Shown: piece by piece, positions 1 to 64,000 of the stretch
How the letters are laid out: the number at the start of each line of letters is the position of its first letter
Numbering within the stretch: the stretch's first letter is position 1
NCBI GenBank assembly: GCA_963726265.1
Contig: CAVSBQ010000002.1
Location: 384,001 to 448,000 of the forward strand
Length of the DNA stretch: 64,000 bases
Direction of reading: 5' to 3'
DNA from: Candidatus Aenigmatarchaeota archaeon
GTDB taxonomy: Archaea; Aenigmatarchaeota; Aenigmatarchaeia; QMZP01; QMZT01
The notes under the pieces: generated by a model
Databases searched by the model: none
What the model was told of the DNA's origin: nothing
Seen by the model: only the letters and a program-made list of their open reading frames with translations
Translations under genes and position numbers: made by a program

Positions 1-1895
1 ACTGCACCGGTGACGAGGGAGTGTTTGACGACGGCTGCTATCTCGATGGCGCGGATGATTACGTAAACATATCAAGCGTGAACCCCACCACCGACTATAT
101 AACCGTGGCCATCTGGGTCAAAGCTGCCAATTCAAGTGGTTATTACGGCTCTTATTACCAGATTGTAAGCAAATACAGTGCGTATATACTCGGAGGCAAT
201 ACCACCAACGGCAAGAACATGAACTTCATAATCTACAACAGCAGCAGCTGGTTTGACTACACAAATGGCTATTATATAGATGACCCTTCCAAGTGGCACC
301 ATTTTGTCGGCACCTTTAACAGCTCAACGCACGAACTAAAGTTCTATTCCGACGGGATTTTGAGGTCCACCAAAACCGTTTACGGAACAATAGCCACGGA
401 TACCGGCCCCTTGCACATAGGCCACAGGGAAGCCGACGTGCCGGGCACCAATCATTTCAACGGTTCGATAGACGAGGTCGTGATATACAACCGCTCGCTT
501 TCCGACTCGGAGGTCCTAGCGATGTACCAGCGGGGCAGGGCCAACGATTCTTCCGCCACCCCTGCGAAAAACAACAGCTGCCAGTTGGTCGGGCCTGTCC
601 AGACAGGCGGAAAAGTTGGAACCGCCCTTTCCTTCGACGGCAGCAACGACTACGTCGATTGCGGCAACGACACGAGCCTGAACATGGCGGGCGACTTTTC
701 CATGGATGCATGGATATATCTGAACAGCAGTGGAATAATAACCCATCGCATAATGTCAAAGGGCGACTATAACGATAATTGCAAGCTGAATTATTTTTTC
801 CAGATAGCAGGTACAAATTTAACAGGTGGGGGATTTTTTAATGACTGCACAACCTATGTCTCTTTGTATGGAAAAACTTACTTAAAATTAAACAGATGGT
901 ATCATGTCGCAGCCACGTGGGATAACACAACAAAAATCTTTAAAATTTACGTGAACGGCGCCCTGGATAACTCTTCAACGTTTCCGGGCAAATCTCCAAC
1001 GACCAATCCATACAGCATGATGATTGGCAGGTTGGGTTCTTCGGCCGCGTTCTACGGCTTTAACGGCTCTATAGACGAGCCTGCCATCTATAATCGCACG
1101 CTTTCGGCCAGCGAGATTTACGACCGCTACATGCGCGGCCTGGTAATGAAATTCAGGATAAAAACATGCCAGCTTTCAGACTGCGCCGACCAGGGAACGG
1201 TGCTCGGCCCCGACCTCACGGTTTCAACCTATTTCACCAACTCCAGCGGCAACCCGCTGATAAACTTCACGAACGCGACGAGATATTTCCAGTGGAGAGT
1301 GAATCTTGAAAACCTGGAAGATTCCGGCACCACCCCATACCTGCAGGATGTCGCCGTTAACTACACGGGCATACTCACGGACGCGTCTGGCAATTACAAC
1401 TACTCGTTCACCGCGCCGGCGGCTGAGGGAACGTATCCCGTCGTCGTCAACACCACGTTCATGGGCTTATACGGCAACAACAGTAAGGACCTGCTGGTAT
1501 CGAATTACATCGTAAGCGGGGGCCATGGGACGACGTGCGACGCGACCCACAAATGCATGTTTATTTACGATTCCACCAGCACTGCCAGGGCCAGGTTCGA
1601 TGCAACGGGCAACGTTGACGTGATAGGCGGCTTCCTTTATTCGCAGGCGTCTGTTGCGCCGTCCGCGAAAAGCTTCGTGATAAGGGATTCCGCCGGCAAT
1701 GCCGTGTTTTACATAAACACGACCGGTCACATTGTGACGAAAGGCACGTACATCAGGCAGTCCTCGATAGTGCCGACGGGTAACAACGACTTCATAATAA
1801 AGAACTCTAGCGGCTCGGCAATCGGCTATATAGACGGGGGAACGGGCAGTATGTATTTCAGGGGCGTGCTGCACTACAACTCTGACTTTACTTGA
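1..1895 (+). CDS. LamG/concanavalin A-like domain surface protein (5' truncated by window edge)
   Basis: Two LamG-like repeats (WHHFVGTF, WYHVAATW, FNGSIDEVVIYNRSLS, FNGSIDEPAIYNRTLS); frame appears open to the window start. Confidence 0.85.
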   Translation, partial: CTGDEGVFDDGCYLDGADDYVNISSVNPTTDYITVAIWVKAANSSGYYGSYYQIVSKYSAYILGGNTTNGKNMNFIIYNSSSWFDYTNGYYIDDPSKWHHFVGTFNSSTHELKFYSDGILRSTKTVYGTIATDTGPLHIGHREADVPGTNHFNGSIDEVVIYNRSLSDSEVLAMYQRGRANDSSATPAKNNSCQLVGPVQTGGKVGTALSFDGSNDYVDCGNDTSLNMAGDFSMDAWIYLNSSGIITHRIMSKGDYNDNCKLNYFFQIAGTNLTGGGFFNDCTTYVSLYGKTYLKLNRWYHVAATWDNTTKIFKIYVNGALDNSSTFPGKSPTTNPYSMMIGRLGSSAAFYGFNGSIDEPAIYNRTLSASEIYDRYMRGLVMKFRIKTCQLSDCADQGTVLGPDLTVSTYFTNSSGNPLINFTNATRYFQWRVNLENLEDSGTTPYLQDVAVNYTGILTDASGNYNYSFTAPAAEGTYPVVVNTTFMGLYGNNSKDLLVSNYIVSGGHGTTCDATHKCMFIYDSTSTARARFDATGNVDVIGGFLYSQASVAPSAKSFVIRDSAGNAVFYINTTGHIVTKGTYIRQSSIVPTGNNDFIIKNSSGSAIGYIDGGTGSMYFRGVLHYNSDFT

Positions 1896-2019
1896 GTAGT
1901 GGTATGAAATATGAAATGGCTGTATGCTTCAAAAAACGGGGTCATAAAGGAGAATTCAAATTAATACTTTAAAAAGTATAATATTATATTAATAAAAGTA
2001 TACTAAGAGGAGACGGGAT

Positions 2020-2628
2020 ATGTTAACGGGACATGAAATTGAAATCATTGACGTTTTCAGGAAGGATCTGTTCAGGAGCTACACCATAAGGGAGCTGATG
2101 AAAGCGACGGGCAGAAAAACGTATACGTGGACCTTCAGTTCAGCCAAAAAACTCGGGAAAAGCGGGATAATGAAAATGGAAACGAAAGGGAATTGCAGAA
2201 TATGCAGCATAAACCTTCACAGCTCACTTGCCATCGCATATCTCTCGCTGCTCGACGAGACTGAAGCTGTTTCAAGAAAGATACCCCACCTTGACGAGCT
2301 GATTGATGAGATGCCGGCACCCTTTTTCACGTTCATTGTGGGAGGCAGCTATGCGGAAGGCATACAGACGAAAAAGTCCGATTTGGATGTCTGCGTCATA
2401 GTCAATGATGCCGCAGACACGCAAAAAATACAGCGCATGCTTGAGAACAAGATTATGATTCCCCGGCTTCATCCCTTTGTCTTCAGAAAATCGGAATTCG
2501 TCAAAATGCTGCTAAGCAAGGAGGCAAATTACGGCAGGATGCTATTCAGGAAGCGATTGATAGCGTTCGGCGCCGGGAATTATTACCTGATGATAAGAGA
2601 GGCGGTTGAAAATGGATTTAGAGGTTAG
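2020..2628 (+). CDS. Minimal nucleotidyltransferase (MNT) antitoxin with N-terminal HTH
   Basis: GSYAEGIQTKKSDLD matches GSx10DxD; wHTH-like N-terminus; overlaps the downstream HEPN gene. Confidence 0.85.
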   Translation: MLTGHEIEIIDVFRKDLFRSYTIRELMKATGRKTYTWTFSSAKKLGKSGIMKMETKGNCRICSINLHSSLAIAYLSLLDETEAVSRKIPHLDELIDEMPAPFFTFIVGGSYAEGIQTKKSDLDVCVIVNDAADTQKIQRMLENKIMIPRLHPFVFRKSEFVKMLLSKEANYGRMLFRKRLIAFGAGNYYLMIREAVENGFRG

Positions 2629-3097
2629 GCTGTACGTGGGACGCGCTGAAAATGAATTAAGGTTAGCAAATGCGCTCTTTAATCTGTCTAAAAACCCGAA
2701 GGCGAAGACGGAGCTTGGCGCCAACGAGAACGATACGTTTTACAGCGCCACAATAAGCCATGCATATTATTCAATATTTTATATCGCAAAAGCTCTGCTC
2801 TTGACCAAAAATATACGAACCAAGCCTCCGGAAGTCCATAAAAAGACGTATGACGAATTCGAGAGGCATTTTGTTGATACGGGCCTGCTTGACGTTGAAT
2901 TACTGAAAATGTACCAGACCATGATGGTGCGCGCGGACGAGCTGCTCTCGCTATTCAGGACGGAAAGGAAAAAGCGCGGGCATTTCACGTACCAGACACT
3001 CGCGCAAGCGAACGTCCCATACGCGGAAGAATCGGTAAGGAACGCGAGAAAATTCCTGGAGAACATAATGGAAGTCATAGGGAGAATTCATAAATGA
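2612..3097 (+). CDS. HEPN domain protein (toxin partner of MNT)
   Basis: AYYSIFYIAKALL, H..., RGHFTY pattern typical of HEPN; paired with MNT. Confidence 0.85.
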   Translation: MDLEVRLYVGRAENELRLANALFNLSKNPKAKTELGANENDTFYSATISHAYYSIFYIAKALLLTKNIRTKPPEVHKKTYDEFERHFVDTGLLDVELLKMYQTMMVRADELLSLFRTERKKRGHFTYQTLAQANVPYAEESVRNARKFLENIMEVIGRIHK

Positions 3098-3151
3098 AAC
3101 TTACGCTTCCAAAATTTCATGCTGAAGACTTTAAAGCAGGAGGTGACAGAG

Positions 3152-4228
3152 ATGGGCTTGAAGGAAAAGTCCAGAAAATCTAAGCTTGGAGGAAAACCAG
3201 CAAGCGTCCACGCATCCGGAGGACTTTTCAGGCCCAGAACAAAACCAGGCCTAGCGGCAGCTCTAGCCCTCGTTTGGGTCGCACTTGCCCTCTCGATAAC
3301 GGTTTCCTATGCTGAAGCGGCAGACCCCGGCCACGCTGCTTCGTCAATCTCGGCAGGAACGTTCGAGTCAGGCGATTACGCATTCCCTAACAACCTCAGC
3401 ATCACCAACAACCTGACAGTAAGCGGCAGTGTCGGCATAGGGATGCCGCCGTCCAGCTATCTGCTGCAGGTGGCCAAAACAGACAATTCAACAAATATCT
3501 CCGGCGTGCTTTATGTCAACGGGACCAGCGGCAGGGTCGGCATAATGTATGCGACACTGACGGCATCATCAGCCTTGTATGTCAACGGCAGCACTTATAC
3601 GAGCGGCACGCTTTCCAGTGGCAGCGACATTTACACCACCGGCACCGGAGATGACTTGTGGCTCGGCAACAGCACGCAGGCAAACTCCAAGCTGCAGCTG
3701 TTCGCGAACGGCGGCATCAACGCCCTTTTCTGGAACTTTACGGTGAACGAGACTACGGGCAACATCGGCATAGGAAAGATAATGCCGAACTACAAGCTTG
3801 AAGTCGAGACGACGGAGAATGCGCTGAACGTTTCAAATACGCTTTTCGTGAACGGAACTTCAGGCAGAGTCGGCATCGGGACGGCGAGTCCGGCACAGAA
3901 ACTGCAGGTTGAAGGTTGGGCAACCATAAGACTAAACACGACAGCCTCCGGTGGTCTGGCGTATGACATAAGTGCGTATCGTTACGGCGTGTCAAATGCC
4001 GGCTTTGAAATAAGGGACATCACTGCCAGCGTCACCAGAATAGCTATAGATGAAAACGGCAAAGTCGGCATCGGAACGGCAGCGCCGAGCAAGTGGCTCG
4101 AAGTGAGCAACTCGACGCAGGGCATAACCTTCGACCCGAATGTGACCTCGCCGACCATAAACACGACCGCCACGAAGGACCTTATCATAACTGCCGGCAG
4201 CGGCAACGTGATAATACAGCTGGGATGA
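3152..4228 (+). CDS. Secreted or membrane-anchored beta-repeat protein with VGIGT repeats (fibre-like)
   Basis: Hydrophobic segment followed by repeated GRVGIG/GNIGIG/GKVGIGT units; GGAGGTGA RBS before ATG 3152. Confidence 0.7.
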   Translation: MGLKEKSRKSKLGGKPASVHASGGLFRPRTKPGLAAALALVWVALALSITVSYAEAADPGHAASSISAGTFESGDYAFPNNLSITNNLTVSGSVGIGMPPSSYLLQVAKTDNSTNISGVLYVNGTSGRVGIMYATLTASSALYVNGSTYTSGTLSSGSDIYTTGTGDDLWLGNSTQANSKLQLFANGGINALFWNFTVNETTGNIGIGKIMPNYKLEVETTENALNVSNTLFVNGTSGRVGIGTASPAQKLQVEGWATIRLNTTASGGLAYDISAYRYGVSNAGFEIRDITASVTRIAIDENGKVGIGTAAPSKWLEVSNSTQGITFDPNVTSPTINTTATKDLIITAGSGNVIIQLG

Positions 4229-4324
4229 TGGTAGATGAAGTATGAATGTTATATGTAAATATCGCGATAAGACTGGGAAATGATATGAAAGAGAAAGAAT
4301 GAAAAGCTGAAAAGCTCGTCTGAG

Positions 4325-5893
4325 ATGGGCCTGCTGAAGGCGGAGTCTGTGGCATTCGTGCTGCTGCTCCTTAGCGTATGCATCGCTTCGGCGGCGGGGA
4401 ATTTCAGCTGCAGCATAACCGCAAGCGGCAGCTGCTCCTACACCAAGGTGCTTTACATGAAGAACGACACCGCAGGCTACTGGAACGCGCACGCGGAAAA
4501 CGTTTCTGCGGCGTCGTATCCGTATGCGATATGCTGCGATTCCAATGCGACGCTCGCGCTGAAATGCGGCGAAGGCGTGCTTTTCAATCTCAACACGACC
4601 ACGAACACGCACGTCCAGCGCGGCGATTACGCGGGACCGGGAATAGTTTACGGCATCGATGCGTGCATTGCCACGACGCCCGGCTACTTCAATTGCACAT
4701 ATGTCGACGACGCCTGCCCTGCCAACAGGGAATGCTTCGCCTCTATGACCAGCGACGCTGCTTCGGAGAACAACGACACCAATGCCCATGTCGGGCCGTG
4801 CGACGAATACAGGAGGAAGGTATGCTGCAGGGCCGTGAACGACATAAAGATCATGTATGTCAGCCCCACGCCTGAGGACAGCGCCAGGACGATTAACAAC
4901 AGCGTGACTATTAACGTCACCGTCGACGTGGACTCGGCTTTAACTGCCGACACGTGCATCCTCGAATGGAGTGCCGGCGCGGCCGCTGCGCAGAACGAGA
5001 CCATGGAAATGATCGGTTCGGGCAGCAGCGTGACGTGCAACGCGACCAAAGCGACGGCGGACGCGACTGTTTACACCTTCAGGGTCTACGCGAACGATTC
5101 GGCCAACGCTTTCGGCAGCGGGGCCGCAAGGCAGTTCAGGGAGAACGACGAACCGTCGAAAGTCACGCTTTCCTCGCCGGCGGACGGCTCGCACACCACG
5201 GACCGCACGCCGACTTTCCAATGGGACGCCGCAAGCGACGGCGATTTCGACACGCTCACATATTATATCAATATATCATGCTTCGGCGGCGACGGCTGCT
5301 CGGAGGACAACAGGTTCGTGAACGTGGGCACGGGCACCTCGTATACGCCATCCGAAGAGCTGGAATTCTTCGGCGACGACAACTTTTACTACAACTGGTC
5401 CGTCATGGCATTTGACAACTACGAGAACGGCACGTGGAGCGACCCATGGAACCTGACAATAGACGTGGATGTCTCGATAACCATGATCAACAGCATGGTC
5501 GACTTCGGCGAGAACAGGCTGCTCGGTTATACGGACAACACTACTGACAGCGATCCCTCCCCCTTCTCGCTGAAGAACACGGGCAACTGCATGATAGACG
5601 TCAACATATCGTCCAGCGACCTGCTGTGGGATGCGGTCTCGCAGCCCTCGGACTACTTCAACTATTCCGTGAACTGGTTTACGGGAGAGGAAGGCGCCTT
5701 CAACTGGAGCGGCTCGCAGACCAGCTCGGTGAACATGCCAGTAGTCGCGCAGAACGTGAGCTTCATAAACTATCTTAATTACACGTTCGGCAACAGCTCG
5801 GCTGAAATCGAGCTTTACATCAAGGTCCCGCCCGCGGAGCCGCCCGGGACGAAATCATCGCTTATCATATTCACGGGAGAGTATCACAGGTGA
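4325..5893 (+). CDS. Secreted Cys-rich/FN3-like protein with C-terminal pilin-like domain
   Basis: Signal peptide, Cys-rich N-domain, TPTFQW Ig/FN3 module; C-domain resembles the 11843-12519 product. Confidence 0.7.
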   Translation: MGLLKAESVAFVLLLLSVCIASAAGNFSCSITASGSCSYTKVLYMKNDTAGYWNAHAENVSAASYPYAICCDSNATLALKCGEGVLFNLNTTTNTHVQRGDYAGPGIVYGIDACIATTPGYFNCTYVDDACPANRECFASMTSDAASENNDTNAHVGPCDEYRRKVCCRAVNDIKIMYVSPTPEDSARTINNSVTINVTVDVDSALTADTCILEWSAGAAAAQNETMEMIGSGSSVTCNATKATADATVYTFRVYANDSANAFGSGAARQFRENDEPSKVTLSSPADGSHTTDRTPTFQWDAASDGDFDTLTYYINISCFGGDGCSEDNRFVNVGTGTSYTPSEELEFFGDDNFYYNWSVMAFDNYENGTWSDPWNLTIDVDVSITMINSMVDFGENRLLGYTDNTTDSDPSPFSLKNTGNCMIDVNISSSDLLWDAVSQPSDYFNYSVNWFTGEEGAFNWSGSQTSSVNMPVVAQNVSFINYLNYTFGNSSAEIELYIKVPPAEPPGTKSSLIIFTGEYHR

Positions 5894-6384
5894 ATGAAAT
5901 GGACAGGATGAAACTTTCGATAGCAGCGGCGGAGCTGGCGGTAATCGGCCTGCTGACGCTGCTGCTGGTCAACCTCGTAACCATACCGCTTGTCTCACCA
6001 CAGCACAAGCTTTACACCACGGACAGTATGCCTGAACTGGTCTGGGGCGGCATGCAGGGCGACTACGTTGTCCTGCTGGATGACAACCCGAAATTCTCGA
6101 CTCCGCTTACCGCGGAGGTTTCCGGCAACTCATACACGTTTCCGCAGGAGCTCGCTTTCGGTACGTATTACTGGAAGGTCCAGGCGGGCCCGATGTCGAG
6201 CGAGGTGCGAAGGTTCACGCTAGGCTCGAGCGTTGTCCTGTCCAGAGAAGGAGATGAGGTCAGGAACGAAGGCAACACGGAGCTGCTGGTGCATGCGCCC
6301 AGCATAACGGGCGCTTTCATGCTTGGCGTGAATGAAACGGTGGAATTGGGAGCGGAGGAAAATGTCATGGCAGAGCAGGCTTAG
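5890..6384 (+). CDS. Membrane-anchored FN3/Ig-like protein
   Basis: N-terminal TM, GTYYWKV motif; overlaps both neighbours. Confidence 0.7.
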   Translation: MNEMDRMKLSIAAAELAVIGLLTLLLVNLVTIPLVSPQHKLYTTDSMPELVWGGMQGDYVVLLDDNPKFSTPLTAEVSGNSYTFPQELAFGTYYWKVQAGPMSSEVRRFTLGSSVVLSREGDEVRNEGNTELLVHAPSITGAFMLGVNETVELGAEENVMAEQA

Positions 6385-7591
6385 GTGGCTGGCATGCGTG
6401 CTGGCGCTGGTGGCGGTGTTCAGCTGTGCCGCTGCGAACGCGGCAGCGATAGGCCTCACGCCGGGCAGGACTACCATCGACTTCGAGCCGAACATGGAAA
6501 AAACCGTGACCTTCACGATAATCAACAACGAACACAAGAACTTCAACGCGCTCGTTTACGCCGAAGGCGATCTCAAGGATTACGTCGCCCTCGGCAAGAA
6601 CATCGTCGAGTTCAAGGAAACGGACAACACGAAGGAGTTTTCATACGCCGTAAAGCTGCCTGATAAAATCGACAAGCCCGGCGACCACTGGGCCAAGATA
6701 ATCGTCATGGAAATGCCGCCGGGGACCGAGGCCGAGAAGCTCGAGGGGCAGTTTGTCATAGCCACGACCGCGGTAGTCCACCAGCTTAGGGTCAAGGTTC
6801 CCTACCCGGGCAAATACGCCGACCTTGACATGGTCGTGCAGGAAGCGGAACCAGGCCAGACCGCGACGTTCTTCGTCAAGCTCTACAACCTAGGCACCGA
6901 GGACATCTACAAGGCCTTCGCGACCATTGACATCCTGGGCCCGACCAACGAGAAGATAGCGATGCTAGAGAGCGACGAGATAGCGCTGGAATCGAAGAAG
7001 GGCGGCGAACTTATAATCCCGTGGAAGGCCGACGTCAACCCCGGCACGTATCACGCGGTCGCGACCGTAAACTACGACGGGAAAATCGGGACTGTTGAGA
7101 AGAATTTCGGCATAGGCGCGCTGAGGATAGAGGTCGTCGACGTGCAAGTGAGGAATTTCGTTTTGGGAGGCATAGCGAAGTTCGAGATAAATGTCGAGAA
7201 CAAGTGGAACCAGAAGGTCGACGGCGTATACGCGGAAGTCGTAATGAGCGACCAGAAAGGCGACACTGTGGCGAGTTTCAAGTCCGCGTCCGTCGACGTC
7301 GACGCGCTACAAAGATCGACACTCTACGCCTACTGGGACACGCAGGGCATCGAGAAAGGCGCGTACGAAGCGAAGCTCGTGTTGCACTATGCGGGCAAGA
7401 CGAGCGAGAAGGTGATGAAGACCTACGTCGAGCTCGAAAGCATAGAGACCGACATCGTAGGCTTGACCGCGAAGGTCATAACCTCCAAAGGCGGGGTGGG
7501 GCCGGGAACCGAGATACTCGTGCCGCTCGTCCTGATACTGGTGTTCATAAACGCAGGCTGGTTCTTCTACTTCAGGAGAAGGAAGAAATAG
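6362..7591 (+). CDS. Membrane-anchored multi-Ig protein (chaperone-like / WxL-interacting-like architecture)
   Basis: Signal peptide, three beta-sandwich segments, VPYPGKY linker, C-terminal TM plus RRRKK. Confidence 0.7.
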   Translation: MSWQSRLRWLACVLALVAVFSCAAANAAAIGLTPGRTTIDFEPNMEKTVTFTIINNEHKNFNALVYAEGDLKDYVALGKNIVEFKETDNTKEFSYAVKLPDKIDKPGDHWAKIIVMEMPPGTEAEKLEGQFVIATTAVVHQLRVKVPYPGKYADLDMVVQEAEPGQTATFFVKLYNLGTEDIYKAFATIDILGPTNEKIAMLESDEIALESKKGGELIIPWKADVNPGTYHAVATVNYDGKIGTVEKNFGIGALRIEVVDVQVRNFVLGGIAKFEINVENKWNQKVDGVYAEVVMSDQKGDTVASFKSASVDVDALQRSTLYAYWDTQGIEKGAYEAKLVLHYAGKTSEKVMKTYVELESIETDIVGLTAKVITSKGGVGPGTEILVPLVLILVFINAGWFFYFRRRKK

Positions 7592-7624
7592 GTCCAGTAA
7601 AAGGCGTTGCATTAATAATCCGGT

Positions 7625-8065
7625 TCAAACGGTTATTTTTTCCGAGCTTGTCGAAAGCACGGCTTCGCCATAGCTGACCTCGACCGTGAGCGAGTGCTCG
7701 CCCGGCCCGACCGCCGTGTCCAGGCCGAATTCGGCTATCGGCAAACTGTAGGCATACACGCCTCCATAGCCGTAGACTTCGTAGCTTATTGCCAGACTTG
7801 AGCCCTCGACGCGCTCATACGCGCTGCCCGTCTTTTCGATGAAGGCCTTCATGGCCATCGCTGAGCTTCTGCCGTCCAGCCGGACGGTCACGACAGCATC
7901 CTCGGGGATGAAGCCGTCCTTACCTATGGAAACGCTTATGTTTGCCGATAACTCGCTTTCCCCGGGCCTAGTGGCCGTGGCGAAACCCGTTATGTCAGGC
8001 CTGGTAATTAGAATGAGGATTAACACGATGCTCGCTACCGGCAGAATGAAAAATCTCCTGTCCAT
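7625..8065 (-). CDS. Small membrane-anchored Ig-like protein with ITGFAT motif
   Basis: N-terminal TM followed by ITGFAT; PGEHSLTVEV Ig strand. Confidence 0.7.
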   Translation of the reverse strand: MDRRFFILPVASIVLILILITRPDITGFATATRPGESELSANISVSIGKDGFIPEDAVVTVRLDGRSSAMAMKAFIEKTGSAYERVEGSSLAISYEVYGYGGVYAYSLPIAEFGLDTAVGPGEHSLTVEVSYGEAVLSTSSEKITV

Positions 8066-8166
8066 CCAGTCTTTTATTGGCGCGAAAATTTAAATATCGG
8101 TTAAAGCGATGCCCGTGCGCGCCGCGTGCCGAGCCGTTTTTATTGGGGCCGCGCCAATTATAAAAT

Positions 8167-11100
8167 ATGCTGGGGTCCGGGAGGCTGTTGGTTCTGTTTT
8201 TCGTGGCAGCTATATTAATCTTAATCGCGGGCTCGCGGAATGCCTCGGCGGCCGAATACACGTGCAATTCCGGTTCCGACTGTTCGTCCAAGATACAGGC
8301 CGCTACCAGCGGGGACACGGTAAGGCTGAACGCTTCGCTGACCTTCGCGACCATCGACTTCAACGGAGCCGACGGCATAACATTTGACTGCGACGGCTTC
8401 AGTGTCGCTGGCGTCGATGTCGGAGAAAGCATCAATGGCATTGGCATATACCTTCACGACGGCTCCAACAACAATACCATACGCGATTGCTTTTTTAACA
8501 CCCTTCAATACGGCCTGTTCATCTCCGGCGAGAACAACACGATAACGAATGCGACAATTAATTATACCATGTCTGGCGTTTTTCTGGCCGGCGACTCGAA
8601 CTACAACAGACTTGTGAACGTGACTCTGGTGGATGAAGACGTTATCATAGACTATGGCTCATCCTATGCGTGCACCGACAGCCTGGTGAACGTGACGGGC
8701 TCCGGCAACAGGCCGATAAGGTATTACAACGCTTCGGTGAACCTCACCGGAGAGGTCCTGTCGAAACTAATCCTGTGCAATGCCAGCTATTCCAACATAA
8801 CCAACATTACCGTCACGGGGGCGGTAACGGGCGGCATTGTCGCATACCAGACGAAATATTCGAATTTCAGCGCGATTAATATTTCGGCTTCATACGGCTA
8901 CAACGGGAACGTTTGGGTTTACTACTCCCACAACAATTCTTTCACAAATCTCGCGCTTGACAACAATTTCATTGGTGGCGGCGGCAGTTTGCATGTTGAA
9001 TATTCGGATGACAACACGTTTGTCAACGTTACGGCGAATTACGAACAAGGCACGGGTGTTAGTGTTTCTTCGTCCCAGAAAAATACTTTCACCGGCATCA
9101 CAGCCAACTACAACACGTATGGCATCTCACTCGATTCTTCCGATAACAACGCGTTTGTCAACATTACGGCGAATTACAATGATGGTGACGGCTTTTCTGT
9201 TAGTTCGTCGCTCAACAACACGTTCGACAGGATAATAGCCAGCAACAACTATGATGGATTTGAAATCTCTGGCTTATCCTCGTTCAACGTATTGAATAAT
9301 TCGCGCATAGAAAACAGCACGGAGTACGGCATCATCCTTTACTCATACGACCCGGACTATGCTCTCTACAACACGTTCCGCAACAACCTGTTCAACAATT
9401 CCGCGAATCTTTATTCAGACAATGATCAGAACCAGAACTACTGGAACACGACGCTGCGGGCGGGCCAGAGGATATACGCGGGCGGCAATTACATAGGCGG
9501 CAACTACTGGGCGTCCCTGGACGGGACGGGCTATTCACAGCTCTGCAAGGACGCGGACGGCGACGGCATCTGCGATTCCGCTTACGCGCCCGCCACGAAC
9601 AACACGGACTACCTGCCGCTTAGTGATCAGTATATGATAAGAGAAATCACCGCATGCAGGCTTCTGAACGAGACCGGATGGACCTACAACCTCACGCAGG
9701 ACATCACGGATTCCGCCAGCACGGCCTGCATGAACGTGACCGCAGACAACGTCACGCTCGATTGCGGAGGCCGCAGGATAGACGGCACCTATACCTTGAA
9801 CACTTACGGCGTCTATATGAAGGACAGGAAGAACGTCACCGTCAGGAACTGCACCATAACGGACTGGTGGTTCGGCGTTTTCATGAACACCAGCCTGCGC
9901 AGCAACATCTCCGCCAGCAACCTGACAGGCGACAACACCGGGCTGCGCATCCTTAACTCCTGGAACAACACCCTGAACGACAACTTCGTGAACAGCATCG
10001 GCACCGGCGTCTACCTTAGCAATTCATCGTTCAATTCCATCAGCCGCAACACGATAAAGAACTCCGATGCCGGCATTTCCTTCTATTTATCGTCCATGAA
10101 CAACACGCTGTCAGGCAATAATCTCGAGTCATTCGCAAACTACGCCCTATACATATACCAGTCGCCTGACAACTTCTTCCGCGACTCGAACATAACGAGC
10201 ACGTCGACGAACATTTACCATTTCGCGTCCGGCAATACCGTCTTCCTTAACGTGAGCCTCGACAGGACCAAAATCACCGTGGACGCGGGCGCAGTTTACA
10301 TCAACTGGTATCTGGACGTGAGGGTCGTCGGCGAAAGCGGCCCGGCGCTGGACCAGGCCAACGTGACCGTGAAAAACAGCGGGAACACGACCCTGTTTTC
10401 CGGGACGACCAACGCGTCTGGCTACATAATCAGGCAGAACGTGACCGAGTTCCACCAGAACTTCACCGGCCAGTTTTACTACAACAACCACACCATAAAC
10501 GCCAGCAAGTTCGCCTACGTCTCAGGCCAGGCGTCCGTAAACGTTACGTCAAACCGGCTGGTCACCATCACGCTAATCGAGAGCGTGCCTTACGTGCAGG
10601 TCAAGACATACACGCTGGGCCTGACCGAGACCGACACCATAAAGCCGGGCAGGATAGTCAGGATACGGGCCATCGTCAACTACATCATGGGCAGGGATTA
10701 TCTGGCGAATGCCACCATCCTGATAAGGGACAACCAAGGCTCGACTGTCGTGGATGGCGCGCTGATGCCCAACGTCTCCGTCATAACGAACGGCTACACC
10801 TATGAATATAATTATACTATTGCCAACGGCTCCGCAGGCGTATGGTCGATAAACGTCACCGCAGCGGATACGCTGGGAAAGAAGGGATACGGCAGCAAGA
10901 AAATCGCCATCCTCCCGATCACGCTCCGGATAAGGCTCGTCCTGAACAGCACGTCCGACAGCATCTACGTGCCCGGGGAGGTCGAGACGCCCTTCTCCGG
11001 CCTCACCACGTCGGACTACGCCAGCCCGGACCACCAGTATATTGCCTCGTATTCCGGCGGCCCCTCAGGCAGCCTGGAGGCGCTGGTGTTCTCGCAGCTC

Positions 11101-11439
11101 AATCCCATATCCGTTTTCACGGAGAAAAACGCGGACACCTACGCCATCGGGACCAGGCAGAGGTTCTCCGGCTCCATGGTCCTGCTGGTGTTTTCCAAAG
11201 GCGACTGGAAGGCGGTGAACAATCGAATAGGCTCGGTCGAGAGCGGCGAGTTCTTTGCGTCCTCCGAGCCCAGCTTCGGGTTCGGCCTAGGAAAGGCCTA
11301 CCCACTCAAGGTCGTGCTCTCCTACAGCAACTTGAACATCACCAGAGATCTCGCGCTCTGGAAGGGCTACAACAGGCTCGCCGTCGAGAACGAGGGAGCG
11401 CAGGGTGGCAAGGTCAGCATCAGCGTCACAAGGGGCTGA
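8167..11439 (+). CDS. Large secreted parallel beta-helix (NosD/CASH-like) glycoprotein
   Basis: Signal peptide; repeated GIxLxxSxNN units; GGNYW motif; abundant N-x-S/T sequons. Confidence 0.85.
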   Translation: MLGSGRLLVLFFVAAILILIAGSRNASAAEYTCNSGSDCSSKIQAATSGDTVRLNASLTFATIDFNGADGITFDCDGFSVAGVDVGESINGIGIYLHDGSNNNTIRDCFFNTLQYGLFISGENNTITNATINYTMSGVFLAGDSNYNRLVNVTLVDEDVIIDYGSSYACTDSLVNVTGSGNRPIRYYNASVNLTGEVLSKLILCNASYSNITNITVTGAVTGGIVAYQTKYSNFSAINISASYGYNGNVWVYYSHNNSFTNLALDNNFIGGGGSLHVEYSDDNTFVNVTANYEQGTGVSVSSSQKNTFTGITANYNTYGISLDSSDNNAFVNITANYNDGDGFSVSSSLNNTFDRIIASNNYDGFEISGLSSFNVLNNSRIENSTEYGIILYSYDPDYALYNTFRNNLFNNSANLYSDNDQNQNYWNTTLRAGQRIYAGGNYIGGNYWASLDGTGYSQLCKDADGDGICDSAYAPATNNTDYLPLSDQYMIREITACRLLNETGWTYNLTQDITDSASTACMNVTADNVTLDCGGRRIDGTYTLNTYGVYMKDRKNVTVRNCTITDWWFGVFMNTSLRSNISASNLTGDNTGLRILNSWNNTLNDNFVNSIGTGVYLSNSSFNSISRNTIKNSDAGISFYLSSMNNTLSGNNLESFANYALYIYQSPDNFFRDSNITSTSTNIYHFASGNTVFLNVSLDRTKITVDAGAVYINWYLDVRVVGESGPALDQANVTVKNSGNTTLFSGTTNASGYIIRQNVTEFHQNFTGQFYYNNHTINASKFAYVSGQASVNVTSNRLVTITLIESVPYVQVKTYTLGLTETDTIKPGRIVRIRAIVNYIMGRDYLANATILIRDNQGSTVVDGALMPNVSVITNGYTYEYNYTIANGSAGVWSINVTAADTLGKKGYGSKKIAILPITLRIRLVLNSTSDSIYVPGEVETPFSGLTTSDYASPDHQYIASYSGGPSGSLEALVFSQLNPISVFTEKNADTYAIGTRQRFSGSMVLLVFSKGDWKAVNNRIGSVESGEFFASSEPSFGFGLGKAYPLKVVLSYSNLNITRDLALWKGYNRLAVENEGAQGGKVSISVTRG

Positions 11440-11568
11440 CGGTGGTGATGTTTAGGATGATGGGCGCGGCAAAAGGCAAAATTACATCAAAAAAGTTCAA
11501 TTTCGGTTCAAGTTCAATATAGATTTAAATAAGTTGAGGAGAAATATAATTTATAAGGGGTGGGTGAT

Positions 11569-11787
11569 ATGGCAAAATCCAACAACATGCTTTTAGTTCT
11601 GGCAATAGCGCTTCTCATAGTCTCGCTGTTCGGAACCGTTGCAATACTCAACAGCGTGGGCATGGCGAACGTGCCGGTAACAAAGCCATCAACCATACAG
11701 CAGGGGCAGGTAAAGCTGGAGATAGTGCCCGATGCCGGCGCGGACGCGGCTACCGGGTATGTGACTCTTAACATACTGCCTGAATAA
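11569..11787 (+). CDS. Small membrane-anchored protein (TM plus two short beta strands)
   Basis: SNN+TM N-terminus; QGQVKLEIVP and TGYVTLNILP; TATA and GGTGA RBS upstream. Confidence 0.7.
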   Translation: MAKSNNMLLVLAIALLIVSLFGTVAILNSVGMANVPVTKPSTIQQGQVKLEIVPDAGADAATGYVTLNILPE

Positions 11788-11842
11788 GCAGCAGACGATT
11801 AATGAAAGTTCAGAGGTTATATTCAAATTTAAAGGGGGTAAC

Positions 11843-12519
11843 ATGACACAAGTGTCTAATAACTTGATAGCAGGTTTGCTTGTAGTGGCGATAGTGATAT
11901 CAGGCTTCGGCCTGCTGACAGTCGCCAACATGGGACGACAGGTAGCGATAACAGGCGGCGCGACTACCGGCGTCGGGGCGGCGAACGTCTCGATTACCGG
12001 AGCAGTGTCCATAGATCTGATTGCAGGAAGGACAGCGATAGACTTCGATGCAGGAACGCTGGACGGCGTCACCGAGGACAATAGCCACGACGACCGTCAA
12101 CTACGGCACTTTCGACGACGGCTCGGAGGGCAACGGCACGGACCAGACAGGATGCTCCAACACGGAAGCAACGTGTGCATATCCGCTGGTAGTCAGGAAC
12201 ATAGGCAACGTAAACGTGTCGCTTAACATAACCGCGAGCAAGACTGCGGCCAGCCTTCATCGGAGGCGCAAGCGGCCAATTGCAGGAGTTCCTGGGCAAG
12301 GAAAACGAATCTGCAACGTGCGGCAAAGACTGGACAGTCGGCGGTGGCTTCGGAGAAGGAACCTACACAGCGCTTACCACATCGGAAACGGTTGTTTGCT
12401 CCAGCATGGACTTCATCCCTGCGGCCAACGAGATAAGGATTCACCTCAGGCTCACCATACCAGCCGATGCAGTCGGAACGAAAGCCGAGACCATAACATT
12501 GGGCGCCATAACCGCGTAA
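11843..12519 (+). CDS. Pilin-like secreted protein, split by two apparent +1 frameshifts (~12073, ~12254)
   Basis: ORFs 11843, 12048 and 12280 join into one coherent ~224 aa protein (...DAGTLDGVT/RTIATTT...KTAAS/FIGGASGQLQEF...TITLGAITA). Confidence 0.7.
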
Positions 12520-12535
12520 GCAAACGGTGTTTCAA

Positions 12536-13706
12536 ATGAAAAAAGCAGCTTTGGCAGCCCTTTTCTTATTTTTTAATTTATGTTTTCTCGTTTCTCCTGC
12601 TGCAGCCATATCCATCGCGCCAGCCAAGATAACGATGGACTTCGTCCCGGGCTACGAGGCGGAGTTCGATGGCTTCATAACGAACACACAGGACGTCGAG
12701 GTGGCATTCGACGTCTACACGGACGGCGAGCTCATGGGCTACATGACGCTGCTCACGCCGGGCATCATAACGCTCAGCCCGGGCCAGACGGCGAACTACA
12801 AGTTCAAGATAAAGCTGCCCTCCGCTTTCGAAATACCCGGCCCGCACACGGGCATCATCTGGGCGTCGCAGCACGTGGAGGAGCCGACTGGGGAGGGCAT
12901 TGCCATAAGGCTGAAGGCCGGAACGAAGGTGGTAGTAAACGTCCCGTATCCGGGCAAATACGTTGAAATGAAGCTGGACATAAAGAATGCAAAGGTCAAC
13001 GACACCGTGCTCTTTGAAATAACGGCAACGAACCTGGGGAAAGGAGAACATAACCAGCGCCAAAGGCGAGATAAAGCTGATGGATTCCGTGAACAGGACG
13101 CTCGTCATCTTGCAGACCGCGGCGAAGCCGATAATAAGCACGCAGAGCGAAACGCTGCAGGCGACGTGGTTTTCAGACGCCGAACCAGGCCTGTATCAGG
13201 CCGAGGCATCGGTTTTCTACGACGGCGAAACCGCAAGCAGCAGGACCACGTTCAACCTCGGCGCGCCGCTGGTGAAAATCGTGAACATGTCAGCCGAGCC
13301 TATCGTCAACGGAACCATCGGCAAGATATACACGCAGATACAGAGCTACTGGGGCCAGGAAATAGAGGACGTCTACGTCGAGATTTTCATCAGGGACGAG
13401 ACAGGCAAACAGGTCAGCCAGGACAAGAGCAGCAGCATAAAGGTCAAGCCGTTCGACAAGGTCACCCTTACGAACTACTGGGACACCGGCCAGGGCTTCG
13501 AACCCGGCGACTACACGGGCCTGGCCATCCTCCATTACCTCGACAAGAACGACACCGCGGAAACTGGCCTGATGCTGGCGGCGAAGCCGGGCATGTTCGC
13601 GGGCTACGAAATCGTGATTATAATAATTATAGCGGCATTCGCTGCAGCAGGCGTGCTTTTGCTCAGAAGAAGGGAGGGGAAATTCACCCAGAAAAAGCTC
13701 ATGTAA
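12536..13706 (+). CDS. Paralog of 6362-7591, with one apparent +1 frameshift (~13042)
   Basis: ISIAPAKITMDFVP...VPYPGKY...NLGK/ENITSAKGEIKLMD...YWDT...C-terminal TM; aligns by eye to the 6362 product. Confidence 0.75.
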
Positions 13707-13742
13707 GCAATTTAACTTTTCTCAGCCAATTTCTAATCAACT

Positions 13743-16223
13743 ATGAAAGAGTTATCCAATAACGTGCTCGTCATACTGATATCAGTATTCGTAATAATTA
13801 CCCTGCTGGAGTTTGCGGCCTACCAGATAAAATACGGTGAGATAACGCTAAAAGCGACTGCAGTCGGCTTCGTTGGCATGTGCATCGACAACAACCCGCT
13901 CATCATACCCATCGCCTCGCAGACCGCCTACATAGGCACGCCCTTCGCATACGACGTTAACACGACGGTGGCGAACGACCTCAACGTGACGTTCTATGAC
14001 GACACTCCCCTTTTCACCATAAACTACCAGACGGGCATGATAGCCTTCACGCCCCAGGAAGGCGACGAGAACGACTACTACATAAACATATCAGTGATTT
14101 CCTCGTGCGGAAGGCTCAGCGACGTCAAGAGCATGAGACTCTCCGTGAAGTTCGAGAACAGGGCGCCAATCCTCGACCCTATCCCTGACCAGGCCATGAA
14201 CCAGAATGACCTCTTCACATACGACGTCAACGCGACTGACGCCGACAACGACACGCTGTTCTTCGGCGACAACACGACGATGTTCCAGATAAATTCCAAC
14301 AACGGCCTGATATACTTCGTGCCCCAGCAGGCCGACGTGGGCAACCAGTCCGTCCTCATATGGGTCATGGACGGCAGGGGAGGCATCGACTGGCAGATAG
14401 TGAACTTCGAGATAACGGACGTCAACGACGCGCCGGTGCTCGCCACCATAGGCGCGCAGACGGCGATAATAAACGAGACCTATGTTTATGACGTGAACGC
14501 AACCGACGCCGATGTCAAGCCGGAATGGAACAACCTCAGCTTTTACGACGACGCGGCGTTCTTCAACATAAATCCGTCAACGGGCCTGATACAGTTCTTC
14601 GTCAACGGCTCCTACAACGGGACGTATTCGCTGAACATCACGGTGAGCGACGGCTACCTTTCCGACGAGGAGACAATAAGCTTCTCCGTGATAGCGGTGA
14701 ACCACGCCCCCAACATAACGTCCTGGTATCCAGAGAACGCCACGCTTGAGATAAGCGAGGGCGAAAGCAGCTACTTCAACATAACCAAGTTCGACCTTGA
14801 CGGGACCATACCTTCGACGGCATGGTATCTGGACGGCGTCGTGCTCGCCGGCCAGACCGCGGACGAATATACGTATTACGCGGGCTACACTTCATCCGGG
14901 ACGCACAACCTGACCGTCGTGATAACCGACGGCGAGCTGGATGATGCGCAGGCATGGACAATTAACGTGAGGGACGTACCGCAGATAATTTCGGGAGCGG
15001 CCGGGCCAAGCCAGATCATGCCGCCCGCATGCACGGAGAACTGGAGATGCACGGAATGGGCCGTATGCCCGGTCTACGAAATCCAGACCAGGTCGTGCAG
15101 GGACCTCAGCAGCTGCGGGACCATAAGCTTCAAGCCGGACGAGAGGAGGAAATGCTTCTACACGCCGCAGCCCTCGTGCAGCGACGACGTCATCAACTGC
15201 CACGACGGCGGCTGCGAGATATGGATAGACTGCGGAGGACCATGTCCTCCGTGCGCGACCTGCAGCGACAAGCTCAAGAACTGCCACATGATGTCGAAAC
15301 TGAACACGCTGTGCGAGGAGGGCGTCGACTGCGGAGGGCCGTGCCCGACCTGTCCTGAAGGGCCGCAGCCCGCCGTATGCGGCAATGCCATCTGCGAGCA
15401 GGGCGAGCTGCTGTCCTGCACCCAGGACTGCGGCCTGTTCTTCGGCCAGTTCATAATAGTCGTCATAGCCTTCGGTGGCGCTTCGATATTCCTTTACAGA
15501 TTCTCCGCGCTCGCCGTCCTTTTCTACAGGAAGAAAATAAGGCCGCTGCCATACACGAACATCGAACTCCTCGGAGCGGCGGCGCTCAGGCAGCTGCATC
15601 TCATCCAGCTCGAGATGGGCAGGAAGACGACGAGGGCCATAGTCTCGGAATTATCCTCGGTCATCAGGGACTTCTTCGCGAAGGCGTTCGAGGTCCGCAG
15701 GAAATTCACCTACATAGAGCTGGCCGAGGTCGCGAGGAAGAGGAAACTTGACAAGCCGCTCGTGAAGAGGATAACAGACTTCTCCATAAAGATGACGGAG
15801 CTTGAATACAAATACGCTGAGCCGTCGCTTGCCGAGCTCGCCGCGGCCATAAAGGCTGCGATAGCCATCGTCGAGAGGCTGAGCGGCGTGCGCCTCCACG
15901 AGGCGCTCGGCAAGAAGGCGGAGGAGGAAATACATGCGAAGGAGCCGCAAGAGAAGCCGGTCCAACTGCCCCAGGGTCCGCAGGCAAAGGGAGAAGGCGA
16001 ATATAAAATGACTCAGTCGGACGAGGAGAGCGTAAGGCGTTTGCAGGTGCTTATAGACGAAGGTGAGAAGGCAATCACGAGCCACGCAACGGCGGAAGCT
16101 GAAAAGGCATACGCAAGGATACGGGAGACTTACGACAGGCTCCGCCCCGAGGTAAAAATGAAGCTATACGCCGAAACCATCCGCATAATAAAACTGTATA
16201 ACGAGATAATGAAAAGCGAATAG
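13743..16223 (+). CDS. Cadherin/Ig-repeat membrane protein with Cys-rich region and cytoplasmic helical tail
   Basis: NxAP/YDVNATD repeats, CTENWRCTEW, DCGGPC repeats, second TM, charged C-terminus. Confidence 0.8.
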   Translation: MKELSNNVLVILISVFVIITLLEFAAYQIKYGEITLKATAVGFVGMCIDNNPLIIPIASQTAYIGTPFAYDVNTTVANDLNVTFYDDTPLFTINYQTGMIAFTPQEGDENDYYINISVISSCGRLSDVKSMRLSVKFENRAPILDPIPDQAMNQNDLFTYDVNATDADNDTLFFGDNTTMFQINSNNGLIYFVPQQADVGNQSVLIWVMDGRGGIDWQIVNFEITDVNDAPVLATIGAQTAIINETYVYDVNATDADVKPEWNNLSFYDDAAFFNINPSTGLIQFFVNGSYNGTYSLNITVSDGYLSDEETISFSVIAVNHAPNITSWYPENATLEISEGESSYFNITKFDLDGTIPSTAWYLDGVVLAGQTADEYTYYAGYTSSGTHNLTVVITDGELDDAQAWTINVRDVPQIISGAAGPSQIMPPACTENWRCTEWAVCPVYEIQTRSCRDLSSCGTISFKPDERRKCFYTPQPSCSDDVINCHDGGCEIWIDCGGPCPPCATCSDKLKNCHMMSKLNTLCEEGVDCGGPCPTCPEGPQPAVCGNAICEQGELLSCTQDCGLFFGQFIIVVIAFGGASIFLYRFSALAVLFYRKKIRPLPYTNIELLGAAALRQLHLIQLEMGRKTTRAIVSELSSVIRDFFAKAFEVRRKFTYIELAEVARKRKLDKPLVKRITDFSIKMTELEYKYAEPSLAELAAAIKAAIAIVERLSGVRLHEALGKKAEEEIHAKEPQEKPVQLPQGPQAKGEGEYKMTQSDEESVRRLQVLIDEGEKAITSHATAEAEKAYARIRETYDRLRPEVKMKLYAETIRIIKLYNEIMKSE

Positions 16224-16299
16224 GGGCGCAATGCGCAATACAAAAAAGCGATTTCTCCATGACTGGTTTGGTTTTTACAGGCAGCCTAAATTTATAAAT

Positions 16300-17238
16300 T
16301 TATGGCAGCGTCCTGTATTTCGTGTTCACTAGGCCCCATTCGGCGAACAGGAGGCCTAGCGCCGCAACGAGGCATATGAGCGCGAGGTTGACGGGAAGCT
16401 TTTGCGTGCCGGAAAGCGCTATGCCCTCGTATATCACGGAAAGCTCGCTTTCGTTCCTTGCCTCGTAATAAACTCCCCCGGTTTCGTTCGCTATCCTGGC
16501 CAGCGTCGACGGGTCGAGCTTCGAGACGAATGAGAGGTTCATCTCCGGGAAGCCTCCGCCGGCTTCGGTGCCCATGCCTATCGCGTATATGGCGACGTGA
16601 TTGTCGTTGGCGTATGCTATCGCCTCGTCGATGCTCGGTCCGACGTTGTTCTGCCCGTCCGTCAGGAGGATGATGGCCCTGGGCTTTTCGCTGCCAACTA
16701 GGAGGTTGACGGACGAGATTATGGCGGAGCCTATCGCCGTCCCGCCAGCGAGCTCGACGGATATGTTTTTTATTACGTCCTCCACCCGCGCCTTTTCAGG
16801 GGTCAGCTCCTGCTTTATGAAGCCCACGCCGGCGAAGGATACGACGCCTATCTCAGTCAGCTCCGGGGCGGCGTCGACGAAGGTGAGGGCCGATTTCTTT
16901 GCAGCCTCCAGCCTGCTGGGCTCGAAATCCTTTGCCAGCATGCTGCCGGAGGCATCGAGCGCGAGGACGAAGTTCGTATCGCCTGTTCTGCCTTCATACC
17001 ATAATGTCGCGCCGGAAACCGCGAGTATGAGTAGCAGCAGGGTCACGAGCCGCATGGCAAGAAGGACGTAGTTTTTCGAGAAAATCCTCTCCCCGGTCAC
17101 GTATTCTATGGCCGGGAAGTTGGCGAATTTTAACGCCTTTTTCCTGGTGAACCTAAGGCTCACGAAATGCGCGAGGATCATGAGCGGTATCGCCACCAGG
17201 AACCAGAGATAAAGCGGGTTCGCGAAAGTCATCTCCAT
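16300..17238 (-). CDS. BatA-like VWA domain membrane protein
   Basis: FANPLYLW N-terminus, MIDAS DASGSM, LLTDG, C-terminal TM. Confidence 0.9.
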   Translation of the reverse strand: MEMTFANPLYLWFLVAIPLMILAHFVSLRFTRKKALKFANFPAIEYVTGERIFSKNYVLLAMRLVTLLLLILAVSGATLWYEGRTGDTNFVLALDASGSMLAKDFEPSRLEAAKKSALTFVDAAPELTEIGVVSFAGVGFIKQELTPEKARVEDVIKNISVELAGGTAIGSAIISSVNLLVGSEKPRAIILLTDGQNNVGPSIDEAIAYANDNHVAIYAIGMGTEAGGGFPEMNLSFVSKLDPSTLARIANETGGVYYEARNESELSVIYEGIALSGTQKLPVNLALICLVAALGLLFAEWGLVNTKYRTLP

Positions 17239-18128
17239 GCCCATTTCCTCCTTACCATAAAGAATTCGGTGAGGGGCTTGATAAACGGTTCTGCAGTCGA
17301 TGTTTTCAACAGGTCGAGGTTCCCCTTCATGAATGCGCTGTTTATCGCGGCCTCCTCGTCCGCCACGAACTTTTTGTATTGCTCGCCCATTTTCCTCGGG
17401 CTCGCGAGCAGCATGCTGTCCGAATAAGGGTCCTGCAGGACGATCTGGCCCACGTCTTCCTCGGGCATGACTTCGTCCCTCGGGTCCCTGACCATTACGC
17501 CGATGATGTCGAATTTCATGGAGGCCATCCTGAGGATCTTGTGCCACTCTGGCTTGAAGCCTATGAAATCGGATATGATTACCATGAGGCCGCGCTCCTT
17601 TGACGTCTTCATGACGAATTTCACCGCGTTCTCGAGGTCATAGCCGCCGCCGTAGAAGGCCGGGTTGACCAGCGAGTTGAGCATGATGTAGAAGTGCTTC
17701 TTGCCGCCTGAAGGCGGGATCATCTTGACAATCTTGTCGTTGAACATGACGAGACCGGCTTTGTCATTCGCCTCCAGGATGAAATAGGCGAACGTGGCCG
17801 CGAGCTCCGCGGCGTATTCGAGCTTCAGCTTCTCGGTCGAGCCGAAAATCATGGAAGACGACGTGTCGAGAAGAATGTAAACGTTGAGATTCCTCTCCTC
17901 CCTGAAGATCTTTATCAGCGTGTCGTTCGCACGTATGCTGGCCTTCCAGTCAATCCTGCTGGCGTCGTCGCCGTCCGTGTAGACCCTGTAATCCTCGAAT
18001 TCGAGACCCTTGCCCTTGTAGACGCTCCTGTATTTGCTCGTGACCTTCGTGTTGATGAGCATCTTTATGATAAGCTCGAGCTCCTTCATCAGGGCAACGA
18101 CGTCAACCCTCAGCCTCTTGACGGCCAT
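17229..18128 (-). CDS. DUF58 family protein
   Basis: GLEFEDYRVY..GDD..RIDWKAS, DTSSSM, IISDF. Confidence 0.9.
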   Translation of the reverse strand: MAVKRLRVDVVALMKELELIIKMLINTKVTSKYRSVYKGKGLEFEDYRVYTDGDDASRIDWKASIRANDTLIKIFREERNLNVYILLDTSSSMIFGSTEKLKLEYAAELAATFAYFILEANDKAGLVMFNDKIVKMIPPSGGKKHFYIMLNSLVNPAFYGGGYDLENAVKFVMKTSKERGLMVIISDFIGFKPEWHKILRMASMKFDIIGVMVRDPRDEVMPEEDVGQIVLQDPYSDSMLLASPRKMGEQYKKFVADEEAAINSAFMKGNLDLLKTSTAEPFIKPLTEFFMVRRKWAWR

Positions 18129-18195
18129 AAATTATATTTGTCGCTTCGGCTTAATTAAAAACAGTTTTTCCTTTTCCGTTTTCTGTATAGAAAGC

Positions 18196-19188
18196 TTACG
18201 GGATCGAGACCTTTTCCAGAATCTCCTTCACGATGTCGTCCGTCTTTATCCCCTCGGCCATGCCCTCGTAATTCAGGATTATCCTGTGGCGCATGACCGG
18301 CATGGCGATTTCCTTGACGAAATCAGGTATGACGAAATTCTTGCCGTGGAGAAGCGCGTTGGCCTTGGAAACTATGAAGAGCCCTATCGAAGCCCTCGGA
18401 GAGGAGCCGATTTCTATGTATTTGCCCAGCTTCAGGCCGTATTTTTTCGGCCTCCTGGTCGCGTCGACCAGGCTGACGCAATACTGCTCGACCTTCTGGC
18501 TCATATAAATCTTCTTGGTGTCCTCCTGCATCCTGATTATGTCCTGCGGGCTGATGGCAGCCCTTATCGCGAAGTCGTCGAACTTGTAAAGGTTGATGTT
18601 CTTCCTGAGTATCTTAATCTCCTCTTCGCTCGTCGGGTAGTCCATGTAAAGCTTGAGGAGGAACCTGTCTATCTGGGCCTCGGGCAGCGAATACGTGCCT
18701 GCGGATTCTATGGGGTTCTGGGTCGCCATGACGAAGAACGGGCTCGGCAGCAAGAACGTCTCCTTGCCTATCGTCACCTGCCTCTCGCCCATGGCCTCGA
18801 GGAGGGCGGACTGCGTTTTCGGCGGCGCTCTGTTTATTTCGTCCGCGAGGATGAAATTCGTGAACACCGGGCCCTTGACGACGTAGAAGCCCTTGTCCTT
18901 GTTGTATGCGGTTATGCCCGTGATGTCTGTGGGCAGCAAATCGACCGTGAACTGTATCCTCTTGAAGTCGCAGCCTGTCGCTTTCGCCACCGCGCGGATG
19001 AGAAGGGTCTTGGCTATGCCGGGAACGCCTTCCACGAGCGTGTGGCCGTTGCACAGGAGGCCGAGAAAAAGGCCGCTGACGACGTCATGCTGGCCGACTA
19101 TGAGTTTCGCTATTTCCTTTTTCACGAGGTCCAGCTTTGCCCTGTGGGCTTCTATTGTCCTTTCGTCCACACCCTCGGCTTCGGCCAT
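18196..19188 (-). CDS. moxR: MoxR family AAA+ ATPase
   Basis: GVPGIAKT, RIQFTVDLLPTDITG, LADEINRAPPKTQSALLEAM, ATQNPIE. Confidence 0.95.
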   Translation of the reverse strand: MAEAEGVDERTIEAHRAKLDLVKKEIAKLIVGQHDVVSGLFLGLLCNGHTLVEGVPGIAKTLLIRAVAKATGCDFKRIQFTVDLLPTDITGITAYNKDKGFYVVKGPVFTNFILADEINRAPPKTQSALLEAMGERQVTIGKETFLLPSPFFVMATQNPIESAGTYSLPEAQIDRFLLKLYMDYPTSEEEIKILRKNINLYKFDDFAIRAAISPQDIIRMQEDTKKIYMSQKVEQYCVSLVDATRRPKKYGLKLGKYIEIGSSPRASIGLFIVSKANALLHGKNFVIPDFVKEIAMPVMRHRIILNYEGMAEGIKTDDIVKEILEKVSIP

Positions 19189-19318
19189 AATAAACTATTG
19201 TCCCCGACAATATAAATTTTAACGCAAATCTGGACGCGTTCCTGCGGTGTTTGATTCCATGCTTGATGCCTTTATTTAATCGTTCAGGAACAATTATTAC
19301 ATATATAGGGTTGACTTC

Positions 19319-22300
19319 ATGAAGGGGAATGCAGGGTTATTGGTAGCTTTGCTGATAGTGCTTGTTTCAGCCGTTTTTATTTTGATACCATTACGCTTCA
19401 GCGGCTTCTTCGCCTTGACAACGGGCGAAAACGCAAGCCTGGCGCTGTGGGATATAACCGATTCCCAGGGAGGCAATCTATACGTCTACGCCGACGGCAG
19501 CCCGCTGGGCAGCAGGGAGAACTCGACGACCCTGGCAAGATTTTATGCAAACTACACCAACATCACGTCAGGCCAATCGATAAACGGGACTGGCGTCGTG
19601 TGCAACATAAGCTTCAACGTCTCCGGCGCTTTCACTTCGCCCGCTAACATGTGGTTCAACGCTTCATCAAGGCTTTATGTATACAACAGGAGCTTCGCCT
19701 CGCGCGGCCTCTACCCGTGGAACGCGACGTGCTACGGCTCTTCGCAGAATTACGACACGCTGACCACGGTGGACAACGTGACCGTCACCAACACGCCCGC
19801 GGGCATATACGTCCCGCTCCTGACAAAAACCTGCTACGAGGACACGATCTGTTACCACAACTTCAGCGCGGACTGCTACGACATAGACGACGTCGACGAG
19901 AACAACCTCACCTACGGCTACAAGGCCGGCACGGATTTCAGCGGCTTCGGCATAAACACCTCCACGGGCAACATCACCGTTTACGTGACGAATGACACGG
20001 CCTGCGGTGACTTCTACGTCACGCTCATAGACAAGGATTCAACAGGCTGGGGCTCGACCGCGGACAAGGAGTTCGTCGTCAACGCGGTCAACGACGCGCC
20101 CAGCCTCGGCAGCGTCCAGAGCAGCTCCTACCAGAATTCATCGCTCTATTATGACATAGACGCTACCGACGAGGAAACACCGAGCGGACCGTTCTTTTTC
20201 AACATAACGTTTCTCGCATGCTACAGGCCGTTCAGCTCGCAGCACACCAACGTGAGCAACTGCACCGGCCTTTTCGCGATAAACAGCTCGACGGGCGTGA
20301 TAAACAGGACCGTGGTCTTCGCCAACAGCGAGGTCGGCAACTACACCGTGAATTTCACCGTGACGGATACGGGCAACAACCTCAGCGGAACCTCGACACC
20401 GCCGTATGCGTGGCTGTTCAACGAGACGGACGCGCACGTCATCAACTTCACTGTCATCGACATAAACGACAGGCCGGCCATAAGCGCCGTGGCGAACCAG
20501 TTCTGGTCGCAGGGCCAGAGCGTCACGCTCGTCATAAACGCGAGCGACATCGACAACGGCACGCTCGCGTTCAGCGCGACAACACTATATCGCAACCTTT
20601 CCTCGTATTACAACACGTCCCTTTTCCCGGTTGCTTTCAACGAGACTCTCCGCCTAGACAACGGCACGAGCCTCGGCAACGCCACGCTCAATTTCGCCCC
20701 GCTGCTCAACGGCCAGGTGGGCAACTACACGCTGAATTTCTCGGTTTACGACGGCAGGCAGAACGGCACGCAGTCGCTTCTCGTCAACTTCACCATATAC
20801 AACATAAACGACCAGCCCAGCCTGAATTTCAGTTGCAGGAATTATTCAGTCGAGGGCGTCGGGTATTACTGCAACGTGGGCCAGAACACGACCGACCCTG
20901 ATAATTTCGCGTCTTACGTGCCCTACACGGACGCGGTAAACGGCACGCTCACCTACAGCATCAATTTCACCTACTGCAACAAGACCTTCAATGCGAGCGA
21001 TACCAACTGCTCGATATTCGCCATCAACCAGACGACGGGCGTCATAAACTATACGACTCCTCTAAGGAATGACACCGGCAACTACACGCTGAACGTCACC
21101 GTCACCGACGGCGGCAATCTTGCAGCATCCTCCGTGTTCAATTTCACCGTTATCGCGGACTACGCGCCGAACATAACCACGTCAATCGCCTCGCAGACCG
21201 CCACGCAGGACCAGGCCTTCTTCCTGTCCGTCAACGCGACGGACCTGGACAACGCGACGGATACGCTGGCCTTCAGGACGGAAACCTATTACCGCAACGG
21301 CACGCTCCTGAATGCGACGAAATTCCCCATACAAACTGACCTTGGCTACTGGCCGCTCGGGCCTGCGACAGGCATGATGAACTACACCACCATCAACAAC
21401 TCCCAGGTCGGCAATTATACCGTAAAAATAATAGTAAACGATACGTGGGGCAGAGAGGATTACAGGCTCGTCAACTTCACCGTTTACAACGCCAACGATC
21501 CGCCGGTCATAAACTTTACGTGCCTGAATGCGACGAATGAAACCACATACTACTCTCCCACCAGTTATCTTTGCAACGTCGGCCAGAACACGACCGACCC
21601 CGACCAGCAGACGCCTTACGGCGACACGCTGACTTACGGCATGGCCTTCCTCGCCGGCCTTCCGCTCTTCTCCATCAACCCGGCGACGGGCCTGATAAAT
21701 TTCTCCGCGGCAAACGATTCGTGGGCCAACAGCTCGCTCAACTTCACGTATGCCGTCAACATAACCGTCAGCGACAGCAGCGGCCTGGGCGCCTCGCAGA
21801 CGCTCAACATAACCGTTTACGCGGTCAACGACCCGCCCGAGCTCAATTTCACCAACACGAGCATAAGCGTGAACTCGACTTATTTCGAGAACGTGAGCGC
21901 TGAAATGAGGGACGAGGAGAATGACGCGCCTTTCGCATTCAACGTGACTTTTGTCAACTGTTCTAAAACGAATACGAGCGATACCAACTGCTCGATATTC
22001 GCCATCAACCAAACGACCGGGGTCATAAACTTCTCCGCGCTCGAGAAGGACAGGGGCAACTACACGCTGAACGTCACCGTCAGGGACAGCGGCAATACGA
22101 CTTACCCGCACAATGCAACAGGCTGGAAGCTCGTGAGCTTCAGGCTAACCGCCATGAACCATGCGCCCGGCGCGGACATAGTGGGAACGTTCAACATCAA
22201 CTGGACCTACACTAGCAGCTTCAGCGAGAACGACACCATAACCTTCATGATAAACGTTTCCGACGCGGACGGCGATACGCTCTCTTGCACGTGGTTCAGA

Positions 22301-23539
22301 AACTCGACGCAGATAGGGAGCGTGGAATCGTGCCAGGACGACAGCACGTGGGAATACACGCCGGGCTTCGATGAAGCCGGCTACTGGACCATGAGGCTGC
22401 AGGTCAGCGATTCGCAAAGCACCGCCTATGACGAATGGAACGTGAACATAAGCAACAGGAACAGGCCGCCCGAGCTCATCTATCCTGCGCAGAACCAGTC
22501 GTGGAACATGAACACCGTGAACAGGAACATAGTCCTGTCCTACAACTTCCGCGACCCTGACAACGAGAACAGCGTCTCGAACGACGACAACAACCTGACC
22601 ATAAACTATACCGGGCCGCAGCATGTAACCGTCATGATAGACGACCATCTCCCGCCCCTGAGCATAGAGCCGGCGAACTGGACGAACAAGGCCGCCGTCA
22701 CGCTCACGCCGCAGACGGACTGGTACGGCATTGAAAGCATCATATTTACCGTCAACGATTCGCAGGCTTCGGCTTCGAGCAACAACATAACCCTGAACGT
22801 CAGCTACACGGAAGCCACGCAGCAGACGGTGGTCCAGCAGAGCGGCGGTGGCGGCGGAGGCGCAACGTCCTCCGGGACCAAGGTGGCATCGCTCACCATA
22901 ACCGTCTCGCCCATGGAAAAGATAAAGGCGTTCAACCGGACCTCCGCCGTCGTGACGCTTAAGAACACGGGCCAGGTGGTGCTCAGCAACATAAGCATTA
23001 GAGTTTACGTGAAAGAGGCCAACGATATTGCCCCAAGCCTCACCAAGAGTTCCGTCGGTCAGCTCACCACCAACGAGGAAGCCAACACGACGCTGAACAT
23101 AGTGACATACGAGCTCACCAAGGACAACTATGAGGTAAAGCTGACCGCGAGTGTTGCCGACCCGAAGTTCAACCAGTCGACCACCATATACATAAGGCCC
23201 ATTTTCAACGAGACCAGGCTGGAAGAGAGGATACAGGTCGCGAGGGACCTTTTCCAGGACAACCCCGAGTGCATAGACCTCATGGAGCTCATATTCCAGG
23301 CGGAAAAGGAGGTCACCGGCAACAACGTGGAGAAGGCGAAACAGCTGACCGAGAGCGCTATCGAGAACTGCAGGGACATCATACAATACGCGAACGCGAC
23401 CAAGAGGAAGGTCACCCCCGAAGCTGAGACCATACCCATAAACGAGATAACGATAGCGCTCCTTTTCATAAGCCTCGTCGCAGTCGTGGCCTACAACATG
23501 GCGGAAAAAAGGGCGCAGGCCAGGAAGGAGAAAAAATAA
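19319..23539 (+). CDS. Very large cadherin/Ig-repeat surface glycoprotein with N- and C-terminal TM
   Basis: Many NDxP / GNYTxNxTV repeats, Gly linker, CARDB-like module, C-terminal TM plus basic tail. Confidence 0.85.
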   Translation: MKGNAGLLVALLIVLVSAVFILIPLRFSGFFALTTGENASLALWDITDSQGGNLYVYADGSPLGSRENSTTLARFYANYTNITSGQSINGTGVVCNISFNVSGAFTSPANMWFNASSRLYVYNRSFASRGLYPWNATCYGSSQNYDTLTTVDNVTVTNTPAGIYVPLLTKTCYEDTICYHNFSADCYDIDDVDENNLTYGYKAGTDFSGFGINTSTGNITVYVTNDTACGDFYVTLIDKDSTGWGSTADKEFVVNAVNDAPSLGSVQSSSYQNSSLYYDIDATDEETPSGPFFFNITFLACYRPFSSQHTNVSNCTGLFAINSSTGVINRTVVFANSEVGNYTVNFTVTDTGNNLSGTSTPPYAWLFNETDAHVINFTVIDINDRPAISAVANQFWSQGQSVTLVINASDIDNGTLAFSATTLYRNLSSYYNTSLFPVAFNETLRLDNGTSLGNATLNFAPLLNGQVGNYTLNFSVYDGRQNGTQSLLVNFTIYNINDQPSLNFSCRNYSVEGVGYYCNVGQNTTDPDNFASYVPYTDAVNGTLTYSINFTYCNKTFNASDTNCSIFAINQTTGVINYTTPLRNDTGNYTLNVTVTDGGNLAASSVFNFTVIADYAPNITTSIASQTATQDQAFFLSVNATDLDNATDTLAFRTETYYRNGTLLNATKFPIQTDLGYWPLGPATGMMNYTTINNSQVGNYTVKIIVNDTWGREDYRLVNFTVYNANDPPVINFTCLNATNETTYYSPTSYLCNVGQNTTDPDQQTPYGDTLTYGMAFLAGLPLFSINPATGLINFSAANDSWANSSLNFTYAVNITVSDSSGLGASQTLNITVYAVNDPPELNFTNTSISVNSTYFENVSAEMRDEENDAPFAFNVTFVNCSKTNTSDTNCSIFAINQTTGVINFSALEKDRGNYTLNVTVRDSGNTTYPHNATGWKLVSFRLTAMNHAPGADIVGTFNINWTYTSSFSENDTITFMINVSDADGDTLSCTWFRNSTQIGSVESCQDDSTWEYTPGFDEAGYWTMRLQVSDSQSTAYDEWNVNISNRNRPPELIYPAQNQSWNMNTVNRNIVLSYNFRDPDNENSVSNDDNNLTINYTGPQHVTVMIDDHLPPLSIEPANWTNKAAVTLTPQTDWYGIESIIFTVNDSQASASSNNITLNVSYTEATQQTVVQQSGGGGGGATSSGTKVASLTITVSPMEKIKAFNRTSAVVTLKNTGQVVLSNISIRVYVKEANDIAPSLTKSSVGQLTTNEEANTTLNIVTYELTKDNYEVKLTASVADPKFNQSTTIYIRPIFNETRLEERIQVARDLFQDNPECIDLMELIFQAEKEVTGNNVEKAKQLTESAIENCRDIIQYANATKRKVTPEAETIPINEITIALLFISLVAVVAYNMAEKRAQARKEKK
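20994..22011 (+). repeat. Intragenic 37-bp identical direct repeat (20994-21030 and 21975-22011) within duplicated Ig modules
   Basis: cgagcgataccaactgctcgatattcgccatcaacca occurs twice. Confidence 0.85.
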
Positions 23540-23601
23540 ATAATTAGATGCGGACCAGATATGTATAAAAGCGAAAACAAGAAAGAAGGAGAAAAGAAAG
23601 G

Positions 23602-23781
23602 ATGATATCGGGCATGTGTTCCGTATGCGGCCAGGTTACCAAAACCCCCCATTCCTGCTTATCTTGCGGGGCGATAGTCTGCGAGCAGCATTATGATTTC
23701 ACGTCCGGCTTCTGCCCGCGCTGCAAAGCAAGGCTTAAGCACATCGAGCAGCGCGGACCGAGTGCCCCGAGGCATTTTTGA
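23602..23781 (+). CDS. Small zinc-finger protein (59 aa, below the ORF-track cutoff)
   Basis: MISGMCSVC...CLSC...CEQH...CPRC: four CxxC/CxxH pairs. Confidence 0.8.
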   Translation: MISGMCSVCGQVTKTPHSCLSCGAIVCEQHYDFTSGFCPRCKARLKHIEQRGPSAPRHF

Positions 23782-23841
23782 GGGGAAACAGGAAAAACAT
23801 TTTCAGCAAACTTAAAAGTAGGCGCAGGAATATTATATCAC

Positions 23842-23966
23842 GCCGGGATGGCGGAATGGTAACGCGCTAGCCTGGAAAAAGGCTTAGGATTCCGCTGATG
23901 CGGAATTAACAAAAACAGACAGCTAGTCTCCTTACGGGGTCCTGGGTTCGAATCCCAGTCCCGGCG
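23842..23966 (+). tRNA. tRNA-Ser(GGA) with 43-nt intron at 37/38 (23878-23920)
   Basis: GCCGGGA/TCCCGGC acceptor, CTAGC-CT-GGA-A|A-GCTAG, long variable arm, TTCGAAT T-loop. Confidence 0.93.
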
Positions 23967-23994
23967 TTTTAAAACTAAAAACGAAGGTAATCGC

Positions 23995-24711
23995 ATGAAT
24001 CAGGCCAATGCGGAAAAGGGTTTGGAGAAAATCGAGAAAATCCTGTTGCCGGAGCCTTTCGCTTCGCTGACGGGCGGGATAGAGCGCGGAGCGCTCACGA
24101 ACTTCTACGGCCCGCCAGGCGTGGGCAAGACGAACGTCTGCATACTTGCCGCGCTGGAATGCATAAAGAAAGGCGGCCGCGTGATTTACATAGACACCGA
24201 AGGCGGACTCTCGCCGGAGCGCATAATGCAGATAAGCGGCGACGAAAGCGACCTGGAAAATATAATAGTCATCGAGCCGAAAACGTTCGAGGAGCAGGGC
24301 GTCGTGATAAAGAACCTGGAAAGCCAGGGCCAGGCCTTCGACATGCTGATACTCGACTCTGCGGTCGCTCTTTACAGGCTGAAATGCGCCGACCAGGACA
24401 GGGAAACGCTCGATACCAACAAGGACCTTTCCGTCCAGCTTTCAGTCCTTTCCAACCTTGCGAGAAGGAAAAAAATCCCCGTCATCATAACCGCGCACGC
24501 CTTCAGGAACTGGGACACGGGCGAGAACCAGATGATCGGCGGCGACGCGATAAGATACTGGTCAAAAGCGATCGTCTACATCGAGCACACGGGAAAAATG
24601 AGCGAGCGCAAGGCGACAATAATCAAGCACCGCTCGATGCCTGAAGGGAAATTCGCGAAATTCGAGCTCGTCGCCGACGGCATAAAGCCCAGCGGCTTCA
24701 GGATTTTTTAA
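23995..24711 (+). CDS. radB: DNA repair protein RadB
   Basis: GPPGVGKT, YIDTEGG, LILDS, C-terminal KHR motif; no RadA N-domain. Confidence 0.9.
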   Translation: MNQANAEKGLEKIEKILLPEPFASLTGGIERGALTNFYGPPGVGKTNVCILAALECIKKGGRVIYIDTEGGLSPERIMQISGDESDLENIIVIEPKTFEEQGVVIKNLESQGQAFDMLILDSAVALYRLKCADQDRETLDTNKDLSVQLSVLSNLARRKKIPVIITAHAFRNWDTGENQMIGGDAIRYWSKAIVYIEHTGKMSERKATIIKHRSMPEGKFAKFELVADGIKPSGFRIF

Positions 24712-26890
24712 CATGGGCTGATGCGGCTGGCGCATGGGTTTCTCTTTTTTCTTGTTTTGCTGCCGGCTTGTTCTGATGTGATTCTGTTTTTTGTTTGGCG
24801 GCTACTGGTTTATTTTCTTTTCCTTTTGCATGCTCGTCCTTCTTGCCCTTGCCGAACTTGCTCCCGACGAAGCCGCATTTGACGCACAATTTCCATGGTC
24901 TCCGCTTGAACTGCTTGATAAGAACTATGTTCAGCCCGCACTTCTCGCACTTCTCGTCGCTGGCGGTGATGTAGCCCCTCTGCGGCAGCGGGTAGCTCTG
25001 CCTGCACTTCGGGTAGCCGGAGCAGCCGACGAAATGCTTCTTGGTCATGTGCGAGCGTATGATGCGCAGCTCTCCTTTGCATGCGGGGCACACGCCGACG
25101 AAATGCGCCATCTCCTGGAATTCCTTCACGCCCTCTTTCAATTCGTTGCCTATGTGCAGCTCGTGCTCCTTGAACTTGGCGAGTATCTTTTCCAAGTCCT
25201 TTTTAGAATGCTCCACTATTTCCTCGCGCTTCTTCTTGCCCTTCTGTATGAGCTCTATCTCCTCGTCCAGCGTCTTGGTCAGCTCCTCTGAAATTATCTC
25301 GGGGCAGTGTTTCTCCAGCGACTCGACGACGGCCGAGCCGAGCGCCGTCACGCGTATGGACTTGTCCTTTATGTATTCCCTGTCGTAAAGCGTCTGCAGG
25401 ATTTGCGCGCGCGTCGCTTTCGTCCCGAGGTTCCTGTCCTCCATTATCTTGAGAATCGAGGCCTGCGAGAAGCGGTCGGGAGGCGTCGTCTCCTTCTCGC
25501 TCATCTTCACCTCGGACTTTTCGAGCGCGTCGCCTTTCGCCATTCCAGGCAGCAGCTGCTCCTTGAACTTCGCGTAACGGCCGTAAAACTCCATCCACTC
25601 GGACTTGATGGTTCTGACCCCGAAGGCCTTGAATTTCTCCCCGTTCGAGTCTATGACCGCGGTTATGCGCTCCCTTATCGCGGCGTCAGCGAAAGTGGAA
25701 AGGAATCTCCTGACTATTAAATCATAAACGTTGCGCTGGTAGCCGCCCAGCTTGACGGGCTCCTGGCCCGTCGGGAATATCGCCGGATGGGCGAGGTCCT
25801 CCTTTTCGCCTTCCCTGGGGACGAGCTTCTCCTTCCTGAGCAGCTTGCCGCAGAGCGCTGCATAATCCTTCTGTCCGGCCAGGCGCTCGATTATGGCCTT
25901 TAAGCCAAGCTTCTGAGGCAGCTTCTGGCTCGATGTCCTCGGGTAGGAAATGAGCGCATGCTCGTAAAGCGTTTGAGCGACGTCTAGCGTCATTTTCGGC
26001 GAATAGCCGAAGACGTTGAAGGCCTCGCGCTGCAGCGTAGTCAAATCGAAAGGCGTGGGCGGCAACTGCTTTACCATCTTCTTCTCGACTGATTCGACCG
26101 CTGCTTTCTTGCCGCTGCATTTTTTGAAAATGCCGTCCGCCTGCACCTTTTCCCAGAAGCGGTCGGTTGAATGGAAGGCGATTATCCCGTTGCCGTTCAC
26201 CAGGCCGTGAAGCTCAATTGTCCAGAAAAGCTCGGGGACGAAGCTTCCGATTTCGCGTTCGCGTTCCTCGAGGATCTTGAGCGTCGGTCCCTGAACTCGC
26301 CCGACTGAAAGGGTCCAATAGCCGCTCGCCCTTTCCAGCGCGAGTGTTAGCGCTCTTGAAAGGTTTATGCCCCACATGAAATCCAGCGTATGCCTGGTCA
26401 GGCCGGCCTCTATCTGCGGGAAGTCGAGATGCGGCGAAGCGTCCCTGAACGCGTCGACTATGTCGCCCTTGGTGAGCGTGGAGAACTTCATGCGTTTCCC
26501 GTCCTTCGCCCCGCATATGAAGCGGATTATGTTATAGGCGATGGTCGAACCCTCGATGTCGTAGTCGCAGGCCGACACGAACTCGTTCGCTCCTTTCGAG
26601 AGCTTCGCTATGGCGTTGTAGTATTTCTGCGCCCACAGGTTGTTCTTGTCGTCGAAGGTCGGCCTCCATTCCACGTCGAAGACCGGATACGTCCATTTCG
26701 CCTTCTTGTTCTTTTCATCGAGAACGAACAGATGCCCGACCGCCGGGACGACTACTATCTCCTTCCCGGCGTGCTTTATCCTAAAATATGAGCTTGCCTT
26801 GCCCGCTTTTTCAACCGCTCCGTCCGCAAGGGCGGAGGCGATTCTCTCGGCAGCGCTCGGCTTCTCGGCTATAATGAGCGTGTATGGCAT
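24698..26890 (-). CDS. topA: DNA topoisomerase I (type IA)
   Basis: IIAEKPSAA TOPRIM, DYDIEG, SVGRVQ, ISYPRT active Tyr, C-terminal Zn ribbons. Confidence 0.95.
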   Translation of the reverse strand: MPYTLIIAEKPSAAERIASALADGAVEKAGKASSYFRIKHAGKEIVVVPAVGHLFVLDEKNKKAKWTYPVFDVEWRPTFDDKNNLWAQKYYNAIAKLSKGANEFVSACDYDIEGSTIAYNIIRFICGAKDGKRMKFSTLTKGDIVDAFRDASPHLDFPQIEAGLTRHTLDFMWGINLSRALTLALERASGYWTLSVGRVQGPTLKILEEREREIGSFVPELFWTIELHGLVNGNGIIAFHSTDRFWEKVQADGIFKKCSGKKAAVESVEKKMVKQLPPTPFDLTTLQREAFNVFGYSPKMTLDVAQTLYEHALISYPRTSSQKLPQKLGLKAIIERLAGQKDYAALCGKLLRKEKLVPREGEKEDLAHPAIFPTGQEPVKLGGYQRNVYDLIVRRFLSTFADAAIRERITAVIDSNGEKFKAFGVRTIKSEWMEFYGRYAKFKEQLLPGMAKGDALEKSEVKMSEKETTPPDRFSQASILKIMEDRNLGTKATRAQILQTLYDREYIKDKSIRVTALGSAVVESLEKHCPEIISEELTKTLDEEIELIQKGKKKREEIVEHSKKDLEKILAKFKEHELHIGNELKEGVKEFQEMAHFVGVCPACKGELRIIRSHMTKKHFVGCSGYPKCRQSYPLPQRGYITASDEKCEKCGLNIVLIKQFKRRPWKLCVKCGFVGSKFGKGKKDEHAKGKENKPVAAKQKTESHQNKPAAKQEKRETHAPAASAHVKKS

Positions 26891-26968
26891 AATACTATTA
26901 AAACTGGCGCATGCTTAAAAGTCTTGAGCCTTTTCGCTTCTGCCAGTTTTCTTTGTGACGAATGCCGC

Positions 26969-27223
26969 TCAGACCTTGAAAACGAAGTCGCCTTCCCTCA
27001 CCCTGTCCGCCACCTTCAGGCCGATTGACTCGCCTTTCTTCGCTTCGTGCACGCTCTTGTGCTCGACCTGCATCGAATCGATTTTCTGCCTGACGTTCGT
27101 CGACGTCCCCTCGATGGAAATCTCGTCACCGACCTTGACCGTGCCCTCCAGCTCGACTATGGCGACGCCTATCTTGGTGAAGTAATGCTTTATCTTGCCG
27201 ACTAGCTTCTTTTCCTCTGCCAT
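26969..27223 (-). CDS. Small translation elongation factor-like beta-barrel protein
   Basis: VGKIKHYFTKIGVA...GESIGLKV..RVREGD.VFK. Confidence 0.8.
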   Translation of the reverse strand: MAEEKKLVGKIKHYFTKIGVAIVELEGTVKVGDEISIEGTSTNVRQKIDSMQVEHKSVHEAKKGESIGLKVADRVREGDFVFKV

Positions 27224-27302
27224 GTTTATTTCTTGAAAAAGGGGTTTAAAAGCGTGTTTAGAGGGCGGTTCAAGAACCGCAGAATCCAATGATTGCCCAA
27301 AC

Positions 27303-28214
27303 TTATCCATTCTTTTTCAGCTTATCTTCAAGCTCGCTTATCCTCTTCTTCAGCTCGACCATCTTCAGTTCGCGGCCCACGGACATCTTACTGAACTTCT
27401 CCAACTCCGTTATTTTATCCTCCAGCTTACTTTTGGATTCCTCCAGTTCCTTTGTCCTTTCACCGACTTTCTCCTCGAGTTCCCTGCTGTATTCCTCAAG
27501 CTTCTTCCTCGAGCCCTTGATTTCCTGAATCATGGCATTGAAGGCTGTGGAGAGGTTTCCAAGTTCATCCTTAGACCGGGCTTCCGTCACCGTGTCGAGG
27601 TTCCCCTTCTGCACCTCCATCGTCGCATGCTTGAGCTTGTAGATGTTTGTAAGCATGGCCTTGTTCATCAGGAACCAGACGAAGATGAAGCAAGTTGCTA
27701 TCCCGCACAGGATTAAAAATACGATGAAAAAGGCATATTCCATCACGCGCCCGTTCGACTTTTCGTTGGACAGGCCCTGGTGGATGACGGCAACTATCTT
27801 GTTGTTCACGATGAGCGGGGTGATGATGACGAACGCCGTCTTCTTTCCTTCCCTTTCACCTATGTTCTTGGTAGTCTCTATTCCCTGAAACGCATCGTCG
27901 ACCTCTTTCTTCTCCTCTTCGGTGATGAGCGGGGCGGCAGAGTTTTCGCTCGAGTATATCACCCTGTAATTCCTGCCCAATATCTCTGAAAACTCCACTT
28001 TTTCGTTGAAGAACTGCTCCAGCTTTGCCTTGTTTGCCGATGTCTCGAAGGCAAGGTCGCCGCTTTCAAGAAGAACCCTGTATGAACTCAGCCTGCCCAG
28101 CAGGAGCTCGCGTTCCGTGTTTATTTTGTTGTTGACCGTAAGCCCGCTGATGATGACGAGGATGATTGCCATGGGGACTATAGTCAGAAGCAGCGTCTTG
28201 TATCTGAGGAGCAT
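27303..28214 (-). CDS. Membrane sensor with HAMP domain and GRELKM coiled-coil tail (no kinase domain)
   Basis: Two TMs, HAMP (DELGNLSTAFNAM), C-terminal VGRELKMVELKK. Confidence 0.85.
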   Translation of the reverse strand: MLLRYKTLLLTIVPMAIILVIISGLTVNNKINTERELLLGRLSSYRVLLESGDLAFETSANKAKLEQFFNEKVEFSEILGRNYRVIYSSENSAAPLITEEEKKEVDDAFQGIETTKNIGEREGKKTAFVIITPLIVNNKIVAVIHQGLSNEKSNGRVMEYAFFIVFLILCGIATCFIFVWFLMNKAMLTNIYKLKHATMEVQKGNLDTVTEARSKDELGNLSTAFNAMIQEIKGSRKKLEEYSRELEEKVGERTKELEESKSKLEDKITELEKFSKMSVGRELKMVELKKRISELEDKLKKNG

Positions 28215-28241
28215 TTTACCATCTTTCGGCTTCTACCGGCT

Positions 28242-29684
28242 TCAGCTTCCACTGTCTACTCTGTGCATGTCGGCCAGTATCAAGTCGTATGCCTCGTCTG
28301 CCGTGATTTTCCCGTCCATGACGTCACCAAGGTGCTTGGCGAAATCTACCGTGAGGTCCTTGTACTTCTCACCAAGGACGTAATCGACCGTTTTCGAATC
28401 GAACACGTTCCCTCCATACTTGTTGGTGATGTAAGTGATGAACGTGTCGAATTGTGTGATTTCCGCGGTGGTGCCGCCGGCTTCGCTGATGCCGCCCTTG
28501 ATGCCCGTAGGTCCTTTGGCGTACCGTATCCACTTTTCGGCAGTGTTAGGCGTGGAAAATGCCATCATGAGCTCGACTGCTTCTTCCTTCGCAGGCGAGT
28601 CCTTGGCCACGGCAAACATCGGGTTGTACCCGCCTATGTAATGGTTTACTGGCCTGTACATGGGCATCTCGACGGGCACCATCTTCATGGTCTTCCTTGC
28701 GTCTATCCCGTGCCAGTGGCTGTACATCCACGAGGCACCGCACACCGTGAAGACGGCCTTGTTCTCGAGGACGTAGTAGCGCGTCTCAAACCAGGGAAGG
28801 TCCTTCCAGCCCGGTATCAGCGGCTTGTACTGGCTCAGTTCCTCAAGGGAGCTGAGCACCTTCCTCACGGCGTCGAGCTTTGCCTGGGAGGTGTTCGTGT
28901 CCTTTATAAACTCTATGTCGGAAAACTCGGACCTGAATAAGCTCTGGAATATGTTCCACGTGCTTGGCGCGTAGCCGATGCCCCCCGCATAGTCTCCGCT
29001 GTCGTAAAGTATGGGTATGTCAGTCCCGTGCTGCTCGTTGTAGTCATGAACTGCTTTGAAGTACCCGAGAAGGTCCTCAAACGTCATGTTCTTGTCCTTT
29101 ACCTCTATGCCCATCATGTCCGTGAGCTCCTTGTTGTAGAAGAAAGGTTGGTAGAAACCTTCCATGTAGGGGCCGGTTATCACGCCGTTCATGTGGTTCC
29201 TGAACTGCGGGTCGGAAAGGATGAACGGCTGCTGGCTCTCGTTGAATCCGGGAACGGTCTCGAAATCCACGAGGTAGTGCTTTGCCCAATCTTGGTCGTT
29301 CAGCCCCTTGGTAATCTCCTGATAATAGAAAGGCTCGAGCCAGATGATGTCCCATTCTATGTCGCCGCTCTTGAACTGGTTTATCGCGGCATCCAGACAC
29401 CCCTTGCGCCCTCCGGGGAAATCCGCATTCCACTTGATGTTCACCCTGACGTTTGGGTTCCTGGCCTCGAATTCCTTGACAGTCTCCGTGACGAAATCCT
29501 CACGCAGGTCCTCGCCCTTCCAGTGGCCCTGCATATTGATTACCACTTGGTCTTTCTGGGTCGTGTTGGAAACATTTATCCTCTGCGTCCTGCTTATGTC
29601 GCCCGGGACCTGCGTCGTGCAGCCGGATACGAAAACTAAGATTAGTAAAAGCAAAACCAAACACGCCGCTATTTTCCTTTTCAT
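28242..29684 (-). CDS. ABC-type (sugar-class) extracellular solute-binding lipoprotein
   Basis: Lipobox-like VSGC, EFEARNPNVRV, FFYNKEL. Confidence 0.8.
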   Translation of the reverse strand: MKRKIAACLVLLLLILVFVSGCTTQVPGDISRTQRINVSNTTQKDQVVINMQGHWKGEDLREDFVTETVKEFEARNPNVRVNIKWNADFPGGRKGCLDAAINQFKSGDIEWDIIWLEPFYYQEITKGLNDQDWAKHYLVDFETVPGFNESQQPFILSDPQFRNHMNGVITGPYMEGFYQPFFYNKELTDMMGIEVKDKNMTFEDLLGYFKAVHDYNEQHGTDIPILYDSGDYAGGIGYAPSTWNIFQSLFRSEFSDIEFIKDTNTSQAKLDAVRKVLSSLEELSQYKPLIPGWKDLPWFETRYYVLENKAVFTVCGASWMYSHWHGIDARKTMKMVPVEMPMYRPVNHYIGGYNPMFAVAKDSPAKEEAVELMMAFSTPNTAEKWIRYAKGPTGIKGGISEAGGTTAEITQFDTFITYITNKYGGNVFDSKTVDYVLGEKYKDLTVDFAKHLGDVMDGKITADEAYDLILADMHRVDSGS

Positions 29685-29776
29685 AGGCTTCCTTAATTTA
29701 ACTTTGTTCCAATCTCATATATATATTTAATTATATGGATTACACTAGAGAGGGTGTTACTGATAAGTTATCCAAA

Positions 29777-29926
29777 TGCGGGGGCAGGGATTCGAACCCT
29801 GGAACACATTCCTCGTTCTTCGCTTTCGCGAAAGGCACTCTAAGTGAATAGGTCTTGAGCGTCGACATCATCTTGAATCAGGGTTCAAGACCATCCTATC
29901 GCCTTTAACCACTTGGCTACCCCCGC
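29777..29926 (-). tRNA. tRNA-Leu(CAA) with two non-canonical introns: 30/31 (29861-29895) and variable arm (~29808-29839)
   Basis: Reverse complement: GCGGGGG...ATAG|G-CT-CAA-GA-CCTAT-TCACTTAG|GTGTTC-CAGGG TTCGAAT CCCTG CCCCCGC A; first intron has a CGAT/GTCG BHB helix. Confidence 0.88.
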
Positions 29927-29984
29927 ATATAGAATTTAGAAAAGGTATTATTTATTTGAAAGAAGCGCCAAAGCGTCAAGCGCC

Positions 29985-30503
29985 CTATTGTATGGCCCTC
30001 AGCTGGGCGCGCAATTTCTCGAGCTGGCCGTAGACGTCCTTCATCTGGCTCTGGCTTTCGCCGCGCTCTTCCTCTTCGTCGAATTCCTCATAGCCTTCCG
30101 GCCTTTCCATGGCCTGAGGCTTCATGAAGAACGAGTCCAGGTTCGACGTCAGCGAGTTGAGCTCGTCGAGCGTCTTGTGGGCGATTTCTATGCCGTTCGC
30201 AATCTCCTTCTGCATGTCCTTGAGGACGTCGAGCGCGTCCCTGAGGTTGAGGATGTAGGACCTCAGCTCGCGTATGCTCCTGACGATGTCCCTGTATTTG
30301 TCGACCTTTATGAAAAGAGGCGGCGACTGGGACGTAACGGGCCTGGGCGGCGGAAGCGACCGCGACTTCTTTATTTCGGGCAGCTTTACCGGAGGCTGGA
30401 AGCTTTCCTCGCCCTCCTCGTTTTGCCCTCCGGCGTTTTCCTTCGCTTCATCGTCCGGCTGCAGCTCCTTTATCTCGTTTGACCTGCTTTTGAGAAACTT
30501 CAT
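29985..30503 (-). CDS. Coiled-coil hypothetical protein (PLFIKVDKY motif)
   Basis: Start moved to ATG 30503 because the longer ORF runs into tRNA-Gly; heptad pattern. Confidence 0.7.
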   Translation of the reverse strand: MKFLKSRSNEIKELQPDDEAKENAGGQNEEGEESFQPPVKLPEIKKSRSLPPPRPVTSQSPPLFIKVDKYRDIVRSIRELRSYILNLRDALDVLKDMQKEIANGIEIAHKTLDELNSLTSNLDSFFMKPQAMERPEGYEEFDEEEERGESQSQMKDVYGQLEKLRAQLRAIQ

Positions 30504-30546
30504 GTTTATTATTTCCCCCTTTGATAATAAATAGGTTAATTCCTGA

Positions 30547-30643
30547 TGCGCCGGCCGGGATTTGAACCCGGGCCACAGGCTTGGCAAGCTTGCACCAAAC
30601 CAACTTCATGTGTCTGTGTCCTACCAGGCTAGACTACCGGCGC
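30547..30643 (-). tRNA. tRNA-Gly(GCC) with 24-nt intron at 29/30 (30590-30613)
   Basis: Reverse complement: GCGCCGG...CAG|GC-TT-GCC-AA-GCCTG...CCGGG TTCAAAT CCCGG CCGGCGC A. Confidence 0.92.
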
Positions 30644-30682
30644 ATGTCTGGTAAAGAATTATTACCAAACTTGAATTTAAAA

Positions 30683-30979
30683 CTATCCGAAAAGGCTGCC
30701 GAAGCCTTCAGCGGCCTTGTCCTCTTCTTCTTTTATCCTGCGAAGAACGTCATCCTTCTCCTTGTGCTCGACTTCCTTCGCTATGTCCTTGAGGAGCTCC
30801 TTCGCCCTGTGTATCGCTTCGTTCGAGCCGTCTATCTCAAGGTAGTAACCGTCCTTGTTCAGGCCAAGCGCCCTCGCTTCCCTGAAGTTGACGCTCTGCC
30901 GCGTGAGCATGTCGTCCGCGAAAACTATGCTTTTCGCCTTGGAATAATTCTCCATGCCTATGAAAAATACCGCTTTCAT
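30683..30979 (-). CDS. Hypothetical protein
   Basis: AGGAGG RBS before ATG 30979; ends AAEGFGSLFG. Confidence 0.7.
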   Translation of the reverse strand: MKAVFFIGMENYSKAKSIVFADDMLTRQSVNFREARALGLNKDGYYLEIDGSNEAIHRAKELLKDIAKEVEHKEKDDVLRRIKEEEDKAAEGFGSLFG

Positions 30980-31040
30980 AACAATCCTCCTTAAGTACCA
31001 TGAGTTTGCTATCTGAATTATTGCGCGCAAGAATTAATAT

Positions 31041-32489
31041 TTATTCGCGCCCGTCCCTGCGGGAATGGTAGCCGTAGCCTCCGTATTCATCGCCGGAAGC
31101 AGTGCGCTTCGCCTTTCTGAAGGCGACAAAGACTAGCGCCAAAGCCGCTATTATCACTACGGGAACCGTGACGAACGCCCAGTTGAAGCCGTCTTCCTGC
31201 GGGTTGGCCTGGGTGACATTTTTATCTGTTGCCTCGGCCTTCGTCTTCAGCTCGTCGATCGTGTTGAGGAAATCCTCCTGCGCCTGCAAGTCCTCGCCGT
31301 AGGACGTCTCGTTGTAGCTTTGCTCGTAGGCCTTCCTTGCCTTCCTGATTTCCTCCTTTATGTCGGGCGTCGCCGTCTTCTCGGCGTCCTCCGCATAGCG
31401 TTTGGCGTCGCTCAGCAGCTCGCCCACGGAGACGTATGAGGTGATGACGCTCTCCGCGTCGGGCGTGGTTATCTTGAAGTCGATCCTGTAAAGCTCCCCG
31501 CCGCCTGGAGTGGCTGTGAAAACGGCCGTTTTCTCCTCGTTCTGGTCAACGCTGATGGTTTTTCCCTGCGGCTCGATGCCCATCGAAGGTTCGGGTGCCG
31601 GTTCTATCGTAAAGTTCTGCGTATCGCCGCGGTTGGAGATGACGACCCTGAACGTGACCTCGCCCGCCTCTTTCAGGTTTATGTTCCTCGGTATGACGGA
31701 AACCGAAAAACCCTCCTTTGCGTTTTCATCAATGGCCAGTATGCCCTGTTTCTGTTTCTTGCAGGCCTGTATGCTGCAGCCCTCTGCCTGGGCAAGCACC
31801 GTAAACTCGAACTCTCCTTCGCTTTCAGGCGCCTTGATCTTGAACGTCTTTGTGGCAGTCGGTTTCGAAGGCGAGGTAGTCAGGATGGGGTCGCCGAAAT
31901 CATTCTGGAGGTTCGTCGCGATCGAAAGCCTTATCCTCAGCTCAGCGTAGGAAGTTATGTAAAGGGTCTTGGTTACCACCTCTCCCGGCTTCGCCTGCGT
32001 CACATCCTCCCCGAAGCTCAGGTCGATGATGTCCGAGTTCTCGCTCAGCAGCCTGCATATGTCCGTCGTGTTGGTTGCGTCCACGCCAGTGTCAACATCT
32101 GCATAATTTGAAACGCACAGTCCGCCTGAAATGGAATTCGAAACTCCGAGCTCATCCGAGGAAAGGCTTATGCTGTAAAAGGAGAATTCCCCTTCCTGCT
32201 TATCCGAATAATAAAAGCACACCGGGTTTTTGTTCAGGATGCCGGGCGTCATTACGACGCGGCTGTAGGTCGTGTCCACCCATGGGTTGCTGCTCCTGTC
32301 GGCCTGTATTATGGTCTCGGATTCCCTGTCGACGCTGCTAAGGCCGAGGTCCTGTGGCAGGTTGATGTAAACGCATTTGTAATCTGCGCCCGGCTCTGCG
32401 GAAAATATCAGGCCGCTGTCAAGCGCGTTCGCGACACAGGCGAACGCCAGAAACGTCAGGAAAAGCGCGGCGAAGGGCAAAATCCTCAT
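31041..32489 (-). CDS. Secreted Ig-like protein with C-terminal membrane anchor
   Basis: Signal peptide, beta-rich body, C-terminal TM plus basic residues. Confidence 0.75.
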   Translation of the reverse strand: MRILPFAALFLTFLAFACVANALDSGLIFSAEPGADYKCVYINLPQDLGLSSVDRESETIIQADRSSNPWVDTTYSRVVMTPGILNKNPVCFYYSDKQEGEFSFYSISLSSDELGVSNSISGGLCVSNYADVDTGVDATNTTDICRLLSENSDIIDLSFGEDVTQAKPGEVVTKTLYITSYAELRIRLSIATNLQNDFGDPILTTSPSKPTATKTFKIKAPESEGEFEFTVLAQAEGCSIQACKKQKQGILAIDENAKEGFSVSVIPRNINLKEAGEVTFRVVISNRGDTQNFTIEPAPEPSMGIEPQGKTISVDQNEEKTAVFTATPGGGELYRIDFKITTPDAESVITSYVSVGELLSDAKRYAEDAEKTATPDIKEEIRKARKAYEQSYNETSYGEDLQAQEDFLNTIDELKTKAEATDKNVTQANPQEDGFNWAFVTVPVVIIAALALVFVAFRKAKRTASGDEYGGYGYHSRRDGRE

Positions 32490-32630
32490 ATATTCTAATT
32501 GTTATGGGGGATATAAATTGCAGCCATTCGCAGATGGCGCTGGCATCGGGCTGCGGCTGCGAGCAGACCTTCGTGAGTGCAAAGCCTGAGTGCAACACAA
32601 CTTTATAAATTTTATTCATATATTTCAATA

Positions 32631-32966
32631 ATGCCTGAAAATCTCGACGGCTTCGTGTCCCCGAGGAGAATGCCCGCCTACGAAAAGAGGATAGCTGAAA
32701 TAACCAAAAGCGACGTGCGCGTGCGCCTGCTGGGCACGGTCATCGACATAAACGACAACGTGGTAGTGCTCGACGACGGAACCGGCAAAATCAATGTCGT
32801 CTTCAACGAACCTGTCGAAGCCGGAACGAACAGCATCGTGCGCGTGTTCGGCAGGGTCATGCCAGCGGAGGACGGCTTCGAAATCGATGGCGAAATACTT
32901 CAGGATATGAAAGGCGTCGATGTCGCTCTCTACAGGAAGGCCGCCGATCTGGAGAGAAGCTTATAA
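32631..32966 (+). CDS. Replication protein A small subunit (RPA14/RPA3-like OB fold)
   Basis: RRMPAYEKRIAEI...VRLLGTVID...LDDGTG; adjacent to PCNA. Confidence 0.8.
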   Translation: MPENLDGFVSPRRMPAYEKRIAEITKSDVRVRLLGTVIDINDNVVVLDDGTGKINVVFNEPVEAGTNSIVRVFGRVMPAEDGFEIDGEILQDMKGVDVALYRKAADLERSL

Positions 32967-33005
32967 GATTTTGAAGCAACTTAAGTTTGTGTGGAGGTGT
33001 GTGAG

Positions 33006-33755
33006 ATGTTCAAGATAACTTTGGGGGATGCGGATCTGCTTAAGAATTCAATACCGATAATTGCGGAGATTATAGACGAAGGAGTATTCAAGGTGGACGC
33101 GAAAGGGTTATCGCTCATCTCGCCGGACAGGAGCATGATAGCGCTTGTCGATTTCCAACTCCTGTCGACCGCATTCGAGGATTTCAAGGTGACGGGCGAG
33201 AACATGCTCGGCCTCAACCTAGAGAACCTCGTCGCCGTCATAAAGAGGATAAAGACGGGGGAAAAGGTCGTTCTTACGAAGGAAGACGGCTCGAACATCC
33301 TTGAAGTCGTCATGAAGGGCAAGGGAACGAGGAAGTTCGAAATCCCGCTGCTGAACATCTCGACGGAGAAGCCGCCTCTGGACCAGCTCAAGTTCAAGGG
33401 CAAGATAGAAGTCGACGCCAGAGTGCTTGAAGAGGGCATAACGGACGCGGACATAGTCGACGACTCCATCGTGTTCGAAAGCGAGCCGCATTTCTTCAAG
33501 ATATGGGCCAAGGGCGACATGAACTCGTCCCAGCTCGAGCTGAAGAAAGGCGAGGAAGGCCTCGATAAGATCGAGGTCCACGAGCCCATGAGGTCGCGCT
33601 ACCCGCTTGAATACCTGAAGAAAATGATGAAGGCCTCGAAGTTCTCGGACAAGGTCCTTCTGGAATTCTCGAACGACTATCCGCTGAAGCTGATCTTCAA
33701 GGACATCGACAAGATACATCTTTCATTTGTCCTTGCGCCGCGCGTCGAGGAGTAG
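33006..33755 (+). CDS. pcn: PCNA sliding clamp
   Basis: DRSMIALVD, SRYPLEYLKKM, DYPLKL, FVLAPRVEE. Confidence 0.95.
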   Translation: MFKITLGDADLLKNSIPIIAEIIDEGVFKVDAKGLSLISPDRSMIALVDFQLLSTAFEDFKVTGENMLGLNLENLVAVIKRIKTGEKVVLTKEDGSNILEVVMKGKGTRKFEIPLLNISTEKPPLDQLKFKGKIEVDARVLEEGITDADIVDDSIVFESEPHFFKIWAKGDMNSSQLELKKGEEGLDKIEVHEPMRSRYPLEYLKKMMKASKFSDKVLLEFSNDYPLKLIFKDIDKIHLSFVLAPRVEE

Positions 33756-33772
33756 TTTACGCGGCTCCGGCT

Positions 33773-33961
33773 CTAGTGAATAATAGAAGTTATAAAAAGC
33801 ATTGCCAGGCCTATTATCACAAGGATTATGCCAAGCCAGAACACGATCGGCGCCGTGAAGAACGCGATCGCGAGGTAAGCGCCCAGGACCAGGAAGATGA
33901 AGCCGAGAATCGCGGTCGCCCAGAGCGGCATCAGGCCTTTTTGGCCCAGACTTTTGTCCAT
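33773..33961 (-). CDS. Small two-TM membrane protein
   Basis: MDKSLGQKG followed by two hydrophobic helices. Confidence 0.65.
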   Translation of the reverse strand: MDKSLGQKGLMPLWATAILGFIFLVLGAYLAIAFFTAPIVFWLGIILVIIGLAMLFITSIIH

Positions 33962-34012
33962 GTTTATCTTTTGAGCGCGAACCAATAAAAATACCAGAAA
34001 CATAGATAATTT

Positions 34013-34564
34013 ATGGATTTTGCGCGCGTGCTCAAGACAGGTGCAGCCGCCGGCGCCATCTACGGCGTCCTGCAGGGCATAGTTGCCGTCCTGTCTTTCG
34101 TTTTCTACAGGGAGCAGATAATAGAGGTGATGAGGGCAGCGATACCATCTGGCGTCAACATAGGCATGACCATGGACCAGCTCGCAAACATCAGCATGAT
34201 GACTGCGATACCGGGCTCGGTTATAGGCGGCATAATATCGGGCATAATCGTGAGCTTCATTTTTTCGCTGATGTACGGGGAGCTCATGGGGAAGGATTCG
34301 AGAAGGAAGGGCATTTTCCTGTGCATCCTCCTGACGATAGGCGTAGTGCTCGGCGAACTCGCATACCCCGGAGGCTTCGTGGGCAGCATACTGCTCATCC
34401 AGACAGGATATCTCATGCTCGCCCCGCTCAGCATCGCATTCTTCTTATGCCTCGGCTACCTCACGGGCATTTTCTACGACAGGTTCGAAGACAGCAAACA
34501 TAGGAAAAAGGCAGCGGAATGCAAGCCGGACGAGGAAAAGGAAAAGTCCCACAAGAAAAAATAA
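34013..34564 (+). CDS. Multi-pass membrane protein
   Basis: Four hydrophobic segments, charged tail. Confidence 0.7.
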   Translation: MDFARVLKTGAAAGAIYGVLQGIVAVLSFVFYREQIIEVMRAAIPSGVNIGMTMDQLANISMMTAIPGSVIGGIISGIIVSFIFSLMYGELMGKDSRRKGIFLCILLTIGVVLGELAYPGGFVGSILLIQTGYLMLAPLSIAFFLCLGYLTGIFYDRFEDSKHRKKAAECKPDEEKEKSHKKK

Positions 34565-34589
34565 ACCGGCAATGTAATAAAAAAATCAA

Positions 34590-34613
34590 TTTATAAACAC
34601 TCCTCTTTATAAA
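34590..34613 (+). promoter_or_regulatory. Tandem TATA boxes (TTTATAAA at 34590-34597 and 34606-34613)
   Basis: First lies ~25 nt before the tRNA 5' fragment at 34623; second ~26 nt before the endonuclease ATG at 34640. Confidence 0.6.
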
Positions 34614-34639
34614 ATATAACACAGCGGGGTGGAGAAATA

Positions 34640-35224
34640 ATGACACTGAATAAAATATTTTTAGAAAATTTAACGGAAACTGAAAAGGGATATATTATCG
34701 GTTTGTTTATTGGAGATGGCTATTCTTATTATGATAAAAAACATAGACATTATACAATTGAATTTTATTTGAATTCAGAACGCAACAAGAAAATACAAAA
34801 ACAATTAATTTTCTTATTGGAAAAAATTGGATTGAAGTGTTTTGTTTTAAAGGACAAGAGGTTTAATTGCAATAGAATAAGAGTTTATTCAAAACATCTA
34901 GTTAACTTTTTGAATTCATCTGTGATAAGAAATTGTAAAATCGATTTCGGTATTGGTTATGTATCAGGTATTATAGATTCTGAAGGCTATGTAAATCATG
35001 AAAAAAGTTTTGTTAATGTAGTTAGCACAAACAAAGACGTATTGAAAAATTGCAAGAATATTTTGAAAAAATTTAAAATTGAAGCTAAAATTAGAAATAG
35101 AAAAAAATCTAGCAAAGATAAAAAGAAATCTTATATATTACACATATCATACAAGATTAAAGATATAAAGTTAAATTCGATTAAGATGAACAGCGGGGCA
35201 ATGCTTAGCGGGGATTGTCTTTGA
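34640..35224 (+). mobile_element. Two-motif LAGLIDADG homing endonuclease gene inserted at the tRNA-iMet 5' end
   Basis: Motifs GYIIGLFIGDG and GYVSGIIDSEG; much more AT-rich than flanks; bounded by an ACAGCGGGG direct repeat (34621-34629, 35190-35198). Confidence 0.9.
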
Positions 35225-35303
35225 GACAACCGCAATGGAGCAGCCTGGAGTGCTCGCTGGGCCCATAACCCAGAGGTCGATGGTTCAAATCCATCCCCCG
35301 CTA
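35207..35303 (+). tRNA. Initiator tRNA-Met(CAT) with 22-nt intron at 7/8 (35214-35235); alternative 5' exon at 34623-34629 would give a 606-nt intron
   Basis: AGCGGGG|TGGAGCAGCCTGGAGTGCTCG CTGGG CC CAT AA CCCAG...CCCCGCT A; A1-U72 and three G-C pairs mark an initiator; BHB helix GCGG/CCGC. Confidence 0.9.
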
Positions 35304-35335
35304 TAATATTTTATAATATTCCATCAGGTGGTCGT

Positions 35336-35665
35336 CTGAAGTGGCTGTTGCTTCTGATCGCAGGCATTATTCTTGTTTCCGGGTGCGTTCAGACGCAGCA
35401 GGCTTCGCAGGATATTTCCGAGCAGGCGAAAGAGAAATGCATCGGGATATGCATGACTATCAGCTCCGACCTTTCGGGCAGAAGCCCATGCCTTTCCGAC
35501 AACAATTCCGAATGGAACATAAGCGGCTGGGTCTGCGACGTCGCGCATTCGCCGAGGCAGGCGATGGATGACCTGCCAGAGAACCAGTGCAGCGAATTCC
35601 GCGAGGGGAAGGCGAGCCATTTCGTCGAAGTCGATGCGGCCTGCGAATTCATACGCGCCGTATGA
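35336..35665 (+). CDS. Small Cys-rich lipoprotein-like protein (probable CTG start; TTG at 35348 is the alternative)
   Basis: (M)KWLLLLIAGIILVSGC lipobox-like; AGGTGG RBS just upstream. Confidence 0.65.
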   Translation: MKWLLLLIAGIILVSGCVQTQQASQDISEQAKEKCIGICMTISSDLSGRSPCLSDNNSEWNISGWVCDVAHSPRQAMDDLPENQCSEFREGKASHFVEVDAACEFIRAV

Positions 35666-35679
35666 GGCGCTTCTGGATT

Positions 35680-36702
35680 CTAGAGATTCTTGGCGTATTC
35701 GAGCGCGAGCTGGAAGTAGAGCTTCGCCGTGTTCCTCGCCTCGTCCTTCTCGTAGTCGAAGACGTGCGGGTCGCTTAGCCTGAAGCCGACGACTTTGCCC
35801 CTCACATACGCCCTGTAGCACCTGTAGAAGTCGAGCAGTTTCGTCACCTCGCTGTCGCCGCTCTCCTGCATGTATTTTTTCACGAAATAGTCCGAGAAGA
35901 ATTTCCTGTGGCGGAAGTCGAGGTCCATCGAGAGGAACGCGACGTCATTCGCTACGTCAGAGCAGGCGAAGCGCTCGTTGAACTCTATCGCGTCGAAGAT
36001 GTAGACCTTCCCTCCGACGATGAATATGTTGCCCGAGTGCAGGTCGCCGTGGCACCATTTGACAAAGCCATCCTTAAGGCGCCTGTCGAAGAGCGGCCTG
36101 TTCTTATCCATGAATTCCGTGACCTTCGCTTTTATCGCATCGTACGCTTTCGCATCGATGGTCTTACCTACGAAAGCGAGAGTCTGGCTGAAGTTCTCCT
36201 TCCAGTTGAATTTCACCGTGTCCAGCGAGCCGACGGAACCCGGCAGCTTGAAGGTCTGCGTCCTGGCATAAAAGTCGGTGATGATGTCCACGATTTTGTC
36301 CATTACCTCGGTCGTCACCTCGTTCCTGTCCAGGAGCCTGTCCATCAGCTTCTCCTGCGGGAACTGCCTCATCTTGATGGCGTATTCTATGGCCTGGCCC
36401 TTCCCGTTTATCTTTATGGCGTCATCGGCCATATTGACAGGCACGACGCCCACATACATTTCCGGCGAGAAGAGCCGGTTTATCTCCAGCTCGCGCTTAC
36501 AAAAGCGCCTGCGCTTTTCCAGAGTGGTGTAGTCGAGGAAGCCGAAATCGACCGGCTTCTTAATCTTGTAGGCGAAATCTCCCGCGAGGAAGATCCATGA
36601 AATGTGGGTCTGCACCATCTTTATCTCGTTTTCATCCACGGGCTCGTCATACGCCCTCGGAGTTTTCATGGCTGCGAGCAGCTGGTCGGTCTGGCCTGGC
36701 AT
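35680..36702 (-). CDS. Aminoglycoside phosphotransferase-like kinase (COG2187-type, no C-terminal P-loop domain)
   Basis: QTHISW, YKIKKPVDFGFLDY, CHGDLHSGNI, FDAIEFN, YRAYVRGKV. Confidence 0.85.
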   Translation of the reverse strand: MPGQTDQLLAAMKTPRAYDEPVDENEIKMVQTHISWIFLAGDFAYKIKKPVDFGFLDYTTLEKRRRFCKRELEINRLFSPEMYVGVVPVNMADDAIKINGKGQAIEYAIKMRQFPQEKLMDRLLDRNEVTTEVMDKIVDIITDFYARTQTFKLPGSVGSLDTVKFNWKENFSQTLAFVGKTIDAKAYDAIKAKVTEFMDKNRPLFDRRLKDGFVKWCHGDLHSGNIFIVGGKVYIFDAIEFNERFACSDVANDVAFLSMDLDFRHRKFFSDYFVKKYMQESGDSEVTKLLDFYRCYRAYVRGKVVGFRLSDPHVFDYEKDEARNTAKLYFQLALEYAKNL

Positions 36703-36778
36703 ACTATTATTTTTTATATCAAGAATTATATAAAATGTAGATTGACTGTCATATTGACATGTATAATGGTGATTGGTT

Positions 36779-38029
36779 ATGAGCAAGGTTAAGGATGCGA
36801 AGCTGGCGGAAGAAGGGAGGATGAAGATAAGGTGGGCGGAAGACCACATGCCCGTTCTCACCAGCATAAGGAAGCGCTTCGCAAAGGAGAAGCCGCTGAA
36901 AGGCCTGACCATCGCATGCTGCCTGCACGTGACGAAGGAAACCGCAGTCCTAGCCAGGACGCTTAAGGCAGGAGGCGCGGACGTCTACCTTTGCGGCTCG
37001 AACCCGCTCAGCACGCAGGACGACGTTTCAGCCGCCCTCGTCAGCGACGGCATAAACGTATTCGCCTGGCGGGGCGTTACGAATGACGAGTATTACTGGT
37101 GCATAGACCAGGTGCTTGATGCCAAACCGAACATCACCATGGACGACGGCGGCGACCTCGTCACACGAATAATTTCAAAGAGGCCGGAGCTGCTAAAGAA
37201 TGTCGTGGCAGGAACGGAGGAGACGACGACCGGCGTGATACGCTTCCGCGCCATGGAAAGGGACGGCGTCCTGAAATATCCGATAATAGCTGTAAATGAT
37301 GCCTACACGAAACACCTGTTTGACAACCGCTACGGCACCGGCCAGTCCACCATAGACGGCATCATGCGCGCAACGTCCGTTCTCATCTCTGGCAAGAATT
37401 TCGTCGTTTCGGGTTACGGCTGGTGCTCGCGTGGGATAGCCATGCGCGCAAGGGGCATGGGAGCGAACGTCATAGTGACGGAAGTCGACCCGCTGAAGGC
37501 GCTGGAAGCAGTGATGGACGGCTTCAGCGTGATGGCGCTGCTTGATGCGGCAAAGGTCGGCGACATATTCGTGACGGCGACGGGCTGCAAGGACATAATC
37601 AGGAAGGAACATATTTCAAAAATGAAGAATGGCGCGATTCTTGCGAACTCGGGCCATTTCGACGCCGAGATAAACAAGAAGGACCTCCAGGCGCTTACGA
37701 AGTCGAAGCAGGTCATAAGGCCGAACGTGGAGGAGATCACCCTGAAAAACGGCAAGAAAGTTTATTTCCTTGCGGAGGGCAGGCTTGTCAACCTCGCCGC
37801 CGCAGAAGGCCATCCCAGCGAAGTGATGGACATGAGCTTCGCCAACCAGGCCTTGTCTGCAGAATACATAGTAAGGAACAAAGGCAAGCTCGCCGCTAAG
37901 GTTTACGGCGTACCTGAAGACATCGACAGGAACATCGCAAAGCTTAAGCTTGAATCTATGAGCGTGAAAATCGACGCGCTCACGCCGGAGCAGAAGCGCT
38001 ATCTCTCCGACTGGAAAGAAGGGACCTGA
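36779..38029 (+). CDS. ahcY: S-adenosylhomocysteine hydrolase
   Basis: [56 protein letters not shown]. Confidence 0.97.
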
Positions 38030-38030
38030 T

Positions 38031-38978
38031 TCATTTTCCGTAAAGCTCTTTTCCAACGGTCGAAAGCATGCCGAGGCCTTTGACCTCGTTCTTGTAAAGC
38101 GGTATCTGGAGGATTTCCAAACCCCTGAACTTGCCGCGTATTTCCCTGAGCCGCTCCTGCTGGATTCTTCGTCGCTCGCTGCAGAAGGGGCATTTCCTGT
38201 TGTCCGGAATGAGCTGGTTGACGAAGACCGCGTTCACGAGTATGCCGTATTCGGCCAGTATCTTGACCGAGCGCTCTGACTCGTATATGCTCATGGCCTC
38301 GGGTATCATGACCAGGTTGAAGCGCGTCCTCTTCCTGTCGCCGAGGATTTTTCTTGCCTCGGCTATGCGCTTTTTCATCAGCTCGAGTTCCTCCGTCCCG
38401 AATTTCGTTTCCTTGCCTTCCTCGCCGAAGGGCAGCATCTTCTTGAACATGCCCATGACGCCCGCGAGCTTCAGGCGTATGTTTATCATCTTGCCGACCC
38501 AGGAATCGAGCAGGTCAGGAAGCGAGAGGAAGCGTATGGTGTGGCCGAAGGGCGCGGTATCGAAAACGATGATGTCGTAATCCCTTGACTGCATGTATTG
38601 CAGGAACTTGTCAAACGCCGCTAGCTCGTCTATGCCCGGCGTGTTGCCGGCGAAGTCGAAGGCGTCGCCAAGGTCGAGGCCTTTCAGGAAATCAACGTTG
38701 TCAAGCTTGGGCGCTATCTTATTCTTGTATTCGGCCATCGCCTTCTTGGGGTCTATCTCAACCGCGAAAAGGTTCTTGCTTACCCCGATGATGTCGCCGC
38801 CTATGCTCTTCTCAAACGAGTCGGAAAGCGAATGCGCGGGGTCCGTAGATATTATCAGGGTCTTTTTGCCACGGCCTGCGAAATGCAGCGCCGTCGCCGC
38901 GGCTATGCTTGTCTTGCCCACGCCGCCCTTGCCGGCGAAAAGATAGAACTGCGTTTCCTTTTTACCCAGGTGCACCAT
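38031..38978 (-). CDS. ArsA/Get3 (TRC40) family ATPase
   Basis: GKGGVGKT, STDPAHSLSD, PGIDE, DTAPFGHT, CPFC. Confidence 0.92.
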   Translation of the reverse strand: MVHLGKKETQFYLFAGKGGVGKTSIAAATALHFAGRGKKTLIISTDPAHSLSDSFEKSIGGDIIGVSKNLFAVEIDPKKAMAEYKNKIAPKLDNVDFLKGLDLGDAFDFAGNTPGIDELAAFDKFLQYMQSRDYDIIVFDTAPFGHTIRFLSLPDLLDSWVGKMINIRLKLAGVMGMFKKMLPFGEEGKETKFGTEELELMKKRIAEARKILGDRKRTRFNLVMIPEAMSIYESERSVKILAEYGILVNAVFVNQLIPDNRKCPFCSERRRIQQERLREIRGKFRGLEILQIPLYKNEVKGLGMLSTVGKELYGK

Positions 38979-38999
38979 AACCAACCCCTCAAAGGCGAA

Positions 39000-39251
39000 T
39001 TACATGTTGAAAAGGAAAGTCCAGCTCACTATCCATACGAGGATGTACAGCAGCGCGCCGTTAGATACCCACCACTTGATGCCTTTTTTCTTCAGGGCGA
39101 ATTCTGTCGCATACCCTGTTATCAGAAGTATGATCACCATCGCGCCGAATGCGTAAAGGCCGTCAGCCAGCACGTGCGCGGCGTATCCCGCTGCTATCCC
39201 GGCGACCGTGTGGATCCCGAGCGAAACCCTCGAAGCCTTCAAATCATCCAT
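39000..39251 (-). CDS. Small three-TM protein, EMC6-like (DUF5379-type)
   Basis: 83 aa with three hydrophobic segments, ending WWVSNG..Y..VWIVSWTFLFN. Confidence 0.7.
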   Translation of the reverse strand: MDDLKASRVSLGIHTVAGIAAGYAAHVLADGLYAFGAMVIILLITGYATEFALKKKGIKWWVSNGALLYILVWIVSWTFLFNM

Positions 39252-39283
39252 TTTATAGAATTTGTATGCGGGGTTTAAAGGAT

Positions 39284-40072
39284 TTAATTAGAGTAATGTG
39301 AGTTGTCCTGTTTTTTGTGAGGGTTCGGGCTTCTTTTTTCTTTTTTTGATGATTCGTGGCTGAATTGGCTTGTATTTCTCTGGGGTGAATTAAAAATCCT
39401 GTTCTTATCTCTTTCCGGAAGCGGCATTATAAGTTGCTGGCAGTATAATCTTCTTTCGCTCACTATCTTCTCCCATTTTTTTGGCATCAAAACCCGTAGT
39501 TTTACGTAATATGCGGATATGCTTGATCCACGAAAATCAGCGAGGAAAAAAGAATGCGGCATCGAATTTTATATCTGTTATTCTAACATCTCCAATTCTC
39601 CGAGAAGCAAGCTCCGCATCACAGCAGCCTTCGCAATAATAATTTTCCGGTTCAATTGCATCGAAATAAATAAACCTCTCTCCCGTTTTTAAAGTCTATT
39701 GGTATTGTAATTTTTTCTGCGGGCTTGTTTTTGCACACGCTGCAATTATAGATAGGGTACAAAGTTGGTTCAATTTTCGAATTGTTCTTCCTTGTAACTC
39801 CTCCGAAAATATTTTTCAATACGGCGAAGTTCTTTTTCGTTTTTTGGTTTGTAAAATGAAAGATCAAGAAGCGGCGTATCATTGCCCTCTCTTCTTCGGA
39901 TAAACATTTTAAAAAGGATTGAGGATTTAAAATTTGCACCAAAGCCGTCTCAGCAAACGTTTGAGAGATCTGTATGTTTTCTGGGCCGATAAAGAGCTGC
40001 CTCTTCTATGCTAAGGTGTTTTATCCTTAAGCTGCTTCCGTATCCCTTCTCAAAGCCGATAATATAAATCAT
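39284..40072 (-). pseudogene. Frameshifted AT-rich hypothetical gene with a zinc finger (CSVC...CEGC)
   Basis: ATG 40072 (MIYIIGFEKG) joins ORF 39652-39942 and ORF 39284-39562 through about three frame changes. Confidence 0.55.
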
Positions 40073-40075
40073 TCT

Positions 40076-40267
40076 TTAAGTCTTCTCGGAAGTATTTAAA
40101 TACTTTTTTACCCTCTAAAAGTAGTGATATTTTGTTAATGCCATTACTTTCTTCGATGGCGTCATCTTCTTGCGTCTATTCTTCAGCTTGTGCTTCTTTA
40201 TCTTTTTCCTTTTCCTTTTCCTTCCGCAGGGAATACGAATCACCTGTATTATATTTGCCTTTACATC
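40076..40267. repeat. ~190-bp direct repeat, copy 1 (tiny basic gene plus promoter)
   Basis: Near-identical to 40916-41105; period 840 bp. Confidence 0.95.
40144..40234 (-). CDS. Tiny basic ribosomal protein, bS22/mS38 (AURKAIP1/COX24)-like; copy 1 with a +1 lesion near the 3' end
   Basis: ATT-CCC-TGC-GGA...: PCGRKRKRKKIKKHKLKNRRKKM/RHRRK*; AGGTGA RBS. Confidence 0.65.
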
Positions 40268-40276
40268 ATAGAGGTT

Positions 40277-40913
40277 ATCGATTATGACAAACTAAACTTC
40301 TCAGTTTAGCGTAAACTTTCCCTTTATCCATGATTCCATTCTCTATTTTCCGGATTGAACCTGCGAGTCTTACAGGATCATTATACTGAGGAAGGTAATC
40401 TGAAGCTTATATCCATGAGCTGTGCAACACTTGTACATATTTGATAAAAAAGATTTCGACCACTAGATCTTTGGATATCAACTTGCTCCTCTGCGCACGA
40501 ATCGAGCAAAACAGGCTTAGCTGAAGGATATGTCTGGTTTACCTTTCAGGAGCGCCTCTCCATATCTTTTCATCAGCATTAGGCTCGTAACGATAAGGCA
40601 AAGTCCACACCCTTGCTTCATTTCCGCAGGCCCCATACCTGCCCTCGCACTTGACATGAACTCCCAGTTGTTTTCCCAGCGCATTGTCAATTTCTTGGAT
40701 GCTTGCCAGATCATCATCGATTACAATATTTGTCCGTAATGTTCTATCTGGACGTGCCAGATAGCTATGAATATAGTTGAAACCGTCAAAGCCATCGAGC
40801 AAGGGCAGCTGAGCTAAAGAATACAACCGTGAGTCAGGCAATCTTTTTTCTTCCGCATCCTTCGCGTATTGGCCAAAATTTATCAAAACTATGGCCCTCG
40901 GATCGAATGACAT
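40277..40913 (-). pseudogene. Hypothetical cargo gene between the repeats; ORF 40539-40913 plus frameshifted continuation
   Basis: ATG lies directly at the repeat edge; protein-like frames continue to ~40277. Confidence 0.5.
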
Positions 40914-40915
40914 GC

Positions 40916-41105
40916 TTAAGTCTTCTCGGAAGTATTTAAATACTTTTTTACCCTCTAAAAGTAGTGATATTTTGTTATTTTCATTACTTTCTTCGATGGC
41001 GCATCTTCTTGCGTCTCTTCTTCAGCTTGTGCTTCTTTATCTTTTTCCTTTTTCTTTTCTTCCGCAGGGAATACAAATCACCTGTATTATATTTGCATTT
41101 ACATC
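40916..41105. repeat. ~190-bp direct repeat, copy 2
   Basis: Near-identical to 40076-40267; begins ~25 nt downstream of the tRNA-Thr 3' end. Confidence 0.95.
40984..41072 (-). CDS. Tiny basic ribosomal protein bS22/mS38-like; copy 2 with a -1 lesion in an A/G tract
   Basis: PCGRK/..KIKKHKLKKRRKKMRHRRK*; 89 nt versus the 90 nt expected. Confidence 0.65.
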
Positions 41106-41129
41106 TTAATATTTGAATTGTGACCCCAA

Positions 41130-41273
41130 AGCCCCGGGCGAGGATTGAACTCGCGACCTTTCGCTTTCTGGAAGTCGAGTGACCAGCGAAGCGAAGCTAC
41201 TGGTTTTCGCTTAAGCCTTTTGAGTAAAAGGCTATTATACCAAGCGAACGCTCTACCACTGAGCTACCGAGGC
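41130..41273 (-). tRNA. tRNA-Thr(GGT) with 72-nt intron at 37/38 (41166-41237)
   Basis: Reverse complement: GCCTCGG TA GCTCAGTGGTAGAGC G TTCGC TT GGT A|A GCGAA...CCGGGGC T; BHB helix TTGG/CCAG. Confidence 0.93.
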
Positions 41274-41327
41274 GGATAATATACAATAAGCTATCTTCTT
41301 TTTATTTGTTAGAACACGGCAGAACGC

Positions 41328-42116
41328 TTAAAACAGAAAAACCCTTTCCGTTTTTATTTTATCGCCCGCTTTTTTGCCGAGCGCTATTATCGAGCCGCTT
41401 CCGTCGAAGATGCCCACTGTCTGGTTTTCTTCCGCTTTTTCCATGCTCACTATGAAGTCGGAAAAAACTGGGCTGCCGTTCCTTATTTTCGCGATGGCTT
41501 CGTCGTTGACGACGACCTTTTTCAGGCCGACCCTTTTCAGCGCCTCTTCAAGGGGAAAAACGTTTTTTTCCGAGAGTTCGGAAAGTGGAATTGCCTCGCT
41601 GATTTCGAAAGGTCCTATCTTCGTCCTGCGCAGCTCCGTCATGTGGGCGCCGCAACCGAGGGACTGGCCTATGTCATGGACGAGCTTGCGTATGTATGTC
41701 CCCGCCTCGCACAGGACTTCGAACCCGATTTCGCGGCCTTCGATTTTCAGAATCTTAAGCGAGTGAATCGTTCGCTTGCGCTCGATACGTGCGACGCGCG
41801 ATTTCACGGGCGGCTTCTGCATTATCTCTCCAGTAAATTTTCTGAAGGCTTTTTCAAGCGCGGATTTTTCGATGTCTCCGTGGAGAAGCATTTCACCGAC
41901 GTATTCTTTGTCCATGCCCATGAGGACTGGCATCGCCTTCCTCGCTTCCTCGAGCGCGATGAGCATGAGACCCGTGACGTTCGGGTCAAGCGTCCCAGTA
42001 TGGCCGCCGCGGCTGGCGCCGAGGATTTTGCACGTCTTTTCCACGACGTCAAAACTGGTCATGCCAGCTGGCTTGTCAACAAGGACTACGCCTTTTTTCA
42101 GAATCTGGCCTGCCAT
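41328..42116 (-). CDS. truB: tRNA pseudouridine synthase Cbf5/TruB
   Basis: VDKPAGMTS, GHTGTLDP, QKPPVKSRV, CEAGTYIRKL, C-terminal PUA. Confidence 0.92.
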   Translation of the reverse strand: MAGQILKKGVVLVDKPAGMTSFDVVEKTCKILGASRGGHTGTLDPNVTGLMLIALEEARKAMPVLMGMDKEYVGEMLLHGDIEKSALEKAFRKFTGEIMQKPPVKSRVARIERKRTIHSLKILKIEGREIGFEVLCEAGTYIRKLVHDIGQSLGCGAHMTELRRTKIGPFEISEAIPLSELSEKNVFPLEEALKRVGLKKVVVNDEAIAKIRNGSPVFSDFIVSMEKAEENQTVGIFDGSGSIIALGKKAGDKIKTERVFLF

Positions 42117-42118
42117 AT

Positions 42119-42754
42119 TCATTCAATCAATTTTACAATCTTAGGGATTTCATCCTCAACTTTTATCAGATTCAGATCGATTTTGCTTATGTAATTGTCC
42201 CTTAAGGCAGTGGATTCAAGCCAATCAAAAAGACCTTCCCAGTACTTTTTACCAACGCAAATCAGCGGCACCTGGTCGACGATGCCGTTCTGCATCAGCA
42301 TTGCGTTTTCGAGCAGCTCGTTAAGCGTGCCGAAGCCGCCGGGATAGTATATGATTGCCTCTGATTTTATCAGCATTATGAACCTCCTCGCAAAGAAGAA
42401 GTGAAAACGCAGGACGTCTGTATATAGCTTTTCCGTGACTTTTTCATTCACCAGTAAATCAGCCTTGCACCCTATGGATTTCGTTTTCGCGTCCATCGCA
42501 CCCGAGTTCGCCGCGTGCATTATTCCCGGTCCTCCGCCGGTCATTATCGCATAGTCCTTCTTGCCCAATTCAAAGGCAAGTTTTCTTGCATGCTCGTAAT
42601 ATTTGTTTCCGGGCTTGATTCTGGCAGAGCCCTGAAAAACAACGATTTCTGAATCTATCTTTCTGAGCAGACCCAAGCCGGCTTTTATTTCGCTGCTAGC
42701 CTTGCCCACTGTCCATTCGTCGTGATAAATCTTGTTCTTGTGGAATCTGACCAT
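42119..42754 (-). CDS. LOG family (TIGR00730) nucleotide phosphoribohydrolase
   Basis: TGGGPGIM, PGGFGTLNEL. Confidence 0.88.
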   Translation of the reverse strand: MVRFHKNKIYHDEWTVGKASSEIKAGLGLLRKIDSEIVVFQGSARIKPGNKYYEHARKLAFELGKKDYAIMTGGGPGIMHAANSGAMDAKTKSIGCKADLLVNEKVTEKLYTDVLRFHFFFARRFIMLIKSEAIIYYPGGFGTLNELLENAMLMQNGIVDQVPLICVGKKYWEGLFDWLESTALRDNYISKIDLNLIKVEDEIPKIVKLIE

Positions 42755-42788
42755 AATAATAATTGAGATTATTTTTAAAAAGAAAAAA

Positions 42789-43622
42789 CTATTCAGCTTC
42801 CTGCTTTTTCTTGTTTTCCTTCGTTTCTGCTTTCTCAACCTTCTGTTTCCTGACCGCCTTTTTCCTTTCTTTATTCGGGGCCGCTTCCTTTTCAGCGGGC
42901 TTTTCCTCGGCCACCGCCTCTTCCTCGGCCTTCTCGGGCCTGGCGGCGTGGAACTCCGGCGATTTAAGCACCTTTATCCTCGCTATTTCAGAGAACCTGA
43001 CGGGATAAACCTTGCTGCCCGTCTTCTTGAGCATCATCTGCATTTCCGTCGTAAGCACTTTCCTCACGAACTCGCCCATGTCGCTTTTGCCAGCGAAATC
43101 GTTGAAGAAGCTGGCCGTAAGGTGTCTCATTTTGGTTTCTATGTTGGCCACCGGCTTGCCGTTGAGTATGGTCCACGGCTTTATCCTGAGTATCCATCCG
43201 TCCTTGGTTGTGACGTCGACGACCGTCTCGACCTTCTGGTTCCTTTTCCTGATCATCCTTAACAGGTGGTCCCTCGTGCATTCCAGACCTCCGAAGGATG
43301 TCAGGCACGTCTTGCCCTCGACCTTCATGATTCTTACAAGTATCTTCATGTAGTATTTGGCGCCGTCTCCTGTTATGTCAGGGACGCCGACTTCCATCAA
43401 TCTTCCTATCAGCGATTCCGGGTCGGTCGCAGGCGTCTGGCCCAGGACTTTCGCTCCGAATTCCCTAGGAGCCAATATATTGAACCAGTCCTTGCCTTTC
43501 CATTTTTTGACCAGTATCTTTTCTTCCAACTGGTCCGGAGTGGCTTCCTTCTCCAGCTTCGCTTCCTTCTTCTCTTCCTTCTGTTCCTCTTCCTTCAGCC
43601 TCGGTTTGTTCTTCATGCCCAT
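42789..43622 (-). CDS. rps3ae: Ribosomal protein eS1 (S3Ae) with charged terminal extensions
   Basis: KWKGKDWFNILAP, KVYPVRFSEIARIKV. Confidence 0.92.
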   Translation of the reverse strand: MGMKNKPRLKEEEQKEEKKEAKLEKEATPDQLEEKILVKKWKGKDWFNILAPREFGAKVLGQTPATDPESLIGRLMEVGVPDITGDGAKYYMKILVRIMKVEGKTCLTSFGGLECTRDHLLRMIRKRNQKVETVVDVTTKDGWILRIKPWTILNGKPVANIETKMRHLTASFFNDFAGKSDMGEFVRKVLTTEMQMMLKKTGSKVYPVRFSEIARIKVLKSPEFHAARPEKAEEEAVAEEKPAEKEAAPNKERKKAVRKQKVEKAETKENKKKQEAE

Positions 43623-45027
43623 GTTTTGCACCAATAACAGATGTAAGTATTAGTTCAGTCATATTTATAAATTCCTCCTGCTTCTCCCGGGGTATCACGG
43701 CCGCCGCGGCGCCCATGTGGCCGCCGCCCTCACCGCCCAGCTTTTCTGAGACCGAGCTCATTATCTCGTTCAGCCTGAGGCCGTTCGCAACGAGCGCATC
43801 GCTCGCCCTGGCGGATATCTTTATCCCGTCCTCGGCATGCGCTATGCCGAACAGCGGCTTCTCCGGGAAGAGACCGGAATGGTTCATTATGGATATGACG
43901 TTCGATATCATGTGCTCCGAAACTTTGTCTCCGGCGAACACGTAAATGCCGTTCCTGCTCTTTACGATTTCGGGATTTTTCATGTTGGCCTCTATCCAGT
44001 TCACTCCTCGTCCTATCTCCCGCCTGTAGCTCTCGAGTATCGTTTTCACGTTTTCGAAGGCGCTTTTCACGTTCAGGCAAAGGGCGATTCCCAGGCTCGC
44101 GCGCTCCATCTTGCCGCAGGCGTTGAGCATGGTGGCGAACTCGTTCGCGTCGCGGAAGTCGCCTTCCTTGTCCAGCAGCTCGTAGACGTCGCCGAAGATG
44201 TATTCGGGGTTCTCGCGATTCGCTATGACGCGCTCCTTTATTATGCCGCCCGCGAGCGTCTGCTGCTCCTCCGGCGAAAGGTCGGCTATGGTCCTCCAAT
44301 CCTCGCCCTTCTTGGCGGGGATGCCGAGATCGTGAAGGAACTGGATGCCCGACGACTCGGAACCGGTTATGCCCGGAATGTAGGGGTCGATCGAATACGC
44401 GAGCGCCTTGTGCAACGGGCGCGTATAACGCCCCCATAAACGAAGGCCCTTTGAGACGCGTATCTTGCCCTTCGCCTCCGAGTCTTTCAATATCTCCCTG
44501 TTAAGGCCGGAAAGCCCCCAGTTGACGCCTATCGCGTCTATCTGGGAGTCGCCTATCGCGCCTATGACTGCGAGAGGCGCGAGGTCCGTGTTGTTCGCAT
44601 CGATGGTCTTCGCAAGAAGATACGTCACGCCCGAGCCGGCTATGTTGCTCTCCACGCCGAGCGCCGTGGAATTTATGTGGACTATGTTTTCATTCGCTTC
44701 TCCGCCAGGCTGGTGGTGGTCGCATATTATGACCTTTGAGCCAGGCAGGTGATGTTTTATGAGCTCTATCTGACCGGAGCCCATGTCAAGAAAGACGAAA
44801 AGATTTCGCTTCTCGTTCGCGAGCGCTTCCAGGACGCGCCTGCTCAGCTGCTTCACGTTCGTGGCGTGGAAATCCTTGCCGAGGCGCGAAAGCGTTTTGA
44901 TCATTATCGCCGCCGAGCATATGCCGTCCGCGTCGTAATGCGAGACGACGCGTATCTGCTGCGCTTCGCTTATCCATGTCTTCGCCTTTTCTGCTTCGCC
45001 TGTGATGCGCTTCAGACCTTCCTGCAT
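43465..45027 (-). CDS. DHH/DHHA1 RecJ-like nuclease
   Basis: SHYDADG, DMGSG, DHH, GAIGD, GGGH; usual neighbour of S3Ae. Confidence 0.92.
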   Translation of the reverse strand: MQEGLKRITGEAEKAKTWISEAQQIRVVSHYDADGICSAAIMIKTLSRLGKDFHATNVKQLSRRVLEALANEKRNLFVFLDMGSGQIELIKHHLPGSKVIICDHHQPGGEANENIVHINSTALGVESNIAGSGVTYLLAKTIDANNTDLAPLAVIGAIGDSQIDAIGVNWGLSGLNREILKDSEAKGKIRVSKGLRLWGRYTRPLHKALAYSIDPYIPGITGSESSGIQFLHDLGIPAKKGEDWRTIADLSPEEQQTLAGGIIKERVIANRENPEYIFGDVYELLDKEGDFRDANEFATMLNACGKMERASLGIALCLNVKSAFENVKTILESYRREIGRGVNWIEANMKNPEIVKSRNGIYVFAGDKVSEHMISNVISIMNHSGLFPEKPLFGIAHAEDGIKISARASDALVANGLRLNEIMSSVSEKLGGEGGGHMGAAAAVIPREKQEEFINMTELILTSVIGAKHGHEEQTEAEGRGTEGREEGSEAGEGSHSGPVGRKDTGQKMERQGLVQYIGS

Positions 45028-45125
45028 TGCGACCAGTTTTATAATGAAATGTCCAGTTATTTATTCTTGAGTCACGCCTTCGCCATCCGATTATTTTTTT
45101 AAGCCAGTGATGAAAACTAATTGTT

Positions 45126-47210
45126 ATGACCGGCAAGACTCTCATAACCGCGGCCCTGATTTACGCGAACGGGCCAGTCCATCTCGGACATCTGGTGGAA
45201 TACATCCAGACCGACGTCTATACCCGCTACCTGAAGCTCAAGGGCATCGACGCCGTCTACTGCTGCGCTGACGATACGCATGGCACGCCCATCGAAGTCG
45301 CGGCGATGAAGGCCGGCCTCGCTCCGGAGGAATTCATAAAGACCTGGTACAAACAGCACACCAGGGATTTCGCCGGCTTCCTCATCCACTTCGACAGCTA
45401 TTACACCACTCACTCGAAGGAGAACGAGAACTTCACCAACATGATTTTCAAGGCGCTCAAGGAGGGCGGCCACATCTACAAGAAGAACCTGAAGCAGCTC
45501 TACTGCGAGAAGTGCAAACGCTTTCTTCCGGACAGGTTCGTGAAAGGCGTATGCCCGAAATGCGGGGCAGAGGACCAGTATGGCGACGTATGCGAGGCGT
45601 GCGGCTCGACCTACAAGCCCATAGACCTGAAAGCGCCGTTCTGCAGCATATGCAAGGCCAGGCCGGTGATGAAAGATTCCGACCATTACTTCTTTAAACT
45701 GAGCGCGTTCTCCGATCGTCTGCGCGAGTGGCTGAAAGCGAACGACGCGCTTCAGAGCGACATAAAGAATTACGTGCTCTCATGGATAGATAAGGGCCTG
45801 GAAGACTGGTGCATTTCGAGGGACGCGCCTTATTTCGGCTTCAAAATCCCGGGCGAGAAGGACAAGTATTTCTACGTCTGGCTGGACGCGCCGATAGGCT
45901 ACATCGCATCGACCGAAAACTTCTGCACCCACAGCTACTGCTCGACGCTCGGTGATTACTGGAAGTCCAAGCATTCGAGAATCGTCCATTTCATCGGCAA
46001 GGATATCGCCTACTTCCATCTTATATTCTGGCCCGCGGTCCTCATGGGCGCTGGTTTCAAGACTCCGGATAACGTCGTGGTCCACGGCTTCCTTACAGTG
46101 AACGGGGAGAAGATGTCCAAGTCGAGGGGGACGTTCATCACGGCGCGCGAATACCTGGAAACGCTGGACCCGGAGTTCCTGCGCTATCATTATGCCTCGA
46201 ACCTCACCCACACGACGAGCGACATCGACCTGAGCTTCGAGGACTTCAAGAGCAGGGTCAACAACGAGCTCATAGGCAACATAGCTAACTTCTGCTATCG
46301 AACCCTGAGTTTTGTCGATAAATATGCCGGCGGCAAGGTAGGCAAGCTCGGCAAGAAGAACAGCGACCTCATGGTTCTGGAAAGGATAAACGACATCGTG
46401 AGGAAGATGGACAAGCAGTACTCGGCCTTCGAGTTCCGCGAGGCGCTGAAATGCGTAATAGAGATAAGCAACATCGGCAACCGCTACTTCCAGGACAACG
46501 AACCGTGGAGGCTCGCCAAGGAGAAGAACAAGGAGCGCCTGGAAGAGGTGCTTGCGCTTTCCGTGAACATAGTCAGGAAGCTCGCGATATTGCTGAACCC
46601 GGTCCTGCCGAAGTTCTCCGATAAAATAGCGAAGCAGCTTAACCTCAAGGAGCTTAAATGGGACGACGTACGGCATTCGCTAGAAGACCACAAGATAGGC
46701 AAGCCGGAGATAGTCTTCAGAAAGGTCGAGAAAATCGAGTTCTCCGACCCGTTCGCGACGCTCGATCTGCGCGTCGCGAAGATAGACAAGGTCGAGGACC
46801 ATCCTGATGCAGAAAAATTATACGTGCTCTACGTCGACCTCGGCAGCGAGAAACGAACGCTGGTCGCAGGCCTGAAAGACAAGTATTCGAAAAGCGAGCT
46901 CAAGGGGAAGCACATAGTCGTCGTATGCAACCTGAAGAAGGCGAAGCTTAAGGGCGTCGAATCGGAAGGCATGCTGCTCGCCGCAGATGACGGGAAGGAC
47001 GTCGGTCTCATCTTATCGAAGGGCAGGCCGGGCGCGAGCGTGACCATCGACGGCGTGGAAAAACGACCGGCGAAAGAGCTCACCATCAAGGACTTCGAGA
47101 AGTTTGAGCTGAAGAGCAGGGACGGCAAGGTTTATTACAAGGACAAAATTCTGAAGACGCAAGAAGGCGACGTGCACGTCGACAAGAAGATAGAAGGCAA
47201 AGTTAGATGA
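45126..47210 (+). CDS. metG: Methionine-tRNA ligase with C-terminal tRNA-binding domain
   Basis: HLGH, Zn knuckles, YVWLDA, KMSKS, OB-fold tail. Confidence 0.97.
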   Translation: MTGKTLITAALIYANGPVHLGHLVEYIQTDVYTRYLKLKGIDAVYCCADDTHGTPIEVAAMKAGLAPEEFIKTWYKQHTRDFAGFLIHFDSYYTTHSKENENFTNMIFKALKEGGHIYKKNLKQLYCEKCKRFLPDRFVKGVCPKCGAEDQYGDVCEACGSTYKPIDLKAPFCSICKARPVMKDSDHYFFKLSAFSDRLREWLKANDALQSDIKNYVLSWIDKGLEDWCISRDAPYFGFKIPGEKDKYFYVWLDAPIGYIASTENFCTHSYCSTLGDYWKSKHSRIVHFIGKDIAYFHLIFWPAVLMGAGFKTPDNVVVHGFLTVNGEKMSKSRGTFITAREYLETLDPEFLRYHYASNLTHTTSDIDLSFEDFKSRVNNELIGNIANFCYRTLSFVDKYAGGKVGKLGKKNSDLMVLERINDIVRKMDKQYSAFEFREALKCVIEISNIGNRYFQDNEPWRLAKEKNKERLEEVLALSVNIVRKLAILLNPVLPKFSDKIAKQLNLKELKWDDVRHSLEDHKIGKPEIVFRKVEKIEFSDPFATLDLRVAKIDKVEDHPDAEKLYVLYVDLGSEKRTLVAGLKDKYSKSELKGKHIVVVCNLKKAKLKGVESEGMLLAADDGKDVGLILSKGRPGASVTIDGVEKRPAKELTIKDFEKFELKSRDGKVYYKDKILKTQEGDVHVDKKIEGKVR

Positions 47211-47265
47211 ATATCATCTCTGGAAACGATTTTTAAACCCAAAACCGATTATTCTTGGTGATTCC

Positions 47266-48468
47266 ATGCTCATAGGTCTGATTGGCAAGACAAATACTGG
47301 CAAATCGACTTTTCTAAAGGCATTAACCCTTGTAGATGTGGAAATTTCGAACAGGGTTTTCACCACAATTGAGCCGAATCACGCGGTCGGTTATGTCAAG
47401 GCGAAATGCCCTGCGGTCAAGGTCGGAACGCCCTGCAAGCCGAACGTCGGCTACTGCAAGCACGGGATAAGATTCATTCCAGTCGAACTGCTTGACGTCG
47501 CAGGTCTCGTGCCGGGCGCGCACATGGGCAAAGGTCTCGGCCTCAAATTCCTTGATGACCTCCGCCAGGCGGACGCATTTATTCACGTTATTGATGCATC
47601 GGGCTCGACGAACGAGAACGGCGAGCCGGTCGCATGCGGCAGCTATGACCCTGCGAAGGACGTCCGCTTCCTCGAGGAGGAGATTGGCTACTGGTTCTTC
47701 GGCATGCTTAAGAAGAACTGGACGAAGTTCTCGAAGGAAGTCGAGATGAACAAGAAGAACATCACAGAGTCGCTGGTCCAGCAGTTTTCAGGCCTCAAGG
47801 TAACCGAAGACCAGATAAAGAAAACGCTGGATAAATTAGGCCTCCACGGCACGTCACCGGTGAAGTGGAGCGACAGCGACCTCTGCCGCTTCGCCTTCGA
47901 ACTGCGCAAGCTCTCGAAGCGCATGATAATCGCCGCGAACAAAATCGACGTGCCGGGCGCGGACAAAAATGTCGAGCGGCTGAGGGAAGAATTCCCCAAC
48001 TACACGATAATCCCCTGCTCGGCCGAAAGCGAGCTCGCGCTGAAGGAGGCGGAGAAACACGACCTCATAAAATATCTGCCTGGCAGCAGGGATTTTGAAA
48101 TAACGCAGCCGGATAAGCTCACCGACAAGCAGAAGAAGGCGCTGGACTTCGTGAAAAGGAACATCCTGGAAAAACACGGCTCTACGGGCGTGCAGGAGTG
48201 CCTGGACAAGGTCATATTCGGCGTGATGGATTACATCGTGGCTTATCCCGTCGCCAACCTGAACAAGATGACGGACAAGAAAGGCAACGTCCTTCCCGAT
48301 GCGCTGCTCGTGCCGAAGGGAACGAGCCTGAAAGAATTCGCCGCAAAGATCCACACCGCAATGGCGGACAAGTTCATCGGAGGCATCGATTTCGAGACGA
48401 AGCGCAAGCTCGGCGCGGAGCACGAGGTCAGGGACGGCGACGTGATAGAGATTCTTTTCGGGAAGTAA
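47266..48468 (+). CDS. ychF: YchF/Obg-family ATPase with TGS domain
   Basis: [35 protein letters not shown]. Confidence 0.9.
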
Positions 48469-48476
48469 TCATTTCT

Positions 48477-49754
48477 CTACCTGTATTCGCTGTCTGTCTG
48501 GTATTCGGACTTGAAGACGTATTCGCTCTTGACGCTGTATGTGTTATCCAGAATCGTCTCGGCGCTGACTTCGTACCTGTTCTTTTCCTCATCTTTGATT
48601 TCCTCGATTTTGGGCGGCTTGAACTCAACCAGCGTTTCCTCTTCATATTCGTATTTTGTCTGGTTCAGGGTTGATGACTGGAATCTCCATAACAGCTTCC
48701 CTTCCATGGTAAGGCAATACAGGTGACAGTCATATGAACCGAAATAAATTCTGTTGTTGGCTATCAGCGGGTTGCTCCATATTTTGCCGCCTGTTCTTAA
48801 TCTCCATATTTCTTTGCCCGTGTTTTTGTCGAGGCAATAAAAATTGTCATCAGAAGAACCAAAAAACAACTTCTCTCCGAAAATGATCGCGTCGCTTCCT
48901 CCTTCGTCATGCCCTGTCTCAAATCTCCAGATTACTTTCACTGTTCCAATATCAACTGCGTACAAAGTCTTGTCATGGGAATGAATGTAGAGCACTCCAT
49001 TGTGCGCAATCGGAACAGCGTTGACGAATCCGCCTGTCCTGAACCTGAATTTTTCCTTTCCATTGTGAATGTCGACGCCGTAGACGTTGAAATCATCAGA
49101 ACCGAAATATATGACTCCGTCCTCCGCAGAAAACCTGTTCTGCGAGAATATGTTGCCCGATGTTTTGAAGCGCCATTTCTCCTTCCCTTCCAGATCAAGG
49201 CAGTAAAAGTTTGTATCAGACGAACCAACGAAAATCCTGCCATCTGCAAATGTGGGGCTTGACGCTGTCCAGCCGCCGGTTCTGAAAGCCCATATCATTC
49301 TGCCACTTTCGCAGTCCAGACAATAAATGTGGAAATCCTTCGACGTGAATATCACTTTGTTCCCGACGACCAAGGCAGAAGAACCGAATATCTTGTCTCC
49401 TGTGCGGAAGCGCCAGATCTCTTTGCCTGTCTTTGAATCTATGCAATAGAAGTTGTGGTCGTAATTGCCTACGAACAATTTTCCCTTCCAGTATGCGGGA
49501 AACGGGTCAACAAAAGGCGCCTCTGCTTTGAATTTCCAAACCAATTTGCCTGTTTCAGGGTTTATGGCATACAGGTATCCGTCCTGGGCGGCGATGAAAA
49601 GCTTATCCTCGTAAATCACAGGAGCGGCGTCTATGCTTCCGCCACCCTCATGTATGTGCCATATCCTGTAGGCTTTTTTGTTTTTCTTCGCAAAATCGCC
49701 CAGGTCGAACTCTGAACCAATGGTCGACATGAACAGATCGTCGCGTGGAGCCAT
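48477..49754 (-). CDS. PQQ-like beta-propeller repeat protein, no signal peptide
   Basis: Repeated GSxDxNFYCLD..TGKEIWRF.T units. Confidence 0.88.
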   Translation of the reverse strand: MAPRDDLFMSTIGSEFDLGDFAKKNKKAYRIWHIHEGGGSIDAAPVIYEDKLFIAAQDGYLYAINPETGKLVWKFKAEAPFVDPFPAYWKGKLFVGNYDHNFYCIDSKTGKEIWRFRTGDKIFGSSALVVGNKVIFTSKDFHIYCLDCESGRMIWAFRTGGWTASSPTFADGRIFVGSSDTNFYCLDLEGKEKWRFKTSGNIFSQNRFSAEDGVIYFGSDDFNVYGVDIHNGKEKFRFRTGGFVNAVPIAHNGVLYIHSHDKTLYAVDIGTVKVIWRFETGHDEGGSDAIIFGEKLFFGSSDDNFYCLDKNTGKEIWRLRTGGKIWSNPLIANNRIYFGSYDCHLYCLTMEGKLLWRFQSSTLNQTKYEYEEETLVEFKPPKIEEIKDEEKNRYEVSAETILDNTYSVKSEYVFKSEYQTDSEYR

Positions 49755-49811
49755 AACCAAGTTTTATTTAAAAGATTAATAATGTTTAAGTGGAGTAGTA
49801 AAAGGGATTGT

Positions 49812-50537
49812 ATGCTTTATTTGATTGGCCTTGGCCTGTGGGACGAGAATGACATTTCCCTTCGTGGCGTCGAAGCCTGCAAACGGGCGGACAGGGTCTA
49901 CTGCGAGCTCTACACGGCCGCGTGGGGCGGCGACCTGGAAAAACTGGGAAAAATAATCGGCAAAGGGATTGAGCCGCTCGAGCGGGCGGACGTCGAGGAG
50001 CGTTCGGGGAAACTTATAGCAGAAGCGAAGGTGAAAAACATCGCGCTCCTCGTTCCGGGCGACCCGCTCACTGCGACGACGCACGTCCATCTCCTGATGG
50101 AATGCAGGGGAAAGCACATCGCCTTCGAAATTGTTCATTCTTCTTCGATTTATACAGCAGTCGCGAGGACCGGGCTGCAGCTCTACAAGTTCGGCAGGAC
50201 CGCGACCGTGATTACGCCTAAAAAGGGTTACGAGAGCATCGGTTTCTACGATACTATTGCTGAAAACCAGAAACTGGGACTGCACACGCTCCTGCTGCTC
50301 GACAGGGACATGGGCACCAGGCAGGCGCTCGAAATCCTCAGCGGCATCGAAAAAAAGAAAAGGGGGAAGCTGCTGAAGCACGCCGTCATCTGCTCCGCGC
50401 TGGGCTCGGAGAACGAAAGGATGATGTACGGGAAGGTTGACAGCCTGCTCAGGATCGACCTGCCTCCGCCGGCAGCCGTAATCGTGCCTGGGAAGCTGCA
50501 TTTCTTGGAGAAGGAGTTTCTGGATACTTTTCGTTAG
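49812..50537 (+). CDS. dph5: Diphthine synthase
   Basis: MLYLIGLGL, GDPLTATTH, GLQLYKFG, GLHTLLLLD. Confidence 0.95.
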   Translation: MLYLIGLGLWDENDISLRGVEACKRADRVYCELYTAAWGGDLEKLGKIIGKGIEPLERADVEERSGKLIAEAKVKNIALLVPGDPLTATTHVHLLMECRGKHIAFEIVHSSSIYTAVARTGLQLYKFGRTATVITPKKGYESIGFYDTIAENQKLGLHTLLLLDRDMGTRQALEILSGIEKKKRGKLLKHAVICSALGSENERMMYGKVDSLLRIDLPPPAAVIVPGKLHFLEKEFLDTFR

Positions 50538-50539
50538 AT

Positions 50540-50785
50540 TCAGCTGATTTCCCTGTAGAACGAGACGTCTATCGCGACTATTATTATGCCCGCGACCAGT
50601 ATGAGGATTATCAGGAGCAAAACGGTGACCAACGGGCTGACGTAAGCGAAGGAGTAGGCGGCCAGGTATATCAGAAGCGATACGACGGCGATGGCCAGTA
50701 TCACGACTATGTATCTCAGCTTCCTGCTGAACTGCTTCACATGGACCTCGTCCGGTTTGAATGCCATAACATAACCCGATATCAT
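50540..50785 (-). CDS. Small two-TM protein
   Basis: Two hydrophobic helices; AT-rich promoter upstream. Confidence 0.65.
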   Translation of the reverse strand: MISGYVMAFKPDEVHVKQFSRKLRYIVVILAIAVVSLLIYLAAYSFAYVSPLVTVLLLIILILVAGIIIVAIDVSFYREIS

Positions 50786-50858
50786 AACCCGGAATCACAA
50801 TACATATATATATTTAAATAATGTTAACATAAATAATTGTCATTCGCGGAGCCAGAAT

Positions 50859-51674
50859 ATGCACTCGTTGCCTGTATTCGATTTGAGCGGGAAGGAAACC
50901 GGCAAGATTTCCCTACCGCAGGCTTTCTCGGAGAAAGTCAGGCACGACATAATACAGAAAGCGGTCGTCGCCGAAGCGAGCAAGCTGCGCCAGCCGTATG
51001 GCAGCGACCCGCTCGCAGGCCATCGAACGTCGGCTCATTACCACGGCATGCGCCACAGGAATGACACGCAGATGAACAGGGAGATGTCGCGCATGCAGAG
51101 AATCCATGGCCAGGGCTATCTCAACATGACCGCGCGCTTCGTGCCGCAGGCCGTGAAGGGGAGGAAGGTAAATCCGCCGACGGCCGAAAAGATATGGAAG
51201 CTGAAGATTAACAAAAAAGAACGCATCAAGGCACTGAAAGCGGCGCTTTCCGCGACGCTTGACAAGAGCCTCGTCGCCAAGAGGGGCCACATGATTTCGA
51301 ACGTCATACACGTCCCGCTGATTCTCGAGGATGACTTCCAGAAGATAAACAGGACGAGCGAAGTGGTAAAAATCCTCGAAAAGCTCGGCTTCTCTGACGA
51401 GCTTAAGAGATGCGGCCAGAGGAAGATAAGGGCCGGCCGCGGCAAGATGAGGGGCAGGAGATACAGGGTGAAGAAAGGCCCGATTGTGATAATAGGCAAG
51501 GACGAAGGCGTGCGCAGGGCGCTGGAGAACATTCCCGGCGTTGACGTGTCGCTTTCGAAAGAGTTGAATGTGCGATTGCTCGCACCGGGAACGCATCCGG
51601 GAAGGCTGGCGATTTTCACCAGAGCGGCGATAGAAGAGCTCAAGGGACTTGATTCTTATGGAAAAGCAAAGTAA
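50859..51674 (+). CDS. rpl4: Ribosomal protein uL4
   Basis: QPYGSDP.AG.RTSA, KINKKE, LAPGTHPGRL. Confidence 0.95.
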   Translation: MHSLPVFDLSGKETGKISLPQAFSEKVRHDIIQKAVVAEASKLRQPYGSDPLAGHRTSAHYHGMRHRNDTQMNREMSRMQRIHGQGYLNMTARFVPQAVKGRKVNPPTAEKIWKLKINKKERIKALKAALSATLDKSLVAKRGHMISNVIHVPLILEDDFQKINRTSEVVKILEKLGFSDELKRCGQRKIRAGRGKMRGRRYRVKKGPIVIIGKDEGVRRALENIPGVDVSLSKELNVRLLAPGTHPGRLAIFTRAAIEELKGLDSYGKAK

Positions 51675-52026
51675 ACAACCGGAAAAGGTAGCGAGACAGG
51701 AGAAGGAAGCCGGGCAGGAGAAAGGCAAGGGAACGAAGGCTGAAGCGAAAATCCAGAAAAGATTCAAAGAGGTCTGGGACATCCTGGTTTACCCGCATCT
51801 TACCGAAAAGTCGATGAACATGGTCGAGCTGGAAAACAAGCTCGTTTTCATAGTCAGCAAGAAAGCGGACAAAGAGGAGATAAAGGAAGCGATAGAGAAG
51901 GAGTTCGAGGTCAAGGTCATGTGGGTCAGGACTGAGATAACGACCCGCGGGCAGAAGAAGGCGTATGTCAAGATAAGCCCTGAATTCTCGGCCGCGGACA
52001 TCGCGTCTAAGCTTGGGATGATATAA
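51658..52026 (+). CDS. rpl23: Ribosomal protein uL23 with N-terminal extension
   Basis: TEKSM...NKLVFIV...KKAYVK. Confidence 0.93.
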   Translation: MEKQSKQPEKVARQEKEAGQEKGKGTKAEAKIQKRFKEVWDILVYPHLTEKSMNMVELENKLVFIVSKKADKEEIKEAIEKEFEVKVMWVRTEITTRGQKKAYVKISPEFSAADIASKLGMI

Positions 52027-52044
52027 AAATCATGTTGATGTAAT

Positions 52045-52716
52045 ATGGGAAAAAGGATAAGGGCGCAAAGGAAGGGGCGGGGAACGCCTACTTACAGGGT
52101 TCCGAGGCGGGGAAAGATTATTAATGTCGAATACAGAACGTTCGGCGGCATCGTAGTCGACATAGTCGACGAGCAGACCAGAAACACGCCGCTTGCAAAG
52201 GTCAGGTATTCTGACGGTAAAGTAAGCTACCTTCTAGCCCCGCTTGGCGTGAGGGTCGGCGACAAGACCGATTTCATCAAGACGCTGTCGGATATTCCGA
52301 TAGGTGCCCAGGTGTTCGGCATAGAGATGTTCCCGTACTCCGGACCAAAGCTCTGCAACACGCCCGGGACTTTCGCGACCGTGCTTTCAAAGGACGAGAA
52401 AAACTGCATAGTTACCCTGCCTTCGAAGAAGACGAAAGAGTTCAACCTCAACTGCAGGGCAAGCATCGGAACGCCCGCAGGCGACGGCCTGAAGGACAAG
52501 CCGTGGATGAAGGCGGGCAAAAAATGGATTGCCATGCACAGGAAAGGCAAGCTTTACCCGAGAACGTCGGGGGTCGCGATGAACGCGCTCAACCACCCGT
52601 TCGGCGGTCCCACGAAACCGGGCACGCCCAAGACCGTGAGCAGGCATGCGCCGCCCGGGGCGAAAACCGGGTCATGGGGCGCAAGAAGGTCAGGGAGGAG
52701 AAGGGGTAAGGTATAA
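52045..52716 (+). CDS. rpl2: Ribosomal protein uL2
   Basis: MGKRIRAQRKG, GVAMNALNHPFGG. Confidence 0.95.
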   Translation: MGKRIRAQRKGRGTPTYRVPRRGKIINVEYRTFGGIVVDIVDEQTRNTPLAKVRYSDGKVSYLLAPLGVRVGDKTDFIKTLSDIPIGAQVFGIEMFPYSGPKLCNTPGTFATVLSKDEKNCIVTLPSKKTKEFNLNCRASIGTPAGDGLKDKPWMKAGKKWIAMHRKGKLYPRTSGVAMNALNHPFGGPTKPGTPKTVSRHAPPGAKTGSWGARRSGRRRGKV

Positions 52717-52746
52717 AAAGGGTAGTGACAAGCTTAATGTGATGCT

Positions 52747-53127
52747 ATGGCGAAATTTGAATTCCGCGGCAAAAGCTTCGAGGCAATAAAAGAGATGAAC
52801 CTGGAGGAGTTCAGCATGATGCTGAAGTCGCGCCAGCGCAGAAGCCTTAAACGCGGCCTGACGGAGAAGCAGAAGAAGCTGCTCGAGAAGATAAGGAAGA
52901 ACCCGAAGAAATTCCACAGAACCATGAGCAGGGATATGATCATTCTGCCGGAAATGGTCGGCGTTAGGATAGGCGTCCACAGCGGCAAGGAATACGTGGC
53001 GCTAGACATAAAGCCGGAGATGCTGGGCCATCGCCTAGGGGAATTTGTCATGACCAGGAAAACGGTCAAGCACTCCGCACCCGGTTTCGGCGCCACCAGG
53101 TCTTCGAAGTTCGTGCCGCTCAAGTAA
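52747..53127 (+). CDS. rps19: Ribosomal protein uS19
   Basis: [21 protein letters not shown]. Confidence 0.95.
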
Positions 53128-53136
53128 GTGATTATT

Positions 53137-53520
53137 ATGTTGAAATACGCGCTCGAGCTCAATCCGAAGAAATCGGCGAAAGCGTATGGCAGGGCGCTTA
53201 ACATCTCCACGAAGCATTCCGTCATCGTGTGCCGCGCGGTTTCAGGCATGAACCTTGTGAAGGCGAAAAGCCTGCTCCAGGACATGCTGGACGGCAAAAG
53301 GAGCATGGAGGGGAAATATTACACGAACGTGACCACGGAGATGCTGAACCTCCTGAAATCGGCCGAGTCGAACGCGGAGTTCAAGGGGCTTGACACGGCG
53401 AGGCTGATAGTGTTCGCGTCCGCGCACCAGGGCTTCACGTTCCACAGGCCGAGGCGGACGAAAATGAAGAGCATGGAGAAGAAGGTGACGAACCTGCAGG
53501 TTGTCCTGCAGCAGAAGTAG
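53137..53520 (+). CDS. rpl22: Ribosomal protein uL22 (short)
   Basis: ISTKHS, SAESNAEFKGLD. Confidence 0.9.
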   Translation: MLKYALELNPKKSAKAYGRALNISTKHSVIVCRAVSGMNLVKAKSLLQDMLDGKRSMEGKYYTNVTTEMLNLLKSAESNAEFKGLDTARLIVFASAHQGFTFHRPRRTKMKSMEKKVTNLQVVLQQK

Positions 53521-53543
53521 GCTGATATGGAAAGTGGAAAATT

Positions 53544-54194
53544 ATGCTGATGAAAAAGTTTTTCGTGGATTATGCGGTAAGGAAGACGAAGATAGAGGCT
53601 TTCATAAAGGCTTACCTGCCTGATGAAAGCTATTCAAAAATCGATCTCGAAAGGACGCCGCTCGGCGTGAAGATAATCATACACACAGACAGGCCGGGCA
53701 GGATAATAGGCTCGGGCGGCAGGAAGATAAACGAGATGACGGACAAGCTGAAGGAGGTCTTCAAGCTCGAAAACCCGCAGGTCGACGTCAAGTCGATAGA
53801 ACGCCCGGACCTTGACGCGAAAATCATAGCCAAGAAGATAACGGCCGCGCTGGAGAAGGGCTACAACTACAAAAAAATAGGCAACATCATGATGAAGAAG
53901 GTAATGGACGCGGGCGCGGTGGGCGTTGAAATAGTGATAGCGGGAAAGCTTGGCGGCTCCAAGGGGAGGACTGGCAAATTCATACGCGGCTACATGAAGC
54001 ACTGCGGCCAGCCGGCGAAGGAGCTTGTCGATTACGGTTTTGAAGAAGCGGAGACGAAACCTGGAAAGATCGGGGTGAAGGTCAAGATAATGAAGTCCGT
54101 GCCGATACTGGCAACGGACAAGCCCGAGCCAAAGGAAACCAAGAAGGAAAAGGATAAAAGCCGGGAAACGAAAAATAAAGAAGAGCAGGTTTAA
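53544..54194 (+). CDS. rps3: Ribosomal protein uS3
   Basis: RPGRIIGSGG, GVEIVIAGKL, GKIGVKVKIM. Confidence 0.95.
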   Translation: MLMKKFFVDYAVRKTKIEAFIKAYLPDESYSKIDLERTPLGVKIIIHTDRPGRIIGSGGRKINEMTDKLKEVFKLENPQVDVKSIERPDLDAKIIAKKITAALEKGYNYKKIGNIMMKKVMDAGAVGVEIVIAGKLGGSKGRTGKFIRGYMKHCGQPAKELVDYGFEEAETKPGKIGVKVKIMKSVPILATDKPEPKETKKEKDKSRETKNKEEQV

Positions 54195-54199
54195 TGTTT

Positions 54200-54397
54200 A
54201 TGGCGATTCTGAGAATCAAAGACATAAGAAAAATGGACGACAAGGAGCTCGAAAAGCACGTAAGGAACCTTAACCTTGAACTTTCTAAGGAGCGCGCCAA
54301 CATCCACATAGGCGCATCCGTGACGTCGCCTGGCAGGCTGAGGGAGATTCGAAGGACATTAGCCAGGATAAAGACCATCAAGAACGAGAAAAGGTAA
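54200..54397 (+). CDS. rpl29: Ribosomal protein uL29
   Basis: PGRLREIRRTLARIKT. Confidence 0.93.
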   Translation: MAILRIKDIRKMDDKELEKHVRNLNLELSKERANIHIGASVTSPGRLREIRRTLARIKTIKNEKR

Positions 54398-54490
54398 GAA
54401 TGAAAGCTGACGCGAATTCGCGGCGGACTGGCTCTCCGAATTCTAGCTGTATGTTCATATTCTCTGGAAAAAGGAGCGTGGGATCGGAAA

Positions 54491-54796
54491 ATGACTGAAA
54501 TATGCCCAAACTGCGGTCTGCCCAGGGACATCTGCGCCTGCGAAACGATAGCGAAGGAAGAGGAAAAGGTGAAGGTGTCCTCGATAAGGAAGAGGTTCGG
54601 CAAAAGCGTGACGACCATCGCAGGCATAAGCAGGGACGTGGACATGAAGAACGTCCTCAGGGAGCTGAAGACTAAGCTCGCATGCGGAGGCACCATGAAG
54701 GACGGCGTAATCGAGCTGCAGGGAGACCACAGGAAGAAGATAAAAGACATTCTGGTGAAAATCGGCTTCCCGCCGGAAAAGATAGAGGTTTCGTGA
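54491..54796 (+). CDS. sui1: Translation initiation factor SUI1/aIF1
   Basis: CPNCGLPRDICAC, LACGGT, IELQGDHR. Confidence 0.95.
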   Translation: MTEICPNCGLPRDICACETIAKEEEKVKVSSIRKRFGKSVTTIAGISRDVDMKNVLRELKTKLACGGTMKDGVIELQGDHRKKIKDILVKIGFPPEKIEVS

Positions 54797-54894
54797 ATCC
54801 GTAAAAACCTGACGCCACGAAGGGATAGATTTTCACAACCCTTGGATTCCTTATTTTATATTAATTGCTGCGCCAATCTTAACTGTGATTGTCC

Positions 54895-55173
54895 ATGAGA
54901 ACTCCTGAGAATCTGGTGAGGCACGAGCTCATAGGCCTGAGGGTCAGGGTGGCTGAAAGCCTGAACCCGAAAAGCGCGGGGCTTAGCGGGAAGGTTGTGG
55001 ATGAGACCAGGAACACGTTCGTGATAGAAAAGGCGGACGGGAAGGAGGTCACGCTCTCCAAGGAAGAGCACGTTTTTTCTTTCGAGATCGGTTCTGCCTG
55101 GGTGAAGATAGACGGCAGGCTGCTGGTCGCCAGGCCGGAGGACCGCATCAGGAAAAAATTCAGGAAGTGGTAA
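54895..55173 (+). CDS. rnp1: RNase P protein component 1 (Rpp29)
   Basis: HELIGL, GKVVDETRNT, RPEDR. Confidence 0.93.
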   Translation: MRTPENLVRHELIGLRVRVAESLNPKSAGLSGKVVDETRNTFVIEKADGKEVTLSKEEHVFSFEIGSAWVKIDGRLLVARPEDRIRKKFRKW

Positions 55174-55293
55174 TGCGGGCTTAATGCAGGCGGAATCACT
55201 TTTATAAATATTGTTATTAGTATATCTCCATACTACCTGTCCATATATATTTAAATAATAGATTCATCAATTATTGGATTACAGGCAAAGATT

Positions 55294-55647
55294 ATGAAAG
55301 CCATAAAAGTCGCGAAAGCGAGGGACATAGGGCTCGGCCTTCCTGAGCCCAAGGAATCCTGCGAGGACATCAAGTGCGCGTGGCACGGCAGGCTGCCGGT
55401 GCGCGGCAGGGTTTTCAAGGGCGAAGTGAGATCGGCGAAGTCGAAGAATACGGTCATAGTCGAATGGGGCTACAACAGGTTCGTGAAGAAATACGAGAGG
55501 TTCGAGAAGCGCAAGTCGCGGGTCGTGGCGTATAACCCTCCATGCATGAAGGCAAAGGAAGGCGATACGGTAACGATAGCGGAATGCAGGCCACTCTCGA
55601 AGACGAAAAACTTCGTAGTGGTTAATGTTGCAAGAGGCAAAAAATGA
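55294..55647 (+). CDS. rps17: Ribosomal protein uS17
   Basis: HGRLPVRG, ECRPLSKTK. Confidence 0.95.
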   Translation: MKAIKVAKARDIGLGLPEPKESCEDIKCAWHGRLPVRGRVFKGEVRSAKSKNTVIVEWGYNRFVKKYERFEKRKSRVVAYNPPCMKAKEGDTVTIAECRPLSKTKNFVVVNVARGKK

Positions 55648-56042
55648 AGGGCATACCGACCAAGATGGCATACGGACTTTTCACCAAATCCAGGCTCAAA
55701 TGCGCCGACAACAGCGGCGCCAAGATACTGGAAATCATAGCAGTCAAAGGCTACAAAGGCCGCAGGAGAATGCGGCCGAAAGCCGGCGTGGGAGGCCTCG
55801 TCTTCTGCAGGGTTTACAGCGGTGAGGAGAAGGTAAGGCATCAGGTATTCCGCGCCGTGATTATCAGGCAGAGAAGGGAATTCAGGCGCGCGGACGGCAT
55901 ACGCGTCCAGTTCGAGGACAACGCGGCTGTCATAGTTGACGAGAAGGGCGATCCCAAGGGAACGCAGATAAAGGGGCCTGTCGCCAAGGAAGCGATAGAA
56001 AGGTTCCCGACTGTGGGCAAGATCGCGACGATAGTGGTGTAG
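55644..56042 (+). CDS. rpl14: Ribosomal protein uL14
   Basis: CADNSGAK, FEDNAAV, GPVAKEA. Confidence 0.95.
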   Translation: MKGIPTKMAYGLFTKSRLKCADNSGAKILEIIAVKGYKGRRRMRPKAGVGGLVFCRVYSGEEKVRHQVFRAVIIRQRREFRRADGIRVQFEDNAAVIVDEKGDPKGTQIKGPVAKEAIERFPTVGKIATIVV

Positions 56043-56043
56043 C

Positions 56044-56496
56044 ATGAAAACGTGGTCAAAAAACTGGGTTTCGAGCGTGCAGCCGAGGAAGCAGAGGAAA
56101 TACAGGTATAACGCTCCCATGCACGTGAGGCAGAAATTCGTTTCCGCCCACCTCTCCGAAGCCCTGCGCGGCAGGTTCGGGCGTCGCTCTTTGCCGCTGA
56201 GGGCGGGCGATGAAGTCAAGATCATGCGCGGCTCCAAAAGCGGCTTCAAGGGCAAGGTGGACAACATTGACCTGAAGAGGAGCAAGATTTATGTTGAAGG
56301 CTTCAACGTGAAAAAGGTCGACGGCTCGGAAGTTCTCAGACCGATCGACCCGTCGAATCTTCTGATAGTCGAACCGAAGATGGACGACAAGAGAAGGCAG
56401 ATGATTGTTGAAAGGTCAAGGGGCCGGGAAAAGAAGGCCAATGGAGAAAAGGCTAAAGCCAAGGAAGCCGGAAAGGCGAAAGAGAAGAGTGAATGA
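56044..56496 (+). CDS. rpl24: Ribosomal protein uL24
   Basis: QPRKQRK, GDEVKIMRG. Confidence 0.95.
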   Translation: MKTWSKNWVSSVQPRKQRKYRYNAPMHVRQKFVSAHLSEALRGRFGRRSLPLRAGDEVKIMRGSKSGFKGKVDNIDLKRSKIYVEGFNVKKVDGSEVLRPIDPSNLLIVEPKMDDKRRQMIVERSRGREKKANGEKAKAKEAGKAKEKSE

Positions 56497-56498
56497 TT

Positions 56499-57176
56499 AT
56501 GCATCTCAAGAGATACTCAATACCGAAATACTGGAAGATGAGCAAGAAGGAACGCAAGTTCGTGATTGCCCCAAGGCCGGGACCGCACAGGAAGCTGGAA
56601 TGCATACCGCTTCGCGTGCTGCTCAGGGACGTCCTTAAAGTCTGCAGCGACGCAAGGGAAGCGGACAGCATGATAAGCAGGGGCGAGATACTGGTTGACA
56701 AGAAGGCAAGGAAGGACGCGGCGTATCCCGTCGGCCTGATGGACGTGGTTGAAATGCCGAGGGTGCACAAATGCTACAGGGTTTCAGTCCACAGGCAGGG
56801 GCTGTTCCTCGAGGAAATAACGCACGAGGAAGCCGCCAAAAAGCTGTGCAGGATACAGGGCAAGAGGAAGGTGCGCGGAGGCATGATACAGCTCAACCTC
56901 CACGACGGCAGGAACGTGCTCACGCAAAATAATGATTACAGGCCGAACGACTCGCTGCTCATAGAGCTGCCGGGCCAGAAAGTCCTCGAGCATTTCAAAT
57001 TTGACAGGAATTCCCCGGCCATGATAATAGCCGGAAAAAACCTCGGCGCAAAGGGCAAGATAAAGGAGATATTCGACCGCAAGACGATGATTGAAAGGAG
57101 CAGGATTGTCCTGCAGACGAAAGAAGGGGAGATAGAAACGGTCAAGCAATACGTTCTGGTTGGTGAAATCAAATGA
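56499..57176 (+). CDS. rps4e: Ribosomal protein eS4
   Basis: HLKR, PGPH, YPVGLMDV, LHDGRN. Confidence 0.95.
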   Translation: MHLKRYSIPKYWKMSKKERKFVIAPRPGPHRKLECIPLRVLLRDVLKVCSDAREADSMISRGEILVDKKARKDAAYPVGLMDVVEMPRVHKCYRVSVHRQGLFLEEITHEEAAKKLCRIQGKRKVRGGMIQLNLHDGRNVLTQNNDYRPNDSLLIELPGQKVLEHFKFDRNSPAMIIAGKNLGAKGKIKEIFDRKTMIERSRIVLQTKEGEIETVKQYVLVGEIK

Positions 57177-57697
57177 GCCATACGAATCCGATGAGAGAGA
57201 TACGCCTGGAAAAGGTTACCATCAACATAGGCGCTGGGGAGGCGGGAGCGAAGCTCGAAATGGCGAAAAAGCTGCTCGAAAAGCTCTCCGGCATCAAAAT
57301 CGTCGTGACCAAGACTCACAAGAGGTCGACCTTCGGCGTCGCCAAGAACAGGCCGATTGGCGTCAAGGTCACGCTGCGCGGCGAGAAGGCGAAGGCGTTC
57401 CTTGTGAACGCGCTCAAGGCGAACGAGAACAGGCTGAAGCCGTCCCAGTTCGACAGCAGCGGCAACTTCTCGCTGGGCGTCAAGGAATACATCGACCTCC
57501 CCGGCATCAGATACGACCCGGAGATAGGCATCATGGGCATGGACGTATGCATCACGCTCACCAGGCCGGGATACGGCATAAGCAAGAGGATGATAAGGCC
57601 GAAAAAGGTCGGCAAGGCCCACAGGATAACGCCCGAGGAGGCGAAGGAGTGGGTGCAGAAGGAATTCAGCGTTAAAATAGGGGGAGAGGAAGAGTAA
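57173..57697 (+). CDS. rpl5: Ribosomal protein uL5
   Basis: [33 protein letters not shown]. Confidence 0.95.
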
Positions 57698-57713
57698 GAT
57701 AGCAGGTGCCGTT

Positions 57714-57935
57714 ATGAGTTTCGAGAATGCCAAAAAGCAGATTCAGAACAAGCCGGTGAAACTGGCGAGGTTCATGAAATTCAACAAACCCAAGGACAGG
57801 AAATTCGGGCACGCGGCGAAGCCGTGCAGGCGCTGTGGCAAGACCGAAGGCGTCATACACAAATACGGCCTGTGCTACTGCAGGCAGTGCTTCAGGGAAG
57901 TCGCAAGGGAACTGGGCTTTGAAAAATTCCAGTGA
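57714..57935 (+). CDS. rps14: Ribosomal protein uS14 (zinc-binding)
   Basis: CRRC...CRQCFRE.A..LGF.K. Confidence 0.93.
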
Positions 57936-57945
57936 GGTTTAGATT

Positions 57946-58332
57946 ATGAAACACGACACTTTGTCTGACATGTTCACGGTGATAAAGAACGCGGAGAGCA
58001 TCGGCAAGACGGAATGCACGGTGCCGAGTTCGAAAATCATAAAGGAAATACTCAAAATCATGCAGAAAAACAAATACATAGGCTCTTTTGAGTTCATAGA
58101 CGACGGCAAGAGCGGCAAGTTCAGGGTCGAGCTGCTCGGCAGGATAAACGACTGCGGCGCGATAAGGCCGCGCTTCTACATAAACAAAATGGAGTTCATA
58201 CAGTGGGAAAAGAAATTCCTCCCCTCAGTCAGCATAGGGATGCTTTTTGTCACCACGCCAAAGGGCGTGCTTGACCACAGGAACGCGAAAAAGGAAGGCG
58301 TCGGCGGGGCGCTGCTGGGCTACATTTACTGA
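57946..58332 (+). CDS. rps8: Ribosomal protein uS8
   Basis: DDGKSGKF, GRINDCGAIRPRF, GGALLGYIY. Confidence 0.95.
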   Translation: MKHDTLSDMFTVIKNAESIGKTECTVPSSKIIKEILKIMQKNKYIGSFEFIDDGKSGKFRVELLGRINDCGAIRPRFYINKMEFIQWEKKFLPSVSIGMLFVTTPKGVLDHRNAKKEGVGGALLGYIY

Positions 58333-58335
58333 GCG

Positions 58336-58605
58336 ATGCTTATGACCATAGAAAAGGAAATCAAGGAAGCGATGAAGGAGAAGAAGCTGGTAATCGGCAG
58401 CGAAAAGGTCATCGAAGGCATAAAGCACAGCTCGATAAAATACGTCATCGTGCCTGTCAACTGCAGCGATGACATGCTCGGCGACCTGGCTTATTACGTC
58501 AAGAACTTCGGGGTCGAGAGGAAGAGTTTCGAAGGCAATTCCAGGCAGCTCGGCGAAATATGCGGAAAGCCGTTCAACATAATGCTGCTGGGCGTGAAGA
58601 AGTGA
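58336..58605 (+). CDS. rpl30e: Ribosomal protein eL30
   Basis: KLVIGS, LGEICGKPF. Confidence 0.9.
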   Translation: MLMTIEKEIKEAMKEKKLVIGSEKVIEGIKHSSIKYVIVPVNCSDDMLGDLAYYVKNFGVERKSFEGNSRQLGEICGKPFNIMLLGVKK

Positions 58606-58606
58606 G

Positions 58607-59020
58607 ATGGTGCCAATGACGATAAAGCTGACCACCGAGGACGTGCGCGTCGTGGGAACCTTCGAGAGGCTTGTTGGCGTGCACGTAAGGGACTGCCTCA
58701 TGGACGAGGACACGGTTTACTTCCTCGTAGAGCCGGGCAACATGGGAAAGGCCATAGGCAGGAACGGCAGCCACATAAGAAGCATATCCAGTGCGCTGGG
58801 CAGGAAGGTCAAGATATTCGAATACGCGGACACTCCGGAAAAGCTTGCGCGCAGCCTCATACCGAACATTGGCTCGTTCGAGCTCAGCAACGAAGTGATA
58901 ACGATCACAGTGCCTGTATCCGACAGGTCCGCCGTAATAGGCAAGGGCGGCAAGAACATAAAGATGGTGAGGCAATTCCTCAGCAGGCACTTCAATATAA
59001 AGAATTTAAGGCTGAAATAA
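58607..59020 (+). CDS. nusA: Archaeal NusA (two KH domains)
   Basis: AIGRNG and VIGKGG KH loops; canonical position after eL30. Confidence 0.92.
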   Translation: MVPMTIKLTTEDVRVVGTFERLVGVHVRDCLMDEDTVYFLVEPGNMGKAIGRNGSHIRSISSALGRKVKIFEYADTPEKLARSLIPNIGSFELSNEVITITVPVSDRSAVIGKGGKNIKMVRQFLSRHFNIKNLRLK

Positions 59021-59054
59021 TATAAGATGATAATTCAAACTGGTGTTGATTGAT

Positions 59055-59483
59055 ATGGCAGGAACATTTGCGGCAAGGAACCTGAAGAGAAGAAGGAAAA
59101 GGTTCAAATGGATGTCTGACAAGAAGAAGAGGAAGCTGCTCAAGCTCTGGAAGAAAGGTCCTTTAAAAGGCGCGCCGATGGGCAAGGCCCTCGTGCTCAA
59201 GAAGAAGGGCATAGAGCAGAAGCAGCCGCACTCGGGCATAATAAAGGCTGTCAGATGCCAGCTCATCAAGAACGGCATACAGGTCACTGCATTCGTCCCC
59301 AGGACCGGGGCCATAAAGCACATAGACGAGCACGACGAAGTCCTTATCCAGGGTCTCGGCGCTTCGCAGGGAGGAGCGGTCGGCTCCATGCACGGCGTGA
59401 AGTTCAAGGTCGTTTCAGTCAACGGCGTCGCGCTGGCCGAAATCCTCAAAGGCAAGAAAGAGAAGGCCAAAGGGAGCGGATGA
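59055..59483 (+). CDS. rps12: Ribosomal protein uS12 (divergent)
   Basis: PLKGAPMG, QLIKNG, VTAFVP, IDEHDEV; position before uS7. Confidence 0.93.
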   Translation: MAGTFAARNLKRRRKRFKWMSDKKKRKLLKLWKKGPLKGAPMGKALVLKKKGIEQKQPHSGIIKAVRCQLIKNGIQVTAFVPRTGAIKHIDEHDEVLIQGLGASQGGAVGSMHGVKFKVVSVNGVALAEILKGKKEKAKGSG

Positions 59484-59486
59484 TAA

Positions 59487-60083
59487 ATGGCTGTTCTTCT
59501 TTTCAATAGGTGGGACTTCTCGAACGTCGAGTCCAGGGACCCCGGCCTCAAGAAATACATTAACCTGAGACCTGTGATAGTGCCGAAAACATGCGGCAGG
59601 TATGGCACGGTTTCGATACACAAGGCCAAGATGTGCATAGTCGAGAGGTTCATAACCAAGCTTTTCGTGCCGGGCCACAGGGGCAAGAAGCACAAGCTGA
59701 CATCAGGCCACGTCGTCGGCAATTACCAGAGGATTTTCGGCGCCTTGGTCGAGGCTTTCGATATCATAGACAAGAAAACCAAGAAAAACCCGATCCAGGT
59801 GCTTGTTGACGCCATAGAGAACGGCGCGCTCTACGAGGAGGTCATGGGTTACAGGATGGGAGGCATGATCGCGCGAAAGGCGGTAGTCGTCGCGCCACAA
59901 AGGCGACTGGACATATCGCTCAGGCTGATAGCCCAGAACATTTTTTCAAAATCATTCCATAGCAAGAAAACGTTCCCGCATGTCATTGCGGACGAGCTTA
60001 TCGAAATCGCCAGCAACGACCAGAGGAACAACGTCATCCGCGAGAGGCAGAGGATAGAGAAGGAAGCGGAAGGTGCCAGGTAA
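59487..60083 (+). CDS. rps7: Ribosomal protein uS7
   Basis: LFNRWD, IVERF, NPIQVLVDAIEN, PQRRLD. Confidence 0.93.
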   Translation: MAVLLFNRWDFSNVESRDPGLKKYINLRPVIVPKTCGRYGTVSIHKAKMCIVERFITKLFVPGHRGKKHKLTSGHVVGNYQRIFGALVEAFDIIDKKTKKNPIQVLVDAIENGALYEEVMGYRMGGMIARKAVVVAPQRRLDISLRLIAQNIFSKSFHSKKTFPHVIADELIEIASNDQRNNVIRERQRIEKEAEGAR

Positions 60084-60148
60084 GCGGGGACGCTGTAAAA
60101 TTTATATGTGCTTATGCACAAAGTGAAGAAATTACGGACAGGTGTCAT

Positions 60149-62329
60149 ATGGCAACCAAAGACGTGACCTTGGTCATCAAGGAACTGATGAGAAAGCCGG
60201 AGCAGATACGCAACATTGGCATCGTTGCCCACATAGACCACGGCAAGACTACGTTCTCCGATAATCTTCTCGCCGGAGCGGGCATGATCTCGCAGGACCT
60301 GGCCGGAAAGCAACTCGCGATGGACTTCGACGAGCAGGAGCAGGAACGCGGCATCACCATATTCGCCGCGAACGTGAGCATGGTCCACGAGATTGGCAAT
60401 CAGAACTACCTGATCAACCTCATAGACACGCCGGGTCACGTCGACTTCGGCGGCGACGTAACGAGGGCGATGCGCGCTGTGGACGGAGTCGTAATACTCA
60501 TAGACGCGGTCGAGGCAGTCATGCCCCAGACCGAAACGGTCATACGCCAGGCGCTTAAGGAGCGCGTAAAACCCGTCCTTTTCATAAACAAGGTCGACCG
60601 CCTCATAAAAGAACTGAAACTCACGCCGGAGGAGATGCAGGAGAGGTTCAAAAAAATCATAACCGACGTGAACATCCTCATGCAAAAATATGCGGAAAGG
60701 GAATTCGCGGAAAGGTGCATTGTCAGCGTCAACGACGGCAGCGTGGCCTTCGGCTCGGCGGTCAAGAACTGGGCGATTTCTGTTTCTTACATGATGAAGA
60801 GCAAGCTGACCTTCAAGGATATCATAGACTACACGAACATGGGCGAGCAGGGCGAGAAAGAGCTCGCGAAACGCGCGCCGCTCCACACCATAGTCCTTGA
60901 CATGATAATAAAGCACCTGCCGAACCCGCTTGTTGCCCAGAAATACCGCATTGCAAAGATATGGCCGGGCGATAAGGATTCGGAGGTCGCCAGAGACATG
61001 GCTTCATGCAACCCGAACGGAAAGCTTGCTGCGGTCGTTACGAAGCTTTACCCTGACCCGCACGCCGGCTACGTCGCAACTGTCCGCATATTCTCAGGCA
61101 AGATGAAAACCGGCCAGGAGGTTTATCTGGTAGGGACCGGCAAGAGCCAGAAAATACAGCAGGTGTCCGTTTACAAGGGGGCGCAAAGGGTGACGATGGA
61201 AGAAGTCGATGCCGGCAACATCGTAGGCATAGTCGGCCTTAAGGAATCTTACTCCGGCGAGACCTTATGCGACCCGGATAACATCATCCCCGGCTTCGAG
61301 TCCATAACCCACATTTTCGAGCCTGTCGTGGTCAAGGCGATAGAGCCGAAGAAGCCGCAGCAGCTCGCGAAGCTTATAGACTTCCTCAGAAAGGTCGGCA
61401 AGGAAGATCCTACCCTGAGGATAAAGATAAACGAGGAGACGGGGGAATATCTCGTTTCAGGTCTCGGCGAACTGCACATTGACGCGAAGATAGAGCGCCC
61501 GCTAAAGGACGCGGAAATAGAAGTCGATGTCTCGCCTCCGATTGTGATTTACAGGGAATCCGTGAGAAGCGCAAGTCCGCAGGCCGTCGAAGGCAAATCG
61601 CCGAACAAGCACAACAGGTTCTACATAATCGCCGAGCCGCTTGACCCGAAAATACACGAGGCCATGGTCAGGGGCGATATCCCGTCAACGATGGAGCTGA
61701 AGAAAAAGGAAGTGGAGCTCCAGGACAAGCTCACGAACCTCGGCTTCGACAGGGACGAAGCAAAGAAGGTGAAGCTCATACACAACCGCAACATGTTCGT
61801 TGACGCGACGCGCGGGGTGCATGCGATACTTGAAGTCATGGAAATGCTGAAGGAGTCGTTCGTCGAGGCGATGGACGAGGGGCCGCTTGCAAGGGAGCCG
61901 TGCGACGGGGTGAAAATAAAGCTGATTGACGCGAAGCTCCACGAGGACGCGATACACAGGGGCCCTGCGCAGGTCATTCCCGCCGTCCGCGCGGCCGTAA
62001 GGGACGCGATGATTGCCGCAAAGGCATTTATCCTTGAACCCAAGCAGGTGATAAGGATAGACGTCCCGACAGAACAGATGAGCGGCGCGATGAAGGAAGT
62101 CCAGAACAGGAGGGGCCAGATCCTGGAAATAAGCGAGGAACGAGGAACAACAACGATAACCGCGAAACTCCCGGTCGCTGAGATGTTCGGCTTCAACTCG
62201 GCGCTGAAATCGTCCACAGGAGGCAAGGGCTTCTACTGGCTGATAGACGTTACCTATGAGCCGATGCCAAGGGAGCTTGAACCAAGGATCGTCGGCCAGA
62301 TAAGGCAAAGGAAAGGCATAAACGAATAA
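60149..62329 (+). CDS. fusA: Elongation factor EF-2
   Basis: AHIDHGKT, DTPGHVDF, NKVD, HEDAIHRG diphthamide loop. Confidence 0.97.
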   Translation: MATKDVTLVIKELMRKPEQIRNIGIVAHIDHGKTTFSDNLLAGAGMISQDLAGKQLAMDFDEQEQERGITIFAANVSMVHEIGNQNYLINLIDTPGHVDFGGDVTRAMRAVDGVVILIDAVEAVMPQTETVIRQALKERVKPVLFINKVDRLIKELKLTPEEMQERFKKIITDVNILMQKYAEREFAERCIVSVNDGSVAFGSAVKNWAISVSYMMKSKLTFKDIIDYTNMGEQGEKELAKRAPLHTIVLDMIIKHLPNPLVAQKYRIAKIWPGDKDSEVARDMASCNPNGKLAAVVTKLYPDPHAGYVATVRIFSGKMKTGQEVYLVGTGKSQKIQQVSVYKGAQRVTMEEVDAGNIVGIVGLKESYSGETLCDPDNIIPGFESITHIFEPVVVKAIEPKKPQQLAKLIDFLRKVGKEDPTLRIKINEETGEYLVSGLGELHIDAKIERPLKDAEIEVDVSPPIVIYRESVRSASPQAVEGKSPNKHNRFYIIAEPLDPKIHEAMVRGDIPSTMELKKKEVELQDKLTNLGFDRDEAKKVKLIHNRNMFVDATRGVHAILEVMEMLKESFVEAMDEGPLAREPCDGVKIKLIDAKLHEDAIHRGPAQVIPAVRAAVRDAMIAAKAFILEPKQVIRIDVPTEQMSGAMKEVQNRRGQILEISEERGTTTITAKLPVAEMFGFNSALKSSTGGKGFYWLIDVTYEPMPRELEPRIVGQIRQRKGINE

Positions 62330-62436
62330 GCCACCTTTCTCCAACCATTCTTTTTTAATATATCATTTACAAAATAATCTGTATCTAGCAAGTCGACAGC
62401 TTGGATTCACAATATAAGCTGTCCTTCGCATAACAC

Positions 62437-62576
62437 GGGGTCGTGGTGTAGCTAAGCCCTTTCACGGCAGCTTTCGCTTGCACGAAAGCGCTTGCGGAAA
62501 ACGTGAACGGCTCTGCAATGGTTCAGCATTCAGGCTTCGGGAGCCTGCGACCTGAGTTCGAATCTCAGCGACCCCA
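62437..62576 (+). tRNA. tRNA-Pro(CGG) with 65-nt D-loop intron at 17/17a (62454-62518)
   Basis: GGGGTCG TG GTGTAGCT|TGGTTCAGCAT T CAGGC TT CGG GA GCCTG...CGACCCC A; BHB helix GTAG/CTGC, inner helix AGCC/GGCT. Confidence 0.92.
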
Positions 62577-62618
62577 TAAACCCTTTTTGATTTATATTTT
62601 GCATGGAGAATAATTATT

Positions 62619-63452
62619 ATGCTTGATTATGTTTTTCTGGCCATCGGGCTTGCCGGTTTCGGCCTTGCCGCATACTGGGACCTGAGATATACTGAATTCC
62701 CTGACTGGCTCCCGTATTCGATGATAATGCTTACGATTGCAACCAAGGCTGCTGCGTCCTTTCTTGCGGATGACTGGTGGATATTGCTGAACTCATTTCT
62801 TGTCGGCACCCTCTTCCTGGGCCTCGGGCTTCTGCTCTACTTCTCAAGGCAGTGGGGTGACGGCGACGCGTGGCTTATGGGAGCCATGGGTTTCCTGCTG
62901 CCCGCCCAGATGGGCTTCGGCACACAGACCGTGCTGCCTTTCCCCATGGGCGTCCTTTTCAATTTCCTGCTGATTTCGCTTGTTTATCTGATAGCCTATT
63001 CCGTTTTTCTGGGCCTGAAAAACAGAAGCATCAACAAAAAATATGCAGATGTATTGAGGGATGAAAAATACAAGCTAATTGGCATGAGCGCGTTTTTCTT
63101 TGCCTTCTCATGGGGCTTCGCCTTCTTCATGGATTCCCTCTATTTCAGCGACGTGAACATAATGCAGATGTTTTTACTCCCCTTCCTCCTGACATTCATC
63201 CTTTTCTTCTCCTATTACGCGAAAACCGTGGAAAAGAACCTTTTCAAGAGGAAAATAAGGACTTCCGAGCTGAGGGAAGGCGACGTTATCCTGGACGGGA
63301 GATGGAAAGGCGTGACCAAAAGGGATATTGCCATGTTGAAGAGGAAAACCAAGCACGTGTGGATAAAGGAAGGCGTGAGATTCGCTCCCGTATTCGTAAT
63401 TACCATGCTGATAAGCATTTTTTACGGAGATTTGTTGTTTTTATTGGTTTAG
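62619..63452 (+). CDS. A24 family prepilin/preflagellin peptidase
   Basis: YWDL and WGDGD catalytic Asp motifs, multiple TMs, RFAP. Confidence 0.88.
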   Translation: MLDYVFLAIGLAGFGLAAYWDLRYTEFPDWLPYSMIMLTIATKAAASFLADDWWILLNSFLVGTLFLGLGLLLYFSRQWGDGDAWLMGAMGFLLPAQMGFGTQTVLPFPMGVLFNFLLISLVYLIAYSVFLGLKNRSINKKYADVLRDEKYKLIGMSAFFFAFSWGFAFFMDSLYFSDVNIMQMFLLPFLLTFILFFSYYAKTVEKNLFKRKIRTSELREGDVILDGRWKGVTKRDIAMLKRKTKHVWIKEGVRFAPVFVITMLISIFYGDLLFLLV

Positions 63453-63687
63453 AATGCTTATTTTTTGTTTATAACGATTTTTTATGCTTTTGGAACGTTA
63501 AAAATATGTTTTTAGGTTATATGGAACGATAAGAAGTATTTTATCCATGTGTTCGTATTGTTTCGAAACCGTTTCAGACAACTTATATATACCCAGTTCG
63601 GACAACTATACATCAAGACTTCGAACCTGTCATGCCTAGCGATAGGCATTCAAAAAAGGTTTGATGTTTAAAAATAGGAGGAAAAAT

Positions 63688-64000
63688 ATGAAAATAAAGA
63701 GATTAATTGCAGGAGGTTTAGCGACACTAGCAATAGGAGCTACATTAGTTGCAGGAGGTTTAGCAGCAACGACTTTTGACAAGGGAATGGGCGAGTTCGT
63801 CACCATAAGCGGCGGTGCCCTCACGTCTCCGGTAATAGTTGTCGGAGCCGGCGTGGACACGACCGACGTTCTTGGTGCAGCGGACATAGCAGCGAGCTTG
63901 GTATCAAACTACGCTGTGACAGCAAAGACCGTCCCTTCGGCAGGAGCAGCAACAGGAGTTACCAACGGAGTATTGGTTGACAGCAGCCTTAACAGGACAT
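63688..64000 (+). CDS. S-layer protein, N-terminal part (3' truncated)
   Basis: AGGAGG RBS; MKIKRLIAGGLATLAIGATL signal; IVVG...DVLGAADIAA motif of Methanococcus/Thermococcus-type S-layers. Confidence 0.8.
   Translation, partial: MKIKRLIAGGLATLAIGATLVAGGLAATTFDKGMGEFVTISGGALTSPVIVVGAGVDTTDVLGAADIAASLVSNYAVTAKTVPSAGAATGVTNGVLVDSSLNRT

What the first reader, a model, noticed from the sequence alone, without database searches (positions are those of the whole stretch)
4325..16223. Candidate DPANN surface filament system with pilin-like subunits, membrane-anchored chaperones and donor-strand peptides
Seen: the 11843 product and the C-terminus of the 4325 product share a domain (VSI...[IV]DF...P..[LV][KR]N.GN....NI.....I.L...[VI]P....GTK...I). 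The 6362 and 12536 products are paralogs (I...P....DF.P, VPYPGKY, YWDT, C-terminal TM). Three genes share an SNN+TM N-terminus followed by a G-x-hydrophobic-x-hydrophobic strand, and the 11569 protein is little more than a TM and two such strands. Inference: this mirrors chaperone-usher or WxL/Csc logic, with a major subunit, a tip adhesin, chaperones and a donor-strand anchor, possibly for host attachment.
Basis: inference. Interest (0 to 1): 0.75.

Follow-up and report, generated by a model that had tools for sequence, protein, structure and literature searches.

The report
Pilus-like surface system of DPANN archaea
A gene cluster shared by many tiny symbiotic (DPANN) archaea encodes lectin-like surface proteins, small pilin-like units and membrane-tethered helper proteins that look built to join strand-to-groove as some bacterial pili do, which could bear on how these cells hold on to hosts; two of its genes are broken in this genome.

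Summary
B (4325-5893) ends in the domain that makes up H (11843-12519): profile comparison 99.9%, E 1.7e-32. D and I are paralogs. G, H and J share an SNN+TM N-terminus followed by a G-x-h-x-h-x-h strand.

Synteny in 78 DPANN loci is strong. 112 of 119 D-family genes sit directly behind a gene carrying the H-like domain. That domain is always the extreme C-terminus of variable, often lectin-bearing proteins (60/60, 147/150).

The AF2 model of an intact H ortholog resembles donor-strand filament subunits only weakly (CanA, TasA, Fim/Pap/Csu; no hit at E<=1e-3). D is three Ig-like domains plus a C-terminal TM, with sub-threshold similarity to DUF916/DUF3324 WxLIP.

Best reading: an archaeal counterpart of the membrane-anchored-chaperone, donor-strand-exchange pili just described in Bacillota (Elr/WxL) and CPR bacteria (Pam).

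H and I carry three +1 frameshifts here, while their orthologs are intact. New variant of a known kind; interest 0.74.

The parts
4325..5893 (+). B: secreted 522-aa protein. Sec-type signal peptide, Cys-rich N-terminal part, Ig/FN3-like domains and a C-terminal H-like module (about nt 5369-5890; core domain 5462-5890). Candidate tip adhesin or cargo that carries only an acceptor domain.
   Evidence: H-HMM E 2.8e-50 at its C-terminus. hhalign 99.9%. Relatives were found in 63 of 78 loci directly upstream of C/D. In 60 of 60 large relatives the domain ends within 3 aa of the C-terminus.
5890..6384 (+). C: 164-aa membrane protein. N-terminal TM, an FN3-like domain, and a short C-terminal beta segment that ends in an ITGAF..GVNETVEL motif. 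Role unknown; possibly an adaptor or anchor of the B-D module.
   Evidence: Family of 37 ORFs in 37 loci (39 by phmmer), always between B-type and D-type genes. Alignment.
6362..7591 (+). D: signal peptide, three Ig-like domains and a C-terminal TM ending RRRKK. The ORF is open from 6332 and the database model starts at 6398. Candidate membrane-anchored chaperone or dock for the H-like domain of B.
   Evidence: AF2 pLDDT 84: domains 18-134 (hairpin tip 112-120 disordered), 141-239 and 244-354, helix 369-396. 364 or more relatives, all named ones DPANN. WxLIP_HBD hits in 18 of 120 and WxLIP_PGBD in 1 of 120 at E<=1e-3. Foldseek hits WxLIP 9i25_C at E 7.4e-9.
7625..8065 (-). E: 146-aa protein on the opposite strand. 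TM, then 'DITGFATATRPGESELSANISVSI', then a small beta-rich domain. A conserved neighbour in Aenigmatarchaeota-type loci; its membership of the system is uncertain.
   Evidence: 15 ORFs in 15 loci. Sequence.
8167..11439 (+). F: 1090-aa secreted parallel beta-helix (NosD-like) protein between the two modules. It has no H-like domain and is probably not a core part.
   Evidence: NosD E 6.4e-38, Beta_helix E 1.5e-24. Found in 19 of 78 loci. No H-HMM hit.
11569..11787 (+). G: 72 aa. SNN+TM N-terminus and two amphipathic strands (GQVKLEIV, GYVTLNIL). Candidate membrane-anchored strand donor.
   Evidence: 31 G-like ORFs in 31 loci, 28 of 31 directly upstream of a small H-like gene. Strand motif in 30 of 31.
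11843..12519 (+). H: pilin-like subunit. SNN+TM, an 'ITGGATTGVGAANVSIT' strand, then the H-like beta-sandwich. Broken here by two +1 insertions (near 12070-12075 and near 12253).
   Evidence: tblastn of intact orthologs in three frames. 63 small H-likes in 50 loci, with 2 or more copies in 12 loci. AF2 model of the L006 ortholog pLDDT 81. Foldseek.
12536..13706 (+). I: paralog of D (signal peptide, Ig-like domains, C-terminal TM). Broken here by one +1 insertion near 13038-13042 in a gggg/aaa run.
   Evidence: 45 of 119 D-family genes in the loci follow a small H-like gene.
13743..16223 (+). J: 826 aa. SNN+TM, the strand 'GEITLKATAVGFVGMCI', cadherin/Big_9-type Ig domains, a Cys-rich region, a second TM and a cytoplasmic tail of about 230 aa. 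Candidate base anchor: donor strand at one end, membrane anchor at the other.
   Evidence: H-HMM matches its N-terminus (E 1.6e-6). Big_9 and He_PIG hits. J-type genes in 31 of 78 loci, downstream of I.

Best explanation
The region holds two modules of a DPANN-wide cell-surface assembly system: B-C-D and G-H-I-J.

Its core is a pair.
- The first partner is a roughly 140-180-residue beta-sandwich, the H-like domain. It stands either behind a signal-anchor and an amphipathic strand (H) or at the very C-terminus of large, variable, often lectin-bearing proteins (B).
- The second partner, encoded directly downstream, is a membrane-anchored protein of three Ig-like domains (D after B/C; I after H).

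I think it works like the Elr/WxL pilus of Bacillota and the Pam pilus of CPR bacteria.
1. D or I catches the H-like domain as it leaves the Sec channel.
2. It holds the domain's unfinished fold at the membrane, using an amphipathic hairpin strand of its first domain.
3. It hands the groove over to a strand from the next subunit. H gives a chain.
4. G, or the N-terminus of J, which carry strands but no acceptor domain and stay in the membrane, act as anchors.
5. B, which has an acceptor domain but no free strand, ends up distal as the adhesin.

Shown: the homologies, the gene order across phyla, the domain position, the folds at the level of monomer models, and the motif enrichment.

Inferred: binding, strand exchange, polymer length, removal of H's TM segment, and the role in host attachment.

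In this genome the H-I pair is frameshifted, so only the B-C-D module is certainly intact.
For: Synteny.
- 111 genome stretches encode a D relative; 78 loci were kept, from Aenigmat-, Woese-, Pace-, Nano- and Micrarchaeota MAGs.
- The H-like domain is in 188 ORFs of 74 of the 78 loci.
- 112 of 119 D-family genes have an H-domain gene, or C behind one, directly upstream: 45 small H, 34 C, 29 large, 4 fragments, 7 none.
- Both modules are present together in 38 of 77 loci.

Modularity.
- The domain ends within 3 aa of the C-terminus in 60 of 60 large locus proteins and within 5 aa in 147 of 150 best representatives, which span 127-5302 aa.
- There is never more than one full domain per protein among those 150.
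- Payloads in 57 representatives: Laminin_G_3 26, Sialidase-N 5, Beta_helix 4, propellers and others.
- This is the 'invariant C-terminal module, variable payload' pattern described for WxL tip adhesins (preprint section 12).

Fold of H.
- AF2 pLDDT 81, a TM helix plus an 8-strand domain. The 'GTANVSIT' segment is not paired in the monomer.
- 21-23 of the 41 Foldseek rows shown are subunits of donor-strand filaments: CanA 9h8b (prob 0.99, TMt 0.58), Hyper2, TasA, FimA, PapA, CfaB, CsuA/B, CupE. None is a type IV pilin.

D.
- A C-terminal TM, like ElrE and PamC/PamD.
- Pfam WxLIP_HBD in 14 of 25 members at E<=0.05 (best 1.6e-6) and 18 of 120 at E<=1e-3.
- Foldseek hits to WxLIP 9i25_C and 9i1y_A (E 7.4e-9 and 5.1e-8).
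- The nearest named ESM-Atlas clusters for its first domain carry WxLIP_PGBD (0.85-0.86). For B's C-terminal domain they carry WxL (0.80) and SCPU (0.78) (leads only).
- Its first domain has a conserved basic residue in the first strand (R24: R 101 + K 7 of 120). It has a long hairpin with a variable, low-confidence tip, and a basic residue at the end of the second hairpin strand (K133: K 79 + R 25 of 120). This recalls the Arg/Lys pair of chaperone-usher chaperones mentioned in preprint section 7.

Strands: motif enrichment in H, G and J.
Against: - No sequence method links the H-like domain to WxL, TasA, SCPU or any pilin family. Pfam gave 0 relevant hits in 62 members. NCBIfam gave only 12 single-member chance-level hits at E<=0.1 in 62, one of them to fimbrial protein YehD at E 0.014. 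PDB profile searches gave nothing relevant.
- Foldseek gave 0 hits at E<=1e-3 for H.
- The window's own D is below threshold for WxLIP_HBD (15 bits against a cutoff of 28.9). CARDB hits are as common (21 of 120), so generic Ig-likeness could explain the signal.
- D's best Foldseek hits are generic Ig-repeat proteins. No chaperone-usher chaperone is among the 50 shown, and TM-scores to WxLIP are low (TMt 0.36-0.39).
- D has three Ig-like domains, not two.
- H's hydrophobic segment is TM-length (about 21 aa) and the putative 'ITG' site lies 8-20 residues beyond it. Cleavage is unproven, and without it there is no free fibre.
- An NJ tree does not split the D family cleanly by partner type (97 of 112).
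- Loci were collected through D, so co-occurrence was measured in one direction only.
- H and I are frameshifted in this window.
Confidence: 0.55

Rival explanations
1. Static docking system with no strand exchange and no polymer. D and I are membrane stalks or receptors. The H-like domain is a complete docking module that fastens large lectin-like proteins (B) or small coat proteins (H) to the cell surface. This matches the older 'WxL binds WxLIP' view, cohesin-dockerin pairs, and the SlaA/SlaB arrangement of Sulfolobales S-layers (the last recalled from memory).
For: The adjacency of H-domain genes and D-family genes (112 of 119) and the strictly C-terminal position of the domain fit a dock as well as a pilin. 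D has three Ig-like domains and a TM like a stalk. H-likes have a TM-length N-terminal segment that may never be removed. The abstract listing of PMC10599100 says DUF916/DUF3324 proteins bind WxL domains and link surfaces.
Against: It does not explain why G, H and J share an amphipathic strand motif directly behind the membrane segment. It does not explain tandem H copies in 12 loci. It does not explain why H's nearest folds are donor-strand subunits. The WxL system, on which this view was modelled, has since been reinterpreted as a donor-strand pilus.
Confidence: 0.25
2. Cell-envelope lattice or coat. H-likes, G, J and K are membrane-anchored envelope proteins of DPANN cells, D and I are further envelope components, and the cluster is a 'surface protein island' without a dedicated assembly mechanism.
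For: All products are predicted to be extracytoplasmic, rich in N-x-S/T sequons and Ig-like domains. Neighbouring genes (A, F, K, the upstream Laminin_G_3 protein) are also surface proteins. The D family is unusually conserved for an adhesin partner (40-78% identity across phyla).
Against: The fixed gene order and the pairing of one specific domain with one specific partner family across phyla go beyond a loose island. About 2,688 clusters at 50% identity carry the domain. In the best 150 of them it is almost always terminal (147 of 150 within 5 aa of the C-terminus), which points to a shared attachment or assembly step.
Confidence: 0.1
3. Type IV pilin-like proteins. The SNN+TM N-terminus would be a class III signal processed by the A24 prepilin peptidase encoded at 62619-63452. 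H, G and J would be major and minor pilins of a type IV pilus assembled by a machine encoded elsewhere.
For: Several proteins share a conserved short N-terminus plus a hydrophobic helix followed by a beta domain, which is the general build of archaeal pilins. A Peptidase_A24 gene is in the window (30.5 bits against a cutoff of 26.5).
Against: - A FlaFind-type motif (pattern recalled from memory) is found in only 4 of 63 H-like, 2 of 31 G-like and 0 of 12 J-like N-termini.
- No archaeal pilin or flagellin N-terminal model matched among 62 members in Pfam or NCBIfam.
- The helix is only residues 6-29 and is followed by about 25 residues without regular secondary structure.
- No type IV pilin appears among the Foldseek rows.
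- The same domain sits at the C-terminus of Sec-signal proteins without any such helix.
- No ATPase or platform gene is conserved in the neighbourhood.
Confidence: 0.05

Closest known systems
Elr/WxL pilus of Enterococcus faecalis and other Bacillota (ElrA-E; bioRxiv 10.64898/2026.10.17.759780; abstract, sections 7, 8, 9, 12 and passages read)
   Same: - A membrane-anchored helper with N-terminal Ig-like domains and a C-terminal TM, encoded next to the subunits.
- Small subunits made of a donor-type N-terminal strand plus a beta-sandwich.
- Large adhesins with variable payloads and the same sandwich as their last domain.
- A small strand-only protein as candidate terminator.
- No usher or ATPase.
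- Weak Pfam, Foldseek and language-model signals from D to DUF3324/DUF916 and from the H-like domain to WxL.
   Different: - Archaeal host. That study screened one RefSeq proteome per genus and found the system only in Bacillota.
- No WxL Pfam match (0 of 62).
- The window's D is below the family thresholds.
- D has three rather than two extracellular domains.
- Anchoring would be by TM segments (G, J), not LPxTG and sortase.
- Subunits carry a TM-length SNN signal-anchor instead of an ordinary signal peptide.
- Strand exchange is unproven here.
Pam pilus of CPR bacteria (Ca. Mycosynbacter amalyticus; PMC13278184; abstract and passages read)
   Same: - An ultrasmall episymbiont lineage.
- Ig-like pilins.
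- Two paralogous PapD/FimC-like chaperones that each carry a C-terminal TM.
- A terminator with a strand at one end and a TM at the other (PamR), comparable to J.
- No trans-envelope machine.
   Different: The authors report Pam pilins as exclusive to CPR. In the DPANN system large adhesins carry the acceptor domain, whereas Pam has a single-domain tip pilin.
Classical chaperone-usher pili (Pap, Fim, Csu, CFA/I)
   Same: Fold-level resemblance of H to FimA, PapA, CfaB and CsuA/B (weak). Conserved basic residues and a long hairpin in D's first domain recall the chaperone's Arg/Lys pair and its F1-G1 hairpin (the PapD details are recalled from memory).
   Different: No PapD-family Pfam hit for D. 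No usher and no outer membrane. The helper is membrane-anchored.
Chaperone-free donor-strand filaments of archaea and Firmicutes: cannulae (CanA), bundling pili / TasA-like proteins (search listings only)
   Same: The best fold matches of H are CanA cannula subunits (9h8b, 7uii, 9hdi) and TasA-type fibres. These are archaeal extracellular filaments built by strand complementation.
   Different: Those systems need no dedicated helper. Here a helper-like gene is coupled to nearly every subunit gene. There is no Peptidase_M73/TasA Pfam hit.

Membership tests
WxL/Elr chaperone-pilin system | Helper protein matches DUF916 (PF06030) and DUF3324 (PF11797) above the gathering score | tested here: not met
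   Window D: PF11797 at E 0.021-0.026, 15 bits against a cutoff of 28.9; no PF06030 hit. Family: PF11797 in 18 of 120 and PF06030 in 1 of 120 at E<=1e-3. 6 of the 120 listed relatives carry a precomputed PF11797 label. Remote homology remains possible.
WxL/Elr chaperone-pilin system | Helper carries a C-terminal transmembrane helix | tested here: met
   AF2 helix 369-396 followed by RRRKK.
WxL/Elr chaperone-pilin system | Subunits carry a WxL domain (PF13731) | tested here: not met
   0 of 62 small H-likes at E<=0.05. The only signal is an ESM-Atlas lead at 0.80 to a cluster in which 20% of members carry WxL.
WxL/Elr chaperone-pilin system | Helper and subunit genes lie within 10 kb; adhesins carry the subunit domain as their last domain | tested here: met
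   112 of 119 adjacent. 60 of 60 and 147 of 150 C-terminal.
WxL/Elr chaperone-pilin system | Subunits polymerise by donor-strand exchange primed by the helper | not testable with these tools
Only monomer models exist.
Classical chaperone-usher pathway | PapD-family chaperone and an outer-membrane usher | tested here: not met
   No PapD-type Pfam hit for D or I at E<=0.1. No chaperone-usher chaperone appears in D's 50 Foldseek rows. No conserved large membrane-pore family in the neighbourhood clustering.
Archaeal type IV pilins | Class III signal peptide ([KRDE][GA] directly before the hydrophobic stretch; pattern recalled from memory) | tested here: not met
   4 of 63 H-like, 2 of 31 G-like and 0 of 12 J-like. 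No pilin N-terminal model hit.
TasA / CanA-type self-assembling donor-strand subunits | Sequence or significant fold match to TasA (Peptidase_M73) or CanA | tested here: inconclusive
   No Pfam hit. Foldseek gives CanA 9h8b at E 0.014, prob 0.99, TMt 0.58, and TasA 8aur at E 0.08. There are 0 hits at E<=1e-3.
CPR Pam pilus | Homology to PamA/PamB pilins and PamC/PamD chaperones | not tested
Only the architecture was compared, from the text.

The most novel reading that the evidence does not exclude
This would be the first helper-dependent donor-strand-exchange fibre in Archaea. It would be a DPANN-wide organelle, with about 2,700 clusters at 50% identity carrying the subunit domain. It would be distantly homologous to the DUF916/DUF3324-WxL pili of Bacillota and parallel to the Pam pili of CPR bacteria. 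Its lectin-tipped fibres would be the long-sought attachment device of these episymbionts. That would mean membrane-anchored-chaperone pili are an ancient or repeatedly exchanged solution of single-membrane cells in both domains.
Probability: 0.3. Interest if true: 0.9.

Novelty: new variant of a known kind. Interest (0 to 1): 0.74.

Why it matters
How DPANN archaea recognise and hold their hosts is largely unknown, and most of their surface proteins are unannotated. This cluster gives a concrete, testable parts list: a helper, a subunit, modular lectin-like adhesins and anchors. It is conserved across several DPANN phyla.

If the mechanism holds, it extends chaperone-primed donor-strand exchange to Archaea. 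So far that mechanism is known from Gram-negative bacteria and, in 2026 preprints, from Bacillota and CPR bacteria. It would also name about 2,700 protein clusters that now read 'hypothetical'.

My searches found no paper that describes it. The term pairs were 'DPANN'+'WxL', 'DPANN'+'donor strand', 'DPANN'+'chaperone-usher', 'DPANN'+'pilus'+'cryo-EM'+'filament', and 'DUF916'+'archaea'. The library lacks most subscription journals.

Tried and rejected
No verdict exists on binding or strand insertion.
- The tree tools could not be loaded. A Biopython NJ tree was used instead and did not split the D family cleanly by partner type (97 of 112). I therefore make no co-evolution claim.
- Profile searches of PDB sequences with A1, A2 and A5 gave only chance-level hits.
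- NCBIfam gave nothing useful for B, C, D, G, J, an I ortholog, an M-family protein or 62 H-likes.
- I looked for tandem H-like domains within one protein, as a natural 'polymer in one chain'. There were none among the 150 best representatives.
- I considered programmed frameshifting or an alternative genetic code for H and I. I rejected both because three separate +1 insertions at unrelated sequences, with intact orthologs, point to decay or assembly error.
- I considered F (beta-helix) as a second adhesin of the system. I rejected this because it has no H-like domain.
- The M family (about 142 aa, after I in 38 loci) is absent from this window and lacks both the SNN and the strand motifs.

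Full report
WHAT IS THERE

On the + strand the region encodes:
- B (4325-5893, 522 aa)
- C (5890-6384, 164 aa)
- D (6362-7591)
- F (8167-11439, a NosD-like beta-helix protein)
- G (11569-11787, 72 aa)
- H (11843-12519)
- I (12536-13706)
- J (13743-16223, 826 aa)

E (7625-8065) lies on the - strand.

Pfam and NCBIfam give no significant family for B, C, D, G, H or I. H is read in three frames and I in two. tblastn with intact orthologs from L003, L006 and L068 places +1 insertions near 12070-12075, near 12253 and near 13038-13042. The last lies in a gggg/aaa run. The long neighbours B, F, J and K have no such breaks. So either the H-I pair is decaying in this genome or this stretch is locally mis-assembled. 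I cannot tell which.

CHECK OF THE OBSERVATION

All four statements hold.
- The small H-like family (A2, 62 sequences) and the C-termini of B-type proteins (A3, 61 sequences) align at 99.9% probability, E 1.7e-32, over 148 columns. Pairwise BLASTP is only E 0.017.
- D and I are paralogs: 34% identity and E 3e-56 between D and the intact I ortholog, plus HMM hits to both I pieces.
- G, H and J begin M-x-x-x-S-N-N followed by a hydrophobic segment of about 21 residues. Across 80 aligned relatives the consensus is E-I-S-N-N-x-L, with S at 87% and N at 66%.
- A G-x-h-x-h-x-h strand follows in 59 of 63 H-likes, 30 of 31 G-likes and 9 of 12 J-likes. Shuffles predict 25, 7.7 and 2.3.

ORGANISM AND SPREAD

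The D family has at least 364 relatives at E<=1e-3 among the 8,000 candidates scored. Every named one among the 120 listed is an Aenigmat-, Nano- or unclassified archaeon.

A scan of one genome per GTDB species found 111 stretches that encode a relative. The 78 loci kept come from Aenigmat-, Woese-, Pace-, Nano- and Micrarchaeota MAGs. A few bins carry labels that look like mis-binning (Methanosarcinales, Bacteriovoracaceae).

A profile of the H-like domain alone (A5) finds 2,688 clusters at 50% identity with E<=1e-3, 1,618 at E<=1e-10 and 647 at E<=1e-30. Named members are Aenigmat-, Woese-, Nano- and Micrarchaeota, and all are 'hypothetical'. Wider taxonomy could not be looked up.

SYNTENY

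An iterated HMM finds the H-like domain in 188 ORFs of 74 of the 78 loci. Two arrangements recur:
1. A large protein ending in the domain, then C (37-39 loci), then a D-type gene.
2. G-like, then one or two small H-likes, then an I-type gene, then in 38 loci a TM protein of about 142 aa (the 'M' family, absent here), then J-like.

Further counts:
- Of 119 D-family genes, 112 have such a partner directly upstream.
- Both arrangements occur together in 38 of 77 loci.
- G-likes sit directly before a small H-like in 28 of 31 cases.
- No ATPase, peptidase or pore-like family is conserved nearby.
- Because the loci were collected through D, this shows that D nearly always has an H-domain partner. 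It does not show the converse.

MODULARITY

In 60 of 60 large locus proteins the domain ends within 3 residues of the stop. In the 150 best representatives (127-5302 aa) it ends within 5 residues in 147. No protein among the 150 has two full copies.

Payloads in 57 representatives are mostly lectin-like. Laminin_G_3 occurs in 26, Sialidase-N in 5, Beta_helix in 4, Big_13 in 4, with propellers and others making up the rest.

STRUCTURES

The intact H ortholog of L006 was modelled with A2 (pLDDT 81, pTM 0.70). It has a helix at 6-29, about 25 residues without regular structure that include 'GTANVSIT', and then an eight-strand domain.

Foldseek against the PDB gives no hit at E<=1e-3. Of the 41 rows shown, 21-23 are subunits of donor-strand-complemented filaments: cannulae CanA 9h8b (E 0.014, prob 0.99, TMt 0.58), 7uii and 9hdi; Hyper2 9bab; TasA 8aur; two 'TLP-1' fibres; FimA, PapA, CfaB, CsuA/B, CupE, CS20 and CooA. 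None is a type IV pilin.

D was modelled with A1 (pLDDT 84). It is three Ig-like domains plus a C-terminal helix at 369-396. The first domain carries a long hairpin (strands 95-106 and 125-134) whose tip (112-120) is low-confidence and variable in length.

D's Foldseek hits are dominated by generic Ig-repeat proteins of ciliary complexes. They include WxLIP of E. faecium (9i25_C 'bound to long WxL', E 7.4e-9; 9i1y_A, E 5.1e-8; TMt 0.36-0.39), RbmA and a CfaB trimer. No chaperone-usher chaperone is among the 50 shown.

WEAK LINKS TO THE WxL SYSTEM

- Pfam WxLIP_HBD (DUF3324) matches 14 of 25 D-family members at E<=0.05 (best 1.6e-6) and 18 of 120 at E<=1e-3.
- WxLIP_PGBD (DUF916) matches 1 of 120, and CARDB 21 of 120.
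- ESM-Atlas look-alikes of D's first domain include four clusters carrying WxLIP_PGBD (scores 0.85-0.86). Those of B's C-terminal domain have, as nearest named clusters, WxL (0.80) and SCPU (0.78).
- By the tool's own calibration these Atlas results are leads, not evidence.
- Taken together the signals all point the same way, but none passes a family threshold for the window's proteins.

WHAT IS KNOWN

A preprint of October 2026 (10.64898/2026.10.17.759780) shows the following. I read the abstract, sections 7, 8, 9 and 12, and passages.
- The enterococcal elr/WxL operon builds a pilus from ElrD by donor-strand exchange.
- ElrA, with a C-terminal WxL domain and a variable payload, is modelled as the tip.
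- The strand-only protein ElrB is modelled as the terminator.
- The authors' census used one RefSeq proteome per genus and Pfam thresholds, and found the system only in Bacillota.

A second 2026 preprint (PMC13278184; abstract and passages read) describes Pam pili of CPR bacteria. These have Ig-like pilins joined by strand exchange, two PapD-like chaperones with C-terminal TM helices, and PamR with an N-terminal strand and a C-terminal TM as terminator. The authors report them as exclusive to CPR.

The Elr preprint states that archaeal strand-donation pili assemble without a chaperone. My searches found no description of the present cluster.

MECHANISM I FAVOUR (confidence 0.55)

D and I are membrane-tethered fold-completing helpers. 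The H-like domain is the acceptor. The strand behind the membrane segment of H, G and J is the donor.

B (acceptor only) would be distal. H (donor and acceptor) could chain. G (TM plus strands) and J (N-terminal strand, Ig stalk, C-terminal TM, cytoplasmic tail) would anchor.

In favour beyond the above, the D family keeps a basic residue in its first strand (R24: 108 of 120 are R or K) and another at the end of the second hairpin strand (K133: 104 of 120). One face of that strand is hydrophobic. This recalls the Arg/Lys pair and donor strand of chaperone-usher chaperones (the PapD residue details are recalled from memory).

Inferred and not shown: an incomplete fold, binding, exchange, fibre length, cleavage at the conserved 'ITG[FGA]A' site that follows H's membrane segment by 8-20 residues, and any role in host attachment.

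AGAINST, AND RIVALS

The sequence and fold links are weak, D has an extra domain, and H's hydrophobic segment is TM-length. If it is not removed, the products would be membrane-tethered rather than a free fibre.

- A static docking system (0.25) explains the pairing and the terminal position equally well. It does not explain the shared strands, the tandem H copies or the fold neighbours.
- An envelope coat or island (0.10) does not explain the fixed pairing.
- Type IV pilins (0.05) are disfavoured. The class III pattern is rare (4 of 63, 2 of 31, 0 of 12), no pilin model or fold matches, and the domain also occurs without any helix. However, an A24 peptidase gene does lie at 62619-63452.

VERDICT

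I class the system as a new variant of a known kind: an archaeal, TM-anchored version of the membrane-chaperone donor-strand pilus. It is not a demonstrated member of the WxL family. The mechanism remains a prediction. In this particular genome the H-I module is broken.

Noticed in passing
window 62619-63452 (+) and 63661-64000 (+): A Peptidase_A24 (type IV prepilin-type peptidase) gene, 30.5 bits against a cutoff of 26.5. It is followed by a 3'-open ORF with a signal-like N-terminus (KRLIAGGLATLAIGATLVAGGLAATTF). It lies about 46 kb from the locus. Whether it processes the SNN proteins is unknown.
   Followed up: partly
window 16300-19188 (-): A BatA/VWA, DUF58 and MoxR-AAA operon directly downstream of J. 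The same three families lie beside J-type genes in related Aenigmatarchaeota loci.
   Followed up: no
window 19319-23539 (+): K is a 1406-aa cadherin/Big_9 repeat protein with a C-terminal TM. Its N-terminus, 'RFSGFFALTTGENASLAL', resembles the ITGFA..G.ANVTI motif of the H-likes. K-type genes follow J in L021, L022, L027, L068 and L073.
   Followed up: partly
window 7625-8065 (-); window 6290-6384 (+): The motif I-T-G-[FA]-[AF] followed by an N-x-[ST] strand also occurs in E (DITGFATATRPGESELSANISVSI) and near the C-terminus of C (SITGAFMLGVNETVEL). It may be a shared processing or strand signal.
   Followed up: partly
D residues 381-391 (window about 7540-7575): The TM helix of D-type proteins is unusually conserved. 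N385 and W388 are invariant in 120 sequences, within the motif I-N-x-G-W-F-x-Y-F-R-R-R-K-K. The motif N-x-[GSA]-W-F occurs in 45 of 67 B-linked D-family genes and in 0 of 45 H-linked paralogs. This hints at a partner within the membrane.
   Followed up: partly
window 3-1895 (+) and 3119-4228 (+): An upstream 5'-open protein with two Laminin_G_3 domains but no H-like domain. Next to it, protein A has five repeats of a G-[RNK]-V-G-I-G..P..K-L-[EQ]-V motif reminiscent of tail-fibre proteins. The order Up-A-B is kept in L002, L007 and L012.
   Followed up: no
window 23842-23966, 29777-29926, 30547-30643, 41130-41273: Four tRNA matches are 97-150 nt long, which indicates intron-bearing archaeal tRNA genes. 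Two further weak partial tRNA hits lie at 35236-35295 and 62513-62568.
   Followed up: no
window 34640-35224 (+): A LAGLIDADG homing-endonuclease-like ORF in the lowest-GC part of the window (0.448), directly before a partial tRNA hit.
   Followed up: no
loci L008, L011, L018, L021, L023, L052, L056, L076 and others (38 loci): The 'M' family is a TM protein of about 142 aa with a small beta domain (FG.IPPG...R motif), encoded right after the I-type gene. It is absent from this window and from its closest relatives L003 and L006. It gives a weak NCBIfam 'choice-of-anchor D' hit (E 0.0036).
   Followed up: partly

Follow-up and report, generated by a model that had tools for sequence, protein, structure and literature searches.

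How can an archaeal tRNA gene that is interrupted in its acceptor stem by a protein-coding insert have come about, and how could it still yield a tRNA? In the genome of a member of Aenigmatarchaeota (DPANN), referred to here as G000 (1.13 Mb, 52% GC), the gene for initiator tRNA-Met (tRNA-iMet) is interrupted by a 606-nt block of 25% GC. Here we examined this block, its coding capacity, and its counterparts in related genomes. We consider it probable that the block is a mobile LAGLIDADG cassette that homed into the single tRNA-iMet gene, bringing a replacement 5′ exon and a co-moving intron at position 7/8 that would confer immunity.

Organization of the interrupted tRNA-iMet gene

The locus lies in a stretch of 64,000 nt, the whole of which was analysed and is called the window. 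An earlier note on this DNA had described a 12-mer from the tRNA start, a two-motif ORF, AGCGGGG at 35192 and 35207, a 22-nt insert, and the tRNA body, and all of these could be read at their positions. The order is orphan tRNA nt 1–12, LAGLIDADG ORF, new 7-nt 5′ exon, 22-nt BHB intron at 7/8, and tRNA body. The features are as follows.

34590..34597, + strand: TATA-like box TTTATAAA, read from the sequence, of the presumed ancestral tRNA-iMet promoter
34607–34615: second TATA-like run
34623..34634, + strand: orphan copy 1, tRNA-iMet nt 1–12 at the ancestral gene start
34640..35224, + strand: LAGLIDADG homing endonuclease ORF, 194 aa plus stop
35192..35198, + strand: copy 2, AGCGGGG, acceptor 5′ strand, within the ORF (codons N-S-G)
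35203..35206, + strand: leader GCTT, 5′ strand of the outer BHB helix, pairing with G10–C13 (35238–35241)
35207..35213, + strand: copy 3, predicted working 5′ exon, tRNA nt 1–7
35214..35235, + strand: 22-nt predicted BHB intron at tRNA position 7/8 (from fold and comparison)
35236..35303, + strand: 3′ exon, tRNA-iMet nt 8–73

The GC content of 200-nt windows within the block was 0.24–0.27, and that of the flanks was about 0.5–0.57. The TTTATAAA box stands 26 nt before the tRNA 12-mer and, in the same-genus genomes G003 and G004, is aligned at an equal distance from the tRNA start, following the end of the same upstream gene. The window contains the 12-mer once, against 0.24 occurrences expected with up to one mismatch. 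The heptamer AGCGGGG alone is not rare there (14 found versus 9.2 expected). Since the heptamer is common by chance, the case relies on three same-strand copies in 591 nt of AT-rich DNA and on the conservation of the layout elsewhere. The GGUGGAG in copy 1 (34628–34634), 5 nt before the ATG, may serve as a ribosome-binding site. Copy 2, which has a counterpart at the same place in five other loci (G084, L098, L120, L121, and L122), probably remains from a former 5′ exon. Copy 3 is the sole copy in the relatives that have no copy 1.

The 3′ exon has A1:U72, three G-C pairs in the anticodon stem, and no encoded CCA. ARAGORN identified the body as Met(CAT), and Rfam matched tRNA model positions 8–63. 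When copy 3 was joined to 35236–35303, ARAGORN predicted from the spliced sequence a tRNA-Met(CAT) of canonical form whose acceptor stem has 7 bp. The tRNA-iMet body had a single match across the G000 genome, of which 12% is missing, and within this coverage no second intact tRNA-iMet was found; the one initiator-like anticodon arm in G000 is that of the body at 35236–35303.

The earlier note had named an assembly chimera as a possible refutation. Each junction was spanned by one contig of run X1 with 0 differences (34300–34708 and 35154–35311), although X1 is possibly the source sample of the genome and its contigs would then not be independent. Independent support against a chimera comes from the layout recurring in other assemblies.

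The encoded LAGLIDADG endonuclease

An HMM search confirmed the proposed identity of the ORF: it matched Pfam PF14528 (LAGLIDADG_3) in two stretches with an E-value of 3e-16 and 59.9 bits against a cut-off of 22.5. The protein has two motifs, the form of single-chain enzymes, with motif 1 ending at D26 and motif 2 at E115. G25-D26-G27 and D113/G116 were invariant in seven homologues, and position 115 was Glu in five and Asp in two. We take D26 and position 115 to be the catalytic acidic residues by analogy with I-DmoI. An AlphaFold model of moderate confidence (pLDDT 67.8) showed the order of elements expected for the double alpha-beta-beta-alpha-beta-beta-alpha fold, and a fold search against the PDB returned I-DmoI chains as the top 34 ranked matches (best E 7.7e-9; TM 0.55–0.57; 167 columns). 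The endonuclease sequence itself gave no match among PDB chains at E up to 0.01.

Within the 606-nt insert, there is no ORF of 40 aa or more besides the LAGLIDADG gene and a 61-aa reverse-strand frame that overlaps only the first 17 nt of the insert. Neither the ORF list nor Pfam revealed an integrase or recombinase encoded in the insert. The final codons of the ORF traverse copies 2 and 3 and enter the intron, so that 11 nt at its end (the stop and the three codons before it) are intronic, and the stop codon TGA (35222–35224) falls at the loop of the hairpin of the insert.

G000 has three free-standing LAGLIDADG ORFs, all located directly 5′ of tRNA genes; one of these ORFs looks GC-rich by eye, unlike the 25%-GC tRNA-iMet block. 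No relic of a tRNA 5′ end was found upstream of family-B ORFs or, by eye, upstream of the tRNA-Ala-linked ORF.

The mini-intron at position 7/8 and the processing machinery

The last AGCGGGG copy had been said to form a clean BHB. In the predicted structure, the central helix is formed by 35208–35211 with 35230–35233 (four of four pairs), the bulges are 35212–35214 and 35234–35236, and the inner stem is formed by 35215–35220 with 35224–35229 (six pairs). In the fold of the short G000 fragment, this structure lies 0.4 kcal/mol above the MFE, which is a slipped-register alternative. Homologous introns ending in CCG(C/T)AA occur in seven other genomes of the order. All eight introns at 7/8 fit a helix-bulge-helix-bulge-helix: in each, four of four central pairs form, the bulges read GGa (GAa, GGt) and aaU, the inner stem has 3 bp or more, and the outer helix measures 3–4 bp. 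The BHB is the MFE structure in three of the eight and lies 0.4–2.0 kcal/mol above it in the other five. Leader positions −1 to −3 pair with G10–G12 in all eight through C-G and U-G exchanges, the first central-helix pair is G-C in three, G-U in four, and A-U in one (G084), and the inner stems differ in all eight, this covariation being a hand count on eight related sequences with no shuffle control. An intron with a perfect stem is retained in G032 beside a dead endonuclease gene. In L096 and L097, the MFE structure contains no clear BHB, and the splice position is 7/8 or 8/9.

A search for introns of group I or group II, by their ribozyme covariance models, gave no match at E up to 5 in 34500–35400 and none at the gathering score in the window. 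G000 encodes one splicing endonuclease of 398 aa with N-terminal and catalytic domains, and its RNase P RNA was detected with 81.2 bits (E 3e-23), 2.8 bits below the Rfam gathering score. Among the sequencing runs searched for the locus, no RNA run containing it was found. The tRNAs of this lineage are intron-rich. An ARAGORN prediction of a "tRNA-Pyl" with a 496-nt intron (C2:1081281–1081869) received no support from Rfam and was dropped.

Empty alleles and the association of endonuclease genes with introns

The earlier note had proposed that relatives be compared for empty alleles. These were found in G001, G002, and G004 of the same genus, in which the orthologous promoter leads straight into the 12-mer and the tRNA, in G068, and in runs X1 and X2, from among four DNA runs compared as contigs, where related empty alleles are present. 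The allele of G002 is intron-less, and that of G004 has an intron at 14/15. In one X2 contig, 34629 is joined directly to 35236. The block is thus polymorphic for presence and absence at one exact site among genus-mates and other runs. The same holds in another family of the order: G068 is empty, and its genus-mates G035 and G044 have both an endonuclease gene and a 7/8 intron beside the same upstream gene.

Endonucleases of the family found here (family A) occurred at 21 distinct places in genomes named to two phyla, Aenigmatarchaeota and Nanoarchaeota. Of these places, 18 had readable downstream DNA, and 17 of the 18 lay directly 5′ of a tRNA-iMet gene carrying a mini-intron between nt 7 and 15, at 7/8 (10 loci), about 10/11 (3), or 14/15 (4). 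L102 has its homologue on the 3′ side of a tRNA-iMet. ARAGORN found no tRNA in ten loci with weaker LAGLIDADG matches (26–34% identity and one short fragment), but this program misses intron-rich tRNAs.

Across the order (62 genomes), nine alleles had a LAGLIDADG ORF or pseudogene no farther than 1 kb upstream, and all nine had an intron, at 7/8 in seven and at 14/15 in two; no such ORF preceded any of the 41 alleles uninterrupted over nt 1–16; these genomes are related by descent, and the association is given as counts without a statistical test. Among 53 alleles with no upstream endonuclease gene, 12 had an intron between nt 7 and 15: one at 7/8 (G046), nine at 14/15, and two at 10/11. The enzyme is therefore not needed for such introns to be kept or to arise. 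Alleles with a 7/8 intron are also preceded by LAGLIDADG ORFs of a second, unrelated family (G052 and G085).

Of 91 genomes of the order, 8 have close homologues of the endonuclease, a patchy distribution, and the copy in G032 is a pseudogene. In the endonuclease tree, G000 grouped with 7/8-intron endonucleases of another family (support 80/86), and the same-genus G003 grouped with G018, both having 14/15 introns (99/97). As judged from these sequences, the tree tracks intron type rather than host genus, with the reservation that support for the 7/8 clade is only 80/86. The suggested joint movement of endonuclease and intron agrees with this tree and with their joint occurrence in another family.

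Proposed mechanism and alternative explanations

As read from the sequence, the endonuclease gene is not housed in an intron, and the cassette carries at its 3′ end a replacement for tRNA nt 1–12 that is split by the predicted 22-nt BHB intron. The insertion point would be at about nt 12/13 of tRNA-iMet. The old promoter, perhaps with the orphan GGUGGAG as a ribosome-binding site, would drive an endonuclease mRNA that doubles as the pre-tRNA's long 5′ leader. The mini-intron would be excised by the splicing endonuclease (EndA) from a BHB that borrows leader bases for its outer helix, and RNase P would then cut the leader off at 35207. In the rebuilt gene, the mini-intron would interrupt the target of the enzyme and leave the carrier immune, and we strongly infer such self-immunity. 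Endonuclease and intron would spread jointly, and recombination that drops the endonuclease gene but keeps the intron would give rise to intron-only alleles. The invasion of an intron-less gene, with a new 5′ exon and a 7/8 intron, was one of two readings in the earlier note, and it fits every comparison made here.

In the other reading, copy 1 (34623–34629) is the true 5′ exon, and the 606 nt from 34630 to 35235 are one protein-coding BHB intron using the CCGC at 35230–35233. Copy 1 of G000 is indeed intact (12/12), stands right behind the promoter, and could form the same 4-bp helix. It is also intact in G084, G003, G018, L096–L098, and L120, and in G000 and G084 it perfectly matches the respective acceptor stem, including the A2 variant of G084. 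The MFE structure of the whole 681-nt AU-rich transcript pairs copy 1 rather than copy 3 with the 3′ acceptor strand, which is not decisive. However, the flanking helices cannot form with copy 1: the preceding AACAC gives two of four pairs with G10–C13, and the start of such an intron cannot pair with the bases preceding CCGC. For the only BHB that has flanking helices, the 5′ splice site is at 35213/35214, and all but the last 11 nt of the ORF (34640–35224) lie upstream of it. Moreover, copy 1 is decayed or unrecognizable, and thus unusable, in G035, G044, G032, L099, L126, and L127, yet these loci retain an endonuclease gene or its remnant and an intact downstream tRNA, and in L122 nt 7 of copy 1 is not that of the working exon. 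For G003 and G018, it is impossible to draw such an intron, as they have the endonuclease gene and copy 1 but neither CCGCAA nor a 7/8 insert. We therefore regard a 606-nt intron as very unlikely in G000. Because the orphan copy is decayed or absent in several relatives with an intact tRNA, and because two relatives have no 7/8 intron, the comparison favours a cassette with its own replacement exon.

It is also conceivable, if unlikely, that the cassette and its replacement exon are genuine and the mini-intron only incidental, being a passenger or an older feature, with self-cleavage escaped in some other way or the enzyme barely active. The endonuclease-free introns of G046, of the nine 14/15 alleles, and of the two 10/11 alleles are compatible with this, as is the general abundance of introns in the tRNAs of the lineage. 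On the other hand, in all nine of the alleles with an upstream ORF or pseudogene in the order and in 17 of 18 family-A loci, the insert is no more than 5 nt away from the insertion point and occupies one of three or four different positions; an unrelated LAGLIDADG family also precedes 7/8-intron alleles; and a gene rebuilt with no interruption would regain the full target. We give very little credence to the view that the tRNA 5′ end came to be directly repeated through site-specific att-type integration (SSV, pNOB8-type, or Caldiarchaeum tRNA-Thr) instead of homing. The succession of tRNA fragment, insert, and rebuilt tRNA bearing a new intron matches the layout reported for Caldiarchaeum in the part of PMC3293823 available to us, but here the sole ORF of the insert encodes a LAGLIDADG endonuclease and not an integrase or recombinase, the repeat is only 12 nt, and the small unit recurs across the two named phyla. 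Just as improbable is an immobile, domesticated LAGLIDADG protein, e.g., a DNA- or RNA-binding helper of tRNA expression. The position of the three free-standing ORFs of G000 directly 5′ of tRNA genes, one of them GC-rich by eye, would suit such a role, whereas the patchy spread (8/91), the empty sites in genus-mates, the G032 pseudogene, the contrast between the 25%-GC ORF and the 52%-GC genome, and a tree incongruent with host genus all argue against it.

Comparison with known systems

The earlier note had doubted that this arrangement has a precedent, and with reason: in the open-access literature searched, we found no description of an endonuclease cassette with a replacement exon and a mini-intron in tRNA-iMet. 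I-DmoI and other LAGLIDADG endonucleases are encoded inside archaeal rRNA BHB introns. The protein of G000 resembles I-DmoI, its best structural match, in being a monomeric two-motif protein of about 190 aa in an archaeal host with a BHB intron at the locus, and differs in that its ORF lies in the 5′ leader instead of between the splice sites and that its target is a tRNA gene. Elements of fungal mitochondria may replace the terminal part of a protein gene.

By analogy, the closest precedents are the "collaborative homing" of phages and the Caldiarchaeum tRNA-Thr element. As in collaborative homing, the endonuclease gene is outside the intron, the intron lies at or near the presumed target in a conserved gene, the two are co-inherited, and the intron would shield its carrier. 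The association counts and the tree likewise show a free-standing endonuclease gene beside an ORF-less intron, the two being inherited jointly. In contrast to the phage ribozymes, the intron here is a protein-spliced BHB mini-intron of 22–34 nt in a tRNA, and the endonuclease gene sits within the target gene, the first 12 nt of which it carries in duplicate; its cleavage specificity is a prediction.

According to the part of the report available to us, tRNA-Thr(GGU) of Caldiarchaeum subterraneum comprises a 5′ tRNA fragment, a 1.8-kb recombinase element, and a tRNA with an extra intron, and the authors assumed att-site integration and proposed that the intron guards against further invasion (Sugahara et al. 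2012, PMC3293823). Both cases share an orphan 5′ fragment, a mobile insert, and a rebuilt tRNA that gains the intron of the element. The Caldiarchaeum element, as far as that account describes it, is 1.8 kb long, encodes a recombinase, and is found at one locus in one population; the element described here is 0.6 kb long, encodes a LAGLIDADG protein, is in tRNA-iMet, and is found at 21 places. Randau and Soll, as quoted in the portion of PMC4090602 available to us, proposed that tRNA introns shield tRNA genes from integrating elements. Here too a tRNA intron would be a shield against a DNA parasite recognizing a conserved tRNA sequence, with the difference that the parasite is a homing endonuclease and would itself bring the shield. 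ARMAN-2 has non-canonical tRNA introns and a three-unit epsilon-2 EndA, according to the accounts in PMC3488258 and PMC5829648 as available to us in part. It resembles G000 in being a DPANN genome with many non-canonical intron positions and a single long EndA (398 aa in G000); the accessible parts of these two accounts yielded neither position 7/8 nor a link to an endonuclease.

Implications

The origin and role of archaeal tRNA introns at non-canonical positions have long been debated, the ideas put forward being transposition of introns, mobile-element integration, and protection against invaders. Together with 20 related loci, this one offers a repeated natural case, with a selfish enzyme gene, a target at nt 7–15 of tRNA-iMet, and three or four alternative mini-introns, and with empty, full, decayed, and intron-only alleles all on hand for comparison. 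With such alleles and defined parts, a single small protein and a handful of synthetic DNAs would be enough to test the protection hypothesis.

The cassette would offer a homing endonuclease a route into an essential RNA gene with no intron or intein of its own. By duplicating the start of the gene and borrowing its promoter, it would tie its expression to pre-tRNA processing. As a tentative generalization that we hold slightly less probable than an even chance, LAGLIDADG endonucleases may home into tRNA genes throughout DPANN as exon-replacement cassettes whose mRNA is the pre-tRNA leader, with BHB mini-introns immunizing the carriers and recombination between repeats leaving intron-only alleles. 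If so, homing endonucleases would directly drive how non-canonical tRNA introns are gained and spread, and collaborative homing would have an archaeal counterpart whose introns are spliced by proteins. The element thus points to a route by which archaeal tRNA genes may acquire their odd introns.

Organization of the tRNA-iMet locus

The window (G000:C2:384001–448000) belongs to a genome (G000; 1.13 Mb in 4 contigs of 51–53% GC, 88% complete) of Candidatus Aenigmatarchaeota, a DPANN phylum. All elements that the earlier note had listed (promoter box, 12-mer, ORF, extra copies, insert, and tRNA body) were present at the locus:

34590–34597 (+), TATA box TTTATAAA, read from the sequence
34623–34634 (+), initiator tRNA nt 1–12 (copy 1), read from the sequence
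34640–35224 (+), LAGLIDADG ORF of 194 aa, ORF call (Pfam LAGLIDADG_3, E 3e-16, two stretches)
35192 and 35207 (starts; +), two further copies of the acceptor-strand 7-mer (copies 2 and 3)
35214–35235 (+), 22-nt insert
35236–35303 (+), tRNA-iMet body

The GC content inside the block was 24–27% (200-nt windows), compared with 50–57% in the surroundings. Each junction of this arrangement was contained with 0 differences in contigs from sequencing run X1. The 68-nt tRNA body and the initiator-type anticodon arm each occurred once in the genome; therefore, this is the sole tRNA-iMet gene found in the 88% complete assembly. When 35207–35213 and 35236–35303 were joined by script, the product was a canonical tRNA-Met(CAT) with a 7-bp acceptor stem including A1:U72. 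Its anticodon loop, CCCAUAA, has C at position 33 (window 35267–35268 = tRNA positions 32–33), which is nearly universally U; several relatives share this loop, and others have CUCAUAA.

The Pfam search bore out the LAGLIDADG assignment, and seven homologues kept G-D-G in motif 1 and D-S-(E/D)-G in motif 2. A sequence search against PDB chains gave no match to the endonuclease. The AlphaFold model, of moderate confidence (pLDDT 67.8, pTM 0.51), best matched the solved structure of I-DmoI, a monomeric endonuclease encoded in an archaeal rRNA intron (E 7.7e-9, TM 0.55–0.57, 22% identity).

Empty alleles and recurrence of the unit

The element had been proposed to have invaded an intron-less tRNA-iMet gene, and comparison within the genus uncovered the corresponding empty alleles. 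In three species (G001, G002, and G004), the tRNA begins at the same 12-mer and is uninterrupted through nt 14 or beyond, and the window shares its TATA box and the preceding gene end with same-genus G003 and with G004. In a contig of a related organism in run X2, 34629 is followed directly by 35236, so that 606 nt are missing, and X1 also contains a related allele without the endonuclease gene and with a 33-nt D-loop insert. Judged from these alignments, the window block is an insertion into an intron-less tRNA-iMet gene.

Close homologues of the endonuclease (family A; 48–56% identity, or a pseudogene) were found in 8 of 91 genomes of the order. Scans of species-representative genomes and metagenomes added 6 and 7 new places, respectively, giving 21, three of which end inside the ORF. 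In 17 of the 18 places with readable downstream DNA, the ORF lies directly 5′ of a tRNA-iMet gene and ends at most about 40 nt from the tRNA start or inside the tRNA. All 17 tRNAs carry a short insert near nt 12: at 7/8 in 10 (including loci L096 and L097, where 8/9 is equally possible and there is no clear BHB fold), at about 10/11 in 3, and at 14/15 in 4. The exception, L102, has the ORF 3′ of a tRNA-iMet bearing a D-loop insert; its contig is from a MAG labelled ‘bacterium’ and may be mis-binned. Family-A units occur in genomes labelled as two phyla. An unrelated LAGLIDADG family (family B, about 309 aa) precedes 7/8-intron alleles in G052 (L064 290–1216) and G085 (L057), whose introns of 22 and 33 nt end in GGCCGTAA.

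Three family-A loci, L037 (G018), L038 (G003), and L126, have two relic tRNA starts in tandem, 34 nt apart; in the second, a gained T creates the start codon (ATG) of the endonuclease ORF. Such tandem relics suggest repeated invasion rounds.

The 1 kb upstream was searched with profiles of four LAGLIDADG families in the 62 genomes of the order with a readable tRNA-iMet 5′ part, leaving out six with a tRNA match in which the D-arm anchor was not found. Since the genomes are related, counts are given without a test.

Table. Upstream LAGLIDADG ORFs or pseudogenes within 1 kb of tRNA-iMet.
State of tRNA 5′ part; genomes; with upstream ORF or pseudogene
nt 1–16 uninterrupted; 41; 0 (2/41 with <200 nt of upstream sequence)
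Intron at 7/8; 8; 7 (G046 none)
Intron at about 10/11; 2; 0
Intron at 14/15; 11; 2

The 34-nt 7/8 intron of G046 (L060), preceded by the usual CTT leader, has no endonuclease gene within 1 kb, which makes this allele a candidate for an intron-only (immune) state.

Probable replacement 5′ exon and BHB intron

The earlier note had the last copy forming a clean bulge-helix-bulge (BHB) around the 22-nt insert, and a BHB with both flanking helices indeed forms around copy 3 only. The four bases before 35207 pair with G10–C13 and the inner stem is a 6-bp hairpin; at copy 1, the preceding bases form 2/4 pairs and there is no inner stem. A helix-bulge-helix-bulge-helix structure could be drawn for 8/8 introns at 7/8 in the order, the inner stems of which are unrelated in sequence. 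G084 has acceptor A2:U71 and intron end CCGT, so that a G-C to A-U exchange preserves the central helix. In G032, several stops disrupt the endonuclease gene, and the intron still has a 10-bp stem. G000 has an RNase P RNA (81.2 bits, full model, E 3e-23; 2.8 bits below the gathering score) and a single 398-aa splicing endonuclease (EndA) with N-terminal and catalytic domains; the genome is thus equipped to remove a long leader and perhaps to cut a non-canonical intron.

Alternatively, copy 1 could be the true 5′ exon and 34630–35235 one 606-nt protein-coding intron. In favour of this reading, G000 has a flawless copy 1, the G084 copy carries that genome's own acceptor variant, and in the minimum free energy fold of the full transcript the 3′ acceptor strand is paired with copy 1. 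However, an intact copy 1 is also predicted by homing because the recipient's own left flank is retained at each invasion, and the relatives disfavour the giant intron. The upstream copy is reduced to a 10-of-13 look-alike in G035, is not recognisable in G044 and G032, is absent from L099 and L127, and has the same two changes in both relics of L126; unusable in all six, it is yet accompanied by the endonuclease (or a remnant) and an intact tRNA. Conversely, G003 and G018 have the endonuclease and intact upstream copies, but their tRNA has neither a 7/8 insert nor CCGCAA, so the giant intron cannot be drawn there. Together with the flanking helices at copy 3, these comparisons favour the arrangement preferred in the earlier note, an endonuclease cassette with a replacement 5′ exon split by a 7/8 mini-intron. 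In such a cassette, copy 1 would supply the promoter to the endonuclease gene, and its GGUGGAG, 5 nt before the ATG, is perhaps a ribosome-binding site.

Probable joint movement of endonuclease and intron

As had been proposed, the endonuclease and intron appear to travel together, the tree grouping endonucleases by intron type and not by genus. The G000 endonuclease groups with those of G084, G035, and G044 from another family of the order, all with 7/8 introns (support 80/86), and that of same-genus G003 pairs with the G018 endonuclease, the introns of both genomes lying at 14/15 (support 99/97). The first 7 nt of the 22-nt G000 intron are those of the 30-nt G044 intron, and its end resembles those of the group. 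The G000 tRNA body, 96–98% identical to those of family-mates versus 91% to G084 and G035, is by this measure native. The left junction is kept: TGGAG is followed by AAATAAT (G000, G018), AAATATT (G003), or AATG (G084, L120, L125). Apart from lacking the endonuclease gene, the G004 allele is the same as that of G003, down to the 14/15 intron, and recombination between the 12-nt repeats of a G003-like allele would yield exactly this; a G004-like allele may have arisen in this way.

Other LAGLIDADG genes and unusual tRNA genes in G000

All three free-standing LAGLIDADG ORFs of G000 are directly 5′ of tRNA genes. The second, outside the window (L002 506–1246; G000:C2:135005–135745; 246 aa; LAGLIDADG_3, E 6.9e-16), continues directly into a tRNA-Ala(GGC) gene with a 39-nt insert following the anticodon arm, its stop codon being tRNA nt 8–10. 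A 93%-identical copy is present in G003, and no relic of a tRNA start was seen upstream of the L002 ORF. The third, also outside the window (L119 339–974; G000:C2:176738–177373; 211 aa), is visibly GC-rich, unlike the iMet block, and stops 13 nt short of a class II-type tRNA gene. A fourth LAGLIDADG domain, within an 888-aa frame at about C2:848000, is probably an intein. Within the window, 62513–62568 (+) gave a partial tRNA match (Rfam model positions 10–63, 29.7 bits) in which both termini are missing, as in the iMet body; this too may be a tRNA with interruptions close to its ends. Large inserts of 35–74 nt are present in a further four tRNA genes (23842–23966, 29777–29926, 30547–30643, and 41130–41273); one carries two inserts, and several are mis-read by ARAGORN.

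Precedents and proposed mechanism

The earlier note had doubted a precedent, and searches of a library of open-access papers found no description of such an arrangement. A matching layout is that of the Caldiarchaeum tRNA-Thr locus, where a piece of the tRNA 5′ part, an element with a recombinase, and a tRNA that has gained an intron stand in series (PMC3293823); its authors suggested that the element brought the intron, which blocks further invasion. Randau and Soll put forward a protective role for tRNA introns (quoted in PMC4090602). New here are the agent, a LAGLIDADG endonuclease housed in a tRNA gene outside any intron; the replacement exon carried by its cassette; and the repeated pairing with BHB mini-introns at several positions in genomes labelled as two phyla.

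The following course would build on what was observed: the layout, the empty sites, the recurrence, the co-occurrence with mini-introns, a BHB that folds and co-varies, and an RNase P RNA and EndA in the genome. A single transcript from near 34623 would serve either as mRNA of the endonuclease or as precursor of the tRNA, with RNase P cutting before 35207 and EndA at 35213/35214 and 35235/35236. The enzyme is predicted to target roughly nt 2–23 of the intron-less gene and to cut near nt 12. Repair from a carrier would copy the intron with or without the endonuclease. The target site would be broken by an intron at 7/8, 10/11, or 14/15, and there is good reason to infer that such introns render their carriers immune.

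Follow-up and report, generated by a model that had tools for sequence, protein, structure and literature searches.

A replaceable single-gene slot next to tRNA-Thr in a Candidatus Aenigmatarchaeota genome, and the probable origin of its decayed two-type tandem

Introduction

Integrons possess IntI, attI/attC sites and a shared Pc, and hold cassette-sized ORFs at one site with a content that varies among strains. Mating-type idiomorphs and other trans-species polymorphisms are barely alignable alternatives at one locus, sharply bounded by homologous flanks and found across species. Replacement flexible genomic islands place non-alignable contents of similar role at one position, with homologous recombination between the conserved flanks as the presumed means of exchange (Lopez-Perez, Martin-Cuadrado and Rodriguez-Valera, 2014, PMC4033161). 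Orphan-module arrays of T6SS effector-immunity, Rhs and CDI genes are attributed to displacement events in which one junction is homologous and the other illegitimate (Kirchberger et al., 2017, PMC5361080).

In this study, we analyzed a window of 64,000 nucleotides (C2:384001-448000) of the Candidatus Aenigmatarchaeota genome G000 (1.13 Mb), where two direct repeats behind a tRNA-Thr gene each precede a different ORF, hereafter cargo A and cargo B. As in integrons, cassette-sized ORFs occupy one site and the content varies between strains, and the original prediction was an integron-like array. Related genomes, however, carry the slot gene in alternative forms, which suggests that the tandem was left behind by allele swapping rather than built by a cassette-collecting system. 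The explanation that we favor, with a probability of about 0.68, is a conserved backbone with replaceable slot types, on which two haplotypes would have been joined in tandem and later decayed.

Like the replacement flexible genomic islands, the slot has a fixed position, conserved flanks and alternative non-alignable contents; it differs in that the exchanged unit comprises just one ORF (about 0.8 kb), the edges of which lie at the start and stop codons, the host belongs to the DPANN archaea, the product is a cytoplasmic-looking, putative Zn protein instead of a surface structure, and the types cross genera. The tandem resembles the orphan-module arrays by an incoming module, a conserved upstream anchor, partial displacement and an old module left downstream, with the conserved part repeated and dead or orphan remnants present. 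It differs from them in that no toxin or immunity genes occur, only two units exist, both dead, and the repeated anchor is a ribosomal-protein gene with its promoter. With mating-type idiomorphs the slot shares sharp homologous flanks, barely alignable alternatives and cross-species sharing, whereas it is prokaryotic, empty or dead alleles are frequent and there is no known recognition function. A narrow search of literature on Aenigmarchaeota together with L41e or genomic islands yielded no description of this slot in the portions of text that it returned.

Organization of the Locus

The same backbone order was found in G000 and its relatives: Cbf5, tRNA-Thr, the tiny gene, a putative strong TATA promoter, one slot gene of ~240-300 aa (two in G000), an EMC6-like gene and Get3/ArsA, so positioned that the slot always lies between these conserved flanks. 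All features of the window described here lie on the minus strand. The upstream flank is a Cbf5/TruB-type pseudouridine synthase gene (41328..42122; Pfam TruB_N 3.3e-23 plus PUA), whose synteny was observed in 30 of the 31 relatives searched. The downstream flank comprises genes for an EMC6-arch-like small membrane protein (39000..39251; Pfam EMC6_arch 6.5e-5, under the curated cut-off) and an ArsA/Get3-type ATPase (38031..38984; Pfam ArsA_ATPase 1e-96), both syntenic in relatives. The interval from Cbf5 to EMC6 is 2.08 kb here versus about 1.15-1.29 kb in G002, G003, G004 and G017, which corresponds to one extra 840-bp unit. The GC content is 35-46% in the two-module region against about 52-59% in the flanks, and the AT-richness that had been predicted for the genes behind the repeats is thereby confirmed.

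The tRNA-Thr(GGU) gene (41130..41273; Rfam tRNA 54.9 bits) has a 72-nt intron at position 37/38. ARAGORN with introns allowed placed this intron but labelled the gene Ser(GGA); because the orthologue in G001, with identical exons and no intron, was called Thr(GGT), we consider the threonine identity right, as well as the earlier statement that tRNA-Thr heads the locus.

The tRNA-proximal repeat (copy 2, 40916..41108) contains a putative promoter of the tiny gene, the tiny ORF and a palindromic TATA promoter, putatively of the slot gene; it begins 21 nt downstream of the tRNA and includes no tRNA sequence. The distal repeat (copy 1, 40076..40270) is 95% identical to it. The copies are ~195 bp long, are arranged head-to-tail at a spacing of 838-840, in good agreement with the ~190 bp and 840-bp period first proposed for the minus strand, and show 7 substitutions and 2 single-base indels in a gapped alignment of about 195 nt. 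The genome-wide search suggested along with the original prediction returned no copies beyond these two. Both repeats end in AAGTATTTAAATACTT...GACTTAA, 2-5 nt ahead of an ATG, which matches the predicted distance of a few bases.

The motif AAGTATTTAAATACTT is a 16-bp perfect palindrome with a TATA box, TATTTAAATA, at its center (40933..40942), 19 nt before the cargo A ATG; the TATA box of copy 1 (40093..40102) lies about 20 nt before that of cargo B. The element is conserved upstream of the slot genes of relatives, where it is visible as translated 'VFKY..EDL..M', and it may act as the promoter of the slot gene, in which case the mRNA of cargo A would probably be leaderless. A scan for bacterial-type promoters and terminators, which is inapplicable to archaea, reported sites no more numerous than in shuffled sequences. 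The two copies are 95% alike and the repeat of the nearest species, G002, is only 80% similar, which suggests either a very close relative as the source of the second module or homogenization; gene conversion after an old duplication could also produce such identity.

The Cargo Genes and the Slot Protein Family

Cargo A (40271..40913) was recognized by HMM, by identity to a G002 gene and by its frame map as a pseudogene of the slot type that we call X. Codons 1-124 are in frame, and beyond them lie at least two frame changes and a double stop. Other residues stand in place of the invariant F134 and C136, and the final ~75 codons are absent. The X HMM matched it with E 1e-32 (aa 1-114) and E 4e-3 (the next piece), and it is 58% identical to the syntenic G002 gene. 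Cargo B (39284..40072) was recognized from six-frame matches and a frame map as a full-length pseudogene of the second type, Y, with at least three frame changes and at least two in-frame stops. Two six-frame matches linked it to an intact 256-aa gene of G012 that occupies the same slot (E 3.5e-19 over aa 1-105, with 2 stops; E 6.6e-17 over aa 73-245, with 5 stops), and over aa 1-105 it is 47% identical to a same-slot gene in another genus. It matches the slot gene of G005 as well, and its DNA is 74% identical to that of the Y gene of metagenome contig L122 across 517 nt, part of which is the repeat. The X HMM by itself gave no significant match to cargo B translated in six frames (best E 0.28 with 7 X proteins and 0.05 with 30), and the assignment to Y is made only via the intact G012 gene. 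Some of the single-base indels could be sequencing errors, though the flanking genes are intact.

No DNA alignment can be made between the two cargoes, and their identity in profile comparison is about 15%. They had been taken for unrelated genes, a view that we revise: the comparison of X and Y profiles by hhalign (probability 82-86%, E 1e-5 to 5e-7, with a collinear match that extends across the two Cys pairs) points to remote homologues, that is, distant types of one superfamily, and the two agree in their four conserved cysteines, Cys pattern, similar length and similar C-terminal motif. A third type, found in G090, was aligned with Y at an hhalign probability of 50% (E 1.6e-4). The family is small, with 30 clusters among 1.84 billion representatives. 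The structure model of X is confident (pLDDT 92.7) and that of Y is too poor (pLDDT 47.8) to check by structure the homology of X and Y, which rests on profile comparison. The whole-chain X model found no close counterpart in the PDB by Foldseek (best E 0.39), in the VIA wide fold search (best Z 3.1, 0 chains at Z ≥5) or among the BFVD viral models (best E 0.1), and a search of the ESM Atlas (best score 0.77) gave no lead; a confidently modeled fold with no PDB or viral-model match is a candidate new fold. At the sequence level, the cargo ORFs and 7 X proteins had nothing above the cut-off in Pfam, PADLOC assigned 0 families to 6 proteins, PHROGs gave matches of E 0.04 or weaker only, and no Y relatives were found in viral contigs. 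The C-terminus of the slot protein is predicted to be a flexible peptide, Qxx(L/F)(x)(F/L); in view of this motif the X protein and PCNA of G002 were modeled as a complex, the score of which, 0.01, is evidence neither way.

These degrees of divergence bear on whether the tandem was produced in situ, by duplication of the tiny gene, promoter and slot gene as one piece, after which the gene copies diverged. The 840-bp period and head-to-tail order would be expected from such an event. The repeats are nevertheless 95% identical while A and B cannot be aligned as DNA, and cargo B has its nearer kin, the 47% identical gene mentioned above, in the same slot of another genus. Unequal divergence refutes this origin unless conversion affected the repeat alone, and we regard it as very improbable.

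Replacement of the Slot Gene among Relatives

Seventeen relatives carry the module, and their slots contain X (10), Y (2), the third type (1), another ORF (1) or nothing (3). A metagenome scan added about 23 real loci, with some contigs possibly duplicating the genomes of the 17 relatives, and here X occurred in 5, Y in 2 and other ORFs in 4, with 12 empty slots. The locus is therefore as hypervariable as had been supposed. The most direct case is a pair of metagenome contigs at the species level, L102 and L122, one with an X-like gene and the other with a Y gene, whose flanks show 97.4% identity across 2,619 bp and 97.8% across 358 bp. Their slot ORFs are non-alignable, and divergence sets in 3-7 nt before the ATG and ceases 16-21 nt after the stop. 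Since near-identical flanks hold different types with edges near the start and stop codons, the slot represents a replacement polymorphism. In addition, two starred clades of the X tree each contain mixed genera, and AU tests rejected monophyly of the X genes for genus g1 (p 1.6e-96) and for genus g9 (p 1.1e-4). Thus, one part of the cassette idea is retained, namely an ORF swapped within these narrow edges under a fixed putative promoter, and another is given up: cassettes do not accumulate and no array exists in the sense proposed, as there are two units here and a second module, or second tiny gene, was found in none of the 17 relatives (0/17) and at none of the metagenome loci (0/about 23).

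The same data weigh on the notion of an ancient pair, in which X and Y would be old neighboring paralogues retained only here and lost in part everywhere else, with the repeats homogenized by gene conversion. The old divergence of X and Y (about 15% identity) and their patchy distribution across genera would fit differential loss. However, both modules are kept together at no other locus surveyed; cargo A ends exactly where repeat 1 starts, which resembles a junction and not the end of an intact gene; and L102 and L122 differ in the slot ORF alone, for which independent losses do not suffice and replacement, or a polymorphism whose flanks recombine, is required. An ancient pair accordingly seems quite improbable to us.

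A site-specific system of the integron kind, capturing unrelated genes at an att module formed by the tiny gene and promoter, would explain the direct repeats ahead of each ORF, their ends a few nt before each ATG, the exchange among relatives of almost exactly the ORF, and the TATA box within a perfect palindrome. Several observations oppose it. PF00589 matches in the genome are located at C2:110068-110535, at a distance of about 274 kb from the start of the window, and at C1:14061-14558, both outside the window, which holds no tyrosine recombinase, in line with the prediction that it lacks an integrase. Inverted repeats of ≥20 nt number 0 in 37000-43500, attI/attC-type inverted repeats are missing, and the sole palindrome is the TATA element. 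Each unit has its own putative TATA promoter about 20 nt before the ATG instead of a common Pc, arrays of varying number do not occur, the repeat is found nowhere else in the genome, the cargo belongs to homologous types of one superfamily, and the 5' junction is situated inside a truncated gene and not at a defined site. With no recombinase in the window, related cargo and single modules elsewhere, the integron-like mechanism is largely refuted, and among the origins considered we give it the least credence. The tiny gene and promoter, proposed as a homology or att module, would still serve plausibly together with the downstream flanks as a route of homologous exchange; only the att function is dropped. 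Nor does the locus correspond to a tRNA-targeting integrative element: the window has no integrase, the repeat has no tRNA sequence, and relatives share the slot gene and its flanks.

An integron without an integrase would have been striking; that reading fails, and the value left is modest. It consists in a clean single-gene replacement polymorphism with codon-level edges in the barely studied DPANN archaea, in slot types that recur in different genera, and in a swapped protein family that is a candidate new fold. It is possible, though we hold this at somewhat less than even odds, that the slot is a long-lived polymorphism across species and genera, comprising exact-ORF idiomorphs (X1, X2, X-like, Y, the third type and empty) of one novel-fold zinc protein with the Qxx(L/F)(x)(F/L) peptide, swapped by recombination in the flanks and perhaps kept by frequency-dependent selection, of which the window would show a rare two-type intermediate. 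Such selection, if it exists, might arise from conflict, for example with viruses or between these episymbionts and their host cell.

Origin of the Tandem

Most likely, the tandem arose in a single event of recombination between two haplotypes. On the joined-haplotype explanation, the slot is empty or has one of several deeply diverged types (X, itself divided into subtypes, Y, and a third type related to Y), which replace one another between and within species, with flanks homologous up to the ORF edges. A close relative would then have donated a segment with its tiny gene, promoter and Y gene, placed behind an X gene cut at about codon 200. One junction would be illegitimate, with X codon ~200 joined to donor sequence that starts 21 nt past the tRNA, and the second crossover would fall within the homologous downstream flank. 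The joining would account for both the 195-bp repeat and the 840-bp period, and both slot genes would have decayed afterwards or would have been decaying already. We observe the anatomy of the locus, its homologies, the slot polymorphism and the fact that the tandem is unique; the route of recombination, the role of the promoter and the order of events are what we infer. The left junction itself, where X codon ~200 abuts the sequence upstream of the tiny gene, is illegitimate. The uniqueness of the tandem among the loci seen gives no sign of selection to keep the remnants, and the probable recombinant in the window shows how swaps can go wrong.

The tandem is known from one assembly, and among the Logan contigs of the sequencing runs none spans the junction near 40271. 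Run X1, which has contigs identical to other parts of the window, includes a contig of 615 nt in which 39264 is connected directly to 40291, so that 39265-40290, with repeat 1 and cargo B, is left out; positions 39368-40111 have no cover in this run, which by itself, apart from the joining contig, is not evidence of absence. Run X4 contains contigs resembling copy 1 and the 5' part of cargo B, and the contigs of both runs speak for joined haplotypes. The X1 findings, the occurrence of X and Y haplotypes within one species-level group (L102/L122), and the lack of the tandem in every other genome examined would also suit an assembly chimera, in which co-occurring X and Y strains were stitched into one contig and no cell carries the tandem. 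On the other hand, the junction between X at about codon 200 and the region upstream of the tiny gene offers no shared repeat for an assembler to walk through. Living haplotypes should also have intact genes, whereas in cargo A frameshifts and stops precede the junction and an invariant Cys there is gone, and cargo B, with at least three frame changes, is broken too. The flanking genes are intact, which indicates that the assembly is not generally error-ridden. We consider a chimera unlikely, although it deserves some weight beside joined haplotypes.

A Tiny Ribosomal Protein Gene

The tiny ORF of copy 2 (40984..41076) encodes 30 aa from a TTG start and belongs to the basic ribosomal proteins of the bS22/eL41/mS38 class. 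Each copy of the gene contains one single-base indel. In copy 2 a 1-nt deletion in a purine run, relative to the family frame (GTG at 41081), leaves only the C-terminal 26 residues matching the family. In copy 1 (40115..40243) the N-terminus is in the family frame, and an extra base at 40162 swaps the C-terminal RHRRK for 15 unrelated residues; this base is absent from contigs of runs X1 and X4, which could be copy 2-like sequence.

bS22, mS38 and eL41 are tiny ribosomal proteins, according to their description (PMC10618245) and the entries PDB 8fmw_V, 7jil_5 and 9i5v_10. The tiny ORF resembles them in size (about 30 aa), in its very basic composition and in sequence, starting with MPCGRKRK as 8fmw_V does; it differs from them in being archaeal and in matching none of the Pfam models at E up to 0.1 and none of the NCBIfam models at E up to 10. 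An exact look-up of 5 tiny ORFs in a collection of 15 billion proteins found 0 present. A profile of 7 orthologues (A4) matched bS22 8fmw_V end to end (E 2.9e-4, residues 1-28 of 28), followed in the PDB by 9i5v_10 (E 5.6e-3) and 7jil_5 (E 0.022). Judged by these similarities, the gene is real and ribosomal in kind, as originally proposed, and its product is predicted to bind the ribosome. It would represent a bS22-like protein in an archaeon that gene callers have overlooked, and it bears on the unsettled distribution of eL41 and bS22.

Sequence features of the tandem

The sequence features claimed for the locus in the original prediction are real, and the locus itself is most likely a unique recombinant, now decaying, at a polymorphic slot for one gene. 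In G000, a 1.13-Mb genome in 4 contigs (88% complete; window G000:C2:384001-448000), a repeat search identified a direct repeat in two copies, at 40076-40270 (copy 1) and 40916-41108 (copy 2). The predicted ~190-bp repeats with an 840-bp period thus correspond to two copies of about 195 nt with a spacing of 838-840, which differed by 7 substitutions and 2 single-base indels in a gapped alignment. The whole-genome search that had been proposed as a check returned just these two copies in G000, the remaining matches being of 14-22 nt with E 0.19 or worse. As described, the repeat ends a few bases before an ATG, with a terminal GACTTAA 2-5 nt upstream in both copies. In addition, each copy carries a tiny, very basic ORF and, ~70 nt past it, the 16-bp palindrome AAGTATTTAAATACTT with an archaeal-type TATA box. 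The GC content across 39250-41200 was 35-46%, and that of the flanks about 52-59%.

The adjacent tRNA gene (41130-41273, minus strand) was matched by Rfam with 54.9 bits and was not called by ARAGORN under default settings. When introns were allowed, ARAGORN placed a 72-nt intron such that the anticodon read GGA. The orthologue in genome G001 (locus L040) possesses identical exons without the intron and is called Thr(GGT), and therefore the gene in the window is tRNA-Thr, as first claimed. The intron of tRNA-Thr(GGU), present in G000 and absent in the same-genus G001, varies by presence and absence inside one genus.

The tiny ORFs lie on the minus strand at 40115-40243 (copy 1) and 40984-41076 (copy 2), with counterparts at L048:15-104, L081:1501-1590 and L083:1501-1590. 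They had no Pfam match at E up to 0.1 and no NCBIfam match at E up to 10. In the PDB, the profile A4, built from seven orthologues and invariant in 21 of 31 columns, matched bS22 of 8fmw end to end (E 2.9e-4), with the MPCGRKRK start common to both, as well as an AURKAIP1/COX24-domain chain (E 5.6e-3) and Flavobacterium bS22 (E 0.022). Since bS22 is described in a section of PMC10618245 as analogous to mS38 and eL41, the predicted tiny ribosomal gene encodes a bS22/eL41-class protein. The distribution of L41e among archaea is called uncertain in the relevant part of PMC9258230. The ORF was closer to bacterial bS22 than to any archaeal L41e model. An exact look-up of five such ORFs in a 15-billion-protein collection recovered none, and thus the tiny ribosomal ORF of these archaea is probably unannotated. 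Compared with the reading frame of the family, copy 2 lacks one nucleotide of a purine run and retains 26 family residues from a TTG start; copy 1 has an extra base at 40162 and its C-terminal RHRRK is replaced.

A single-gene slot and its two decayed occupants

With the Cbf5 protein as query, 31 genomes were searched and 30 gave matches; together with searches using cargo A, the X-type gene at 40271..40913, these placed cargo A homologues immediately downstream of Cbf5 in relatives. The conserved order across ten loci (tblastn) is SLOG, Cbf5, (tRNA, tiny gene), slot gene, EMC6-like gene, ArsA/Get3 and AHCY. The slot gene of relatives encodes 237-291 aa with four invariant cysteines. The source names of its homologues place the group in Candidatus Aenigmatarchaeota. 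The Cbf5-to-EMC6 interval measures 1.15-1.29 kb in G002, G003, G004 and G017, and 353 bp in G001, which is without a slot gene, versus 2.08 kb in G000. The three genomes examined each have a PCNA gene ~6-7 kb away from the slot (window ~33006-33335, plus strand; G002:C6:20781; G012:C8:7417), a conserved but non-adjacent neighbour.

Cargo A begins with the N-terminal 124 codons of an X-type slot gene (HMM E 1e-32), followed by a frameshifted continuation (E 4e-3) and a double stop, with the invariant F134 and C136 replaced; its final in-frame piece extends to about codon 195-200 and then runs directly into repeat copy 1. Cargo B (39284..40072) had no significant match to the X profile (E 0.05). 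Its longest ORF, used as a six-frame query against 91 genomes of the order, led to an intact 256-aa gene in G012 that occupies the same slot (tiny gene, same promoter, gene, EMC6, ArsA). When this type Y gene was searched back, 3 of the 91 genomes matched, namely G012, G005, where the gene is also just downstream of Cbf5, and G000. Cargo B matched aa 1-245 of type Y in two pieces (E 3.5e-19 with 2 stops; E 6.6e-17 with 5 stops), and the tblastn frame map showed at least three frame changes and at least two in-frame stops. Given these lesions and matches, both cargoes are pseudogenes of slot genes.

Types X and Y could be matched to each other by profile-profile comparison (probability 86%; E 5e-7 global, 5.6e-6 local) and by hhalign with deeper alignments of 30 (A2) and 5 (A3) rows (81.6%, E 1.1e-5, 121 columns). 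The match is collinear and includes both Cys pairs, the I-x-F strand and two helices. The cargo genes, originally taken as unrelated, are thus homologous, and both are dead. A third type of 217 aa in the slot of G090 gave a probability of 50% (E 1.6e-4) against Y and no match against X.

Variability of the slot in relatives

Of the 91 genomes of the order, 14 carry type X, namely G000, 10 of the 22 genomes of the family and three from a second family. These last three, G072, G071 and G075 (L070-L072), belong to a single genus of family f5 (3 of 47 f5 genomes, none in other f5 genera); their proteins fall in the same X clade as cargo A, and X in f5 may reflect transfer between families. The tiny-gene module was present in 17 of 22 family genomes, in single copy every time, two copies being restricted to G000. 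Downstream of it, 10 genomes carry X, 2 carry Y, 1 has the third type and 1 a different ORF, and in 3 genomes EMC6 follows directly. Metagenome contigs scanned with an exact pattern yielded 28 loci, five of which were not the tiny gene; the 23 real ones, some probably duplicating genomes already counted, held X (5), Y (2), EMC6 directly (12) or other content (4). A second tiny gene was found in none of these 23 within at most 2.5 kb on each side, some contigs being short. Comparison across relatives therefore bore out the expected variation in slot content and revealed no array elsewhere; the supposed array amounts to two units here, with the module never above one per relative in 17 genomes and 23 metagenome loci.

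Genera were intermixed within each of two starred clades in a tree of the 14 X proteins, from which Y and the third type were excluded and in which winA covers 43% of the columns. With groups taken from assigned genus codes, monophyletic X genes were rejected by the AU test for genus g1 (p 1.6e-96) and also for genus g9 (p 1.1e-4). Genus g9 by itself harbors X of both clades, Y and the third type. Furthermore, L102 and L122, two contigs whose public names share a data-set prefix, hold an X-like gene and a Y gene, respectively, which cannot be aligned; the flanks around them show 97.4% identity upstream (2,619 bp) and 97.8% downstream (358 bp). Homology stops 3-7 nt 5' of the start codons and restarts 16-21 nt 3' of the stops. 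With near-identical flanks around non-aligning ORFs, the slot is a replacement polymorphism on the scale of one ORF.

Origin of the tandem

No tyrosine recombinase lies within the window, in agreement with the reported lack of an integrase, and the genome encodes just two, one at C2:110068 and one on contig C1. Inverted repeats of at least 20 nt were not found at the locus, and each unit has its own copy of the putative promoter. With the repeat nowhere else in the genome, homologous dead cargoes behind it and no array at the other loci compared, the integron-like cassette mechanism is unsupported. Plain duplication followed by divergence is excluded, because the repeat copies are 95% alike (80% for the nearest species, G002) and cargoes A and B have diverged as far as the family allows.

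At its 5' edge, repeat copy 1 adjoins the truncated X gene, and the two sides of this junction share no sequence; on its 3' side lie a full-length Y gene and then the normal EMC6 flank. The tandem would arise most simply if an X haplotype had recombined with a Y haplotype from its own or a sister population, with one crossover inside the downstream homology and the other join illegitimate. Such a mechanism is proposed, in the part of PMC5361080 concerned, for orphan-module arrays at T6SS and Rhs loci, and exchange of replacement islands via homologous recombination is the model set out in part of PMC4033161. An assembly chimera, with the two units joined artificially, is an unlikely alternative.

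Public sequencing runs, represented by contigs only, lend some support to the recombination route. Run X1 contains pieces identical to the window on both sides, together with a contig of 615 nt in which 39264 is joined to 40291 and 1,026 bp are skipped; this contig has 11 differing letters and 43 gaps relative to the window. Up to 261 letters could lie inside the join, by our reckoning about the length that the missing X C-terminus plus spacer would require. The contigs of run X4 included near matches to copy 1 (1 change, 1 gap) and to the 5' portion of cargo B (6 changes, 4 single-base gaps), and run X2 contigs had copy-1-like tiny genes beside the tRNA end with different spacers.

The slot protein

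When 1.84 billion representatives were searched with a profile, only 30 clusters of the slot protein family reached E 0.001 or lower. AlphaFold gave a confident model of the slot protein of G002 (P0003; ma5405e48ffef), with pLDDT 92.7, pTM 0.87 and a disordered tail at residues 259-267. The whole model had no match in PDB by Foldseek (best E 0.39), among 48,161 chains by VIA-align (best Z 3.1) or in BFVD (best E 0.1). This protein has the four invariant Cys, and its disordered C-terminal tail bears Qxx(L/F)(x)(F/L), C-terminally enriched across types. Among C-terminal stretches of 14 residues, those of 17 of 30 X proteins, of 2 of 4 Y proteins and of the third type contain the peptide Qxx(LF or [LFIM]x[FLYI]), against a background of 2.1% of internal 14-residue windows; the peptide may resemble clamp-binding peptides. 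Our working guess, held with low confidence, is that the slot protein could be a cytoplasmic zinc-binder that docks a partner via its C-terminal peptide and evolves under diversifying or frequency-dependent selection.

Other tRNA genes in the window

Several tRNA genes of the window carry introns. Three long tRNA matches (97-150 nt), at 30545-30644 (minus), 23842-23966 (plus) and 29777-29926 (minus), must be intron-bearing, and for one of these ARAGORN returned the label 'tRNA-???' and an anticodon of four bases. At the tRNA-Met neighbourhood (34623-35303, plus), alongside a 25%-GC stretch, positions 34623-34634 equal the first 12 nt of mature tRNA-Met (acceptor, position 8, D-stem start) behind a TATA-like box. 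They are followed by a 194-aa LAGLIDADG homing endonuclease ORF (34640-35221, plus; Pfam LAGLIDADG_3, 3e-16). The acceptor 5' strand is repeated at 35207-35213 before the tRNA body, which Rfam matches from model position 8 only. The arrangement resembles either a tRNA-Met gene interrupted at a non-canonical site by an intron of ~600 nt that carries the endonuclease, or a gene whose 5' end was duplicated when a homing endonuclease inserted.
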